From: Candidatus Aenigmatarchaeota archaeon
GTDB taxonomy: Archaea > Aenigmatarchaeota > Aenigmatarchaeia > GW2011-AR5
Reading direction: 5' to 3'
DNA: 29,129 nucleotides
Assembly: GCA_043799385.1 (NCBI GenBank)
Contig: JAZDNV010000017.1
Location: 1-29,129 of the forward strand
In this document: positions 1 through 29,129 of the stretch, piece after piece
Position numbering within the stretch: position 1 is the stretch's first letter
Layout of the letters: every line of letters starts with the position of its first letter
Made by a program: the position numbers and the translations under genes
The notes under the pieces: generated by a model
The model's database searches: none
Seen by the model: the letters and a program-made list of their open reading frames with translations, nothing else
What the model was told of the DNA's origin: nothing

Positions 1-675
1 TGAACATCTTTTCATTCTATCGAGCTTGCCGAAATATGTAAATACCGGCGATTCGCTAACTTTATATTTGGAGAAGTCATACGGTTTGGCATTTGGATTA
101 AACGCCTTTGTGTCAACACTCCTTCGCAGTGAAACAAACCTATCACGTTCCATACCCAACTCTGATAACATGCCTATTTTATCTCCACGTATCATGGCTT
201 TATCAGAAAATTTGAATACCTCGATGAATGCTGTACGCAGGAACGGAGAATCAAATAGCGTTGTTATGTCGCTGCCAGCATGCCTGACTATCATTGGTTT
301 TTTTGTCACGTGTTTTGCTATTAAAGCAGAGACGCCATACGGCAGTAGGTATTCTGAATATATCACATCAGGGTCGTGTTTTCTTATAACATCTATGGAT
401 AAGCTTGCTATTTTTGTAACATAAGAATTTAAATATGGTATAGGCGGTGATCTAGGGCGGTCGTTTTGCGTGCTGAACAGATGGACGTTTTTCGGCTCTA
501 ATTTTCCAGATTCCTCTTCTTGTATAACCTCTCTAAACGTTTCTTCCACTTCCCAGCAATTGCTCACAACGAAAACTTCATGCCCTACCTCGCCCAAGCC
601 TTTTGCCAGCCAGTATATACCAGACGATACACCGCCCTCGATAGGCGGATATTTAGAAATTATGCAGATTTTCAT
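1..675 (-). CDS. Glycosyltransferase family 4 (GT-B fold), N-terminal part; runs off the window's left edge
   Basis: Not in the ORF track. Read manually from ATG at 675: MKICIISKYPPIEGGVSSGIYWLAKGLGEVGHEVFVVSN...DPDVIYSEYLLPYG...KPMIVRHAGSDI, a typical GT4 N-terminal domain. The frame appears open to position 1. Confidence 0.85.
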   Translation of the reverse strand, partial: MKICIISKYPPIEGGVSSGIYWLAKGLGEVGHEVFVVSNCWEVEETFREVIQEEESGKLEPKNVHLFSTQNDRPRSPPIPYLNSYVTKIASLSIDVIRKHDPDVIYSEYLLPYGVSALIAKHVTKKPMIVRHAGSDITTLFDSPFLRTAFIEVFKFSDKAMIRGDKIGMLSELGMERDRFVSLRRSVDTKAFNPNAKPYDFSKYKVSESPVFTYFGKLDRMKRCS

Positions 676-748
676 TTAATCATTAAAATATAAACAATAA
701 AATTTAATAAAGATGATTATAAGAACGGTTTTTGCGTTTAATAAATGT

Positions 749-1612
749 TTATGCTACTTCAGTGTTTTGCATAATTCTGGTGAGTTTTGCTTTGCATCCA
801 ATCTGATAGATGAAATTATACTCGTTTGAAAGCAGGCTTTCTGCAACAGCACTTTCTTCTGCCGTGATTTCAGCAAGGCAGAACCTCTTTGCCAGCATGT
901 AGTCAAAAACCTCGCATAGATCCTTCTGGTTCATATCCTGTATAGACGGCAGTATGTTGCACACTTTGCTGTTGAGCTCTTCCATTGGTATGCCGCTATT
1001 TGTGCTAAGGTCGCTTATGTTATTTGCGTGCATACAGTCCACGAAATAGTAAATCTGCATGTATGTTGATTCCCATTTTGTTTTTTCCACACCCATGATT
1101 TTGTTTGCCCATGATAATTCGCTCGTTCGGTCTAGCATCCCAAATCTGCACAATTTTGTAATAAAAGGTATATAGAATCCTTTCAAATCGTTCTCTGTTA
1201 GCGTGCTTGGTAAATTATTGTATGCAGACATGATTGCATCGGTTCTGTCTCTCATGATTTCAAAAGGCTCAAAACCTAGGTTTGCTTTCATCTGCATATA
1301 GACAAAAAGAAACGGTACCGCGCAATTTTTTTTAGAGTTGCAATCGTCAAATAACCGATCCAGATCGTTTGCTATCTGGTTTCTCTGTTCCTGCGTCAGG
1401 CTATTGAAATACCTTGGATTGTTGTATTCATTGAGGTTGCTCCATATTTCATTTATATTTAATGGTGTTGATGGCAGTTTTTGCAGATTATAGTAGTATA
1501 TCAAAGACAGTGCGACAATTATAAAAATTGCCAAAATCCAGCTGCTTTTTACTTTCTGTACTTTCGGCTGTACCTTTCGTCTCTTGTGAACGCTCCTGCT
1601 TTTTCTTTTCAT
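749..1612 (-). CDS. Membrane-anchored hypothetical protein with 8 conserved Cys (paralog A of 3422..4306)
   Basis: 287 aa with a basic N-terminus and one TM helix (WILAIFIIVALSLIYYY). Shares WAxKI, STYMQI, VCNILP and CKAxL motifs with 3422..4306. Confidence 0.75.
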   Translation of the reverse strand: MKRKSRSVHKRRKVQPKVQKVKSSWILAIFIIVALSLIYYYNLQKLPSTPLNINEIWSNLNEYNNPRYFNSLTQEQRNQIANDLDRLFDDCNSKKNCAVPFLFVYMQMKANLGFEPFEIMRDRTDAIMSAYNNLPSTLTENDLKGFYIPFITKLCRFGMLDRTSELSWANKIMGVEKTKWESTYMQIYYFVDCMHANNISDLSTNSGIPMEELNSKVCNILPSIQDMNQKDLCEVFDYMLAKRFCLAEITAEESAVAESLLSNEYNFIYQIGCKAKLTRIMQNTEVA

Positions 1613-1816
1613 ATAAACTCTATGATATTTTTAAGCTCCTGCCCTGTTATTAACTTGTTTTCCCTGATATTTAAGTTTTGTTAAGTCGTTGATATCTGCC
1701 TTTATGATGCACAGATAGATGGAAGAATCGTATTGCCGATTATACATGCGGCTTATTTGCTATTCATATCAGCAATATTTAAGATAAATTATAATTATTA
1801 TTATCAGGGTTGGACA

Positions 1817-2941
1817 ATGGATAGCAATGAAAAAAAAAGTCATCGAATAGAGACACTTTATCCACATCATTGTGTCTGGGAAATCACCCGTGCCTGCAAT
1901 ATGAGGTGTATACATTGCGGTTCAAGCGCAGGTCCGTTGACAAAAAGGCCGGACGAATTGAATACACAGGAAGCGTTGGATGTTATAAATCAGTTAAAGG
2001 AAATCGGAACAATAAAAGTCACCCTTTCCGGCGGAGAGCCTTTTCTAAGAGCAGACTGGGAAACTTTAGCAAAAGAAGTTGTCCGATTAAACATGTTCGT
2101 TTCGTTTATTAGCAATGGATTTTTGCTGAATGAGGATATAGCTGGGAGAATAAAAAGATTGAATGAAAACACTAATCTTGTACGTGTGGTATGCTTAAGT
2201 ATCGATGGTGATGAAAAAACCCACGATTATATAAGACAGACCAAGGGCTCTTTTGATAAGGTAACTCAAGCCATGGAAACGCTTAGAGATAGTGGTTTGA
2301 ATACTTCAGTGATAACACAGGTGAATAAGCTTAATCTTAAATTGCTGCCAAAGATAAGAGACAATATATTTAAATATAATAATATTGTTACTTGGCAGGT
2401 TCAAGTAGCTACTCCGTTCGGAAGGTTGGCTGAGGACCCAACGCTTTTGCTTAACCCTGGTGATTATCTCGAATTAGTAAATTTCATTGCAGAACAAAAA
2501 AGCATATTTGGAAGTAGAATCAGGATTGCTCATACCACAGGTTCATATACAGAGTCAGAGCCAATGTTAATTGGATGGGATGGTTGTTGGGCAGGATTAA
2601 AAGCTGTAGGAATTACCAGCAATGGCGGCGTGACCGGATGCCTGTCTTTGCAGGAGCCAAGGTTCATTGAAGGAAATGTGCGCACAAGAAGATTGGCGGA
2701 AATCTGGTATGATCCAAATTTTGCGTCATATAACCGTAATTTCAGAGAAGAGCTTCTGGAAGGTTATTGCAAGGAATGCGACCACCGCATAAAATGTCGT
2801 GGCGGTTGCAAAAATACAGCATATTCATTCTCCGGTTCACTTCATAATAATTTCTATTGTGCCCATAGAATCAGCCTTGGAGAAGTTCCCAAAGAAATAA
2901 AGTCAACCAGAACATCCGGGTGTGGTCAATACCATCCTTAG
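1817..2941 (+). CDS. Radical SAM/SPASM domain protein, putative peptide maturase
   Basis: CNMRCIHC (CxxxCxxC) in WEITRACNMRCIHCGSSAG, and SGGEP. Full SPASM Cys set: CWAG...GC-LSL...GNV...IW...CKEC...CRGGC...NNFYC. ATG 1817 (MDSNEKK) is preferred over the TTG at 1733 in the track. Confidence 0.9.
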   Translation: MDSNEKKSHRIETLYPHHCVWEITRACNMRCIHCGSSAGPLTKRPDELNTQEALDVINQLKEIGTIKVTLSGGEPFLRADWETLAKEVVRLNMFVSFISNGFLLNEDIAGRIKRLNENTNLVRVVCLSIDGDEKTHDYIRQTKGSFDKVTQAMETLRDSGLNTSVITQVNKLNLKLLPKIRDNIFKYNNIVTWQVQVATPFGRLAEDPTLLLNPGDYLELVNFIAEQKSIFGSRIRIAHTTGSYTESEPMLIGWDGCWAGLKAVGITSNGGVTGCLSLQEPRFIEGNVRTRRLAEIWYDPNFASYNRNFREELLEGYCKECDHRIKCRGGCKNTAYSFSGSLHNNFYCAHRISLGEVPKEIKSTRTSGCGQYHP

Positions 2942-3012
2942 GGTTATATAAAAAATTCTATTTTTTCTCTGATAAATGAGAAATAAAGATTGATTTATTC
3001 GGTGGAATTAAA

Positions 3013-3390
3013 CTAGGCATAGGCGCCACCCGTAGTGCATCCACCATATGCCACACATCCCGCTGTAGTACATCCCGTCGTGCACGCAGTCGTACATGCC
3101 GTCGTGCACGCAGTCGTACAACCGCACGAAGTCGTACAACCGCAACCACCACAACCCGCAGTCGTACAACTCGTCGTACAGCTAGCGCTGCCGTGTGAGC
3201 TTGTATGCTGTCCTGTTATTGTACTCGGTTCTGTAAATCCTACAGTGGTGCCTGATATATGAGTTGCTGCCGCTGCTCCTACACCGACCAGTAATGCGCC
3301 TAGCGACAGTGCAGCCTGCTTGGAGACCTTTCCCTCCTCACCCAGCAAGAATGCGCATATCGTGGCCTTGATCTTTGGAAGTATTGACAT
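3013..3390 (-). CDS. Putative RiPP precursor: His-Xaa-Ser repeat (HxsA-like) protein with a Cys/Thr-rich repeat tail
   Basis: 125 aa. Leader ...FLLGEEGKVSKQ followed by a hydrophobic stretch. Motifs HIS (44-46), HTS (62-64) and HGS (66-68), then 13 Cys and nine CTT triplets. Co-oriented downstream of hxsB, with its own TATA-like box. Confidence 0.8.
   Translation of the reverse strand: MSILPKIKATICAFLLGEEGKVSKQAALSLGALLVGVGAAAATHISGTTVGFTEPSTITGQHTSSHGSASCTTSCTTAGCGGCGCTTSCGCTTACTTACTTACTTGCTTAGCVAYGGCTTGGAYA
3061..3180. repeat. Imperfect 12-nt coding tandem repeat (CTTA/CTTS/CTTG units) inside the precursor
   Basis: gtcgtgcacgca-gtcgtacatgcc-gtcgtgcacgca-gtcgtaca at 3077-3120. Positions 3075-3096 and 3099-3120 are identical (24-nt period). 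More gtcgtaca copies occur up to 3180. Confidence 0.85.
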
Positions 3391-3411
3391 AATTATCTAT
3401 TGTTTCTTTAG

Positions 3412-3419
3412 TTAATAAA
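3412..3419 (-). promoter_or_regulatory. Putative archaeal TATA box for the precursor gene (leaderless-type spacing)
   Basis: Minus strand TTTATTAA lies 22-29 nt upstream of ATG 3390, within a 31-nt intergenic gap with no SD motif. Confidence 0.5.
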
Positions 3420-3421
3420 TA

Positions 3422-4306
3422 TTACAAAATACTTTTAAGCATAGCTTTGCACTCCTTCTGGTGGTTTGATTCGTAATCCTTAAGGAGTATGTTCTCTGCG
3501 GAAGCCCGCTCTTCTTCAGTGATATTGATTGAGCAGAACTGCTTTATTCGTAAGTAATTATGAATTTTACACGGGTCTTCTCGAATTATATTGTTGAAAG
3601 CTGGCAAGATATTGCATACCATATTGTTTAATTTATTCAGGCTCATGTTGAGCCTTTGGCTAAGATCTTTAGTTGTATCTGCTTTTATGCATTCGACCAT
3701 ATAGCTAATCTGCATATAAGTGGATATCCAATTTTTCTTGTCGATTAAAATGATTTTTTCTGCCCAATAAGTCTTATCCTGGTCACTAAACCAGTAAGTA
3801 GGGAATTTATCCGTTCCATTGAAAAAGTGTGTATTGCACATCTGTATTAATAGTGGCACAAGGTATCCATTCAAATCGTCCTCTCTTAATGTCGGATAAT
3901 CTTTTAATAAATTTAAGTATATTTCTACAATCTTGTGATTAAAAATTTCATTGTCTATAGAATTCATGTTTCCCCAGCCTATTGGTGCATTCTCAATTTC
4001 AACTATAACAAATCGTGTCCTTAGGTAAGTATATATAAAATGAACGTTGCAATTCTCGTTTAGTGCCCAATTCTTGCATCTTTCATATAGTAAATTATTG
4101 AAAGATTTGACGAGTTGAGCTCTTTGCGTATTCGATAGGTTTTCGAGATATAATTTATTGGCATATTGTGCAGAATTTTCCAGTATTTTGTTTGGGTCTA
4201 TAATTTCCTCATTCTTGGAAAATTGGTAATAATAGAGACCAATGCATAAAATAATAATTAAGAAAAAGACTGTTAACTCTACCTTTCTTTTCATGTCAGA
4301 CATCAT
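3422..4306 (-). CDS. Membrane-anchored hypothetical protein with 8 conserved Cys (paralog B of 749..1612)
   Basis: 294 aa with an N-terminal TM (LTVFFLIIILCIGLYYY). Colinear similarity to 749..1612 is visible by eye. Confidence 0.75.
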   Translation of the reverse strand: MMSDMKRKVELTVFFLIIILCIGLYYYQFSKNEEIIDPNKILENSAQYANKLYLENLSNTQRAQLVKSFNNLLYERCKNWALNENCNVHFIYTYLRTRFVIVEIENAPIGWGNMNSIDNEIFNHKIVEIYLNLLKDYPTLREDDLNGYLVPLLIQMCNTHFFNGTDKFPTYWFSDQDKTYWAEKIILIDKKNWISTYMQISYMVECIKADTTKDLSQRLNMSLNKLNNMVCNILPAFNNIIREDPCKIHNYLRIKQFCSINITEEERASAENILLKDYESNHQKECKAMLKSIL

Positions 4307-4371
4307 ATTCTAAACAATATATATTCACTTATAATAATCACATCTCCTAATATTTAAAAATAAAAAGAGGC

Positions 4372-5820
4372 TCATCGTTCTGGTCTTACCCATTTTGTAA
4401 TTATCTCACGGTCCTTTGACAGCAGTCGCCTGAAAACCTCCTTGGTTTGTTCGCCTCTGATTTTGCAGACGAAATTCGGGAATCGTGGCACAAGCGTGCC
4501 CGTTTCTCCATAAGCTGACACAAGGCATGGCGAGCAGAATGCGTGCCAGACGCAGCTCTCGCAAGACGATGATAAACAGGACGACAGTGAGATGAACGAG
4601 GAGACGTTCTCTGAAGTGAATACTTCTTTATAGCTATTGCTCTTTACATTGCCTAGTCTGAACGTCTCGTTCGACCGCGCTTCGTCACACGTATAAATAT
4701 CACCGCGTTCGTTGTAGGCGCACTGGATCGTTCCGACGCCGCAAGGCGAGTTGAGGCAGGCGTTGAATGTAGATTTCTTACACAGAATCCTTGACAATAT
4801 GAAGGACGTCGTTTCATCCCAAAACTTGGTGACCATACTATTTAGGTCTATTACGTATTGCAGGTAATCTTTCCAGAATTTTATGAACTCTTCTGGCGTA
4901 TAGCCAATTTTATCCCAGGCGTTGATGGCCATACCAGCTATATTAAGTTCCCTCATCCTCGTATGGTCGAACCCGCGTTTTATGTATTCGTCGACGATCT
5001 CTTTTGCATATGGCAGCGAATGTTTTGTGATCGTGGGTATAGCACTGATTTGGATACCCCTTCTCTTTATTATCTCGATCCATTTTACAGCATCATCGTA
5101 GCTGCTGTTGCCGTTTCTGCACGGACGGTTCCTGTCATGCAGTTCCTTGGGCCCGTCGAGTGACGTGCATACCCTTATCTTATTTTCAGTAATATAATTC
5201 AGGATATCCTCATCCATCAGTGTCAGATTTGTCACAATCATGAAAGAAATATTTCTGTCTCCGGTATACCATCCACGCTCATCCGGTTTCGGTGATTTAT
5301 TCTTCTCTTTCGTATAATCTACGATATACTTAACGATTGGAAAATTCAGCAGCGGCTCGCCGCCCTGGAATTCGATATTCAGGAATTTCGATGGCGACTG
5401 GAAGATAAAGTCGACGACTGCCTTTGCAGTAGTTTCGTCCATGTCGTACTCCTTTGAATTAATATCCTTGGATAACGCATGGCAATAAATGCAGTTCTGG
5501 TTACATCTTAATGTGGGCACGATTATATGCAGATTTATGCCATTGAATAGGTAATTGAATCTCTGTTTGCACGTATCGACCATATCATTTGTATTCTTTT
5601 CTGTTATGATTATTCCCCTTTCTTCTAGAACATCGAAAAGATGCGGGTCTTCATTTATTTTATTTCTTATAAGAAGATCATACTCATTCTTTGAGAGAAC
5701 TATCCATGAACCATGGTCAGTCGTTACAAGAATATGCTCGTCGTCGAACTTATGCGTAAGAAACTTATTGGCCGTATATGGTACATTATTGATGATATTC
5801 TCATTCAGGTAGTAAACCAT
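4372..5820 (-). CDS. hxsB: His-Xaa-Ser system radical SAM maturase HxsB
   Basis: LHIIVPTLRCNQNCIYCHA, IEFQGGEPLLNF, TSLDGP..LHDRNR, SPCGVGTIQCAYNERGDIYTCDEAR and CESCVWHAFCSPC match HxsB-type motifs. Has an N-terminal RRE-like region and lies next to HxsD-like genes and an HxS peptide. Confidence 0.88.
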   Translation of the reverse strand: MVYYLNENIINNVPYTANKFLTHKFDDEHILVTTDHGSWIVLSKNEYDLLIRNKINEDPHLFDVLEERGIIITEKNTNDMVDTCKQRFNYLFNGINLHIIVPTLRCNQNCIYCHALSKDINSKEYDMDETTAKAVVDFIFQSPSKFLNIEFQGGEPLLNFPIVKYIVDYTKEKNKSPKPDERGWYTGDRNISFMIVTNLTLMDEDILNYITENKIRVCTSLDGPKELHDRNRPCRNGNSSYDDAVKWIEIIKRRGIQISAIPTITKHSLPYAKEIVDEYIKRGFDHTRMRELNIAGMAINAWDKIGYTPEEFIKFWKDYLQYVIDLNSMVTKFWDETTSFILSRILCKKSTFNACLNSPCGVGTIQCAYNERGDIYTCDEARSNETFRLGNVKSNSYKEVFTSENVSSFISLSSCLSSSCESCVWHAFCSPCLVSAYGETGTLVPRFPNFVCKIRGEQTKEVFRRLLSKDREIITKWVRPER

Positions 5821-5828
5821 TCGATCAC

Positions 5829-6110
5829 TTATCTAAAACCTTTTACTATCTCCGGGACTTTTCCATCGTTTTTTATTATGCCCAGAACATAATTGTAGAA
5901 TTCGTGACCAAGTATATACAAATCTATTTCCTCCGTTTTTGGTTTAAGTAACACTTGCATGATATCCTGCCCATCGACCGATGTAAAGCATACATCAGAA
6001 AAATCCTGTGAAGCTTTGAATACGCAATCGGATGGGTAAAACCTTGTATCGAAGATTACAGTAACACTCCCATCCTCTTTGTTTATGGTTATTTTGTCAT
6101 TCATTTGCAT
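5829..6110 (-). CDS. HxsD-like small protein (second copy)
   Basis: 93 aa. FDTRFYPSDCVFKASQDF...VLLKPK...LGHEFYNYVL parallels the neighbouring HxsD (VNPRLYPLEVIYSSAYIF...VQLRPK...LGREFNNELL). Confidence 0.7.
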   Translation of the reverse strand: MQMNDKITINKEDGSVTVIFDTRFYPSDCVFKASQDFSDVCFTSVDGQDIMQVLLKPKTEEIDLYILGHEFYNYVLGIIKNDGKVPEIVKGFR

Positions 6111-6541
6111 TCGTCCTTATTTTTCCACGGCTTTGCGATCTTTTCCGGATCTTCTGTATATGATGCTTCATTTCTGGGGTGGTGAATAAATCGATGCTCT
6201 TGCTTGCCGTCCTGCTCGTTCGTGAGCAGTGCTCTGCGCATTATAGTTTCGCGCAAGCCCTGATTTTTCACAGTCCTATGCAGGTAAACCATGTAATTGA
6301 GTAATTCGTTGTTGAATTCACGACCCAATTCTTCGATATCTGAATCGTTCTTTGGTCTTAGCTGAACCAGAATCTCCTCTTTAGGGTCGCCGTCTATCAT
6401 GACGAATGCACGGTCAATAAAAATATATGCAGAGGAATATATCACCTCCAACGGATATAATCTTGGATTCACGGAAACATTTACGAACTTATCTTTTCTA
6501 TGCAGTTCAAGATTGTCTATCATCTGAATATCTTCTTCCAT
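6101..6541 (-). CDS. hxsD: His-Xaa-Ser system protein HxsD
   Basis: NPRLYPLEVIYSSAYIFIDRAFV...EELGREFNNELLNY...LRETIMRRAL is an HxsD-like pattern. ATG 6541 follows an SD-like GGGGTG and avoids overlap with the divergent gene (the track starts at 6595). Confidence 0.8.
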   Translation of the reverse strand: MEEDIQMIDNLELHRKDKFVNVSVNPRLYPLEVIYSSAYIFIDRAFVMIDGDPKEEILVQLRPKNDSDIEELGREFNNELLNYMVYLHRTVKNQGLRETIMRRALLTNEQDGKQEHRFIHHPRNEASYTEDPEKIAKPWKNKDECK

Positions 6542-6585
6542 TAGAACACCCCATAGTATTAATATACTAGAGTTTAAATTATTTT

Positions 6586-7641
6586 GTGTTTGCAATACTT
6601 TTTGCTCTCGTTGTATTCGGTATATGGACTTCTTATACCGATATAAAGAAAGGCATGATTAGGAACAATGTCATTCTGCTCCTATTACTGGCAGCGTTTA
6701 TTCTGAACACATTCTATACGAGAAGTTTTGTTGTTGCTACTGCGGCATCGGCTGTAAACATAACGGTTGCCATAGTTGGAGGATTTTTGCTATGGTTTGC
6801 TGGTATGTGGTCAGCGGCAGACGCAAAATTGTTCATTGGCTTCGCCTTTCTTCTGCCTATAACCCTATATGAGCACAGTTTTTCATACTTTCCAGCTGTG
6901 GCGATTTTGATAAACAGCTTTGTGCCGATATTCTTGATACTTTTTATTAACTTGGTTTTAAAAACAAACTCAAAGGATATAAAGAAAGCCGTACGTGAAC
7001 AGTTAAATATAAAGAGTGTTCTTCGTTTGGCTCTGGCTGTTTTTGCAATATCATTTATACCCATGGTCATGCGCTATGTCTTTAATATACAGTTTGAATA
7101 CTTCACTTCGATACTCTTCCTTTTCATAATTTTTGAGGTTGTTGAAAAAACGATTAAGGTTAAAATGAATGTATTTTACATAATCATGTCAATCGCATAT
7201 GTCATATTTTTTAATAGTTATATATTTACATTGGATTTTATTTTCAATTTTATTAGATGGTTTCTAATGTTACTAGGAATATTCTTTTTGATTAATCTCA
7301 GCAGATTTTCATTCACTTCGTCGGTGAAGATAACCGAATTGAAAGAGGGTATGATACCTGCTGAAATCATTGTCAAAAGCAGCGAAAAATATGTTACAAG
7401 ACCAATGGCCTTTATTACCCCTTTCTCGATGCTTAGGCAGAGAAAGGAATCGATATTTGGATACAATCCTGACGGTCTGGTTGGCAAGGATATAAAAAAT
7501 ATTCAGTCATTGTATAGAGAGAAAAAGTTAGGTTTCGATGAGATTAGAGTATCCAATACAATGCCTTTTGCGCCGATATTATTCATAGGAGCGCTGATAA
7601 CCTATTTTTCTTCTGGAATCTTTCTTAATTTGTTCATATAA
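6586..7641 (+). CDS. A24 family prepilin/preflagellin peptidase (archaeal FlaK/EppA-like, multi-TM)
   Basis: First catalytic Asp in TSYTDIK. Second in AGMWSAADAKLF (a GxGD variant). C-terminal ITELKEGMI...MPFAPILFIG archaeal peptidase domain. Many TM segments. Confidence 0.85.
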   Translation: MFAILFALVVFGIWTSYTDIKKGMIRNNVILLLLLAAFILNTFYTRSFVVATAASAVNITVAIVGGFLLWFAGMWSAADAKLFIGFAFLLPITLYEHSFSYFPAVAILINSFVPIFLILFINLVLKTNSKDIKKAVREQLNIKSVLRLALAVFAISFIPMVMRYVFNIQFEYFTSILFLFIIFEVVEKTIKVKMNVFYIIMSIAYVIFFNSYIFTLDFIFNFIRWFLMLLGIFFLINLSRFSFTSSVKITELKEGMIPAEIIVKSSEKYVTRPMAFITPFSMLRQRKESIFGYNPDGLVGKDIKNIQSLYREKKLGFDEIRVSNTMPFAPILFIGALITYFSSGIFLNLFI

Positions 7642-7645
7642 AAAG

Positions 7646-7653
7646 TTTATATT
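7646..7653 (+). promoter_or_regulatory. Putative BRE/TATA box
   Basis: AAAAG-TTTATATT directly upstream of the 7676/7685 start. Confidence 0.45.
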
Positions 7654-7684
7654 CCGCGAATAACAATTACTTTTATTGATAGAT

Positions 7685-10012
7685 ATGCGTAACAATATTT
7701 TGATTGCATTAGCGTTTTTGCTCCTACTGCAATTTTCTTATGCTGCATGCCCAGAATCAACTTGTTTGGCTCTTGGCTATTCTACTGCACGGTGCAGCGG
7801 TGCGACGACTTGTAATTCTGGCGAAGTTGATGTAGCATCATGCACAACTGGGCCGTATGGCGAAAGATATCCATGTTGCTGTTCCAGTCCAATGAAAATC
7901 TGGATAAAAGACCCAAACGATTTTACAGTAGTGAATGGGGCATTGATGAGCAGTTGCACTTTAGCCAGTAGTACACAATCGTGCTTTTATTCATATTATA
8001 CATGCGATGTAAGGGGAACTTATACAGGTCAGACATGCAAGGATTATTCTTCTGGCTTGGATTATGTGGCTGGAACAACGTGCAGTGCTTGGACGAATCT
8101 CTGGTATTGCAATATTGAATGTAAAAAAGACAAGGACTGCCCTGAGGGTGAGTGCTGCCTTGTTGACAATACATGTGGCCTTTGCCCGCCACCGCCGCCG
8201 TGCGAGACGGACAACGACTGCTCGCCAGAAATAACAGGCGATTACTGCTGCGCGGACGGAAAGTGCAGGTCGTCATGCGCAGGTTATCCGAACGTTACTA
8301 TCACACCGGCAATACAATACGGCTTGGCAGGAGAAGCGTTGAGCTATACAGTAACGGTGAACAATTCAAATAATTCTGCTCCGGTTTCATTCACGCTGAC
8401 TTATGGATGCCCGCAGAACTGGACGTGCAGCTTCAGCAAAAACACGATTGTTGTAAATCAGAGCAACATAACAACAATGTCTGTGTTACCGCCCCTGGGC
8501 AAGGACGCTGGCAGTTATAGATTCAGTGCAACTGCGGCAAGGAGCTCAAACACGAGCATTTCAGGAATAGGCTATGCGACATACGTCCTGGAGTCGCAGT
8601 GCAATCTAGATTGCAATGCAAGAAACTACATCGCAGGCTCGTGCAGATCCGTATGCGAATCGCCGGACTGGATTGGAATAGGCGCATCCGATTGCCTGAG
8701 CAGCTGCTGCTGCATAAACGCAACAATGCCTGCGAACGCTAGCGAGTGGAGCGTAACGGTTTCACTGAACCTGACAGCAAAGAGACCGAATGAAGTAAAT
8801 TGGTCATACTTCGGGAATCTCGACTTTTCGACTGGCATGGCTACAGCTACAGGAAGACTTTTCGAATATTCAAACTACCTTTCACCATCCAAAACAAGCG
8901 GATACGTGAACCTTCTGCAGAATCCGTGTGAACCAGGTGATTTTGTGATACCAAGTGTTAATACACGGGTGATATGGACAAAGCCAACGTTCTCTAGGGA
9001 ATATGAATGCACAAAAGACCAATGTATGCTCAGGCTGAAGGTCGACAATACGTTGATAGAAAGCGCGTGGTCAACCAATCATTGGGTTGGAGTCATAAAC
9101 ACGAGCATATACCATTCGGACGTTACAGCGAACGTGACATTCCTGCCGACAGGCGCAACTGGCGAGGATTCTGAATCCTATGAAGTGGTTGATGAAAAAT
9201 ACATACTCATCGCAGTGAGTTATCCTTACGTCAAGAACCGCGTCGTGCCCCTGACAGAGACGGGAGAGCCCAATTTCACCAGAACGATGCCTATCGAATT
9301 CTCGGTCAAAGGCATTATAAGAGACAAGAACAGTCCGTTGTATTCAATGAATTGCGACGACAGCATATGCAACGCGTCTTATAATATAGACGGCGGTGGC
9401 TGGAAAAGATTGTCTTGGAACGCTCTGGAAAAAGCGTTCACAGATTCTGCATCGAGCAACGGTCTAACGTGCAACGTGTATCACAGCTTGAACGTAATGA
9501 TGGCTTCTGCCCAGGCGAGCGGCACAGGCAGAATCAGATTCTACATAAACTGCATACCGAAGATAACGGTCAATCCGAAAGAAGTGTCGATTGCGCTTGG
9601 CAGAAAGAACATACCTGTGTTCAACGTCACCATATGGAACCCTGTTGATACAAGCCATGTGTATGACTTGGAGATGAAGAACTCGGACCCGACCCAGGAC
9701 TACCTCACTCATTGGACAAGATTCGAGTACGATAATGATAAGATTGTCCAGCACCCGCTTGCTTTGACTGATCTTAACAGGGCAAAGGCATTCATGGGCT
9801 CAATGGATTCAGCATCGACTATCGTTCAACTGACAGAGGATGCATCATCAGTGGCAGGCGTCTACCCTATAAAGTTCACTGCCACGGGTTCGTACCTGGA
9901 AGGCGAGGGCACGTTAATGGTCTATGCAGAGGGATTAAATGAGTTCGCAGTGTGGCAGCTGTTCTTCTTGATGATGTTTGCAACCTTGGTCATGGTTATA
10001 ATAAAGAAATAA
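7685..10012 (+). CDS. Large secreted Cys-rich cell-surface protein with Ig-like beta domains and a C-terminal membrane anchor
   Basis: Signal peptide MRNNILIALAFLLLLQFSYA. Repeated Cys modules, a PPPPP linker, an Ig/NEW3-like segment (GEALSYTVTVNN...PQNWTCSF) and many NxS/T sequons. Ends in LNEF + TM helix + KK. Confidence 0.8.
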   Translation: MRNNILIALAFLLLLQFSYAACPESTCLALGYSTARCSGATTCNSGEVDVASCTTGPYGERYPCCCSSPMKIWIKDPNDFTVVNGALMSSCTLASSTQSCFYSYYTCDVRGTYTGQTCKDYSSGLDYVAGTTCSAWTNLWYCNIECKKDKDCPEGECCLVDNTCGLCPPPPPCETDNDCSPEITGDYCCADGKCRSSCAGYPNVTITPAIQYGLAGEALSYTVTVNNSNNSAPVSFTLTYGCPQNWTCSFSKNTIVVNQSNITTMSVLPPLGKDAGSYRFSATAARSSNTSISGIGYATYVLESQCNLDCNARNYIAGSCRSVCESPDWIGIGASDCLSSCCCINATMPANASEWSVTVSLNLTAKRPNEVNWSYFGNLDFSTGMATATGRLFEYSNYLSPSKTSGYVNLLQNPCEPGDFVIPSVNTRVIWTKPTFSREYECTKDQCMLRLKVDNTLIESAWSTNHWVGVINTSIYHSDVTANVTFLPTGATGEDSESYEVVDEKYILIAVSYPYVKNRVVPLTETGEPNFTRTMPIEFSVKGIIRDKNSPLYSMNCDDSICNASYNIDGGGWKRLSWNALEKAFTDSASSNGLTCNVYHSLNVMMASAQASGTGRIRFYINCIPKITVNPKEVSIALGRKNIPVFNVTIWNPVDTSHVYDLEMKNSDPTQDYLTHWTRFEYDNDKIVQHPLALTDLNRAKAFMGSMDSASTIVQLTEDASSVAGVYPIKFTATGSYLEGEGTLMVYAEGLNEFAVWQLFFLMMFATLVMVIIKK

Positions 10013-10052
10013 ATCGCCCACTGCTTCAGATTATCATCTTGCTAAAAACTAA

Positions 10053-10091
10053 TTTATATATAGGAGAACAATTATATTTAACGTGAGGTGA
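10053..10091 (+). promoter_or_regulatory. TATA box and Shine-Dalgarno upstream of eS26
   Basis: TTTATATA at 10053-10060 and GAGGTGA at 10085-10091, 6 nt before ATG 10098. Confidence 0.6.
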
Positions 10092-10097
10092 AATACT

Positions 10098-10367
10098 ATG
10101 CCTGCTCCATACAAACGAGGTTATCATCATACCAAGTCAAAGGGACACGAATCTACTGTTACATGCGGATTCTGCGGAAGGAGCGTTCCGAGATGGAAGA
10201 CAATCGCTTCATATCGCGGTTTTCGAATAAACGATCCGGTTCTAAACAAGCAAATGGACAGGAGGATGATGAGCATGTTCCAGAGAAAGCTCTACGCATG
10301 CCCGTCCTGTGCCAGACATCGTGGTATAATAAAGGTAGGAAGAAGCAGAAGGTTGGGGTCTGACTGA
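10098..10367 (+). CDS. rps26e: 30S ribosomal protein S26e (eS26)
   Basis: 89 aa, basic. KGHESTVTCGFCGRSVPRWK...DP...KLYACPSCARHRGIIKV matches the eS26 zinc-finger pattern CxxCGRxVPxxK / CxSCAxHxxI. Strong SD. Confidence 0.85.
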   Translation: MPAPYKRGYHHTKSKGHESTVTCGFCGRSVPRWKTIASYRGFRINDPVLNKQMDRRMMSMFQRKLYACPSCARHRGIIKVGRSRRLGSD

Positions 10368-12265
10368 TGGAAAAGACGCGCGCAAGGCAGATGCTCGAGA
10401 TACTGCGAGCCCAAGGAATTGATTCAGTATCAAGGACTGAAGTCAAGTTAGACATCAAAACGCCTGCTGCGCCAGTTTTTTTGCCAATCGCAGAAAAATT
10501 GCCTGCCGCTGAGGTAAAAGAACCGCTGATTGCGGATAGCGTAAAAAAAGAGGAGCCGGCGAAAAAAGAAGAAAAAACGCAAATAAAGCTGAAGGGATTC
10601 CTGTACAGAAAGTTGATAGGCGGCAGGAAGGATATTGGAAAAAATAACGCATCGCAGAAGACGGAATCAAAACAGCGTTTCCACATACGCGGTTTGCTGT
10701 ACGATAAATTACATGAACAGAAGTCGGAACAGAGCAAATATCCCAGGTTTGCTATAGAACCAAGCGGAATAATTCCAGTGCTCTCGAAGGACGAGCTAAA
10801 GGAAAAGACCACGAGCTATCCGCTGATAAAGCCTTATGCCTATGCGGACATAAGGTTTGACCAGAGCGAGAACTCGCTCGTTTATTTCGTCGTTGAGCCC
10901 GAGCTGAACGATTTTGAGAAGCATGTTATATCTAAACTAAAAGAGGGCTTGCTGCAGGTTATCGACATCTCTCTGAAGGACATAAAGAAGGAGGATAAGA
11001 TGATCGACTTCCTTGAGGGGAACATAAACAAACTTCTGGATGAATATGACTTCAGCCTGAATGAAAAGGAATACCTGAAGATAATGTATTTCATATATCG
11101 TGATTTCGTCGGATTGAATGATATCGAGCCGCTGCTTTGTGACCCGTATATAGAGGACATAGGGTGCGACGGTTTCAACGTTCCCTTATATGTTGTCCAT
11201 CAGCGGTACGGCTCATTGAAGACTAATATAATATATCCTGATGAAAACGAGCTGAAAGAATTCGTTACGAAGTTAGCAGAACGCTGCGACCGCTTCATAA
11301 GCTATGCAGAACCGATGCTGGACGGAGCATTACCGGATGGCACTCGTGTCCATGCCTCATTAGCTGGCGACGTGACAACACGAGGCCCTACGTTCTCGAT
11401 AAGAAAATTCAGGGATGAGCCTTTCACGCCTGCCGATATAATTCGTTTGAATACTGCGTCGCCCGAGTTACTCGCCTACATATGGTTCGTTGTCGAGAAC
11501 GGCGTCAACATACTGATAGTGGGCGGCGTTGCAACAGGCAAGACGTCGCTGCTGAACTGCATCTCAATGTTCATACCGTCTGAAGCGAAAATCGTATCAA
11601 TAGAGGATACGCGCGAATTATCATTACCGCATGAGAACTGGATACCAGGCGTTGCGCGCACCGGCTTTACCGGTACTGGCGTCGGCGAAGTAACGATGTT
11701 CGACCTGCTGAAGGAGTCGTTCAGGCAGAACCCTGACTATCTGGTCGTGGGCGAGATACGAGGCAAAGAAGCATACGTAATGTTCCAGTCCATGGCGTCA
11801 GGCCACCCGTCAATATCAACAATGCACTCCGGTAGTGTCGATGACGTCGTCAGCAGATTACGAACAGAGCCGATATCCCTGCCACCTGGATTAATACAGC
11901 TTTTGGATTTAGTCATCATTATGGTCCATGCGCGTGAGAAAGGAAAATCCGCCAGGCGTGTTAAAGAAATTGTTGAAATACAGAGCATTGATTCTGAAAC
12001 AGGTTTTGCAAGGACGAATAAGGTCTTTACCTGGACACCATCCCAGGACACGTTTGAATATCATGGCGATTCGTGGGTACTGCACAAGATATCAACTGAA
12101 AAGGGAATAACAATGAACGATATTGTTCGCGATATAGCCAAGCGAAAGAAGTTCATAAACTGGATGGTGGAGAAAAATATCACGAACATGAACGAAATCG
12201 CGAAATACATTGAAACATACAGGAGAAGCCCTGAAAAAATAAATTCTTTGATCGGATATGAATAG
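10367..12265 (+). CDS. Archaeal type II/IV secretion (type IV pilus) assembly ATPase, FlaI/TadA/VirB11 family
   Basis: YPLIKPYAYA...YFVVEPEL, GLNDIEPLLCDPYIEDI, FSIRKF, Walker A GGVATGKT, SIEDTREL, RQNPDYLVVGEIRG and GHPSISTMH. Confidence 0.93.
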   Translation: MEKTRARQMLEILRAQGIDSVSRTEVKLDIKTPAAPVFLPIAEKLPAAEVKEPLIADSVKKEEPAKKEEKTQIKLKGFLYRKLIGGRKDIGKNNASQKTESKQRFHIRGLLYDKLHEQKSEQSKYPRFAIEPSGIIPVLSKDELKEKTTSYPLIKPYAYADIRFDQSENSLVYFVVEPELNDFEKHVISKLKEGLLQVIDISLKDIKKEDKMIDFLEGNINKLLDEYDFSLNEKEYLKIMYFIYRDFVGLNDIEPLLCDPYIEDIGCDGFNVPLYVVHQRYGSLKTNIIYPDENELKEFVTKLAERCDRFISYAEPMLDGALPDGTRVHASLAGDVTTRGPTFSIRKFRDEPFTPADIIRLNTASPELLAYIWFVVENGVNILIVGGVATGKTSLLNCISMFIPSEAKIVSIEDTRELSLPHENWIPGVARTGFTGTGVGEVTMFDLLKESFRQNPDYLVVGEIRGKEAYVMFQSMASGHPSISTMHSGSVDDVVSRLRTEPISLPPGLIQLLDLVIIMVHAREKGKSARRVKEIVEIQSIDSETGFARTNKVFTWTPSQDTFEYHGDSWVLHKISTEKGITMNDIVRDIAKRKKFINWMVEKNITNMNEIAKYIETYRRSPEKINSLIGYE

Positions 12266-12938
12266 AATCAAAACAGGAATAACAGGTTTTGACAAGCTCG
12301 TGGAGGGTGGAATACCGGAAAAGGATTTGATTCTGCTCAGCGGTCGGTGCGGTGCAGGCAAAACGGTTTTTGGTCTTCAGTTTTTATTCTCATCACCAGA
12401 AAAAGAGCCAGGATTATTCATCAGCTTCGAAGAGGACCTTCAGCAGATAAAAAACACAGCAATGCAGCTCGGCTGGAATGCAGACGCTTACGAGAAGGCA
12501 GGAAAGATACGATTACTGCGCTACGATCCATTCAAATTAGAGGACATATTCGAAATAATTGAGAACAACATCCGCGAGATAAATGCGAAGCGCGTTGTCG
12601 TTGATTCAGTTTCATCGTTAGGCACATACGTCAAGGATAATTCAGAGCTGAGAAGGATGATAATGCAGATAAGCAACATGCTCAGAAAGAACGGATGCAC
12701 ATCCATTCTCACATGCGAGGTGCTTAATGATAATTCGCTCTCTCGGTTTGGCGTCGAGGAGTTCGTTGCGGATGGAGTGATACTCTTGCACAACGTTCTG
12801 ACTGCCGGCGAATACCGCCGCGGTTTGAGCGTCTGGAAGATGAGGGTAACCAACCACTCACGAAAAATCCACCCGTACAAAATCACTGAAAAAGGGTTTG
12901 TCGTCTATCCGAATGATACTATTTCTCTAAAAGGCTGA
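12258..12938 (+). CDS. KaiC-like single-domain RecA-superfamily ATPase
   Basis: RIKTGITGFDKLVEGGIP, Walker A GRCGAGKT, SFEE, RVVVDS, EEFVADGVI and KMRVTNH. Confidence 0.9.
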   Translation: MNRIKTGITGFDKLVEGGIPEKDLILLSGRCGAGKTVFGLQFLFSSPEKEPGLFISFEEDLQQIKNTAMQLGWNADAYEKAGKIRLLRYDPFKLEDIFEIIENNIREINAKRVVVDSVSSLGTYVKDNSELRRMIMQISNMLRKNGCTSILTCEVLNDNSLSRFGVEEFVADGVILLHNVLTAGEYRRGLSVWKMRVTNHSRKIHPYKITEKGFVVYPNDTISLKG

Positions 12939-12985
12939 TTTTAAAAATAATTTTAAATAGGAGACACAAGTATTATAAGGTCTAA

Positions 12986-13855
12986 ATGTACAGGAAGACG
13001 CTGAAGTATTTTGGAAAGCTGGGATTAAAATACCTGACGGGTTATGTTGCGCCACTCAAAGAAGAGATAACGAAATCGAATCTTAACATACTCTTTGAAT
13101 TCTACGTTGGAAAGATGCTATTCCTATCGTTTGTCGCATTCGTTGCGGTTTTCCTCGGAACTACAATAGTTTCTGTCTTGATACTGAATCTTGATATACT
13201 TCTGTCATTGATAGGAGCGCTCATCTTATCGGTTGCCGTGTCGTTTGCAGTGCTCACGATATATCATTCCTATCCGTTCCACACGCTTTCAACGAGAAGG
13301 AATGATATAGAGGGCGTGATGCCTTTTGCCATAAACCACATGTCAGCTATTGCCGCTAGTGGCGTTCCGCCGTACGTTGTATTCAAACTGCTTACCGGCA
13401 TAAAGGAATATGGCGAATTCATGCACGAGTCGCAGCGTATTGTCCGAAACATAGACGCGTTCGGCATGGATTTGATATCTGCGATAAAAAACGTGGCTGA
13501 AAGAACGCCATCCGAGCAGTTTCGCCAGTTTTTATATGGAATCGTATCGAATATAGAAACAGGCGGCGACTTGAAGAAGTTTTTTGACAATGCGGCAAAA
13601 GAAGCATTATTTGATTATCGCTTGAGAAGGGAAAAATATCTGCAAGCATTATCGACTTATGCAGACTTCTATACAGCTGTGCTCATCGCCGCGCCGTTAT
13701 TCTTCATCGCTGTTCTTGCAGTGATGGGAATGATTGGCGGTACGGTCATGGGGTTACCAATCGACCTGGCGATGACGATGGGCATCTACGGCTTGATGCC
13801 TATTCTAAACATGGCGTTCATAGCGTTCATACACTACACGCAGCCGAATATATAA
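12986..13855 (+). CDS. Type II secretion system F / TadC-like pilus platform membrane protein
   Basis: MPFAINHMSAIAASGVPP...YGEF...FGMDLISAIKNVAERTPSEQF...TGGDL. TM pattern typical of archaeal TadC. Confidence 0.9.
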   Translation: MYRKTLKYFGKLGLKYLTGYVAPLKEEITKSNLNILFEFYVGKMLFLSFVAFVAVFLGTTIVSVLILNLDILLSLIGALILSVAVSFAVLTIYHSYPFHTLSTRRNDIEGVMPFAINHMSAIAASGVPPYVVFKLLTGIKEYGEFMHESQRIVRNIDAFGMDLISAIKNVAERTPSEQFRQFLYGIVSNIETGGDLKKFFDNAAKEALFDYRLRREKYLQALSTYADFYTAVLIAAPLFFIAVLAVMGMIGGTVMGLPIDLAMTMGIYGLMPILNMAFIAFIHYTQPNI

Positions 13856-13867
13856 ACGTGATGAAAG

Positions 13868-14701
13868 ATGAAAAAAAAGAAATTCAAGTTCGGGCTGAAG
13901 ACAATAAATTTCATTACGCTGCCGGTTGGCGCGGCAATCCTGCTGATAAATTATCTCTACTTCATCAAAAACTCTCAGGTCTCGATGCTTCTTGACCTGT
14001 TGGCAGCTGTGATAATCCTGGGTGTCCCGCTTATATACCGTTACATGCTCATAAGCAGGATGAGGAAAATGGAAGCGCTTTTTCCGGTTTTTCTTCGTGA
14101 CATTACAGAAAACATAAACGCTGGCATGACGTTGCCGCAGGCGATTCGCGCCGCATCGGCCAACAACTATGATATCCTTTCGCCGCACATCAAAGAGATA
14201 AACGCAAGGATATCGTGGGGTATACCATTCGAGAAAGTGCTCAATGATTTTGCAAGCACAGTAGGCAGCGATAACCTTAAGAGAACAGTCCATGCAATCG
14301 TTGAGGCGCACAGGAGTGGCGGAACAATGAACACGATTCTTGAATCAGTCGGCGAGTCATTAAAGGAATTAGAGAAGATAAAGAAAGAGCGGACGGCATC
14401 CGTGTATGCTCAGATGATAAACGGTTACCTTATCTACTTTGTATTCCTGGGCGTGATGGTAGGAATGAACGTGTTCCTGCTGCCGACGTTCGAGTGGGGC
14501 GGGCTCGAGGGCCAGCCGAGCAGCGAACTTGGGAAAGTCCTTCCAGATTTATTCCGCCACCTCGTTCTCATACAGGGCGTTTTTGCAGGATTGGCAATCG
14601 GCAAGATGGCAGAAGGAACGATATTCGCAGGCGTCAAACATTCATTAGTCTTGGCAGTCGTAGGCTTCTCGGTCTTCATTCTGTTCTCGCCAGCAGCATA
14701 A
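13868..14701 (+). CDS. Type II secretion system F / TadC-like membrane protein (second copy)
   Basis: FPVFLRDITENINAGMTLPQAI...YDILS...ISWGIPFEKVL...EAHRSGG...GLAIGKMAEG...GVKHS. Confidence 0.9.
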   Translation: MKKKKFKFGLKTINFITLPVGAAILLINYLYFIKNSQVSMLLDLLAAVIILGVPLIYRYMLISRMRKMEALFPVFLRDITENINAGMTLPQAIRAASANNYDILSPHIKEINARISWGIPFEKVLNDFASTVGSDNLKRTVHAIVEAHRSGGTMNTILESVGESLKELEKIKKERTASVYAQMINGYLIYFVFLGVMVGMNVFLLPTFEWGGLEGQPSSELGKVLPDLFRHLVLIQGVFAGLAIGKMAEGTIFAGVKHSLVLAVVGFSVFILFSPAA

Positions 14702-14760
14702 ACACGGCGGAATTAAATTTATATATACCAGAGGAGAAATAAATAAAGTAAGGGAAAGAA

Positions 14761-15147
14761 ATGAAGAATAAACCAAAAAGGAAAATCAGCGTCAGGAACA
14801 ACTCATCATACATAATCATCATTGCAATAATGATAGTCGTCATTGCAGTAGTCTCGATATTCTCCTACAAGCAACCAGCGCCAGTGGATACAACGTTGCC
14901 AGAGCTGAAAGCAATCGCTGAGCAGAGTCCGCTGGTCAATGATTATGCAGGCGTGCAACCAACGTATCGCAAGCTTTCTGCGCAAGACGTGCAATCATCA
15001 ATAGCCGCAGGATTATTCTCCGCGGACGCGAGCAATGAAATCTATTTCCTCAACTACATCAAGGACAATCAAGGCATTTCTTTAATAATTGACAAAGCGA
15101 GCGGAACGATACTTAAGACGCAGGTCGTCGTCGGCATCGGCCAATAG
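14761..15147 (+). CDS. Small membrane-anchored hypothetical protein
   Basis: 128 aa with a basic N-terminus and one TM helix. Upstream TTTATATA at 14718-14725. C-terminal IIDKASGTIL is weakly PepSY-like. Confidence 0.65.
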   Translation: MKNKPKRKISVRNNSSYIIIIAIMIVVIAVVSIFSYKQPAPVDTTLPELKAIAEQSPLVNDYAGVQPTYRKLSAQDVQSSIAAGLFSADASNEIYFLNYIKDNQGISLIIDKASGTILKTQVVVGIGQ

Positions 15148-15153
15148 GGTGAA

Positions 15154-16746
15154 ATGATGAAAAATATAGCAGCGTTTGTAATCGCATTTTTCCTAATTAT
15201 CGGAATCAGCAACGCCGCGAACATGTACTGCGGCGCCGGTTCATCAACCGACTGCCCGACAGCAGGAACAGAGTGCAGCGGCGCGAACAAAGCCTGCTTC
15301 TACCCGAACTGCACGTGCCTGGTATCCTCGCAGACTATAGATGGAAATACTAACTACACTTTCGCTAATTTCACATTATTATCAGGTCAGACACTTACAG
15401 TATCTGCAGCAGGCGGCGCAGGAGGAGACGCGCCGGTATATAATGGCGCATGTGGTGGCGGTTCCAATGGTGCTGGTTGGGCAGCAGGCGGTTCTGGCGG
15501 CACTGGTGGTTATAGCAGTAGTGGCGGCGGCTCCTACGGCGGCGGTGGTGGTGGTGGCGGTCAATCTTACAATGGTGTCACTGGCTGCGCAGGCGGCTCC
15601 TACAGCGGTGGCGGCGGTGGCGGACGTGGCGATAGTCAGTATGGCGACTCTGGCGGAAACGGCGGTACTGGCGGCGGAACGATTAATATTTCTGCCAATT
15701 ATATTCGAATTGCAGGAACAATAACTGCAAACGGCAACAATGGCGCTTCTCTTGCTGCTGCTTATTATTCTGGCGCAGGCGGCGGTGGCGGGGCAATCTT
15801 TTTGTATGGCAATACTGTAAATCTGTCAGGCGGCACTATAAACGCAAACGGCGGTAATGGTGGTAGTTGCTCTGGTGGTTCTTACGATGCCAGCGGCGGC
15901 GGCGGAGGCGGCGGCTACATCCAAATAGTATATGCATGCACATACACTGCAGGAACTTATTCTGTTGCTAATGGCGTACCTGGAACAGCAGGCACTTGTA
16001 ATGGTGGCGATGGCGCTGCTGGTGGAGCTGGCTCATCTAGTCCATCGCAATCCGTCGGAGGTCAGATGCGATATGGGCCGAACATAAACGTGACATTCTG
16101 GAACCAGACGAACATTCCTATAAACGGCGGAACGGTTAATATTTATTACGCAGGTACTTCGAGTTGCTGGTGTTGCGAAGGCCGCACAGACAGCAATGGC
16201 TTCTTCAGCGTGAGCACTTTAGGCAACCCGTCGTGGACGAGCATCTACGACGTGAAATTGAACACGTCGCATTACAAGCAGGACATCTGGTATCGTGGCG
16301 TGCGTTCTCCTAATACTATAAATGTGTCATCGAACAGGAAGTGGATACCTGAGACGACGCAGTCAGACAGCCGATTATTCACTGCTGGCCAGATATTCCA
16401 GACAGAGCTGCACCTGTTCAATCCTTACGCGTCCTACGTTGTATCGAATCTGAGCATAGACGATTCCATAAATGAAAGCCACAGGATAATAAGCAACATA
16501 TTCCTTGAGCGATTTAACAGTACTGGTCGTGCCACGTGCGAAATCGCGCCTGATACTGCGCAGAATTATTACATAGACAAGACAGAATGCTCGTTCCTCA
16601 GCTACCTGAACGTCACGAATCGCGAATGGATACGAATTAGTTATAGAGTACGGATACCAGGACCGGAGAATTACACGGTCGGCGAGATAAAGACTTATAA
16701 TATACCGACTGCGCTGCTAAGGTTTGATGTCGAGTTATTTGGGTAA
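15154..16746 (+). CDS. Secreted glycine-rich surface protein
   Basis: Signal peptide and a Cys-rich N-cap, then a Gly-rich repeat domain (GGGGGG...I.ANG.NG...GGGGGG.I) of about 240 aa and beta-rich C-terminal domains. SD-like GGTGA immediately upstream. Confidence 0.8.
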   Translation: MMKNIAAFVIAFFLIIGISNAANMYCGAGSSTDCPTAGTECSGANKACFYPNCTCLVSSQTIDGNTNYTFANFTLLSGQTLTVSAAGGAGGDAPVYNGACGGGSNGAGWAAGGSGGTGGYSSSGGGSYGGGGGGGGQSYNGVTGCAGGSYSGGGGGGRGDSQYGDSGGNGGTGGGTINISANYIRIAGTITANGNNGASLAAAYYSGAGGGGGAIFLYGNTVNLSGGTINANGGNGGSCSGGSYDASGGGGGGGYIQIVYACTYTAGTYSVANGVPGTAGTCNGGDGAAGGAGSSSPSQSVGGQMRYGPNINVTFWNQTNIPINGGTVNIYYAGTSSCWCCEGRTDSNGFFSVSTLGNPSWTSIYDVKLNTSHYKQDIWYRGVRSPNTINVSSNRKWIPETTQSDSRLFTAGQIFQTELHLFNPYASYVVSNLSIDDSINESHRIISNIFLERFNSTGRATCEIAPDTAQNYYIDKTECSFLSYLNVTNREWIRISYRVRIPGPENYTVGEIKTYNIPTALLRFDVELFG

Positions 16747-16750
16747 ACTT

Positions 16751-17296
16751 CTAGAATTCGCATCCTGTAGTCGATTCAAACCAGTCCAATTGCTTTATTC
16801 CTTCATACGTTTTGTTGTTGTAAGATATTGACGGAACGCTGCATTCTGTGCAGTCGACGAACACTCTTCTTGGTAATCTACCACCGCCTAGAATCTGCAG
16901 TTGCGTTGATTCGTTGCCTGAGCTGTAGATTTTCAATCCTTTCGAGTACAGGCAGTCGATGAACCTCTTCTGTCCGTCGAGCAGTTTTTTGTACTCCTTG
17001 GCGTTAAGCGTGTTTTCTGATATTACATTTCCGTCCAGAGAAACGTAGACTATAGTAGGCTCTGTGTCTAGGACGTAGATTGTCGCTTTGTAGAGCCAGC
17101 CGTCGCGGGCGACTTCGACTCTCTCTATATGCATCCCGCTTGAAAGCTCATACAGGTCCTTTATCTGCATCGCGATTTCTGAGCGCGACAATCCTGGCGT
17201 AAGGAAATTGACTGTCAACGTCCCGAAGAAAAGGCCTACTATCAGCCCGAAAGCAAATACTACGGACAAAATTAACAGATTCTTTTTCATAATCAT
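16751..17296 (-). CDS. Membrane-anchored hypothetical protein with a degenerate thioredoxin-like C-terminal domain
   Basis: N-terminal TM. VYVSLDG, FIDCLYSKGLKIY...Q..G...FVDC...PSI...YEGI..L.....GC. The start at 17296 gives an ATGA overlap with the GT2 stop (the track starts at 17305). Confidence 0.6.
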   Translation of the reverse strand: MIMKKNLLILSVVFAFGLIVGLFFGTLTVNFLTPGLSRSEIAMQIKDLYELSSGMHIERVEVARDGWLYKATIYVLDTEPTIVYVSLDGNVISENTLNAKEYKKLLDGQKRFIDCLYSKGLKIYSSGNESTQLQILGGGRLPRRVFVDCTECSVPSISYNNKTYEGIKQLDWFESTTGCEF

Positions 17297-18132
17297 CTCT
17301 TCCATATATATGGCGTATTGCCTCTTATAGTATCATAGGACGCCAAGATATTTATTATAATCTCTATGGCAACGGCTGCTATTATTTTTACCGTGTTTAT
17401 CGGCTCTTTGCGGATTTCTTCTATAACAAGATTACGAATGGTTTCTTCCGGTATCGATACGTTCATGCCCATCGCCTTCAATTGCATGTAGCCCCGCGCA
17501 ATCCTGCGTCTTCTTCTCATATGCGTCCAGAAGCTGTTTTTTCCAGTCATATACGTTATCGCTCTTGGTACGTAAGCGATTCTGCCTTTTTTTCTCATCA
17601 TCGCCGTTATGTAGCCGTCGTCATTTATTATTTTTTCCGGGATGCGCTTGATTGCGCTTTTTCTTATTGCGCACAATTCGCCCGAGACCTTTGGTTCCAT
17701 CGTGCAGTAATAATGGTGCATACTCCATATCAGGTGCGATATGTAGCCGAACAAGCCTTTCTTCTCTAATGGCATCGGCCGGCCGGACGCTGCGGTTATC
17801 GCCCCATTTTTGAATTTCTCCACCAGCGCGTTTATGCTGCCCTTGCCTGGTATATTATCTCCGCACACAAGAACTACTACATCGCTTTTTGAGTTATCAA
17901 GGATTTTATTGATGGCGGACGACTTACCTTTTCTCGGTTTTTCGACTATAAGGCGTATCTTCCTGTTTTTCTCTGCGGATTCCCTGACAATATCGTCCGT
18001 GCGGTCGCTGCTGGATGAAACTACAACTATTTCATCAAGGATGAAATTGTATCTATCGCCGGAGAGCGCGGCGAGCAGTTTTCCTATGTTATTTTCCTCG
18101 TTGTTCGCGGTTATCCCGATTGTTGCATGCAT
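17293..18132 (-). CDS. Glycosyltransferase family 2
   Basis: IGITANNEENNI, SSSSDRT, KGKSSAIN, CGD (DxD variant), SGELCAIR, INDD and RRRRIARG (QxxRW-like). Confidence 0.9.
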   Translation of the reverse strand: MHATIGITANNEENNIGKLLAALSGDRYNFILDEIVVVSSSSDRTDDIVRESAEKNRKIRLIVEKPRKGKSSAINKILDNSKSDVVVLVCGDNIPGKGSINALVEKFKNGAITAASGRPMPLEKKGLFGYISHLIWSMHHYYCTMEPKVSGELCAIRKSAIKRIPEKIINDDGYITAMMRKKGRIAYVPRAITYMTGKNSFWTHMRRRRRIARGYMQLKAMGMNVSIPEETIRNLVIEEIRKEPINTVKIIAAVAIEIIINILASYDTIRGNTPYIWKR

Positions 18133-18183
18133 AGTATCTAAGAACTAATCGTTTTTAATGGTTTTATTTGTTAATAAATTAGC

Positions 18184-19623
18184 ATGTTTTGCAAGAAAAC
18201 ATTTTTCATTATTTTAATACTGCTATTGACTATCTGCCTAATTGTTATTCTTAGCGGAAGAGTCCGGTCTGAAAATAGGGTATTCCTAATATGCATGGAC
18301 GGAGCGGACTGGAAGGTTATAGACCCGCTTATCGAAGAAGGAGCTTTGCCGAATTTCAAAAAATTAAAGGAAGAGGGCAGTTATGGCTACCTGAAATCGC
18401 CGACATCTTTTTCGCCGATTGAGTGGACGTCAATTGCCACGGGCAAGAAACCTACAAATCACGGCATAGACAGCTACCAGGCAGATGGCAGCTTTGTCAC
18501 GAGTTCAGACGTTAAAAGCAAATGGGTATGGGAGTTGGCAGAAGAATCCGGGGATACGGTCGGTATATACAATTGGCTGTTGGCATGGCCAGCTGAGAAG
18601 GTTAATGGTTTTATGATTTCGCTTACGTCTATCAACCCTTCGGCAGAGATGTCGGTCTATCCAGAAAATTTGAGCGATGGGGTTGAAATGAAAAATAGGT
18701 TTTATAATTTTACCTTTCAGACGGATGAGGTGTTGTATCTATTTAACAGATTCGTGCCTGATATATTTCTAGTCGGTGATACCGGCAATCGTGTCATCCA
18801 GGGCATGTTATGGAAGTACTGGGAGCCTGAGAAATTTAATCTAACAAATCAAACAGAAATAAACATGGGCAGAAAAATCTTGGTTGAACATTATAAAAAA
18901 ATTGACAGGCTTCTCAACGAATTCATGTCAGTAAATAATAGTGTAACCTTTCTAGTATCCGACCATGGTTTTCATGAAAAGATACCATCTGTGTACACCA
19001 TTGACTTCGGATTTGAGTATTTTTTTGGAGCCAATGTTTGCAAGTTAAATGTTCATACGCTATCGGACGTAGAATACCTCGATTTATGTTCAGAAGGCAA
19101 AATACCTGATAAGGATGTAGAATTCCTGCTCAACATCACCTACGCCAAGTCAAAGGAGAGGGTTTTCACTTCGATTAAAATCATCAATGAAAGCAGGATA
19201 AGACTTTCGTATAACGGGACCCTGCTAAAATATAATTCTGAACCTAACTTTCCTTCAACGTTCTATCTTGGGTTAGTGGTGCGGAATAGTACAGTAAAAC
19301 TCGTTTTTCATGAGCACTCAGGAAACCATGATCGTTTGCCGATAGACGGTGTCATTATCGCCAGAGGTGATATGATAAAAAATAGCTATCAAATCCAAGA
19401 TGCCGTGACATATGACATAACACCGACTATACTCTATCTCATGGGAATTCCGGTCCCAGAGGATATGGACGGTATGGTTCTGGTCGATATGATAAAGGAT
19501 GACTACATGAGCTCGAATCCGATTAGATATAGCGACCTATCCTCGCAGAAGCAGAGAGCGGAAGTCGATATCAATACATCGGAAATCGAGGAAAAGCTGA
19601 AGGAGCTCGGCTACATCACATAG
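18184..19623 (+). CDS. Alkaline phosphatase superfamily (type I phosphodiesterase/nucleotide pyrophosphatase-like) protein, membrane anchored
   Basis: N-terminal TM. ICMDGADW, SPIEWTSIATG..P..HGI, VSDHGF, GNH...G, DITPTILYLMG.PVP.DMDG and KLKELGYI. Confidence 0.9.
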   Translation: MFCKKTFFIILILLLTICLIVILSGRVRSENRVFLICMDGADWKVIDPLIEEGALPNFKKLKEEGSYGYLKSPTSFSPIEWTSIATGKKPTNHGIDSYQADGSFVTSSDVKSKWVWELAEESGDTVGIYNWLLAWPAEKVNGFMISLTSINPSAEMSVYPENLSDGVEMKNRFYNFTFQTDEVLYLFNRFVPDIFLVGDTGNRVIQGMLWKYWEPEKFNLTNQTEINMGRKILVEHYKKIDRLLNEFMSVNNSVTFLVSDHGFHEKIPSVYTIDFGFEYFFGANVCKLNVHTLSDVEYLDLCSEGKIPDKDVEFLLNITYAKSKERVFTSIKIINESRIRLSYNGTLLKYNSEPNFPSTFYLGLVVRNSTVKLVFHEHSGNHDRLPIDGVIIARGDMIKNSYQIQDAVTYDITPTILYLMGIPVPEDMDGMVLVDMIKDDYMSSNPIRYSDLSSQKQRAEVDINTSEIEEKLKELGYIT

Positions 19624-19688
19624 CTGTCTAAACGAACTAGAAAACTTTATATTATAGCGGGAATCTAATAATTAATAGGGTGTGCAAA

Positions 19689-21059
19689 ATGAACGTCAAC
19701 ACTAATTATCTTAGTCTCATGAGGCTGATGAGTCCTGCTTACAGTTTTTATGTCGAGATGATGAGAAGGCAAAATAACGTATATTACAAGAAACATTTTA
19801 TGAAACAGATAGCTGCGAACGAATGGCTTGACAGGAGTGAACTGGAAGAGATACAGGCAGAGAAGCTAAAAAGGCTCGTTAGCCACTCGTACAATACAAT
19901 ACCGTTCTACAGAAAACTCATGAACAGGAACAAGGTTTCTCCGGATGACATAAAGACTATCGATGACATTGCAAAATTGCCGGTGATTAAAAAGAAAGAT
20001 TTCAAGATGCATAAATTCAATGATTTGGTTTCAAAGAATGTAAGGCGGTCTGATACTATAACGATAAAATCATCAGGTTCCACTGGTTCTCCATCAAAAT
20101 CATTGCAGACAAAGGAAAGCCTATTCAAGCAATACTCATATATAGTCCTTAGGAGATTCGGTTGGGCAGGCATCTCTAGCCGTGACAGGGAGATCTGCAT
20201 GGGAAACAGGGAGATAACGCCAACTATAACCAAGTTCGAGGTAAACCCAAATTCGATGTTCCTGCCGCATTTCTTCTTCGATGAAAAGAAGTGCGCGGAG
20301 TTCATGCGCATGTTCTTCGCTTTCAAGCCGGATTACATAAGGTCCTATCCCCAGGCGCTCGCACAGATAGGCAGGTTTGCCATGGATAACGAAATGGACG
20401 TGCAGATAAAAGCTGCGCTTGTCGGAGGAAATATGCTCACCGATAACGATAGGAAAACGATAGAGAACGCATTCGACACAGAGATATTCGAGAGCTACAT
20501 GGCCTCTGAATGCGGTCTTATAGCTTCTGAGTGCGAGATGCACAACATGCACACATACATGGACAGGGTTATTCTCGAAACGGTTGATGAAAACGGCGAA
20601 GATATAAACGGAAGTCCTGGAAGCGTTTTGGTTACAAATCTTGACAATTTCGCCATGCCTTACATAAGATACGAGCTTGGTGACATGGCTAAGCTAGGCA
20701 GAGGGAAATGCAAATGCGGGCGAAGCATGCAGATTATAGATGAGTTGCACGGAAGGTCTGTGGACGTGATAGTTACACCGGAAAAGAAATATGTCCACCT
20801 TCCTTACTTTATGAGCCTGTTCGGCGAATATCAGGAGATAATGAATTTCAGACTGGTTCAGAAAGACTTTGATAAGGTTTCTGTGTACATATACGTTAAA
20901 GATTCTCTACCCCAAGCAAGAATTGAGTCACTGTCGAATAGGCTTAATAAGGCCCTGGACGGCATGAGAGTTGAAATAAATGCTGTCAAGAACGAACCTG
21001 AAATACATACGTACAGGAAATTCAAGTATATAGAGAATCTGGTTAAAGACAGAATTTGA
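19689..21059 (+). CDS. Phenylacetate-CoA ligase-like (PaaK/CapK family) adenylate-forming enzyme
   Basis: IQAEKLKRLV..Y..IPFYR, LPVIKK, SSGSTGSP, SYMASEC, VTNLDNFAMPYIRYELGD, CKCGR and GRSVD. ATG 19689 (the track starts at GTG 19680). Confidence 0.88.
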   Translation: MNVNTNYLSLMRLMSPAYSFYVEMMRRQNNVYYKKHFMKQIAANEWLDRSELEEIQAEKLKRLVSHSYNTIPFYRKLMNRNKVSPDDIKTIDDIAKLPVIKKKDFKMHKFNDLVSKNVRRSDTITIKSSGSTGSPSKSLQTKESLFKQYSYIVLRRFGWAGISSRDREICMGNREITPTITKFEVNPNSMFLPHFFFDEKKCAEFMRMFFAFKPDYIRSYPQALAQIGRFAMDNEMDVQIKAALVGGNMLTDNDRKTIENAFDTEIFESYMASECGLIASECEMHNMHTYMDRVILETVDENGEDINGSPGSVLVTNLDNFAMPYIRYELGDMAKLGRGKCKCGRSMQIIDELHGRSVDVIVTPEKKYVHLPYFMSLFGEYQEIMNFRLVQKDFDKVSVYIYVKDSLPQARIESLSNRLNKALDGMRVEINAVKNEPEIHTYRKFKYIENLVKDRI

Positions 21060-21060
21060 A

Positions 21061-22128
21061 TCATCTACTTTTCAGCAACGCCAAAAAAATAGAAATCTTA
21101 TCTTTTAAATCATAATCATAATTGCAATTCAATATGGCACAGCCACTTTTGCAATTCTTAATCAAGCGCCTTTGTCTTATTCCCTTCTCCGAGAACCACA
21201 CGTCTCTGGGATTTTGCTTTTTCATGTTGCCTATTATATCATATCTGGGGCAGTAGAGGACACGCCCATTCGCGAGTATCTTGAAGTTTTTCCATATGCT
21301 GCAGTTGATGCTTGTCGTCCTCGGGTTTCTGAAATATTCTTTCATCAACAATAGATGTTTAGTGGAATTCTGTATCGGATAACGCTTCTTCATCGATATT
21401 ATCTCATCTATCAATTCAGACATTTCGTTGCAATCATCCGGCCAGAATTTATTTTTTTCATACCAGAGTTCATCTTCGTTTATTCTCCCGAAATTTGGCG
21501 ACAGCTGCTGGAACAGAATTCCAAAATAATTACTCTTGGCCCATTTAATCAAATCCACGATTTCGCAGGAATTGTAGCCCATAAGAACAGTTGCTATCTT
21601 TATCTTCTTGTTATGGCTGATTTCGGAAATCTGCTCTATGTTGGACATTATTTTATTGTAAGTGCCCTTCTTCCCTCTGAGGTAGTCATGTGTTTTAGGA
21701 GTAATCCCGTCCAGCGAGATTGTCAGCATATCGAGATTAGTGTTCAATATTTCAAAATCATCCCTGTCAAGAAGCGTTCCGTTGGTTATGAGATTGGTTA
21801 TCCCTGTGCCAGATGCGCAGTTTATCAGTTCGAATATGTCTTTTCTTAGCATTGGCTCGCCGCCGCTCAAAGTAATAAATGACGTTCCAAGCCATTTTTT
21901 AAAATAAAGGATGAGGCCCTTTAATTCTTCTGCAGACAGTTCGGTATGATCAATATTTTTGAGTATTTTTTTTAATTTCCAGATGTCACAATTCCTGCAC
22001 CTCAAGTTGCAGTCATACGTCAGGTCGATCAGTATTCTCGAAGGTTTGTACATTCTCGGATAAAGTCGTCCTGAGTATTCGTTAAAAGTCTCGTTCATTG
22101 CAAATCTCTGGAGTTTCAACCTGTTCAT
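21061..22128 (-). CDS. Radical SAM protein with C-terminal SPASM/twitch-like domain
   Basis: LTYDCNLRCRNCDIW, SGGEP, TNGTL, SLDG...HDYLRG, C...NG.V..C...GN...W...CKSGC..LNC. Confidence 0.9.
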   Translation of the reverse strand: MNRLKLQRFAMNETFNEYSGRLYPRMYKPSRILIDLTYDCNLRCRNCDIWKLKKILKNIDHTELSAEELKGLILYFKKWLGTSFITLSGGEPMLRKDIFELINCASGTGITNLITNGTLLDRDDFEILNTNLDMLTISLDGITPKTHDYLRGKKGTYNKIMSNIEQISEISHNKKIKIATVLMGYNSCEIVDLIKWAKSNYFGILFQQLSPNFGRINEDELWYEKNKFWPDDCNEMSELIDEIISMKKRYPIQNSTKHLLLMKEYFRNPRTTSINCSIWKNFKILANGRVLYCPRYDIIGNMKKQNPRDVWFSEKGIRQRRLIKNCKSGCAILNCNYDYDLKDKISIFLALLKSR

Positions 22129-22132
22129 AATC

Positions 22133-23311
22133 TTACCTGAACGAATTCACCAAACGAGCAATCTTCATTACCTCTTCATCCTTCAGAAACGGGTTCATAG
22201 GAAGGCAGAGAACTTCGTTGGCGGTTTTTTCTGATTCAGGAAAATCGTCTCTCTTATGGCCAAGATACCTGAAAGTCTTTGTTAGGTGTATTGGCGTGTC
22301 GTAATCTGCTCGGGTCTCAACACCGTTTATTAACAAGAATCGCTGAAGCTTGTTGCGTTTGCTTGAACGAATAGCATAACTGAACCAGCTGTGCTTAACA
22401 TATTTACCTTCTATCGGTGTTATTATTCCTGTTCCTGAAAACTCTTTGTTGTAGATTTTTGCAATTTCTCTTTTGCGTTCAACCCATTCTTTAATGAAGG
22501 GAAGCTTGGCTTTTATAAATGCTATCTGAACTGCATCTAATTCGCACGGCGTTCTTTTGCTGAGAAGCAGGAACGCTTCATCTGCTGTTGGATTCTTCAG
22601 AATCTCGAGTTTTCTTTTGAGATTTTTGTCGTTTGTTACTATCGCTCCGCCGTTGCCCAGGCCGCCTAGCAGCTTGGATGTGTGAAAACTAAAGCAGCCA
22701 CCACCAATTGGAATTTTTTTGTTCTTATATCCCACTTCCTGCGCCTGGCAGCAATCTTCTATTACCTGCAGGCGATGCTTTTTAGCAATATTCATTATCT
22801 CATCCATGTTGCACGGCTGGCCGTACAGATGGACCGGCATGATCGCTTTCGTATTCTCTGTTATAGCTTCTTCTATCTCCGACGTGTCTATATTATAATC
22901 ATTGTCTATGTCAACGAAGACAGGCTTTGCATCTGCGTTGGCTATTGCCAACGGTGTTGCTATGTAAGTGTAAGGAGTGGTTATTACTTCGTCACATTTT
23001 CCGATGCCTGCAGCAATTAGCGATAGTTGCAACGCTGCTGTTCCGGAATTCGCGGTGATAGCGAACTTCTTTTTGCAATGACGCGCATAAAGCCTTTCGA
23101 AATCTCGTTCATAGAACCAGAATTCGTAATCGCTGCGAAATTCCCATATTTTTTCCAGCTCTTTTTCAAAGTTTTCCTTTATTTCAGCGTTTTGTCGGTC
23201 ATAACTGCTGAATGAAATCATTTTTTTTCTGTTGTATTTTGTATAGGCAGTTCTTGCCCAGTCTAATAGAAATGGATGCTCATGGTATACATTTTTCGCT
23301 AGTTTCAACAT
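22133..23311 (-). CDS. DegT/DnrJ/EryC1/StrS family PLP-dependent aminotransferase
   Basis: NSGTAAL, EVITTPYTYIAT, PVFVD, KAIMPVHLYGQ, IEDCCQA, SFHTSKLLG.GNGG (PLP Lys) and LCLPM.P. Confidence 0.9.
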   Translation of the reverse strand: MLKLAKNVYHEHPFLLDWARTAYTKYNRKKMISFSSYDRQNAEIKENFEKELEKIWEFRSDYEFWFYERDFERLYARHCKKKFAITANSGTAALQLSLIAAGIGKCDEVITTPYTYIATPLAIANADAKPVFVDIDNDYNIDTSEIEEAITENTKAIMPVHLYGQPCNMDEIMNIAKKHRLQVIEDCCQAQEVGYKNKKIPIGGGCFSFHTSKLLGGLGNGGAIVTNDKNLKRKLEILKNPTADEAFLLLSKRTPCELDAVQIAFIKAKLPFIKEWVERKREIAKIYNKEFSGTGIITPIEGKYVKHSWFSYAIRSSKRNKLQRFLLINGVETRADYDTPIHLTKTFRYLGHKRDDFPESEKTANEVLCLPMNPFLKDEEVMKIARLVNSFR

Positions 23312-23324
23312 ATTTTTGATGATT

Positions 23325-24308
23325 TCACCTATTCCTCCTTTTCAGCAGCAAAGTTTTTATTGCATTGAAATTCAGAGAATAGAGCAGATCGCGGTCGGCG
23401 AAGAAAGAGATGCAGCTACATTGGTGCGGTTTGATTTTGTTGAAAGCGTTCACAAAGCCAATCTTCAACCCGTCGTACGATTCCTTGCTGAAAAAGCACG
23501 GTGATACGTAGCCATTTGGAAGAAGATTGCAATAAAGTATTCCGGCATAGCTTTTTTTCGCCTTCCTGCCGTCAAATCGCCTTATCCATTCATTGTATAC
23601 CGCATTGTCCCTGCCTATCTGCTTGAATTTTTCTTTGGATTTTTTTATCAGTTCAATGGCTTTGATATTTTTTTCAGCCGACATGGGATCGTTGCTTTTA
23701 CCATATTTATGGCTGTAGACTGGATGGAATATTATTCTTACACCAAGTTCATTGGACAGACCGAACAGATACCTGAGCCCAAAAAAATCATTTTTAGTGT
23801 TTTCTTCGCATATGGTCGACTGTATTGTTATGTCAAAACCTCTACTCTTTGCCGATTTAATCGATTCTATAACTTTTTCATAAGTTCCCCTTCCCTTTGT
23901 TTTTTCATGGATTTCCTTTGACCCGTTTAGTGACATGAATATTCTGTCAATGTTTTTCAATTCATTGTACATTTTTTCGAAAAGGACGCCATTCGTTGTA
24001 AGCATAACAAACAATCCACAATCCTTTGCGTAATTTATCAGTTCACCAATATCTTTTCTCAGCAGCGGCTCGCCTCCTGTGAAGTTCCATACCTTCGTTC
24101 CTGCGTTGCTGAATTCATCAATTGCTTTTTTTATCTGGTTTGTGCTCATTTCTTTTATGCGGTTCTTCGGCAGACCGCAGTACTTGCATCTTAGGTTGCA
24201 TGAGAAGTTGATTTCATGGAACACTTCCAGCGGCGTTCTTTTGCCATACCTTGATAATAGAACTGGTAAAAAAGACTGTAGTATGACCATATCTTTATAG
24301 TAAATCAT
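23325..24308 (-). CDS. Radical SAM protein with a twitch-like C-terminus
   Basis: INFSCNLRCKYC, TGGEPLLRKD, TTNG, LPNGYVSPC...CSC. The true start may be ATG 24290. Confidence 0.88.
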   Translation of the reverse strand: MIYYKDMVILQSFLPVLLSRYGKRTPLEVFHEINFSCNLRCKYCGLPKNRIKEMSTNQIKKAIDEFSNAGTKVWNFTGGEPLLRKDIGELINYAKDCGLFVMLTTNGVLFEKMYNELKNIDRIFMSLNGSKEIHEKTKGRGTYEKVIESIKSAKSRGFDITIQSTICEENTKNDFFGLRYLFGLSNELGVRIIFHPVYSHKYGKSNDPMSAEKNIKAIELIKKSKEKFKQIGRDNAVYNEWIRRFDGRKAKKSYAGILYCNLLPNGYVSPCFFSKESYDGLKIGFVNAFNKIKPHQCSCISFFADRDLLYSLNFNAIKTLLLKRRNR

Positions 24309-24343
24309 CTAAATTTTAAATCCTTGGGATTCATATCTAAACT

Positions 24344-26146
24344 ATGAGCGGCATAGCAGGCGTGTGCGACTTCTCAAAGGCGGTAGAAAAAAAAATGCTC
24401 AGAAATATGATAGGCATAATAAGGCACAGGGGAAAAGACGGGCTAAGCATCTTTATTGATGACAATATCGGTTTGGCTCATTGCCTGATGAGCATGGGTG
24501 AGAAAGCGAAACGGCCGATAATAAACGAGTCTGGCTCACTATTGCTAGTTTTTGACGGCTTGATATACAATCTCGATGAACTGAAATCAAAACTGAAAAA
24601 ACACCGGTTCTCTTCAAATGCGGAAGAGGAGGTTATCGTGCACCTCTACGAGGAATACGGCACTTCTGCAGTAAAAATGATTGATGGCGACTTTGCATTC
24701 GCTCTTTGGGACAATACTAAAAAAGAATTGATACTGGCAAGAGACGGTTTTGGAGCAAGGCCAATGTTCTATACTATCGTAGAAGGAAAGATTTTGTTCG
24801 CGTCCGAGATAAAATCGCTTCTGGCTGCCGGCATAAGAAGAGGCGTCAATATCGGCGTTTTCTACAGGTATTTCAACCACCTTGAAACCCAGGGTTCAGA
24901 AACAATGTTCGCTGGCGTGGAAAAGATACTCCCTGGGCAACTGATGGTTTACGGCAGGAATGGCATGAAATTGATGCAGTACTTGGATATATCGTTTTAT
25001 CCAAAAGTGCGATTATCTGAAGACGCGATTGTAAAGAAGACTTCAGCACTCTTGGACGAGAGCGTCTTGAAGAGGGTTAGGAAGAGCCGCAACTACGGCG
25101 TTGCCCTTTCAGGCGGGCTTGATGCCCTGTCGCTCATCACGCTGATTAAAAAAATCGACGATAGTAATATCGATACTTACACACTGGAATGCGGCCGCTC
25201 GTTGAATGAAGTTGAGAGCGCAAGGAAAATTGCCGAGTTCTTCGGGACAGACCACCACGAAATAACGATAGAACCTGAACACATAAATCTTTTACCCAAG
25301 ATATTCTGGCACGCTGAAGACGGTCGGCGCTTTGCAACGAGCTACCTTTTCGATTACATGCTTTCGCATTCTTCCAGAAAAAATAAAATACTATTTTACG
25401 GGTGGTCGTCCGAGGCCCTATTCGGCAACAAGATGTTCACATGGGTCAATAGAACGCGGCTTTTGAGGGAGATACCTCACGCCATAAGAAAGAGAGCGGT
25501 TTTTTTGAGAGGAGTTTTTCCAAAAAAGACGCATGCGTTCATATTTTCAAGGGACAGCAGCGAGTTGTTCATGCACTCTCCACTGTATTTTTTCACGGAA
25601 AATGAAAAACAAAAACTTTTCAAGCGCCATTTCAATCATGTTCGTACAAAAAAAAGAAATTCCCTAGAAGACTTTAACTATACAGTCTTCAAAAACCTGA
25701 CGCAGGGCGAGATGTACAGCGCAGACGGTCAGTGCAGCGCGAACGCGCAGCAATTCACCGCACCGTTTGTAGACAGGAATCTTGCTGATTTCGTCTGCAA
25801 AGTGCCGTCAAGCATGAGGTTCAGGGGCTATAAGCAGAAATACCTGCTCAAAAGATGCATGGAAAACAAGATACCGAAGGATTTGCTGAGCAACAAAGGT
25901 CCTGTCACGCTGCATTTCTACCTTCCGAAGTTGTGGTGCAAAGAGCACAAGGATATACTGCAGCAACTGATTCTCAGATTATCAAAGAGGGATTATTTCA
26001 TGAAGGGCGAGCTCTTGAAAATCCTGGAAGGCGCTGATGATAACTGCTTCAAGACATGGGAGCTTGCGAGGTTCGAGCTCTGGAACGAAATTTTCATCGA
26101 CTGCGAGAAGATAAAAGAGCCGAAATCATTGAAAGAGTTTTTATAA
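24344..26146 (+). CDS. asnB: Asparagine synthase (AsnB)-like amidotransferase/adenylyltransferase with a degenerate glutaminase domain
   Basis: MSGIAG, HRGKDG, FDGLIYN, GDFAFALWD, LARDGFG.RP, FASEIKSLL, ALSGGLDA, FGTDHHE, APFVD and KYLLK. The N-terminal nucleophile Cys is replaced by Ser. Confidence 0.85.
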   Translation: MSGIAGVCDFSKAVEKKMLRNMIGIIRHRGKDGLSIFIDDNIGLAHCLMSMGEKAKRPIINESGSLLLVFDGLIYNLDELKSKLKKHRFSSNAEEEVIVHLYEEYGTSAVKMIDGDFAFALWDNTKKELILARDGFGARPMFYTIVEGKILFASEIKSLLAAGIRRGVNIGVFYRYFNHLETQGSETMFAGVEKILPGQLMVYGRNGMKLMQYLDISFYPKVRLSEDAIVKKTSALLDESVLKRVRKSRNYGVALSGGLDALSLITLIKKIDDSNIDTYTLECGRSLNEVESARKIAEFFGTDHHEITIEPEHINLLPKIFWHAEDGRRFATSYLFDYMLSHSSRKNKILFYGWSSEALFGNKMFTWVNRTRLLREIPHAIRKRAVFLRGVFPKKTHAFIFSRDSSELFMHSPLYFFTENEKQKLFKRHFNHVRTKKRNSLEDFNYTVFKNLTQGEMYSADGQCSANAQQFTAPFVDRNLADFVCKVPSSMRFRGYKQKYLLKRCMENKIPKDLLSNKGPVTLHFYLPKLWCKEHKDILQQLILRLSKRDYFMKGELLKILEGADDNCFKTWELARFELWNEIFIDCEKIKEPKSLKEFL

Positions 26147-26148
26147 TG

Positions 26149-26976
26149 CTATTTCACAGCGACTATATTAATTAATTTATGATATCTGAACCTTGAATTC
26201 GAGTAATCATTCACGTATATCTTAGAGTAACCGACACTTCTCAAATCACTGCGGATAATATCGGACCTTAATTCTGAAACGACCCAAGAGTCATCCGAAA
26301 CAGCGGCTGTGATAATGCCCATATCTTCAGGTGTAGGCTCTAAACCGCACCTACGGGTAATCTTTTTCACTTCTTCTGCGAATTCATCCTTTTTATCACG
26401 GTCATAGCGTTTATTTCGCGCGCCGTCTGGGAGTTTTTCATCAATCGATTCGCGTGAATATCTTCCTTTCATATCTGAGAATTTATCAAGAATTTCGCAT
26501 GATATAGATGCTGCTATATACAACCCGTTTTTTTTCAGGACCCTATAAGCCTCCTCAAAGCTTGCCTTTCTCTCATCTCTGCAGAGATGATGAAGAAGAG
26601 CTATGCTCAGAATCTTGTTGAAGCGATTTTTTTCAAAATCCAATTTTAATGCGCTGCCACGCTTAACATTGCAACTTGGCAGTATGTCTGAACCGAGGGC
26701 ACTCTTTACAACGTCCCTTGCTCTACCGTAACTGTACTCCAAGCCCTTCCAGCTGTTATCTTCCCAGACATCATCCCTCATTACAATGTTGCTGTCGATT
26801 CCGTGAACTTCTGCGTCAGGAAACGTCTTCTTTACGGCAGCGATATCAACGCCGTATCCCATGGCGGTGTCCAGAACTATGGATTTGCTGCTGAACAAGT
26901 CCAGTTTAATATGGGGACTGACAGCCTTGCCGCGAATTAAAATGTGAGGTTTTAACGGTTCGACTATTATAGCCAT
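26149..26976 (-). CDS. Class I SAM-dependent methyltransferase
   Basis: Motif I VLDTAMGYG, VHGIDS, GSALKLDF....F and LLHHL...EAYRVLKKNG. ATG 26976 is preferred (the track starts at 26997). Confidence 0.8.
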   Translation of the reverse strand: MAIIVEPLKPHILIRGKAVSPHIKLDLFSSKSIVLDTAMGYGVDIAAVKKTFPDAEVHGIDSNIVMRDDVWEDNSWKGLEYSYGRARDVVKSALGSDILPSCNVKRGSALKLDFEKNRFNKILSIALLHHLCRDERKASFEEAYRVLKKNGLYIAASISCEILDKFSDMKGRYSRESIDEKLPDGARNKRYDRDKKDEFAEEVKKITRRCGLEPTPEDMGIITAAVSDDSWVVSELRSDIIRSDLRSVGYSKIYVNDYSNSRFRYHKLINIVAVK

Positions 26977-27040
26977 ACCGTCTATAAGTATACACAAAAC
27001 TTTTAAGAATACTGCCTGAATAAACTAAATTTTGATAAAA

Positions 27041-27700
27041 CTACGAATTCATTAATTTTTCGATATTTTTTCTCGCGTTTCTGCCATTTTTTATTACGCC
27101 CTTTATTTTTGCAGGCCTTTTTGAAAATAAGATAATCCTGTCACCGAGCAATGCAGCCTCTTCCATCGAGTGGGTAATAAAGAGCGTTGTCAACCTCCTT
27201 CTCTTGTGTATTTCTAGAATCTTCTTTTGTAGCGTTTTTCTTGTCATCGAATCCAGGGCACTCAACGGTTCGTCCATCACGAGCACTTCAGGTTCTGTTA
27301 TGAGAGTCCTGGCAAGCGCGACCCTTTGTTTCATGCCGCCTGATAGTTCAGACGGGTATGAGTCCTTGAAATCATGAAGGTCAACAAGCCTAAGCACTTC
27401 ATCAACATTTTCTTTGTCTATTTCCCTTTCCTGCAGGTCAATCCCTAGAATTATATTTTCACTGACTGTTCGCCAAGGCAATAATCGTGGTTCTTGAAAC
27501 ATTATGCCGATTCTGCCTTTTGTATAAACACTTCCATCATCATGTTGCAACAGGCCTGCAATAATCCTTGCTATCGTGGTCTTACCGCACCCGCTCGGGC
27601 CCAGTACAGTGACGAGTTCGCCCCTTTCCACCTTAAAGCTTATCTTATCAAGTATCTCAAGCTTGCCGAAACTTTTTGTCACGTTCTTGACATCAATCAT
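27041..27700 (-). CDS. ABC transporter ATP-binding protein, NitT/TauT (SsuB/TauB-like)
   Basis: GPSGCGKT, FQEPRLLPWRTV, YPSELSGGMKQR, MDEPLSALD and ITH. Confidence 0.93.
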   Translation of the reverse strand: MIDVKNVTKSFGKLEILDKISFKVERGELVTVLGPSGCGKTTIARIIAGLLQHDDGSVYTKGRIGIMFQEPRLLPWRTVSENIILGIDLQEREIDKENVDEVLRLVDLHDFKDSYPSELSGGMKQRVALARTLITEPEVLVMDEPLSALDSMTRKTLQKKILEIHKRRRLTTLFITHSMEEAALLGDRIILFSKRPAKIKGVIKNGRNARKNIEKLMNS

Positions 27701-28455
27701 ACCTTACCCTTTATTATTTTATTTTCTATATATTCAAAAATACCATGCTCAACGATGAGTATGAACAATCCTAGGAAGACGGTCCATGCCATAATCATGG
27801 AAACATTATAAAGCTCTGATGCAACACCCATCATGTACCCTATTCCGCTTGTCGTAGTGAATATCTCAGCCACTACTATGAACCTTACTATTGCACCGAA
27901 GCTTCCTCTGAAAGCAGCGAAAATATATGGATAGAGCAAAGGAAGAACAATATGCCTAAATATCCTCCTCGTTTTCTTTGTGAACGAGGTTCCGAGTTCT
28001 ATCAGGCTATTGTCAAGTTCCTTCATGCCCTGTGATATCGGTATGATGACGAATGGCAATCCGACCATGCTCGTGACGATTATAGGGGCGACAGGCTCTA
28101 GACCGAACCAGACCGCAAACAGCAGCACCCATACCATGGGCGGTACAGACTGGAACAGCGGGAATATCACAGCTTTGACAGCGTAATCTACCGGTTTTAT
28201 GTATCTAGGCAGGATACCGATGATGCAGCCTATAGCCATCGCTATAGGTACGGCTGCGCATATCCTTATTATGGTTACAGGAATCTGCTTTGAGGTTTTT
28301 TCGTGAGTTAATATAAATATGAATGAATTGAAAACATCAGCTGGTTTTGGGAGCCACGTCGAGTAGTACAACGACGCGACGATGTGCCACGATACGATAA
28401 AAATACATATACATATTATATAATAGATAAAACTTTTGTATTTGTCACTGTTCAT
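27697..28455 (-). CDS. ABC transporter permease, NitT/TauT (SsuC/TauC-like)
   Basis: LPKPADV, QSVPP, WFGL, EAA-like loop LIELGTSF...IFRHIVLP and VVAEIF...GIGY. Overlaps the ATPase start by 4 nt. Confidence 0.9.
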   Translation of the reverse strand: MNSDKYKSFIYYIICICIFIVSWHIVASLYYSTWLPKPADVFNSFIFILTHEKTSKQIPVTIIRICAAVPIAMAIGCIIGILPRYIKPVDYAVKAVIFPLFQSVPPMVWVLLFAVWFGLEPVAPIIVTSMVGLPFVIIPISQGMKELDNSLIELGTSFTKKTRRIFRHIVLPLLYPYIFAAFRGSFGAIVRFIVVAEIFTTTSGIGYMMGVASELYNVSMIMAWTVFLGLFILIVEHGIFEYIENKIIKGKV

Positions 28456-28466
28456 AACGATATTAA

Positions 28467-29129
28467 TTATCTAGACAAACTTTTAGAAAGCAGATGCTCA
28501 AGTTTATTCCTGTACGCATCTATTTCTTCTTTTTGCATGCCGGCGTAAACAGACTTTTCTGCAGCATTAGGGCAGTAATCGCAGCGTTTGCATTCATTTT
28601 TGCAGTTACCATCAATAAAGAAATTAATGAATCCGTCCAGCTTTTTGTTGTCTATATAGAAGGGCGGCTTATCGGTTTCTATGAACGTATTCTCTAATAA
28701 ATCTATCAGGTTTCCGTCATAGCAGCCGGTTGAGTAGGCTTTCGCACAGCGCAGAAGCCATTCAGTTGATTTCTCCCTTCCAGCTATCTTGAACCATTCG
28801 ATTCCTGCTTTTTCAAATATATGAACGTCTTCTGGTCGAATCCAGCCGCTCTTTATCAGTTCCGTTGGCTCCAGTCGCTTCATGCTGCATTTCAGGCGAG
28901 GATAATCTACGTAATCCATCCTCATGTCATCTTGAGAAAAATGCCCGCCAAGAGACGCATGATAATAGTTTATCGGGCATTCCCATAGACAGCCAAGATT
29001 GACTATCGTTTCCAGTTCGCAATCGACATTCCTTCTCAACTTCTCTAGTGCAGCAAGCATGCGGTTGAAATTCGGCGGCAGCGTTATGCGTTCGACGCCT
29101 ATATCTTCAAAATATTTCGCTGTGTTTGC
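28467..29129 (-). CDS. Peptidase U32 family (Fe-S) protein, C-terminal part; 5' end lies beyond the window
   Basis: Frame is open to the window end (AKYFEDIGVERITLPPNFNR...). IVNLGCLWECP...H, C..KR..P.ELIKSGWIRPED, FKIAGRE and C-terminal CKNECKRCDYC. Confidence 0.85.
   Translation of the reverse strand, partial: ANTAKYFEDIGVERITLPPNFNRMLAALEKLRRNVDCELETIVNLGCLWECPINYYHASLGGHFSQDDMRMDYVDYPRLKCSMKRLEPTELIKSGWIRPEDVHIFEKAGIEWFKIAGREKSTEWLLRCAKAYSTGCYDGNLIDLLENTFIETDKPPFYIDNKKLDGFINFFIDGNCKNECKRCDYCPNAAEKSVYAGMQKEEIDAYRNKLEHLLSKSLSR

What the first reader, a model, noticed from the sequence alone, without database searches (positions are those of the whole stretch)
749..7641. Archaeal variant His-Xaa-Ser RiPP locus: HxsD x2 + HxsB + hybrid precursor + extra SPASM maturase + A24 peptidase, with no HxsC in view
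Seen: the minus-strand run hxsD, hxsD-like, hxsB, 8-Cys membrane protein, HxS-containing precursor; a convergent second rSAM/SPASM gene; and a divergent A24 peptidase 44 nt from hxsD. Known: the canonical, mostly bacterial Hxs system is HxsA precursor + HxsB + HxsC (rSAM) + HxsD. Inference: this is a distinct archaeal (likely DPANN) architecture. HxsC is absent, or replaced by an unrelated SPASM enzyme, and leader removal and export use a prepilin-type peptidase. That would give a doubly rSAM-modified, membrane-tethered or secreted peptide. This is the best candidate for an undescribed system in the window.
Basis: partly seen in the sequence, partly recalled or inferred. Interest (0 to 1): 0.9.

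Follow-up and report, generated by a model that had tools for sequence, protein, structure and literature searches.

The report
Archaeal His-Xaa-Ser system with prepilin-type peptidase
An archaeal version of a peptide-modifying gene cluster, known in bacteria as an anti-virus defence, that regularly carries its own prepilin-type membrane protease and here also has a cysteine-rich peptide tail, an extra radical SAM enzyme and two orphan proteins.

Summary
On the minus strand lie hxsD (6101-6541/6595), a small hxsD-like gene (5829-6110), hxsB (4372-5820; TIGR03978 403 bits, cut-off 370), a 294-aa 8-Cys protein, and a 125-aa precursor with an HxsA3/A4-type leader. A radical SAM (rSAM)/SPASM gene (1814-2941) is convergent, and an A24 peptidase gene (6586-7641) is divergent. 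No HxsC is present in the 29 kb.

The main result comes from 80 loci fetched around HxsB relatives. An A24 peptidase of this subfamily lies next to hxsD/hxsB in 31 of 80 loci (30 of 41 archaeal-labelled). It is upstream on the same strand in 27. None of these 31 has an HxsC-like gene directly beside hxsB. Five CPR (candidate phyla radiation) bacterial loci carry a bacterial PilD-type A24 peptidase in the same position. I had first assigned the peptidase to the neighbouring pilus-like operon; these counts show it is a conserved Hxs partner.

The tandem HxsD pair and the leader are also conserved. The SPASM enzyme, the Cys/Thr-rich tail and the two 8-Cys paralogues are confined to this narrow lineage.

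Verdict: a new variant of a known kind. Cleavage of the leader by A24 is inferred, not shown. HxsC may lie off the contig.

The parts
6586..7641 (+). A24-family (prepilin/preflagellin-type) aspartyl membrane peptidase, Hxs-associated subfamily
   Evidence: PF06819 31.1 bits and PF01478 24.5 bits. D19 and D79 are invariant in 27 of 27 aligned Hxs-linked homologues, the second inside W-x-A-[GA]-D-x-K-L-F. Homologues lie next to hxsD/hxsB in 31 of 80 loci. The AF2 model has pLDDT 88.2 and is polytopic helical. Gene GC is 0.348, like the Hxs genes and unlike the downstream pilus-like operon at 0.44-0.51.
6101..6595 (-). HxsD-like protein (probable start at the ATG at 6541)
   Evidence: TIGR03976 42.7 bits, E 5.5e-11, below the cut-off of 50. 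Scores 188 bits against my HxsD HMM.
5829..6110 (-). Small HxsD-related protein (93 aa), in tandem with HxsD
   Evidence: NF038315 37.4 bits, E 2.1e-9, cut-off 41. The same tandem arrangement occurs in 34 of 81 rows.
4372..5820 (-). HxsB radical SAM/SPASM maturase
   Evidence: TIGR03978 403.2 bits, above the cut-off of 370. C106, C110 and C113 (CxxxCxxC) and the SPASM cysteines are invariant or nearly invariant in 40 sequences. 32.5% identical to an annotated Aeromonas plasmid HxsB.
3422..4306 (-). 294-aa N-terminally anchored, all-helical protein with 8 invariant Cys; orphan family
   Evidence: No Pfam, NCBIfam or PADLOC hit. 37 representatives with E<=1e-3 in 1.84e9 proteins. 8 Cys invariant in 22 of 22. 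AF2 pLDDT 78.7. No Foldseek PDB hit with E<=0.001. Absent from all 80 loci.
3013..3390 (-). 125-aa precursor: HxsA3/A4-type leader (1-30), small residue G31 followed by a hydrophobic segment, three HxS motifs, then a tail with 13 Cys (CTTx and GC repeats)
   Evidence: NF038309 E 1.4e-4. 91 bits to my precursor HMM. P5, E18 and G20 invariant, and G31 and H62 at least 90% conserved, in 25 precursors. 12/18/24-nt tandem repeats at 3061-3144. Two closer relatives, P0160 and P0161, also have GC-repeat segments plus terminal HxS motifs.
1814..2941 (+). Second radical SAM/SPASM enzyme, convergent with the precursor gene (the ORF can also start at TTG 1733)
   Evidence: PF04055 87.1 bits and PF13186 39.2 bits. 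Best NCBIfam hits are peptide maturases well below cut-off: TIGR04103 237.9 of 725 and TIGR03913 210.9 of 591.75. Not HxsC. It lies between the two 8-Cys paralogues.
749..1612 (-). 287-aa paralogue of the 294-aa 8-Cys protein
   Evidence: phmmer E 1e-34 to 3422-4306. 34% identity with the same invariant Cys.
7676..16746 (+). Context: type IV pilus/archaellum-like operon on the same strand as the A24 gene. It holds a 778-aa Cys-rich secreted protein, a FlaI-like ATPase, a KaiC/FlaH-like ATPase, two FlaJ/T2SSF-like halves and two proteins of unknown function. It may share the peptidase.
   Evidence: NF058587 FlaI 394 bits (cut-off 550), PF06745, and PF00482 twice. There is a 34-nt gap after the A24 gene. 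A FlaI-like gene is not conserved next to hxsB: weak hits in 3 of 80 loci.

Best explanation
This is an archaeal (DPANN-type) variant of the His-Xaa-Ser (HXS) peptide-maturation system. Its conserved core is HxsD, a small HxsD-like protein, the HxsB radical SAM/SPASM enzyme, an HxsA3/A4-type precursor, and a dedicated A24 (prepilin-type) aspartyl membrane peptidase.

Shown here: the gene content, the family assignments, and the conservation of this five-part neighbourhood.

Inferred mechanism:
1. The roughly 30-residue conserved N-terminal leader of the precursor (L-P-K-I-K ... F-L-x-x-E-E-G-K-I/V-S-K) is the recognition handle for HxsB and the HxsD pair. These modify the core in the cytoplasm.
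2. The leader is followed by a small residue (G31 here; G, A or S in all relatives examined) and then a hydrophobic helix. This is the layout of a prepilin-like (class III) signal peptide.
3. The A24 peptidase would clip the leader off at the cytoplasmic face of the membrane. The modified core would then be outside the cell, either tethered by the helix or released after a second cut.

In this narrow lineage the usual long (HxS)n array is reduced to three HxS motifs and followed by a tail with 13 Cys. The extra SPASM enzyme most plausibly cross-links that tail. The two 8-Cys, N-terminally anchored paralogues, which probably face outside the cell, would be lineage-specific accessories.

By analogy with bacterial HXS, the product may act at the cell surface against viruses. 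That role is untested.
For: Family assignments.

Neighbourhood (six-frame ORFs of the 80 loci, searched with HMMs built here):
- An A24 homologue scoring at least 200 bits lies within 3.3 kb of hxsB in 31 of 80 loci, 27 of them upstream on the same strand. 30 of the 41 archaeal-labelled loci have it.
- An A24 hit occurs anywhere in the locus in 44 of 80.
- A FlaI-like gene is near hxsB in only 3 of 80 loci, with weak hits. The peptidase therefore does not simply travel with pilus genes.
- A bacterial PilD-type A24 peptidase (PF06750 plus PF01478) lies just upstream of hxsD in the CPR locus L049. BLAST-cluster mates occupy the same place in L054, L061, L063 and L075.
- No HxsC-like gene lies within 400 nt of hxsB in any of the 31 A24-type loci, against 13 of the other 49 (Fisher p 0.0012; archaea only, 0 of 30 against 6 of 11, p 1e-4; not corrected for relatedness).

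Peptidase: both catalytic Asp are invariant in 27 of 27 sequences. 22 of 27 match PF01478 and 19 of 27 match PF06819.

Precursor: P5, E18 and G20 are invariant in 25 precursors. The residue 11 positions after that Gly is G, A or S in 48 of 48 precursors picked up by my motif pattern (G 41, A 4, S 3). The next 15 residues are 88% hydrophobic or small.

Lineage-specific parts: two closer precursor relatives also carry GC-repeat segments. The SPASM gene is bracketed by the two paralogues. P0122, a homologue of the 294-aa protein, sits on a contig of 6829 bp. That is the same length reported for the contig of the closest HxsB relative, P0002.

Bacterial precedent: HxsA is N-terminally processed in a manner dependent on HxsB, HxsC and HxsD and acts outside the cytoplasm (PMC13128918, sections 8-10 read).
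Against: - No experiment or structural model links the peptidase to the precursor.
- The putative site is not a textbook class III signal, as far as I recall that rule. The residue at -2 is Leu, not Lys or Arg, and the part that would be removed is about 31 residues long.
- The same leader and small residue occur in bacterial loci with no A24 gene nearby. The motif is therefore not specific to A24-type loci.
- Many precursors also have an A-x-A-like motif after the hydrophobic segment. This fits ordinary signal peptidase I cleavage.
- In this window the A24 gene is divergent from hxsD and co-directional with a pilus-like operon.
- The window's own PF01478 score is below Pfam's cut-off.
- Foldseek gave no significant match: FlaK 3s0x at E 1.1, presenilin at E 0.26.
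- The SPASM enzyme and the 8-Cys proteins have no counterpart in the 80 loci. Their membership rests on position only.
- 8 of 31 A24-type loci have an HxsC4-like gene 1-8.6 kb away.
Confidence: 0.6

Rival explanations
1. The A24 peptidase is the processing enzyme of the adjacent type IV pilus/archaellum-like operon (7676-16746). It lies beside the Hxs genes only by chance or by shared island history.
For: It is on the same strand as the 778-aa gene, 34 nt upstream of it, and is followed by FlaI-, FlaH- and FlaJ-like genes. It is divergent from hxsD.
Against: 31 of 80 related loci have the same peptidase subfamily next to hxsD/hxsB, usually co-directional, while FlaI-like genes are near in only 3 of 80. 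The gene's GC (0.348) matches the Hxs genes, not the operon at 0.44-0.51. I saw no clear class III pilin in the operon (N-termini). A dual role is not excluded.
Confidence: 0.12
2. The convergent SPASM enzyme (1814-2941) and the two 8-Cys proteins are not part of the Hxs system. They form a separate module, or act on another substrate, and were inserted next to it.
For: None of the 80 loci has an orthologue (best E 1e-30; no hit for the 8-Cys family at E<=1). The orientation is convergent. The second rSAM genes near archaeal hxsB are heterogeneous, and some are clearly unrelated fusions with B12-binding, methyltransferase or GT2 domains.
Against: One 8-Cys gene sits inside the hxsB-precursor run, with gaps of 31 and 65 nt. 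Its paralogue lies on the far side of the SPASM gene, so the SPASM gene is bracketed. The precursor has a tail with 13 Cys, the kind of substrate SPASM maturases often act on (my knowledge of sacti- and ranthipeptides). Relatives P0160 and P0161 also have Cys-rich segments.
Confidence: 0.33
3. The system is a standard four-part HXS system whose hxsC lies elsewhere in the genome or just beyond the contig end.
For: Only 4371 nt lie downstream of hxsB. The window appears to be the whole 29,129-bp contig. 8 of 31 A24-type loci have an HxsC4-like rSAM gene 1-8.6 kb from hxsB.
Against: 23 of 31 A24-type loci show no HxsC-like gene in the fetched DNA. 7 of these have at least 8 kb on both sides. No A24-type locus has HxsC directly beside hxsB, which is the canonical position.
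Confidence: 0.25
4. The precursor is an ordinary Sec-type secreted peptide with a long n-region, cleaved by signal peptidase I after the hydrophobic segment. The A24 peptidase acts on something other than the precursor.
For: A-x-A-like motifs follow the hydrophobic segment in many relatives, and A-A-A-T occurs in the window. Canonical HxsA has a Sec signal peptide (PMC13128918 section 8).
Against: This leaves the conserved adjacency of two different A24 subfamilies to hxsD unexplained. In E. coli, HxsA cleavage was reported not to be simple signal-peptide removal.
Confidence: 0.2

Closest known systems
Bacterial HXS antiphage system, hxsD-hxsB-hxsC-hxsA (Li et al., Nat Commun 2026, PMC13128918; first predicted by Haft & Basu 2011, which I recall but could not read because it is not held)
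   Same: It has an HxsB orthologue above the NCBIfam cut-off, an HxsD-like protein upstream of hxsB, and a precursor with HxS motifs encoded downstream of hxsB. The precursor has a hydrophobic N-terminal export segment, and N-terminal processing is expected.
   Different: - No HxsC.
- A dedicated A24 peptidase is present.
- A second, small HxsD-like gene is present.
- The precursor has a conserved leader of about 30 residues before the hydrophobic segment, no peptidoglycan-binding domain, and only three HxS motifs followed by a tail with 13 Cys.
- There is an extra SPASM enzyme and two orphan 8-Cys proteins.
- The host is archaeal.
- HxsB is 32.5% identical to the Aeromonas plasmid HxsB. Canonical HxsC, HxsA and HxsD gave no phmmer hit in the window at E<=10.
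HxsA3/HxsA4-type Hxs loci of DPANN archaea and CPR, Elusimicrobia and Myxococcota bacteria (NCBIfam NF038309, NF038313, NF038315, NF038332; annotation only, no paper found)
   Same: The leader motif, the tandem HxsD plus HxsD-like pair, and HxsB are shared. In the archaeal members the adjacent A24 peptidase is also shared.
   Different: Relatives have long (HxS)n arrays ending in S-Y or S-W. The window has a Cys/Thr tail instead. Its SPASM enzyme and 8-Cys paralogues are absent from all 80 loci.
Archaeal class III signal peptide processing by the A24 peptidases PibD, FlaK and EppA (my knowledge of the family)
   Same: It is a polytopic membrane peptidase with two conserved Asp and carries the Arc_PepC domain. 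The proposed substrate has charged residues, then a small residue, then a hydrophobic helix.
   Different: The segment that would be removed is about 31 residues long and strongly conserved, as in a RiPP leader. The -2 position is not Lys or Arg. The genes sit with radical SAM maturases rather than pilins. Structural similarity to FlaK was not significant.
Cys-rich radical SAM/SPASM-modified peptides (sactipeptides, ranthipeptides/SCIFF, CXXX-repeat peptides; TIGR04115 and relatives)
   Same: A precursor tail rich in Cys, with period-4 C-T-T-x repeats, lies next to a SPASM enzyme.
   Different: The SPASM enzyme reaches no curated cut-off; its best hits are TIGR04103 and TIGR03913. The Cys-rich part is fused to an Hxs-type leader. 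No modification has been shown.

Membership tests
His-Xaa-Ser (HXS) system | HxsB radical SAM/SPASM maturase (TIGR03978, cut-off 370 bits) | tested here: met
   403.2 bits over residues 19-477. The CxxxCxxC and SPASM cysteines are conserved.
His-Xaa-Ser (HXS) system | HxsC radical SAM partner next to HxsB (TIGR03977 cut-off 267.9; variant HxsC4 NF038332 cut-off 500) | tested here: not met
   It is not among the best 25 NCBIfam hits of any rSAM protein in the window. The best score against my HxsC-like HMM is 76.9 bits. The canonical Aeromonas HxsC gives no window hit at E<=10. The rest of the genome was not seen.
His-Xaa-Ser (HXS) system | HxsD (TIGR03976, cut-off 50 bits) | tested here: inconclusive
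   42.7 bits, E 5.5e-11, below the cut-off. The second copy hits HxsD_rel at 37.4 bits, below 41. The position upstream of hxsB is as in the canonical system.
His-Xaa-Ser (HXS) system | HxsA precursor with repeated His-Xaa-Ser motifs | tested here: inconclusive
   There are three HxS motifs, and all three His of the protein are in them. There is no long array. The only NCBIfam hit is HxsA3 at 21.6 bits (cut-off 65), covering the leader. H62 aligns with a His column that is at least 90% conserved.
His-Xaa-Ser (HXS) system | Antiphage/antiviral activity; +8 Da modification on an S-H-x-S-S motif | not testable with these tools
   Known only for the E. coli system. PADLOC-DB v2.0.0 gave only generic viperin-type rSAM hits.
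Peptidase family A24 (prepilin/preflagellin peptidases) | Pfam PF01478 at the gathering score (26.5 bits) | tested here: inconclusive
   The window protein scores 24.5 bits, E 3.9e-5. 22 of 27 Hxs-linked homologues match at E<=0.001.
Peptidase family A24 (prepilin/preflagellin peptidases) | Two catalytic Asp, the second in a GxGD-like motif, within a polytopic membrane protein | tested here: met
   D19 and D79 are invariant in 27 of 27. The motif is W-x-A-[GA]-D-x-K-L-F; the window has A-A-D. The AF2 model is multi-helix with pLDDT 88.2.
Peptidase family A24 (prepilin/preflagellin peptidases) | Archaeal A24 C-terminal domain (PF06819, cut-off 23.4) | tested here: met
   31.1 bits. 19 of 27 homologues match.
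Peptidase family A24 (prepilin/preflagellin peptidases) | Fold like FlaK (PDB 3s0x) | tested here: inconclusive
   Foldseek found nothing at E<=0.001. FlaK ranks 5th at E 1.1 with target-normalised TM 0.49. Presenilin ranks 1st at E 0.26.
Class III (type IV pilin-like) signal peptide | Small residue (G, A or S) at -1, directly followed by a hydrophobic helix | tested here: met
   In the window, G31 is followed by A-L-L-V-G-V-G-A-A-A-A. The position is G, A or S in 48 of 48 precursors matched by my pattern.
Class III (type IV pilin-like) signal peptide | Short, positively charged n-region with Lys or Arg at -2 (rule recalled from the literature, not from a call) | tested here: not met
   The -2 residue is Leu in the window and variable in relatives. 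The part before the site is about 31 residues long.
Radical SAM/SPASM peptide maturases (gene 1814-2941) | Radical SAM core plus SPASM domain; membership of a curated subfamily | tested here: met
   PF04055 87.1 bits and PF13186 39.2 bits are above cut-off. No curated NCBIfam subfamily is reached; the best is TIGR04103 at 237.9 of 725.

The most novel reading that the evidence does not exclude
In DPANN archaea and some CPR bacteria, the leader of a radical SAM-modified peptide also serves as the removable part of a prepilin-like signal. A dedicated A24 aspartyl peptidase would then act as the leader peptidase and membrane-insertion checkpoint of the Hxs system. This would be a way of processing such peptides (RiPPs) that I did not find described. 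It would also extend the newly found HXS antiviral surface barrier to archaea, without HxsC.

Within that frame, this window's lineage has swapped the HxS array for a Cys-rich core. That core would be handled by a newly recruited SPASM enzyme and by two members of an orphan family of 8-Cys, N-terminally anchored proteins that probably face outside the cell.
Probability: 0.4. Interest if true: 0.8.

Novelty: new variant of a known kind. Interest (0 to 1): 0.68.

Why it matters
In 2026 HXS was shown to be a bacterial defence that blocks phage DNA entry. That study surveyed HxsA proteins across bacteria and reported 99.7% of systems in Pseudomonadota (PMC13128918, section 10).

The comparison made here shows a large, differently built branch in DPANN archaea and in CPR, Elusimicrobia and Myxococcota bacteria. 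An HxsA-based survey may miss this branch, since a canonical HxsA gave only weak hits to these precursors (best E 7e-6).

Its archaeal form couples HxsB and HxsD to a prepilin-type peptidase instead of to an adjacent HxsC. This gives a concrete, testable candidate for the unexplained N-terminal cleavage step. It also gives a handle on what small-genome archaea display on their surface.

The window itself adds a natural experiment: the same leader and maturation core, with a different Cys-rich core peptide and a different second enzyme.

Tried and rejected
1. I first assigned the A24 gene to the pilus-like operon (note). I dropped this as the sole explanation.
2. 'A24 strictly replaces HxsC' was rejected as an absolute rule. 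8 of 31 A24-type loci have HxsC4-like genes nearby, and L001 and L002 have other small rSAM genes after hxsB.
3. 'The SPASM enzyme is the conserved substitute for HxsC' was rejected. It has no orthologue in the 80 loci, and only 6 of 21 nearest second rSAM genes (including the window's) have a SPASM domain.
4. Function of the 8-Cys family: Pfam, NCBIfam and PADLOC gave nothing. Foldseek against PDB gave nothing at E<=0.001. The ESM Atlas gave no usable feature hit, and its structure hits had TM<=0.50 to generic helical repeats.
5. Sequence search of the A24 protein against PDB chains gave 0 hits at E<=1.
6. I checked whether other reading frames of the precursor tail hide an HxS array. They do not (ORF list).
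7. No tRNA gene and no Rfam match in the window.
9. Haft & Basu 2011 could not be read, by DOI or by PMC id.
The contigs of the closest relatives (HxsB at 64-71% identity; the 8-Cys family; P0160 and P0161) could therefore not be inspected.
11. I did not open the supplements of PMC13128918. The rare alternative gene organisations they mention under Fig. 5d were not checked.

Full report
**1. What is in the window**

The ORF list and the family scans give this map.

| Coordinates | Strand | Gene |
|---|---|---|
| 749-1612 | - | 287-aa protein, no family |
| 1814-2941 | + | radical SAM (rSAM)/SPASM enzyme |
| 3013-3390 | - | 125-aa precursor |
| 3422-4306 | - | 294-aa protein, no family |
| 4372-5820 | - | HxsB |
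| 5829-6110 | - | small HxsD-related protein |
| 6101-6541/6595 | - | HxsD-like protein |
| 6586-7641 | + | A24 peptidase |

- HxsB is the only component above a curated cut-off (TIGR03978 403.2 bits, cut-off 370).
- HxsD (42.7 of 50) and HxsD_rel (37.4 of 41) are clear homologues just under their cut-offs.
- The A24 peptidase passes the archaeal C-terminal domain model (PF06819, 31.1 bits) and narrowly misses PF01478 (24.5 of 26.5).
- Gaps within the minus-strand run are -10, 8, 65 and 31 nt.
- One addition: 749-1612 is a paralogue of the 294-aa protein (E 1e-34; 34% identity).

**2. HxsC**

- None of the four rSAM proteins of the window has HxsC or HxsC4 among its best 25 NCBIfam hits.
- An HMM built from eight HxsC-like proteins of related loci scores the best window ORF at 76.9 bits. 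That is the generic rSAM level; I counted proteins as HxsC-like from 186 bits up.
- The HxsC of an annotated Aeromonas plasmid hxsDBCA locus gives no window hit at E<=10.
- Only 4371 nt lie downstream of hxsB before the contig ends. The contig seems to be 29,129 bp in all.
- 'No HxsC in view' is therefore right. 'No HxsC in the genome' is open.

**3. Related loci**

HxsB relatives are abundant. 4638 proteins scored E<=1e-20 among the 8000 candidates that were scored. Source names point to Aenigmatarchaeota, Nanoarchaeota, Micrarchaeota and Altiarchaeales.

I aligned 40 of them and fetched the best 80 loci from species-representative genomes. By my reading of the record titles, 41 are archaeal-labelled and 39 bacterial-labelled. 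I searched the six-frame ORFs of these loci with the window's proteins, and then with HMMs built from the hits.

**4. The A24 peptidase is a conserved partner**

My first reading was that the peptidase belongs to the pilus-like operon that follows it on the same strand (7676-16746: FlaI-, KaiC/FlaH- and FlaJ-like genes). The loci contradict that as the sole explanation.

- A homologue scoring at least 200 bits lies within 3.3 kb of hxsB in 31 of 80 loci. 30 of the 41 archaeal-labelled loci have it, plus L027, a bin labelled Syntrophomonadaceae.
- In 27 loci it is upstream on the same strand, in the order A24, hxsD, (hxsD-like), hxsB, precursor. In 3 it is divergent, as in the window.
- FlaI-like genes are near hxsB in only 3 of 80 loci, all Saccharibacteria, with weak hits.
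- In those Saccharibacteria loci the gene just upstream of hxsD is a bacterial PilD-type A24 peptidase. L049 has PF06750 at 117.7 bits and PF01478 at 62.9 bits. Cluster mates occupy the same place in L054, L061, L063 and L075.
- Two different A24 subfamilies therefore occupy the same position next to hxsD.
- Within the archaeal subfamily both catalytic Asp are invariant (27 of 27).
- NCBIfam has no model that matches these peptidases (0 hits at E<=0.01, and at E<=1e-8).
- In the window, the gene's GC content (0.348) groups it with the Hxs genes rather than with the operon at 0.44-0.51. This is weak evidence.

**5. A24 against HxsC**

- An HxsC-like gene within 400 nt of hxsB occurs in 13 of 80 loci, and in none of the 31 A24-type loci (Fisher p 0.0012).
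- Among archaeal-labelled loci the split is 0 of 30 against 6 of 11 (p 1e-4).
- These tests ignore relatedness. On a quick HxsB tree the bacterial sequences form one clade of 37 rows (SH-aLRT 100) with no adjacent A24. The archaeal ones mix A24-type and HxsC-type several times.
- The exclusion is not absolute. 8 of 31 A24-type loci have HxsC4-like genes 1-8.6 kb away (NF038332 133-185 bits for the six of them scanned, cut-off 500).
- 20 of 31 have some other rSAM gene within 5 kb.
- Those second enzymes are heterogeneous: plain rSAM, SPASM-type in 6 of 21 including the window, and fusions with methyltransferase, GT2, B12-binding, DUF362 or APH domains.
- 7 A24-type loci with at least 8 kb on both sides have no HxsC-like gene at all.

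**6. The precursor family**

The precursors of these loci share four parts:
- a conserved N-terminal segment, [KR]-x-L-P-K-I-K-K-K-I-x-x-F-L-x-x-E-E-G-K-I-S-K;
- a hydrophobic stretch;
- a variable part;
- an (HxS)n array that usually ends in S-Y or S-W.

NCBIfam calls them HxsA3 or HxsA4. The bacterial ones are above the HxsA4 cut-off and the archaeal ones below it. The canonical HxsA has an ordinary signal peptide, no such leader, and a peptidoglycan-binding domain (sequence).

Eleven residues after the invariant Gly of E-E-G there is always a small residue. It is G in 41, A in 4 and S in 3 of the 48 precursors that my pattern picked up; 11 of the 59 I considered were not picked up. It is followed by a stretch that is 88% hydrophobic or small. 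This is the shape of a prepilin-type cleavage site, and in the window it is G31.

It departs from the classical rule as I recall it: there is no Lys or Arg at -2, and the piece to be removed is long. The same features also occur in loci without an A24 gene nearby. Many precursors also carry an A-x-A-like motif after the hydrophobic stretch. The cleavage site is therefore a proposal, not a finding.

**7. What is special to this window**

- The precursor keeps the leader, G31, the hydrophobic stretch and three HxS motifs (H44, H62, H66). H62 lies in a column that is at least 90% His.
- The array is replaced by a tail with 13 Cys made of C-T-T-x and G-C repeats. It is encoded by imperfect 12/18/24-nt repeats.
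- The only two close relatives found, P0160 and P0161, have G-C repeats after the hydrophobic stretch and end in two HxS motifs.
- The SPASM enzyme's best family hits are peptide maturases, far below cut-off (TIGR04103, TIGR03913). It has no orthologue in the 80 loci.
- The 294-aa and 287-aa proteins belong to a very small family: 37 representatives with E<=1e-3 among 1.84 billion.
- The family has an N-terminal hydrophobic helix, eight invariant Cys and an all-helical predicted fold (pLDDT 78.7). It has no significant structural neighbour.
- One homologue, P0122, is reported on a 6829-bp contig. That is the same length as the contig of the closest HxsB relative, P0002. This suggests linkage in that relative too, but I could not fetch the contig.

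**8. How it most likely works**

- Shown: the parts and their conservation.
- Inferred: the leader recruits HxsB and the HxsD pair, which modify the HxS region in the cytoplasm. The A24 peptidase removes the leader at the inner face of the membrane. The core is then displayed outside, tethered by the helix or released by a further cut.
- Inferred for this lineage: the SPASM enzyme cross-links the Cys/Thr tail. The 8-Cys proteins, probably disulfide-bonded and facing outward, interact with the product or protect the producer.
- A surface antiviral role follows only from analogy with E. coli HXS.
- In the E. coli work the N-terminal cleavage of HxsA needed HxsB, HxsC and HxsD, and was described as not being simple signal-peptide removal. 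The protease was not identified in the sections I read. The words peptidase, protease and archaea do not occur in its main text.

**9. Novelty**

- Archaeal HxsB is already named in NCBI and JGI annotations. NCBIfam has variant models: HxsA3, HxsA4, HxsC4 and HxsD_rel.
- I found no paper on an archaeal or A24-linked Hxs architecture:
  - 'HxsA' with 'archaea': 0 papers;
  - 'prepilin peptidase' with 'radical SAM' and 'RiPP': 0 papers;
  - 'HxsB', 'HxsD' and 'His-Xaa-Ser' returned only the 2026 study and its preprint, a 2022 rSAM mapping paper of which I read passages, and genome reports or unrelated papers seen only in listings;
  - 'DPANN' with 'radical SAM' and 'RiPP': 5 papers, none about Hxs judging by title and abstract start.
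- Subscription journals are largely outside the library, and Haft & Basu 2011 could not be read.
- I rate it a new variant of a known kind.

Noticed in passing
window 7676-16746 (+): A type IV pilus/archaellum-like operon follows the A24 gene directly. It holds a 778-aa Cys-rich protein with a signal peptide and a C-terminal hydrophobic end, a FlaI-like ATPase (394 bits, cut-off 550), a KaiC/FlaH-like ATPase, FlaJ/T2SSF split into two ORFs (12986-13855 and 13868-14701), and a 128-aa and a Gly-rich 530-aa protein with no family. I recognised no clear pilin.
   Followed up: partly
window 17293-26997: A sugar/glycan-modification cluster. It holds a GT2 glycosyltransferase, a phosphodiesterase-family protein, a PaaK/F390-synthetase-like ligase, two non-SPASM radical SAM enzymes (21061-22128 and 23325-24308), a DegT-type aminotransferase, an asparagine synthase homologue and a methyltransferase. 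None is HxsC-like.
   Followed up: partly
window 1-17000: GC content per gene is uneven. The 8-Cys gene is 0.329, the A24 gene 0.348 and the HxsD-like gene 0.358. The precursor is 0.548 (repeat-driven) and the pilus-like operon 0.44-0.51. The Hxs block may have a different history from its neighbours.
   Followed up: no
L049 2933-9393; also L054, L061, L063, L075: In Saccharibacteria/Patescibacteria loci a type IV pilus gene set sits directly upstream of hxsD. In L049 it comprises a PilB-like ATPase, a pilin with an N-methylation motif, a response regulator, a PilT-like ATPase, PilC and a PilD-type A24 peptidase.
   Followed up: partly
L021 3-3488; L050 1447-8112; L052 1546-8313; L059 943-7830: In Iainarchaeum-type loci a giant ORF (1161 aa truncated, up to 2295 aa) lies directly upstream of the A24 gene on the same strand. 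The L021 copy had no Pfam hit. These loci also have a 333-359-aa rSAM gene right after the precursor; Pfam detects a SPASM domain in three of the four.
   Followed up: no
L002 4104-5741; L055 3311-4825; L042 6850-7422: Some precursors are long fusions. L002 (the best A24 match to the window) has the Hxs leader, then an (STT)n run, then about 400 further residues. L055 has a 504-aa ORF made mostly of HxS repeats. L042 carries an extra C-terminal domain.
   Followed up: no
L005, L027; L014, L017, L018, L020, L029, L079: Two bins labelled bacterial (Aminicenantes, Syntrophomonadaceae) carry archaeal-type HxsB and A24 genes. Six bins labelled Methanosarcinales group with Woesearchaeota/Nanoarchaeota HxsB on the tree. 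This points to gene transfer, co-binned symbionts or mislabelled bins.
   Followed up: no
L001 and L034: One Aenigmatarchaeota genome (isolate AUK108) holds two separate A24-type Hxs loci. One (L001) has no recognisable precursor but has two extra rSAM genes after hxsB.
   Followed up: no

What the first reader, a model, noticed from the sequence alone, without database searches (positions are those of the whole stretch)
3262..3390. Precursor leader resembles an Flp/class III prepilin signal, and a prepilin peptidase heads the locus
Seen: MSILPKIKATICAFLLGEEG|KVSKQAALSLGALLVGVGAAAA, an amphipathic leader ending FLxxEEG followed by a hydrophobic helix. Known: Flp pilins are cleaved by A24 peptidases after ...FLxDExG. 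Inference: the peptidase at 6586..7641 cuts after Gly20 and leaves a membrane-anchored, pilin-like modified peptide. A pilus ATPase/TadC set lies 3 kb further on and I found no canonical pilin in the window, so the RiPP might be displayed by or through a type IV pilus. Caveat: K+1 and K+4 are atypical for class III signals, and the helix could be a plain Sec signal ending at AAAA.
Basis: inference. Interest (0 to 1): 0.78.

Follow-up and report, generated by a model that had tools for sequence, protein, structure and literature searches.

The report
Pilin-type protease paired with Hxs peptide
A small radical-SAM-modified peptide in a tiny archaeon carries a leader that looks like a pilin signal, and a specialised extra copy of the pilin-trimming membrane protease travels with this peptide system rather than with pili, so it most likely trims that leader.

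Summary
ORF 3013..3390 (-) encodes the quoted leader, and the leader is conserved: Gly20 is present in all 51 non-redundant relatives, inside a [FY]xxxExG motif.

The peptidase at 6586..7641 is an accessory A24 (FlaK-fold) aspartyl protease with both Asp invariant. In the window's phylum its clade occurs in 33 of 371 genomes, all 33 with HxsB. A separate 262-aa housekeeping A24 peptidase occurs in 341 of 371.

Across public genomes, 55 of 80 loci found with the peptidase hold HxsB in the fetched stretch. Only 3 of 80 hold a FlaI-type pilus ATPase. A complex model puts leader residues 13-39 against the catalytic region (score 0.66, best control 0.01).

So the link between peptidase and precursor, and cleavage after Gly20, are supported but not proven. 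Display by a pilus is not supported: the pilus operon is a lineage-specific neighbour, and seven canonical MKG|ISP pilins lie on other contigs.

After the Gly come Lys-x-Ser-Lys, about 18 uncharged residues and an AxA-like site. This looks like a Sec signal that cleavage would unmask (inference).

I found no paper describing the pairing. This scan has noted it before in seven other genomes. It is a new variant of the known Hxs system.

The parts
3013..3390 (-). Precursor, 125 aa, HxsA3-type: leader + hydrophobic helix + conserved H-rich linker + Cys-Thr-Thr-x repeat core
   Evidence: Translation. Residues 4-47 match NCBIfam HxsA3 NF038309 at E 1.4e-4 and 21.6 bits, below the cut-off of 65. All 19 aligned leaders match HxsA3.
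3331..3390 (-). Leader residues 1-20 (MSILPKIKATICAFLLGEEG), ending in the invariant Gly20 (3331..3333); proposed A24 cleavage between Gly20 and Lys21
   Evidence: Gly20 is invariant in 19 of 19 and present in 51 of 51 non-redundant leaders. Glu18 equivalent in 44 of 47. The complex model interface covers leader residues 10 and 13-39. The cleavage itself is inferred.
3265..3330 (-). Residues 21-42: Lys-Val-Ser-Lys-Gln, then the uncharged helix AALSLGALLVGVGAAAA ending in an AxA-like site before Thr43
   Evidence: Among relatives the uncharged segment starts 5-10 residues after the Gly in most rows and has a median length of 18. Gly at +11 in 44 of 47. Reading it as a Sec-like signal or a membrane anchor is inference.
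3016..3180 (-). Core, residues 71-125: Cys-Thr-Thr-(Ser/Ala/Gly) repeats. It follows two His-x-Ser triplets (HTS, HGS; residues 62-68, coordinates 3187..3207, just upstream of this part).
   Evidence: Translation. Most relatives carry HxS repeats instead.
4372..5820 (-). HxsB radical SAM/SPASM maturase
   Evidence: TIGR03978, 403.2 bits, cut-off 370.
5829..6110 (-). Small HxsD-like protein (93 aa)
   Evidence: NF038315, 37.4 bits, cut-off 41. Homologues stand beside HxsB in most related loci.
6101..6595 (-). HxsD-family protein. The listed TTG start overlaps the peptidase start, so the true start is probably an internal Met.
   Evidence: TIGR03976, 42.7 bits, cut-off 50. Homologues of at least 40 bits in 55 of 80 peptidase loci.
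6586..7641 (+). Accessory A24-family (GxGD-type) aspartyl peptidase, 351 aa, with archaeal A24 C-terminal domain; proposed leader peptidase of the precursor
   Evidence: PF06819 at 31.1 bits against a cut-off of 23.4. PF01478 at 24.5 bits and 27.1 bits against a cut-off of 26.5. D19 and D79 are invariant in 25 of 25. AF2 model pLDDT 83. FlaK 3s0x: Z 12.8, rmsd 4.0, 169 aligned, next row Z 5.9. The clade occurs in 33 of 371 genomes, all with HxsB.
3422..4306 (-). 294-aa membrane-anchored protein between hxsB and the precursor; paralogue of 749..1612; role unknown, membership uncertain
   Evidence: No Pfam or NCBIfam family. The only match among the ORFs of 35 Hxs loci was its window paralogue, 119 bits.
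1733..2941 (+). Second radical SAM/SPASM enzyme, convergent with the precursor; not HxsC; possible modifier of the Cys/Thr core (speculative)
   Evidence: Best NCBIfam hit TIGR04103 at 237.5 bits, cut-off 725. HxsC model TIGR03977 at 58.4 bits, cut-off 267.9.
10367..14701 (+). Neighbouring type IV filament genes: FlaI-like ATPase, KaiC/FlaH-like ATPase, FlaJ/TadC-like platform split in two. Not part of the system on present evidence.
   Evidence: Families. A FlaI homologue lies near the peptidase in only 1 of 34 and 3 of 80 loci.

Best explanation
The ORF is the substrate peptide of an archaeal, HxsC-less variant of the His-Xaa-Ser (Hxs) radical-SAM maturation system. This is the HxsA3 type, here with a Cys-Thr-Thr-x core instead of HxS repeats.

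Its N-terminus has two parts. The first is a 20-residue basic and amphipathic leader that ends in E-x-G. The second is Lys-x-Ser-Lys, one uncharged helix of about 18 residues and an AxA-like site.

The neighbouring 351-aa enzyme is a second, specialised A24 (prepilin-peptidase, FlaK-fold) aspartyl protease. It belongs to the Hxs cassette, not to the pilus operon. It most likely cuts the precursor after the invariant Gly20 on the cytoplasmic face of the membrane. In this model the cut comes after the cytoplasmic HxsB/HxsD proteins have recognised and modified the peptide.

What remains begins with a Lys-rich stretch plus a hydrophobic helix. This either anchors the modified core outside the cell, or acts as an unmasked Sec-type signal that signal peptidase I removes at Ala42|Thr43.

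Shown: conservation of the leader, the peptidase's family, fold and catalytic residues, and its co-occurrence and adjacency with Hxs genes. Inferred: that the precursor is the substrate, the exact cleavage site, the order of events and the fate of the product.
For: (1) The leader is conserved. Gly20 is invariant in 19 of 19 and present in 51 of 51 non-redundant leaders. The Glu18 equivalent is present in 44 of 47.

(2) The enzyme looks intact. D19 and D79 are invariant in 25 of 25 clade members. Pfam A24 matches 23 of 25 and Arc_PepC 21 of 25. The fold matches FlaK: Z 12.8, rmsd 4.0, 169 aligned, next row 5.9.

(3) Co-occurrence in 371 genomes of the phylum. The clade (E <= 1e-16) is in 33 genomes, and all 33 have an HxsB hit. 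One genome with a strong HxsB hit lacks it: G042, 83% complete, HxsB on a 4.4-kb contig. No genome has the peptidase without HxsB.

(4) The housekeeping A24 peptidase (262 aa, contig C30) is in 341 of 371 genomes and in 97 of 98 high-quality ones. The window's enzyme is therefore an extra copy.

(5) Adjacency. The peptidase lies within the fetched stretch in 24 of 34 HxsB loci. Starting from the peptidase, 55 of 80 loci across public genomes hold HxsB; in 52 it lies within 3 kb and in 46 of the 55 on the same strand. Sixty-two of 80 hold some Hxs part. FlaI is present in 3 of 80.

(6) Complex model of the peptidase with leader residues 1-50. Score 0.66 (three runs 0.66, 0.67, 0.63); best of 3 controls 0.01. 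That mark was reached by 116 of 157 solved complexes and 2 of 215 mismatched pairs; these counts hold only roughly, because my own alignments were used. Contacts agree in at least 83% and partner pLDDT is at least 67. The interface includes peptidase residues 19, 73-81 and 323-329 and leader residues 10 and 13-39.

(7) Two bacterial Hxs loci were inspected. They have hxsC and no annotated A24 peptidase within 5 kb. The one HxsA2 precursor translated starts with a plain short signal, without the 20-residue extension.
Against: Nothing shows cleavage directly.

The sequence after the Gly is not that of a class III signal. K21 and K24 are charged and conserved, and the uncharged tract starts 5-10 residues later. 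A class III signal is defined by a hydrophobic tract directly after the Gly (PMC4471445 passages).

No pilin or Flp Pfam model matches any of the 19 leaders, even at E <= 10.

Eighteen of 80 peptidase loci show no Hxs part in the fetched stretch, and 5 of them have about 8 kb on both sides.

In this window the peptidase is on the opposite strand to the hxs genes and co-directional with the pilus operon.

Related genomes are not independent samples. The complex model is a prediction made with my own alignments. An AxA-like site after the helix would by itself suffice for export by the ordinary route.
Confidence: 0.6

Rival explanations
1. The whole N-terminus is an ordinary Sec signal with an unusually long n-region. 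Signal peptidase I cuts at AAAA|T. The A24-type enzyme does something else for the system, for example clearing the signal-peptide remnant inside the membrane as signal peptide peptidases do, or processing another protein.
For: The Lys-rich stretch, an uncharged segment of median 18 residues and small residues at its end look like the n, h and c regions of a signal. The one bacterial HxsA2 translated, like the published E. coli HxsA, starts with a plain signal peptide at the equivalent place (PMC13128918 passages).
Against: It does not explain why the 20 residues before the helix are the best conserved part, with an invariant Gly. It does not explain why a dedicated A24 enzyme co-occurs with the system in 33 of 33 genomes. 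It does not explain why the complex model places residues 13-24 at the Asp19/Asp79 region.
Confidence: 0.2
2. The conserved leader is only the recognition sequence for HxsB/HxsD, as in other modified peptides, and the A24 enzyme does not cut it. The peptidase travels with the cassette for another reason.
For: Leaders of radical-SAM-modified peptides are generally conserved because the maturase binds them (general knowledge, not tested here). Two HxsD-type proteins are always present.
Against: Both catalytic Asp are invariant, so the enzyme is under selection as a protease. The only conserved secreted or membrane protein of the cassette is the precursor. The complex model passes its controls.
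Confidence: 0.1
3. One reading: the peptidase serves the adjacent type IV filament operon, and the cleaved, modified peptide is a pilin-like subunit displayed on or exported through that filament.
For: In this window the peptidase heads the plus-strand operon with the FlaI-like, KaiC-like and FlaJ-like genes. The window holds no canonical pilin. A similar neighbourhood recurs in L068/L145, L108 and L144.
Against: FlaI is near the peptidase in only 1 of 34 and 3 of 80 loci, against 55 of 80 for HxsB. Seven canonical MKG|[IV][STN]P pilins and a second FlaI/FlaJ set lie elsewhere in the genome. Conserved Lys at +1 and +4 do not fit the hydrophobic helix that forms a filament core (PMC4471445 passages).
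Confidence: 0.05

Closest known systems
Bacterial HXS antiphage system, HxsA/HxsB/HxsC/HxsD (Li et al., Nat Commun 2026, PMC13128918; I read the abstract, sections 10 and 11, and passages of sections 7-9)
   Same: An HxsB maturase above the curated cut-off, HxsD-type small proteins, and an exported substrate with His-x-Ser units that undergoes N-terminal processing.
   Different: No HxsC: the best hit in the genome is 103.8 bits against a cut-off of 267.9. HxsD is duplicated. The substrate is a short peptide with a 20-residue pre-signal extension and, here, a Cys-Thr-Thr-x core. A dedicated A24 peptidase is present. The paper identifies no protease, describes the processing as non-canonical, surveys bacteria only, and never uses the words peptidase, prepilin or archaea.
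Class III (type IV prepilin) signal peptides and their A24 prepilin peptidases (PilD, TadV, PibD, FlaK, EppA); definition taken from passages of PMC4471445
   Same: A hydrophilic leader within the 6-26 aa range that ends in an invariant Gly, followed by a single helix, with a dedicated GxGD-type aspartyl peptidase encoded nearby.
   Different: The tract after the Gly starts with Lys-x-Ser-Lys, and the uncharged helix begins 5-10 residues later. There is no Glu5. No pilin family model matches. Association with a filament machine is not conserved.
Flp/Tad pilins (leader ending ...DExG, then the G|XXXXEY motif; motif recalled from memory, not checked in a call)
   Same: The 7-residue stretch before the Gly, F-[LIV]-x-[GDSE]-E-x-G. 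Some relatives read FLKDEEG or FISDESG.
   Different: After the Gly there is no xxxxEY and no immediately hydrophobic helix. Pfam reported no Flp model for any of the 19 leaders at E <= 10.
EppA, the second, substrate-specific A24 peptidase of Methanococcus (recalled, not tested here)
   Same: An extra A24 paralogue beside the housekeeping one, dedicated to a subset of substrates with a different residue after the cleavage site.
   Different: EppA's substrates are true pilins. Here the candidate substrate is a radical-SAM-modified peptide.

Membership tests
Class III signal peptide (type IV prepilin) | Hydrophilic leader of 6-26 aa ending in a conserved Gly | tested here: met
   The leader is 20 aa. 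Gly20 is invariant in 19 of 19 and present in 51 of 51. Definition from PMC4471445 passages.
Class III signal peptide (type IV prepilin) | Tract of about 21 predominantly hydrophobic residues directly after the Gly | tested here: not met
   K21-V-S-K24-Q follows the Gly. K or R at +1 in 36 of 47. The uncharged segment starts 5-10 residues later in most rows; median length 18.
Class III signal peptide (type IV prepilin) | Glu at +5 (often absent in archaea) | tested here: not met
   Gln25 in the window; Glu at +5 in 6 of 47 leaders.
Class III signal peptide (type IV prepilin) | Match to a pilin N-terminal family model (Pilin_N PF07790, Class_IIIsignal PF04021, Flp_Fap) | tested here: not met
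   No Pfam family for the precursor at E <= 0.01. No pilin family for any of 19 leaders at E <= 10. Genome searches with PF07790 and PF04021 gave nothing on this contig.
Class III signal peptide (type IV prepilin) | Cleaved after the Gly by a dedicated prepilin peptidase | not testable with these tools
   Only indirect support: co-occurrence, adjacency and the complex model.
Peptidase family A24 (GxGD aspartyl membrane proteases) | Match to Pfam Peptidase_A24 at the curated cut-off | tested here: inconclusive
   24.5 bits by hmmscan and 27.1 bits in the six-frame genome search, against a cut-off of 26.5. 23 of 25 clade members match at E <= 0.01.
Peptidase family A24 (GxGD aspartyl membrane proteases) | Two catalytic Asp, the second in a GxGD-like motif | tested here: met
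   D19 and D79 are invariant in 25 of 25. The motif is W-[STP]-[AGP]-[GA]-D-[AG]-K-L-F; the window reads S-A-A-D.
Peptidase family A24 (GxGD aspartyl membrane proteases) | FlaK-like fold with the archaeal C-terminal domain | tested here: met
   3s0x_B: Z 12.8, rmsd 4.0, 169 aligned of 186, next row Z 5.9. PF06819 at 31.1 bits, cut-off 23.4.
HxsA3 (NCBIfam NF038309) | Score at or above the curated cut-off of 65 bits | tested here: not met
   21.6 bits and 23.2 bits. Only the leader and helix region, residues 4-47, aligns.
HxsA3 (NCBIfam NF038309) | Run of His-Xaa-Ser repeats in the C-terminal part | tested here: not met
   Only two HxS triplets (HTS, HGS). The core is Cys-Thr-Thr-x repeats.
Canonical HXS system (HxsA, B, C, D) | HxsB maturase | tested here: met
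   TIGR03978, 403.2 bits, cut-off 370.
Canonical HXS system (HxsA, B, C, D) | HxsC maturase | tested here: not met
   The best TIGR03977 hit in the 91%-complete genome is 103.8 bits against a cut-off of 267.9; 58.4 bits in the window.
Canonical HXS system (HxsA, B, C, D) | HxsD | tested here: inconclusive
   TIGR03976 at 42.7 bits (cut-off 50) and NF038315 at 37.4 bits (cut-off 41), for two adjacent ORFs.

The most novel reading that the evidence does not exclude
In this lineage the A24-processed, radical-SAM-modified peptide is handed to the neighbouring FlaI/FlaJ-type machine. It is then polymerised or displayed as a filament or surface layer made of a chemically cross-linked Cys/Thr-rich peptide. 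That would be a pilus-like structure built from a modified peptide rather than from a pilin.
Probability: 0.05. Interest if true: 0.85.

Novelty: new variant of a known kind. Interest (0 to 1): 0.6.

Why it matters
Prepilin (A24) peptidases are known for trimming pilins, archaellins and a few pilin-signal-bearing surface proteins. A dedicated paralogue that follows a radical-SAM peptide cassette would give this protease family a new substrate class. It would also name the leader protease of a widespread archaeal Hxs variant.

The bacterial HXS system was recently shown to block phage DNA entry (PMC13128918). Its N-terminal processing is described there as non-canonical, with no protease identified. 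The archaeal variant offers a concrete, testable processing step. It also suggests that ultra-small symbiotic archaea may carry a related surface defence.

The layout raises a further possibility: cleavage may act as a checkpoint that lets the peptide leave the cytoplasm only after modification. The layout is a conserved cap ending in Gly followed by what looks like a Sec signal. This is inference.

Tried and rejected
- The word-indexed homologue search with residues 1-62 of the precursor found nothing. Relatives were reached only through the genomic context of HxsB.

- A PDB sequence search with the peptidase profile gave no A24 entry, only chance Sec61-gamma rows at E >= 0.054.

- Foldseek against the PDB gave no match at E <= 0.001; FlaK stood at rank 41, E 4.9. 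The full structural alignment then found FlaK clearly.

- Pfam on the 19 leaders at E <= 10 gave no pilin or Flp family.

- A FlaFind-like pattern that I wrote from memory does not fit the N-termini of this genome's own canonical pilins (MKGISP...), judged by reading them against the pattern; it was not run on them. I discarded its result and replaced it with a generic scan plus a positive control.

- My first assumption was that the peptidase belongs to the plus-strand pilus operon. I rejected it.

- The same-family relative G169 (L061) has hxsD-hxsD'-hxsB but no precursor on its 3.9-kb contig. Whether the Cys-Thr-Thr core is conserved in close kin could therefore not be tested.

- A look-up of earlier notes near this place returned nothing.

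- Paper searches: HxsA/HxsB/His-Xaa-Ser gave 37 papers, and among the 20 listed (titles and abstract starts seen) none besides the HXS paper and its preprint was about such a pairing; 17 were not listed. 'prepilin peptidase' + 'radical SAM' + 'DPANN' gave 0. 'prepilin peptidase' + 'RiPP' + 'leader peptide' gave 0.
Full report
**What is there.** The window is a whole 29,129-base contig (C19) of a 786-kb genome at 43% G+C, rated 91% complete. Its genes are archaeal in type.

After residue 43 the sequence runs through a linker (THISGTTVGFTEPSTITGQ) and two His-x-Ser triplets (HTS, HGS). It then continues as about a dozen Cys-Thr-Thr-(Ser/Ala/Gly) units.

Upstream on the same strand lie four genes:
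- a 294-aa membrane-anchored protein of no known family (3422..4306);
- HxsB (4372..5820; TIGR03978, 403.2 bits, cut-off 370);
- two HxsD-type ORFs (5829..6110 and 6101..6595), both just under their cut-offs.

Divergent from these, at 6586..7641, is a 351-aa protein. It matches the archaeal A24 C-terminal domain (31.1 bits, cut-off 23.4). It matches Peptidase_A24 at the borderline: 24.5 bits by hmmscan and 27.1 bits in the genome search, cut-off 26.5.

On the plus strand the peptidase is followed by a 778-aa secreted protein, a FlaI-like ATPase, a KaiC/FlaH-like ATPase and a FlaJ/TadC-like protein split in two.

**Is the leader more than chance?** A word-indexed protein search with residues 1-62 found nothing. 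I therefore went through the genomic context.

HxsB occurs in 43 of 371 genomes of the window's phylum at E <= 1e-30, and in 27 over the curated cut-off. I fetched up to 8 kb on each side of 34 HxsB loci and searched their ORFs with the window's proteins. Eighteen of the 34 hold an ORF with a homologous leader.

In the alignment of 19 leaders, Gly20 is invariant and K8, F14 and K24 are at least 90% conserved. All 19 match NCBIfam HxsA3, best E 5.6e-13.

I then added the loci found through the peptidase. That gave 62 hits and 51 non-redundant leaders. All 51 carry [FY]xxxExG. Forty-seven fit a stricter pattern, and the four that do not are printed and also have the Gly.

In those 47, the pattern did not force the following positions:
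- Glu two before the Gly: 44 of 47;
- Lys or Arg just after the Gly: 36 of 47;
- Gly at +11: 44 of 47.

The I/V at +2, S/T at +3 and K at +4 are near-universal too, but the pattern partly forced them.

The consensus is (L/I)PKIKKxxxxFLx(G/D/S)E(E)G | K-I-S-K-x-x, then an uncharged, Gly/Ala-rich helix (median 18 residues), then small residues (AxA-like), then a conserved His-rich stretch. 'EEG' is therefore conserved as E-x-G.

**What is the peptidase?** Twenty-five clade members align over their whole length. D19, I25, N27, D79, K81 and F328 are invariant. The second Asp sits in W-[STP]-[AGP]-[GA]-D-[AG]-K-L-F.

Pfam A24 matches 23 of 25 members and the archaeal C-terminal domain 21 of 25. A profile search of PDB sequences and Foldseek both failed to bring up an A24 structure. 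A full structural alignment of the AlphaFold2 model (pLDDT 83, pTM 0.79) gave FlaK 3s0x far ahead of everything else: Z 12.8, rmsd 4.0, 169 residues aligned, next row Z 5.9. The protein is a FlaK-fold GxGD-type aspartyl protease with both catalytic residues kept.

The genome has a second A24 gene on contig C30 (262 aa, G-G-A-D motif). Homologues of that one are in 341 of 371 genomes of the phylum and in 97 of 98 high-quality ones. It is the housekeeping enzyme.

The window's type is found at E <= 1e-16 in 33 of 371 genomes. The 7 weaker hits (E 3.5e-9 to 4.4e-6) have frames of 159-301 aa and look like the housekeeping type. I checked this only for G092, whose hit lies at the same place as its housekeeping hit.

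All 33 genomes have an HxsB hit. Of the 10 genomes with an HxsB-like hit but no such peptidase, nine have weak hits (105-185 bits, cut-off 370) that I take to be other radical SAM/SPASM enzymes and set aside. The tenth, G042, has a true HxsB on a 4.4-kb contig in a genome rated 83% complete. No genome has the peptidase without HxsB. The 33 fall in at least 13 taxonomic families, but kin are not independent.

By position, the peptidase is inside the fetched stretch in 24 of 34 HxsB loci. Several of the other ten are contigs of 2-4 kb.

In the reverse direction, a scan of one genome per prokaryotic species with the peptidase profile found 263 relatives. The best 80 were kept. Their records are titled Aenigmatarchaeota, Woesearchaeota, Nanoarchaeota, Micrarchaeota, Iainarchaeum, Undinarchaeota and Altiarchaeales, with a few bins carrying bacterial names.

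In those 80 loci:
- HxsB of at least 100 bits is present in 55, within 3 kb in 52 and on the same strand in 46 of the 55;
- some Hxs part (HxsB, HxsD or a leader ORF) is present in 62;
- a FlaI homologue is present in 3.

The common order is peptidase-hxsD-hxsD'-hxsB-precursor on one strand. Eighteen loci show no Hxs part; five of these have about 8 kb on both sides, so the link is strong but not absolute.

**Does the enzyme see the leader?** I folded the peptidase with leader residues 1-50, each with its own alignment. The score was 0.66 (runs 0.66, 0.67, 0.63) against 0.01 for the best of three controls. That mark was reached by 116 of 157 solved complexes and 2 of 215 mismatched pairs. These counts hold only roughly, because my own alignments were used. 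Contacts agree in at least 83%, and partner pLDDT is at least 67.

The confident interface comprises peptidase residues 19, 23-27, 73-81 and 323-329, among others, and leader residues 10 and 13-39. Phe14 touches residue 77, and residues 22-24 touch 323-328. The Gly20-Lys21 bond therefore lies between contacts that flank Asp79. This supports binding in the expected register. It does not show cleavage.

**The pilus idea.** The window holds no canonical pilin. The genome, however, has seven on other contigs, all starting M(NA)KG|[IV][STN]P[LV][ILV]A. It also has a second FlaI/FlaJ set on C11 and a third FlaI-like gene on C25. The absence of a pilin beside this operon is therefore not a gap that the peptide needs to fill.

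Neighbourhood with a FlaI gene recurs only in L068/L145, L108 and L144. In the passages I read, the review PMC4471445 defines class III signals by a Gly followed directly by about 21 hydrophobic residues that form the filament's assembly interface. Here two conserved Lys follow the Gly. I consider pilus display unlikely (about 5%).

**How it most likely works.** The 20-residue cap ending in Gly is the best conserved part of the peptide, and a dedicated A24 enzyme follows it. The simplest reading is that this enzyme removes the cap after Gly20 at the cytoplasmic face, as A24 enzymes do with prepilins.

What follows the Gly looks like the n, h and c regions of a Sec signal: a Lys-rich stretch, an uncharged helix and small residues. 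It sits where the one bacterial HxsA2 I translated has its plain signal peptide (MKAKFLVPVSTLAAAMAAQHSSA...). The two bacterial loci inspected have hxsC and no annotated A24 peptidase within 5 kb.

I therefore propose, as inference, a two-step route:
1. The cytoplasmic HxsB/HxsD proteins recognise and modify the capped peptide.
2. The membrane peptidase removes the cap.
3. The remainder is either a membrane anchor or an unmasked signal that signal peptidase I cuts at Ala42|Thr43.

HxsC is absent: the best hit in the genome is 103.8 bits against a cut-off of 267.9.

**Comparison with what is known.** The HXS paper (PMC13128918) shows that the bacterial system blocks phage DNA entry. [quoted passage not shown] I read its abstract, sections 10 and 11, and passages of sections 7-9. 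It names no protease, surveys bacteria only, and contains none of the words peptidase, prepilin or archaea.

Three further searches found no paper that links a prepilin peptidase to Hxs or to modified-peptide leaders. Supplements were not consulted.

Earlier notes of this scan describe the same pairing on seven other genomes. I read them after forming my view. They are not independent evidence.

**Verdict.** This is a new variant of the known Hxs system that gives A24 peptidases a probable non-pilin substrate. In this window the variant has an unusual Cys-Thr-Thr core and extra genes.

Noticed in passing
window 3016..3180 (-): The precursor's core consists of Cys-Thr-Thr-(Ser/Ala/Gly) units rather than His-x-Ser repeats. 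A few relatives also have Cys-rich cores (L063, L081, L101, L107). Most have HGSHSSH-type repeats.
   Followed up: partly
window 1733..2941 (+), 749..1612 (-), 3422..4306 (-): A second radical SAM/SPASM enzyme (not HxsC) and two paralogous ORFs of about 290 aa, each starting with a basic stretch and a hydrophobic segment, flank the precursor. The paralogues score 119 bits to each other and match no family. The paralogues have no homologue in the 34 other Hxs loci searched. They may adapt the cassette to the Cys/Thr core.
   Followed up: partly
window 6586..6595: As listed, the divergent HxsD ORF (TTG start at 6595) and the peptidase ORF (GTG start at 6586) overlap at their 5' ends. The family match to HxsD starts at residue 45, so a later Met is probably the true HxsD start. 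That would leave a very short divergent promoter region.
   Followed up: no
window 7676..16746 (+): The type IV filament-like operon has a FlaI-like ATPase (394 bits, below the archaellum cut-off of 550), a KaiC/FlaH-like ATPase and a FlaJ-like platform split into two ORFs. It also encodes two large secreted proteins, one Cys-rich (778 aa) and one Gly-rich (530 aa), but no pilin gene. A second FlaI/FlaJ set lies on contig C11.
   Followed up: partly
L064:5859-7166 (-), L043:4104-5741 (+): Two relatives carry the same leader on long proteins of 435 and 545 aa. In L064 the sequence after the linker looks like the start of a Hint/intein-type domain (recalled resemblance, not tested). In L043 a long Thr-Ser-Thr repeat follows.
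   Followed up: no
L073, L074, L090, L107, L146: Records titled as bacteria (Saccharibacteria, Desulfobacteraceae, Cytophagia, Falkowbacteria bins) hold the same peptidase clade next to HxsB and HxsD. This is either mis-binning of archaeal contigs or transfer between domains.
   Followed up: no
window 21061..26146: A further cluster holds two radical SAM ORFs (21061..22128 and 23325..24308, each with a CxxxCxxC motif). They flank a 392-aa ORF (22133..23311) and are followed by a 600-aa ORF (24344..26146). I ran no family search on any of them.
   Followed up: no

Follow-up and report, generated by a model that had tools for sequence, protein, structure and literature searches.

A probable archaeal HxsA3-class precursor that joins an HxS module to a Cys/Thr-rich tail

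What is made by an archaeal gene whose product runs from a conserved leader through a few HxS motifs into a tail of cysteines and threonines, and which of the radical SAM enzymes encoded around it would act on that product? The question is raised by a 29,129-nucleotide stretch of DNA from a Candidatus Aenigmatarchaeota archaeon (the window, taken at its full length), in which the gene and its parts are arranged as follows.

3013..3390, (-) strand: gene of a very probable HxsA3-class Hxs precursor, 125 aa plus stop (open reading frame listing, HxsA3 leader match)
3316..3390, (-) strand: conserved leader n-region, residues 1-25, MSILPKIKATICAFLLGEEGKVSKQ (alignments A2 and A7)
3265..3315, (-) strand: hydrophobic Ala/Gly/Leu segment, residues 26-42, resembling a signal-peptide h-region and ending in AAAA (sequence reading)
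3187..3264, (-) strand: conserved HxS module with all three HxS motifs, residues 43-68, THISGTTVGFTEPSTITGQHTSSHGS (alignment A5)
3016..3180, (-) strand: Cys/Thr/Gly/Ala tail, residues 71-125, ending in GGAYA (counts, shuffles, codon units)
3061..3144, no strand: tandem repeats in the DNA of the tail, with periods of 24, 12 and 18

The leader is the part that matches a known family. Residues 4-47 of the precursor align with positions 2-45 of the 81-position HxsA3 profile (NF038309, E 1.4e-4), with a score of 21.6 bits that falls far short of the curated NCBIfam cut-off of 65 bits. At E<=0.01 HxsA3 is the only NCBIfam model that the precursor matches, and neither a SCIFF model nor any other Cys-peptide model appears. 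A search with the leader profile returned 285 representatives at E<=0.001, 150 of which were listed, at least one of them (P0059) being spurious. Among 149 scanned sequences, comprising 148 leader-profile matches and the window ORF, 141 match HxsA3 and 25 match HxsA4 (NF038313) at E<=0.001. Alignment A2 shows the string FLLGEEGK without variation; across the 149 sequences of alignment A7, P5, K8, F14, E18 and K24 are conserved to at least 90% and G20 is invariant. Because the N-terminus is thus homologous to five relatives, to the 285 representatives and to HxsA3, the reading frame is supported and, as judged from sequence, ORF 3013..3390 is a real gene. Plasmid records searched with the precursor yielded no match, nor did Rfam on positions 2700..3700.

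The HxS motifs of the precursor, H44 (HIS), H62 (HTS) and H66 (HGS), are only three in number and not in tandem; they follow the hydrophobic segment and align with the module of relatives. In the 8-sequence alignment A5, H44 is invariant and most sequences have in common the pattern H-x-S ... [FY] ... P-x-[TI]-E-x-G-x-H-x-S. Across 132 relatives, small residues stand before the first His beyond the hydrophobic segment (position -2 is A in 48 of them) and [TS][NS] comes after it, and we infer a signal-peptidase-type cleavage site at the end of that segment. The window protein shares with HxsA3 and HxsA4 the leader, the placement of HxS after a hydrophobic segment and the neighbours HxsB, a probable HxsD and HxsD_rel. 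By contrast, the HxsA3 model does not extend over the Cys/Thr tail, which accounts for 55 of the 125 residues.

The genes that flank the precursor include the following.

4372..5820, (-) strand: HxsB, a radical SAM/SPASM maturase whose radical SAM core is preceded by an N-terminal extension (TIGR03978, Pfam)
5829..6110, (-) strand: HxsD-like small protein (NF038315 HxsD_rel, 37.4 bits, cut-off 41)
6101..6595, (-) strand: probable HxsD (TIGR03976, 42.7 bits, cut-off 50)
3422..4306, (-) strand: 294-aa membrane-anchored protein between HxsB and the precursor, with no Pfam or NCBIfam match
1817..2941, (+) strand: rSAM2, a second radical SAM/SPASM enzyme (Radical_SAM and SPASM domains), convergent with the precursor
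749..1612, (-) strand: paralogue (287 aa) of the protein encoded at 3422..4306, oriented divergently from rSAM2
1..675, (-) strand: GT4 glycosyltransferase (Pfam Glyco_transf_4), downstream of the 287-aa paralogue and cut by the window edge

HxsB, located upstream of the precursor on the same strand and one gene away, scores above its family cut-off (403.2 bits against 370), has Radical_SAM and SPASM domains and is 32.5% identical to an annotated bacterial hxsB. The database version of HxsD starts at the second Met and is 146 aa long; 63 homologues with PF27806 were found, several of which are named HxsD by their source. The HxsD model (pLDDT 85.2) has 0 matches in the PDB at E<=0.001, the best weak likenesses being RNA polymerase subunit chain K (E 0.011, TM 0.40-0.54) and secretion chaperones, and a search of PDB sequences with the HxsD profile found nothing. 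A function of HxsD as a PqqD-type recognition element thus received no support from the PDB fold or profile searches. The locus has a syntenic counterpart, L002, one of four related loci (L001-L004), which contains an A24 peptidase, HxsD, an HxsD-like protein, HxsB, an HxsC-like gene and a precursor. HxsC and HxsC4 are absent among the 25 best matches of each of the window's four radical SAM genes, and tblastn of the window with the L002 HxsC-like protein and with Aeromonas HxsC produced generic core matches only (at most 31% over about 140 aa). For the 294-aa protein the ESM Atlas returned no usable match and the model was poor. It is 31% identical to its 287-aa paralogue over 283 aa (E 2e-41); outside the membrane part about 8 Cys align between the two, and each protein's gene adjoins one of the two maturases. 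PADLOC 2.0, which holds no Hxs model, gave just weak viperin-domain matches on the two maturases.

The Hxs genes formed an orphan radical-SAM cassette before a report of 2026 that the bacterial HXS system (HxsA/B/C/D) blocks the entry of phage DNA (PMC13128918, Nat Commun 2026). According to the available part of that article, HxsA is exported and anchored to peptidoglycan, and in E. coli a +8 Da change on SHRSS together with N-terminal processing leads to the exported effector; this part treats bacteria only, and the words 'archaea' and 'thioether' are absent from it. The window has in common with bacterial HXS an HxsB orthologue, a probable HxsD and an HxS-bearing substrate, to which export may be added by analogy, and its HTSS resembles the modified SHRSS site described there (PMC13128918, available part). 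It differs in having two HxsD-type genes and no HxsC, the 294-aa protein occupying the position that HxsC holds in bacterial Hxs loci. The precursor itself differs from bacterial HxsA in its leader and in lacking a peptidoglycan-binding domain, and hhalign of the clade alignment against bacterial HxsA gave a probability of 0.1, that is, no profile similarity. An Aeromonas plasmid HxsA has 8 HxS motifs and 0 Cys, compared with 14 Cys in the window precursor; Hxs chemistry therefore does not need Cys. Given the HxsA3 match and the HxsB, HxsD and HxsD-like genes upstream, the earlier proposal of an Hxs-type precursor with an HxS part and a Cys-rich part behind one leader is borne out, and ORF 3013..3390 very probably encodes an archaeal HxsA3-class precursor.

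The tail itself matches no known family: alone or together with the module it hits 0 NCBIfam families at E<=10, it has no Pfam match, and neither a metallothionein nor any other profile was found (Pfam, NCBIfam). The preliminary description, whose span 3013..3261 corresponds to the stop codon plus residues 44-125, had reported three HxS motifs and a 13-Cys tail with nine CTT triplets and no charged residue, and script counts confirmed these figures: 13 of the 14 Cys of the precursor lie in the 55-residue tail, CTT occurs nine times there, and D, E, K, R and H are all absent from it. The composition is T18 C13 G11 A8 S2 Y2 V1, with 24% Cys; successive Cys are spaced by 4,5,3,2,4,2,4,4,4,4,5,6 residues, only two of these spacings being C-x-C, and 0 of 100,000 shuffled tails had at least nine CTT. 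At the DNA level the repeats comprise 2.5 copies at period 24 (91%), 3.7 at period 12 (78%) and 2.2 at period 18 (95%). The 24-nt unit TGT ACG ACT GCG TGC ACG ACG GCA/GGA is present twice, and the nine CTT units are written in 5 different 9-nt versions. The periodicity is therefore in part a recent duplication and in part made of older, diverged copies. None of the 150 listed leader-family relatives has C[TS][TS] three times or more; the strict (CTTx)n period is unique to the window gene and partly the product of recent tandem duplication. That the whole tail is nothing but a by-product of a GC-rich DNA repeat in an open frame would agree with the tandem repeats, with a long mirror ORF of 75 aa at 3035..3262 (+) and with the GC content of the tail DNA, 58% compared with 42% for the window. 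We nevertheless find it hardly credible, as the tail is read in one frame with a leader and an HxS module that hundreds of proteins share, relatives carry comparable Cys-rich tails of different sequence, and the CTT units are encoded in five ways; the GC excess is explained by the Cys, Thr, Gly and Ala codons, and the mirror ORF has no comparable homology support.

The gene had also been described as a chimera. The two parts are indeed fused in one protein, but the combination is not singular. At least 5 Cys plus at least 2 HxS are present in 23 of the 150 listed representatives, 12 of these in the module order of the window protein, and at least 5 Cys are found in 5/5 representatives of the window's leader clade versus 40/143 others, counts in which Cys-rich matches may be enriched by the (GC)n columns that the leader profile took in from three sequences. 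In alignment A5, which places the window ORF among its closest relatives, each of the 8 sequences combines the two parts, the Cys run standing after the module in the window ORF, P0011, P0038 and P0057, and before it in P0001, P0002, P0003 and P0006; P0001, P0006, P0011, P0038 and P0057 are among the members of the clade. A T/G/C-rich tail after the module is also seen in P0052 and P0086. Since the Cys run may lie on either side of the module, the two are separable modules rather than an accidental fusion, and their combination is, with high probability, a trait of the window gene's own clade. An archaeal HxS precursor with a Cys/Thr tail and predicted export would thus be a recurring, previously undescribed variant of the Hxs substrate. 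The Cys runs of the close relatives vary widely in A5, being (GC)n, irregular or CTTx, and relatives are rich in C-x-C owing to their (GC)n runs. We note that such variability agrees with a low-complexity segment under loose constraint no less than with a substrate.

What, then, might the tail be for? In the explanation that we favour, HxsB, HxsD and the HxsD-like protein would recognise the leader in the cytoplasm and modify the HxSS site, as suggested by analogy to bacterial HXS. The Cys/Thr tail would be a second radical-SAM/SPASM substrate that receives iterative cross-links joining the sulfur of Cys to a backbone carbon or a neighbouring Thr, after which the peptide would undergo export and lose its N-terminus, either by a cut at the AxA-like site or through the A24-type peptidase encoded nearby. 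As a whole, from HxsA3-class precursor and HxS step to cross-linked tail and export, we consider this the best explanation and judge it to be evenly poised between right and wrong; enzymatic cross-linking of the tail, taken by itself, is a serious possibility that falls a little short of that. Ranthipeptide/SCIFF-type thioether peptides offer the nearest chemical parallel, with CteB/CteA and PapB/freyrasin as known enzyme and peptide pairs. The likeness consists in the matches of HxsB to PapB, the SCIFF maturase and 5wgg, and in a periodic, Cys-rich core in which Thr is a possible acceptor; the differences are that HxsB scores far under the cut-offs of these families (PapB 148 bits against 340, SCIFF maturase 138 against 425, CcpM 118 against 500, these being its best non-Hxs families) and that the window tail has a period of 4 with CTT units. 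The solved structure closest to HxsB is 5wgg (E 4.4e-27), followed by 4k37, an anaerobic sulfatase-maturating enzyme, and HxsB may be at least as good a candidate for modifying the tail as 1817..2941. A Cys at every fourth residue over much of the tail also recalls the CXXX-repeat system, whereas its maturase model TIGR04115 gives HxsB only 85.5 bits against a cut-off of 350 and is not among the 25 best models for rSAM2. A lanthipeptide or thiazole/oxazole route for the Cys/Thr core was considered and rejected, no dehydratase, cyclase or YcaO-type protein being present among the window ORFs scanned. If the Cys/Thr repeat is cross-linked, it would represent a new repeat-type radical-SAM peptide.

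The preliminary description had assigned the CTTx tail to rSAM2 and had asked whether the Cys tail is limited to loci with a homologue of 1817..2941. In such a division of labour HxsB would modify the HxS module, and rSAM2 would be the specific cross-linker of the (CTTx)n tail, with Cys-to-Thr thioethers as one example of the bonds formed. The position of the gene is suggestive, for rSAM2 is a full SPASM enzyme and the sole other maturase-like gene beside the precursor, the stop codons of the two are 72 nt apart, and no small precursor ORF other than 3013..3390 was found next to it. Its best NCBIfam models are nif11-class maturase 3 (238 bits, cut-off 725) and GDL-motif maturase (211, cut-off 592); the Cys-peptide maturase models StsB (106, cut-off 625), SkfB (77, cut-off 300) and PapB (64, cut-off 340) score lower, and its best PDB matches are SkfB and PqqE. 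The annotated relatives at 33-35% identity are likewise nif11-class maturase 3 and GDL-motif maturase, that is, peptide maturases, one of which has three small peptide genes directly upstream. The closest homologues are P0156 (75% identity) and P0157 (66%); the best annotated one, from Agathobacter (39.4%), has an MFS transporter downstream and no Cys-rich small ORF upstream. The tail period and rSAM2 are moreover both peculiar to this locus, no rSAM2 homologue having been found in L001-L004. Because HxsC is missing from the window, rSAM2 may fill the slot of HxsC, and in the favoured explanation it is probably a member of the Hxs system in that capacity. If so, however, its HxsC-like target would be the HxS module instead of the tail. 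The association comes from one locus, and such a restriction fails among the four related loci, as L002 and L004 have Cys-rich cores (11 and 8 Cys) without a homologue of the enzyme. Being convergent, rSAM2 is not co-transcribed with the precursor; it also lacks an N-terminal recognition domain, its CxxxCxxC starting from residue 27. Its homologues number 476 at E<=1e-20, the named ones being bacterial (Omnitrophica, Elusimicrobiota, Cyanobacteriota, Zixiibacteriota), and bacteria also predominate among the nearest Atlas clusters. The adjacency and the missing HxsC speak for the earlier pairing; the division of labour is unlikely, and we regard specific modification of the CTTx tail by rSAM2 as equally doubtful.

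Alternatively, the tail may not be a substrate at all but a Cys-rich address, which would either anchor the peptide through covalent bonds or metal bridges or bind metal, in place of the peptidoglycan-binding domain of HxsA. We consider this reading possible, with the odds leaning against it. The tail sits at the C-terminal position of the peptidoglycan-binding region of bacterial HxsA (PMC13128918, available part), a protein that has no Cys. The free variation of Cys-run sequence and position among close relatives, the growth of the tail by DNA duplication and the dominance of C-x-C in relatives are all in agreement with such a role. Possible partners would be the Cys-bearing 294-aa and 287-aa paralogues, and a Cys-rich membrane protein is encoded beside the L002 precursor; other secreted proteins of the window, 7676..10012 and 15154..16746, are Cys-rich too. 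The anchor is, however, a positional analogy only, no metallothionein or other profile is matched, and the two SPASM maturases on either side of the gene have peptide-cross-linking enzymes as their closest relatives. A strict periodicity of Cys is furthermore typical of iteratively modified peptides, as in freyrasin/PapB and the CXXX-repeat family. Should the tail serve as an anchor or metal site, it would reveal the way in which an Hxs effector is retained at an archaeal surface.

Cross-linked or not, the compact locus suggests an archaeal form of Hxs in which the effector has a Cys-rich module in place of a peptidoglycan domain, HxsC is absent, an unrelated SPASM maturase stands beside the substrate, and the leader belongs to a family of 285 representatives with very diverse cargo. 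Removal of that leader in the favoured explanation could involve the following gene.

6586..7641, (+) strand: membrane protein of the A24 family (prepilin-peptidase-like) that carries an Arc_PepC domain, candidate leader peptidase (Pfam)

It scores 31.1 bits with PF06819 (cut-off 23.4) and 24.5 bits with PF01478 (cut-off 26.5). Homologues lie beside related precursors in L002 (31% identity, E 2e-39) and L004 (24%, E 2e-22), all three proteins have D19 and D79, and an A24-type peptidase with both Asp is thus near the precursor in three of the four loci with both flanks visible. The gene in the window also adjoins a pilus-type ATPase operon. Its AlphaFold model, built on a 3-sequence alignment, has a mean pLDDT of 48, and its sequence has no match in the PDB. 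As with class III (prepilin-type) signal peptides, an A24-type peptidase is near, but the leader lacks their canonical cleavage site: no [KR][GAS] directly precedes the hydrophobic segment, which ends instead in an AxA-like site, and such sites are typical of ordinary signal peptidase.

The family as a whole is reminiscent of the shared-leader peptide families Nif11 and NHLP, with one conserved leader, very different cores and different enzymes. Behind the leader are found HxS repeats, Cys runs and Hint domains, and beside it HxsB/C, B12-radical SAM and GT4 enzymes. As L001, L003 and L004 have the leader without any Hxs enzyme nearby, it cannot be exclusively an HxsB recognition element. One might go further and propose that the LLGEEGK leader is a mainly archaeal display platform with a dedicated A24-type aspartyl peptidase and swappable cargo (HxS, Cys runs, Hint), each with its own enzyme (HxsB/HxsC, unrelated SPASM, B12-radical SAM, GT4), and that rSAM2 makes from (CTTx)n a Cys-Thr thioether ladder, the archaeal counterpart of the peptidoglycan anchor of the antiviral Hxs effector. 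We found no published description of an LLGEEGK-leader platform, and put the proposal forward as a speculation that is quite improbable in this full form.

The presence of GT4-type glycosyltransferases near members of the leader family, in the window (1..675) and in L004 (5294..6958), further raises the idea that the tail is a glycosylation stalk, O-linked through Thr or S-linked through Cys. The 18 Thr of the tail would provide ample sites, and in L002 the gene 4820..7897 encodes an HxsC4-like radical SAM domain fused to a GT4 domain. GT4 genes are, however, common; that of the window is not detectably related to those in L002 and only weakly to a stretch of L004 (E 0.046), and it lies two genes away, beyond rSAM2, where the window edge truncates it. 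We therefore rate glycosylation of the tail as improbable, slightly more so than even the display platform. The L004 gene that follows the GT4 gene, 6968..8584, has no glycosyltransferase match and weakly resembles the N-terminal regions of maturases (SCIFF maturase, residues 3-78, E 3e-4).

The minus-strand open reading frame (ORF) at 3013..3390 has 125 codons, and the span 3013..3261 of the preliminary description is its 3′ portion. Script counts bore out the composition reported there: three HxS motifs (HIS at 44, HTS at 62 and HGS at 66) and an uncharged tail with nine CTT triplets, in whose 55 residues (71-125) lie 13 of the 14 Cys of the ORF. The periodicity of the tail is genuine, nine or more CTT being reached by none of 100,000 shuffles. 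In the tail DNA, tandem repeats have periods of 24 (91% match), 12 and 18. Since a 24-nt unit present twice forms the central block and the nine CTT units come in five codon versions, part of the periodicity reflects recent duplication and part older, diverged copies. The precursor ends in GGAYA, and its region matches no RNA family. The stop codon of the preceding gene lies only 31 nt before the precursor ATG; this interval (3391-3421, minus strand) carries an A/T-rich element, TTTATTAA, about 27 nt upstream of the ATG; if it acts as an archaeal TATA box, the precursor could have a leaderless transcript of its own.

Residues 4-47 match the NCBIfam model HxsA3 (NF038309; E 1.4e-4, 21.6 bits, cut-off 65). 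A word-indexed search yielded five relatives of 95-100 residues with the common leader M-x-ILPKIK-x-TIS-x-FLLGEEGKISKQ, after which come a hydrophobic segment and a (GC)n run, with HSSS...HYSHSSV at the C-terminus. The leader profile, which held (GC)n columns from three sequences and may favour Cys-rich matches, found 285 proteins at E<=0.001 among 1.84 billion representatives. When the window ORF was aligned with 148 of the 150 listed matches (149 sequences), HxsA3 was matched by 141 and HxsA4 by 25 of the 149 (E<=0.001). Judged by sequence, the precursor gene is real. The list includes at least one spurious match, the 2131-residue repeat protein P0059. The family consensus runs from a basic/acidic n-region of ~25 residues through a hydrophobic segment of ~18-20 and small residues before the first His (Ala at -2 in 48 of 132 relatives) to the core.

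Alignment of the window ORF with its seven closest relatives defines a conserved module, H-x-S ... [FY] ... P-x-[TI]-E-x-G-x-H-x-S-x-x-x-S, which in the window spans residues 43-68 and contains all three HxS motifs. The Cys run forms a module of its own: it follows the HxS module in the window ORF, P0011, P0038 and P0057, and in P0001, P0002, P0003 and P0006 it precedes the HxS module, behind the hydrophobic segment. At least five Cys are present in each of the five representatives that share the window's leader subtype, compared with 40 of 143 others. Rule-based sorting of the 150 listed leader-family proteins gave the following core classes.

HxS-rich only: 63
Both (at least five Cys and at least two HxS): 23, of which 12 have the window's module order
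Cys-rich only: 19, plus one long protein
Neither Cys-rich nor HxS-rich: 38
Not parsed: 6

Tails rich in T, G and C also stand C-terminal to the module in P0052 and P0086, and three or more C[TS][TS] units occur in none of the 150 listed proteins, against nine in the window. The proposal of two cores on one leader thus stands as a recurrent design, fixed in the window's clade as far as these sequences tell, given the Cys runs throughout the leader subtype and the 23 listed proteins with both; as a peculiarity of the window it does not hold, and only the strict CTTx period is its own. Among 148 short family representatives, an aromatic residue lies within the last three positions in 97 and a C-terminal Tyr or Trp, often as H-x-S-Y/W, in 71; this terminus may be conserved for recognition or capping. 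Behind the HxS module or Cys run, P0021, P0042, P0108, P0123, P0152 and a Woesearchaeota protein carry one or two intein-like, self-cleaving Hint domains, which points to release or attachment of the N-terminal peptide by autoproteolysis.

The precursor is surrounded by the following genes.

1817..2941, plus strand: rSAM2, a second radical SAM/SPASM enzyme, convergent with the precursor (72 nt between stop codons)
3422..4306, minus strand: 294-residue membrane-anchored protein of no family (no Pfam or NCBIfam match), upstream of the precursor
4372..5820, minus strand: HxsB (403 bits, cut-off 370)
5829..6110, minus strand: HxsD-like protein (37.4 bits, cut-off 41)
6101..6595, minus strand: HxsD (42.7 bits, cut-off 50; 63 homologues with PF27806)
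6586..7641, plus strand: A24-family, prepilin-peptidase-like membrane protein, divergent from HxsD (Arc_PepC 31.1 bits, above cut-off; Peptidase_A24 24.5 bits, just below)

HxsC is absent from the window by family profiles of its radical SAM genes and by translated searches, and the ORFs scanned include no lanthipeptide or YcaO-type enzyme. Past rSAM2 lie a 287-residue paralogue of the 294-residue protein (31% identity, E 2e-41) and a GT4 glycosyltransferase gene truncated at the edge of the window; one paralogue adjoins HxsB and the other rSAM2. The two paralogues (3422-4306 and 749-1612, both minus strand) share about eight aligned Cys.

Scanning 185,579 species genomes with the leader recovered four related loci.

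L001, Woesearchaeota: a Hint domain fused behind leader and HxS-like module (194-994), with three B12-radical SAM genes next to it and 190 nt of contig left upstream
L002, Methanosarcinales MAG: syntenic A24-like, HxsD, HxsD-like, HxsB (434 bits), HxsC-like gene scoring below cut-off for both HxsC (97 bits) and HxsC4 (113 bits), and a 215-residue His- and Cys-rich precursor (11 Cys)
L003, Nanobdellota MAG: HxsA4-like HSSHGS-repeat gene (9989-10339, interrupted by a masked run of N) amid RNA polymerase and ribosomal genes; homologues of the window's HxsB, HxsD, HxsD-like and A24 proteins absent within 10 kb (tblastn)
L004, Poribacteria (bacterium): A24-like gene immediately upstream of a Cys-rich 102-residue precursor (8 Cys); further upstream a GT4 enzyme (5294..6958) and a 538-residue protein (6968..8584) that weakly resembles (E 3e-4) the N-terminal regions of maturases; the ORFs scanned include no radical SAM gene

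The peptide of L004 (5294-10288) bears a bacterial leader variant, HFLLGEEGKVGSQ, with relatives P0074, P0111, P0128 and P0144. In L002, a different Cys-rich membrane protein (8907-10007) adjoins the precursor.

rSAM2 has a complete SPASM motif and CxxxCxxC from residue 27, and lacks an N-terminal extension. Its best NCBIfam models are nif11-class maturase 3 and GDL-motif peptide maturase, at 238 and 211 bits against cut-offs of 725 and 592, its best solved relatives SkfB and PqqE. Annotated plasmid-borne relatives (33-35% identity) belong to the same two families, one with three small peptide genes immediately upstream. As its relatives are peptide maturases, rSAM2 is plausibly one too. We consider it somewhat probable that rSAM2 belongs to the precursor's system, where it may act on the tail or replace HxsC, acting on the HxS module. 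In favour of a tie to the tail, no second small precursor ORF was found beside it, HxsC is missing from the locus and each maturase neighbours one of two paralogous membrane proteins. That it is specifically the enzyme modifying the tail is unlikely: no homologue occurs in L001-L004, and the 476 homologues at E<=1e-20 (identity up to 75%), where named, come from Omnitrophica, Elusimicrobiota, Cyanobacteriota and Zixiibacteriota, the nearest Atlas clusters being mostly bacterial. The expectation that Cys tails occur only beside an rSAM2 homologue fails on L002 and L004, whose Cys-rich precursors do without one.

Among the papers listed by full-text search, only the bacterial HXS paper PMC13128918, its preprint and PMC9062424, with a passing mention, were relevant. 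According to PMC13128918, the bacterial system comprises HxsA, B, C and D (order D-B-C-A in 99.6%), N-terminal processing of HxsA requires HxsB/C/D, a +8 Da modification maps to SHRSS, and the exported product, anchored via a peptidoglycan-binding domain, blocks phage DNA entry. The window's HTSS resembles SHRSS, and its tail takes the position of the anchor domain. An annotated Aeromonas plasmid has hxsD-B-C-A and an HxsA with eight HxS and no Cys, so canonical Hxs chemistry does not involve Cys. Profile comparison detected no sequence homology between this HxsA and the archaeal clade.

In the window, the HxS module would be matured in the cytoplasm by HxsB with the HxsD proteins, and the peptide would be exported via its signal-like segment and then lose its N-terminus. 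Outside the Hxs families, HxsB is closest to PapB, the SCIFF maturase and CcpM in NCBIfam and to 5wgg among solved structures (E 4.4e-27), all of them radical SAM/SPASM maturases that modify peptides; these enzymes form thioethers. Cross-linking of the tail by radical SAM chemistry has, in our estimate, just under an even chance, and rSAM2 would then be its catalyst with low probability. A non-enzymatic role of the tail in anchoring or metal binding is rather doubtful, and a glycosylated stalk very unlikely; the remaining probability falls to other functions. In L002, a 1025-residue fusion (4820-7897) of an HxsC4-like radical SAM domain, a GT4 domain and a long C-terminal region lies five genes from the precursor and hints that glycosylation is part of some archaeal Hxs pathways.

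Curated NCBIfam models already exist for HxsA3, HxsA4, HxsC4 and HxsD_rel. The leader motif LLGEEGK has no match in the full texts searched, a collection without most subscription journals; within it, neither the Cys-run subfamily nor a locus that has another SPASM enzyme but no HxsC, nor the link to A24-type peptidases, was found described. Arc_PepC proteins of family A24 stand beside Hxs genes or LLGEEGK-leader precursors in the window (6586-7641, plus strand), L002 (13613-14680, minus strand) and L004 (8577-9698, plus strand). With D19 and D79 invariant in all three, the A24-like protein may be a dedicated leader peptidase; its link to the precursor is ambiguous in the window because a pilus-type operon is also near. 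This pilus/archaellum-type set comprises a FlaI-like ATPase (10367-12265), a KaiC/FlaH-like protein (12258-12938) and a FlaJ-like protein split in two (12986-13855 and 13868-14701). Large Cys- and Gly-rich secreted proteins flank it (7676-10012, 778 residues; 15154-16746), and a ribosomal protein S26e gene (10098-10367) sits between the former and the ATPase; this gene content marks the source as an archaeon. A separate cluster (19680-26146) with two further radical SAM genes (21061-22128 and 23325-24308), a sugar aminotransferase, an F390-synthetase/PaaK-like ligase and an asparagine synthase probably serves glycan or lipid modification unrelated to the precursor.
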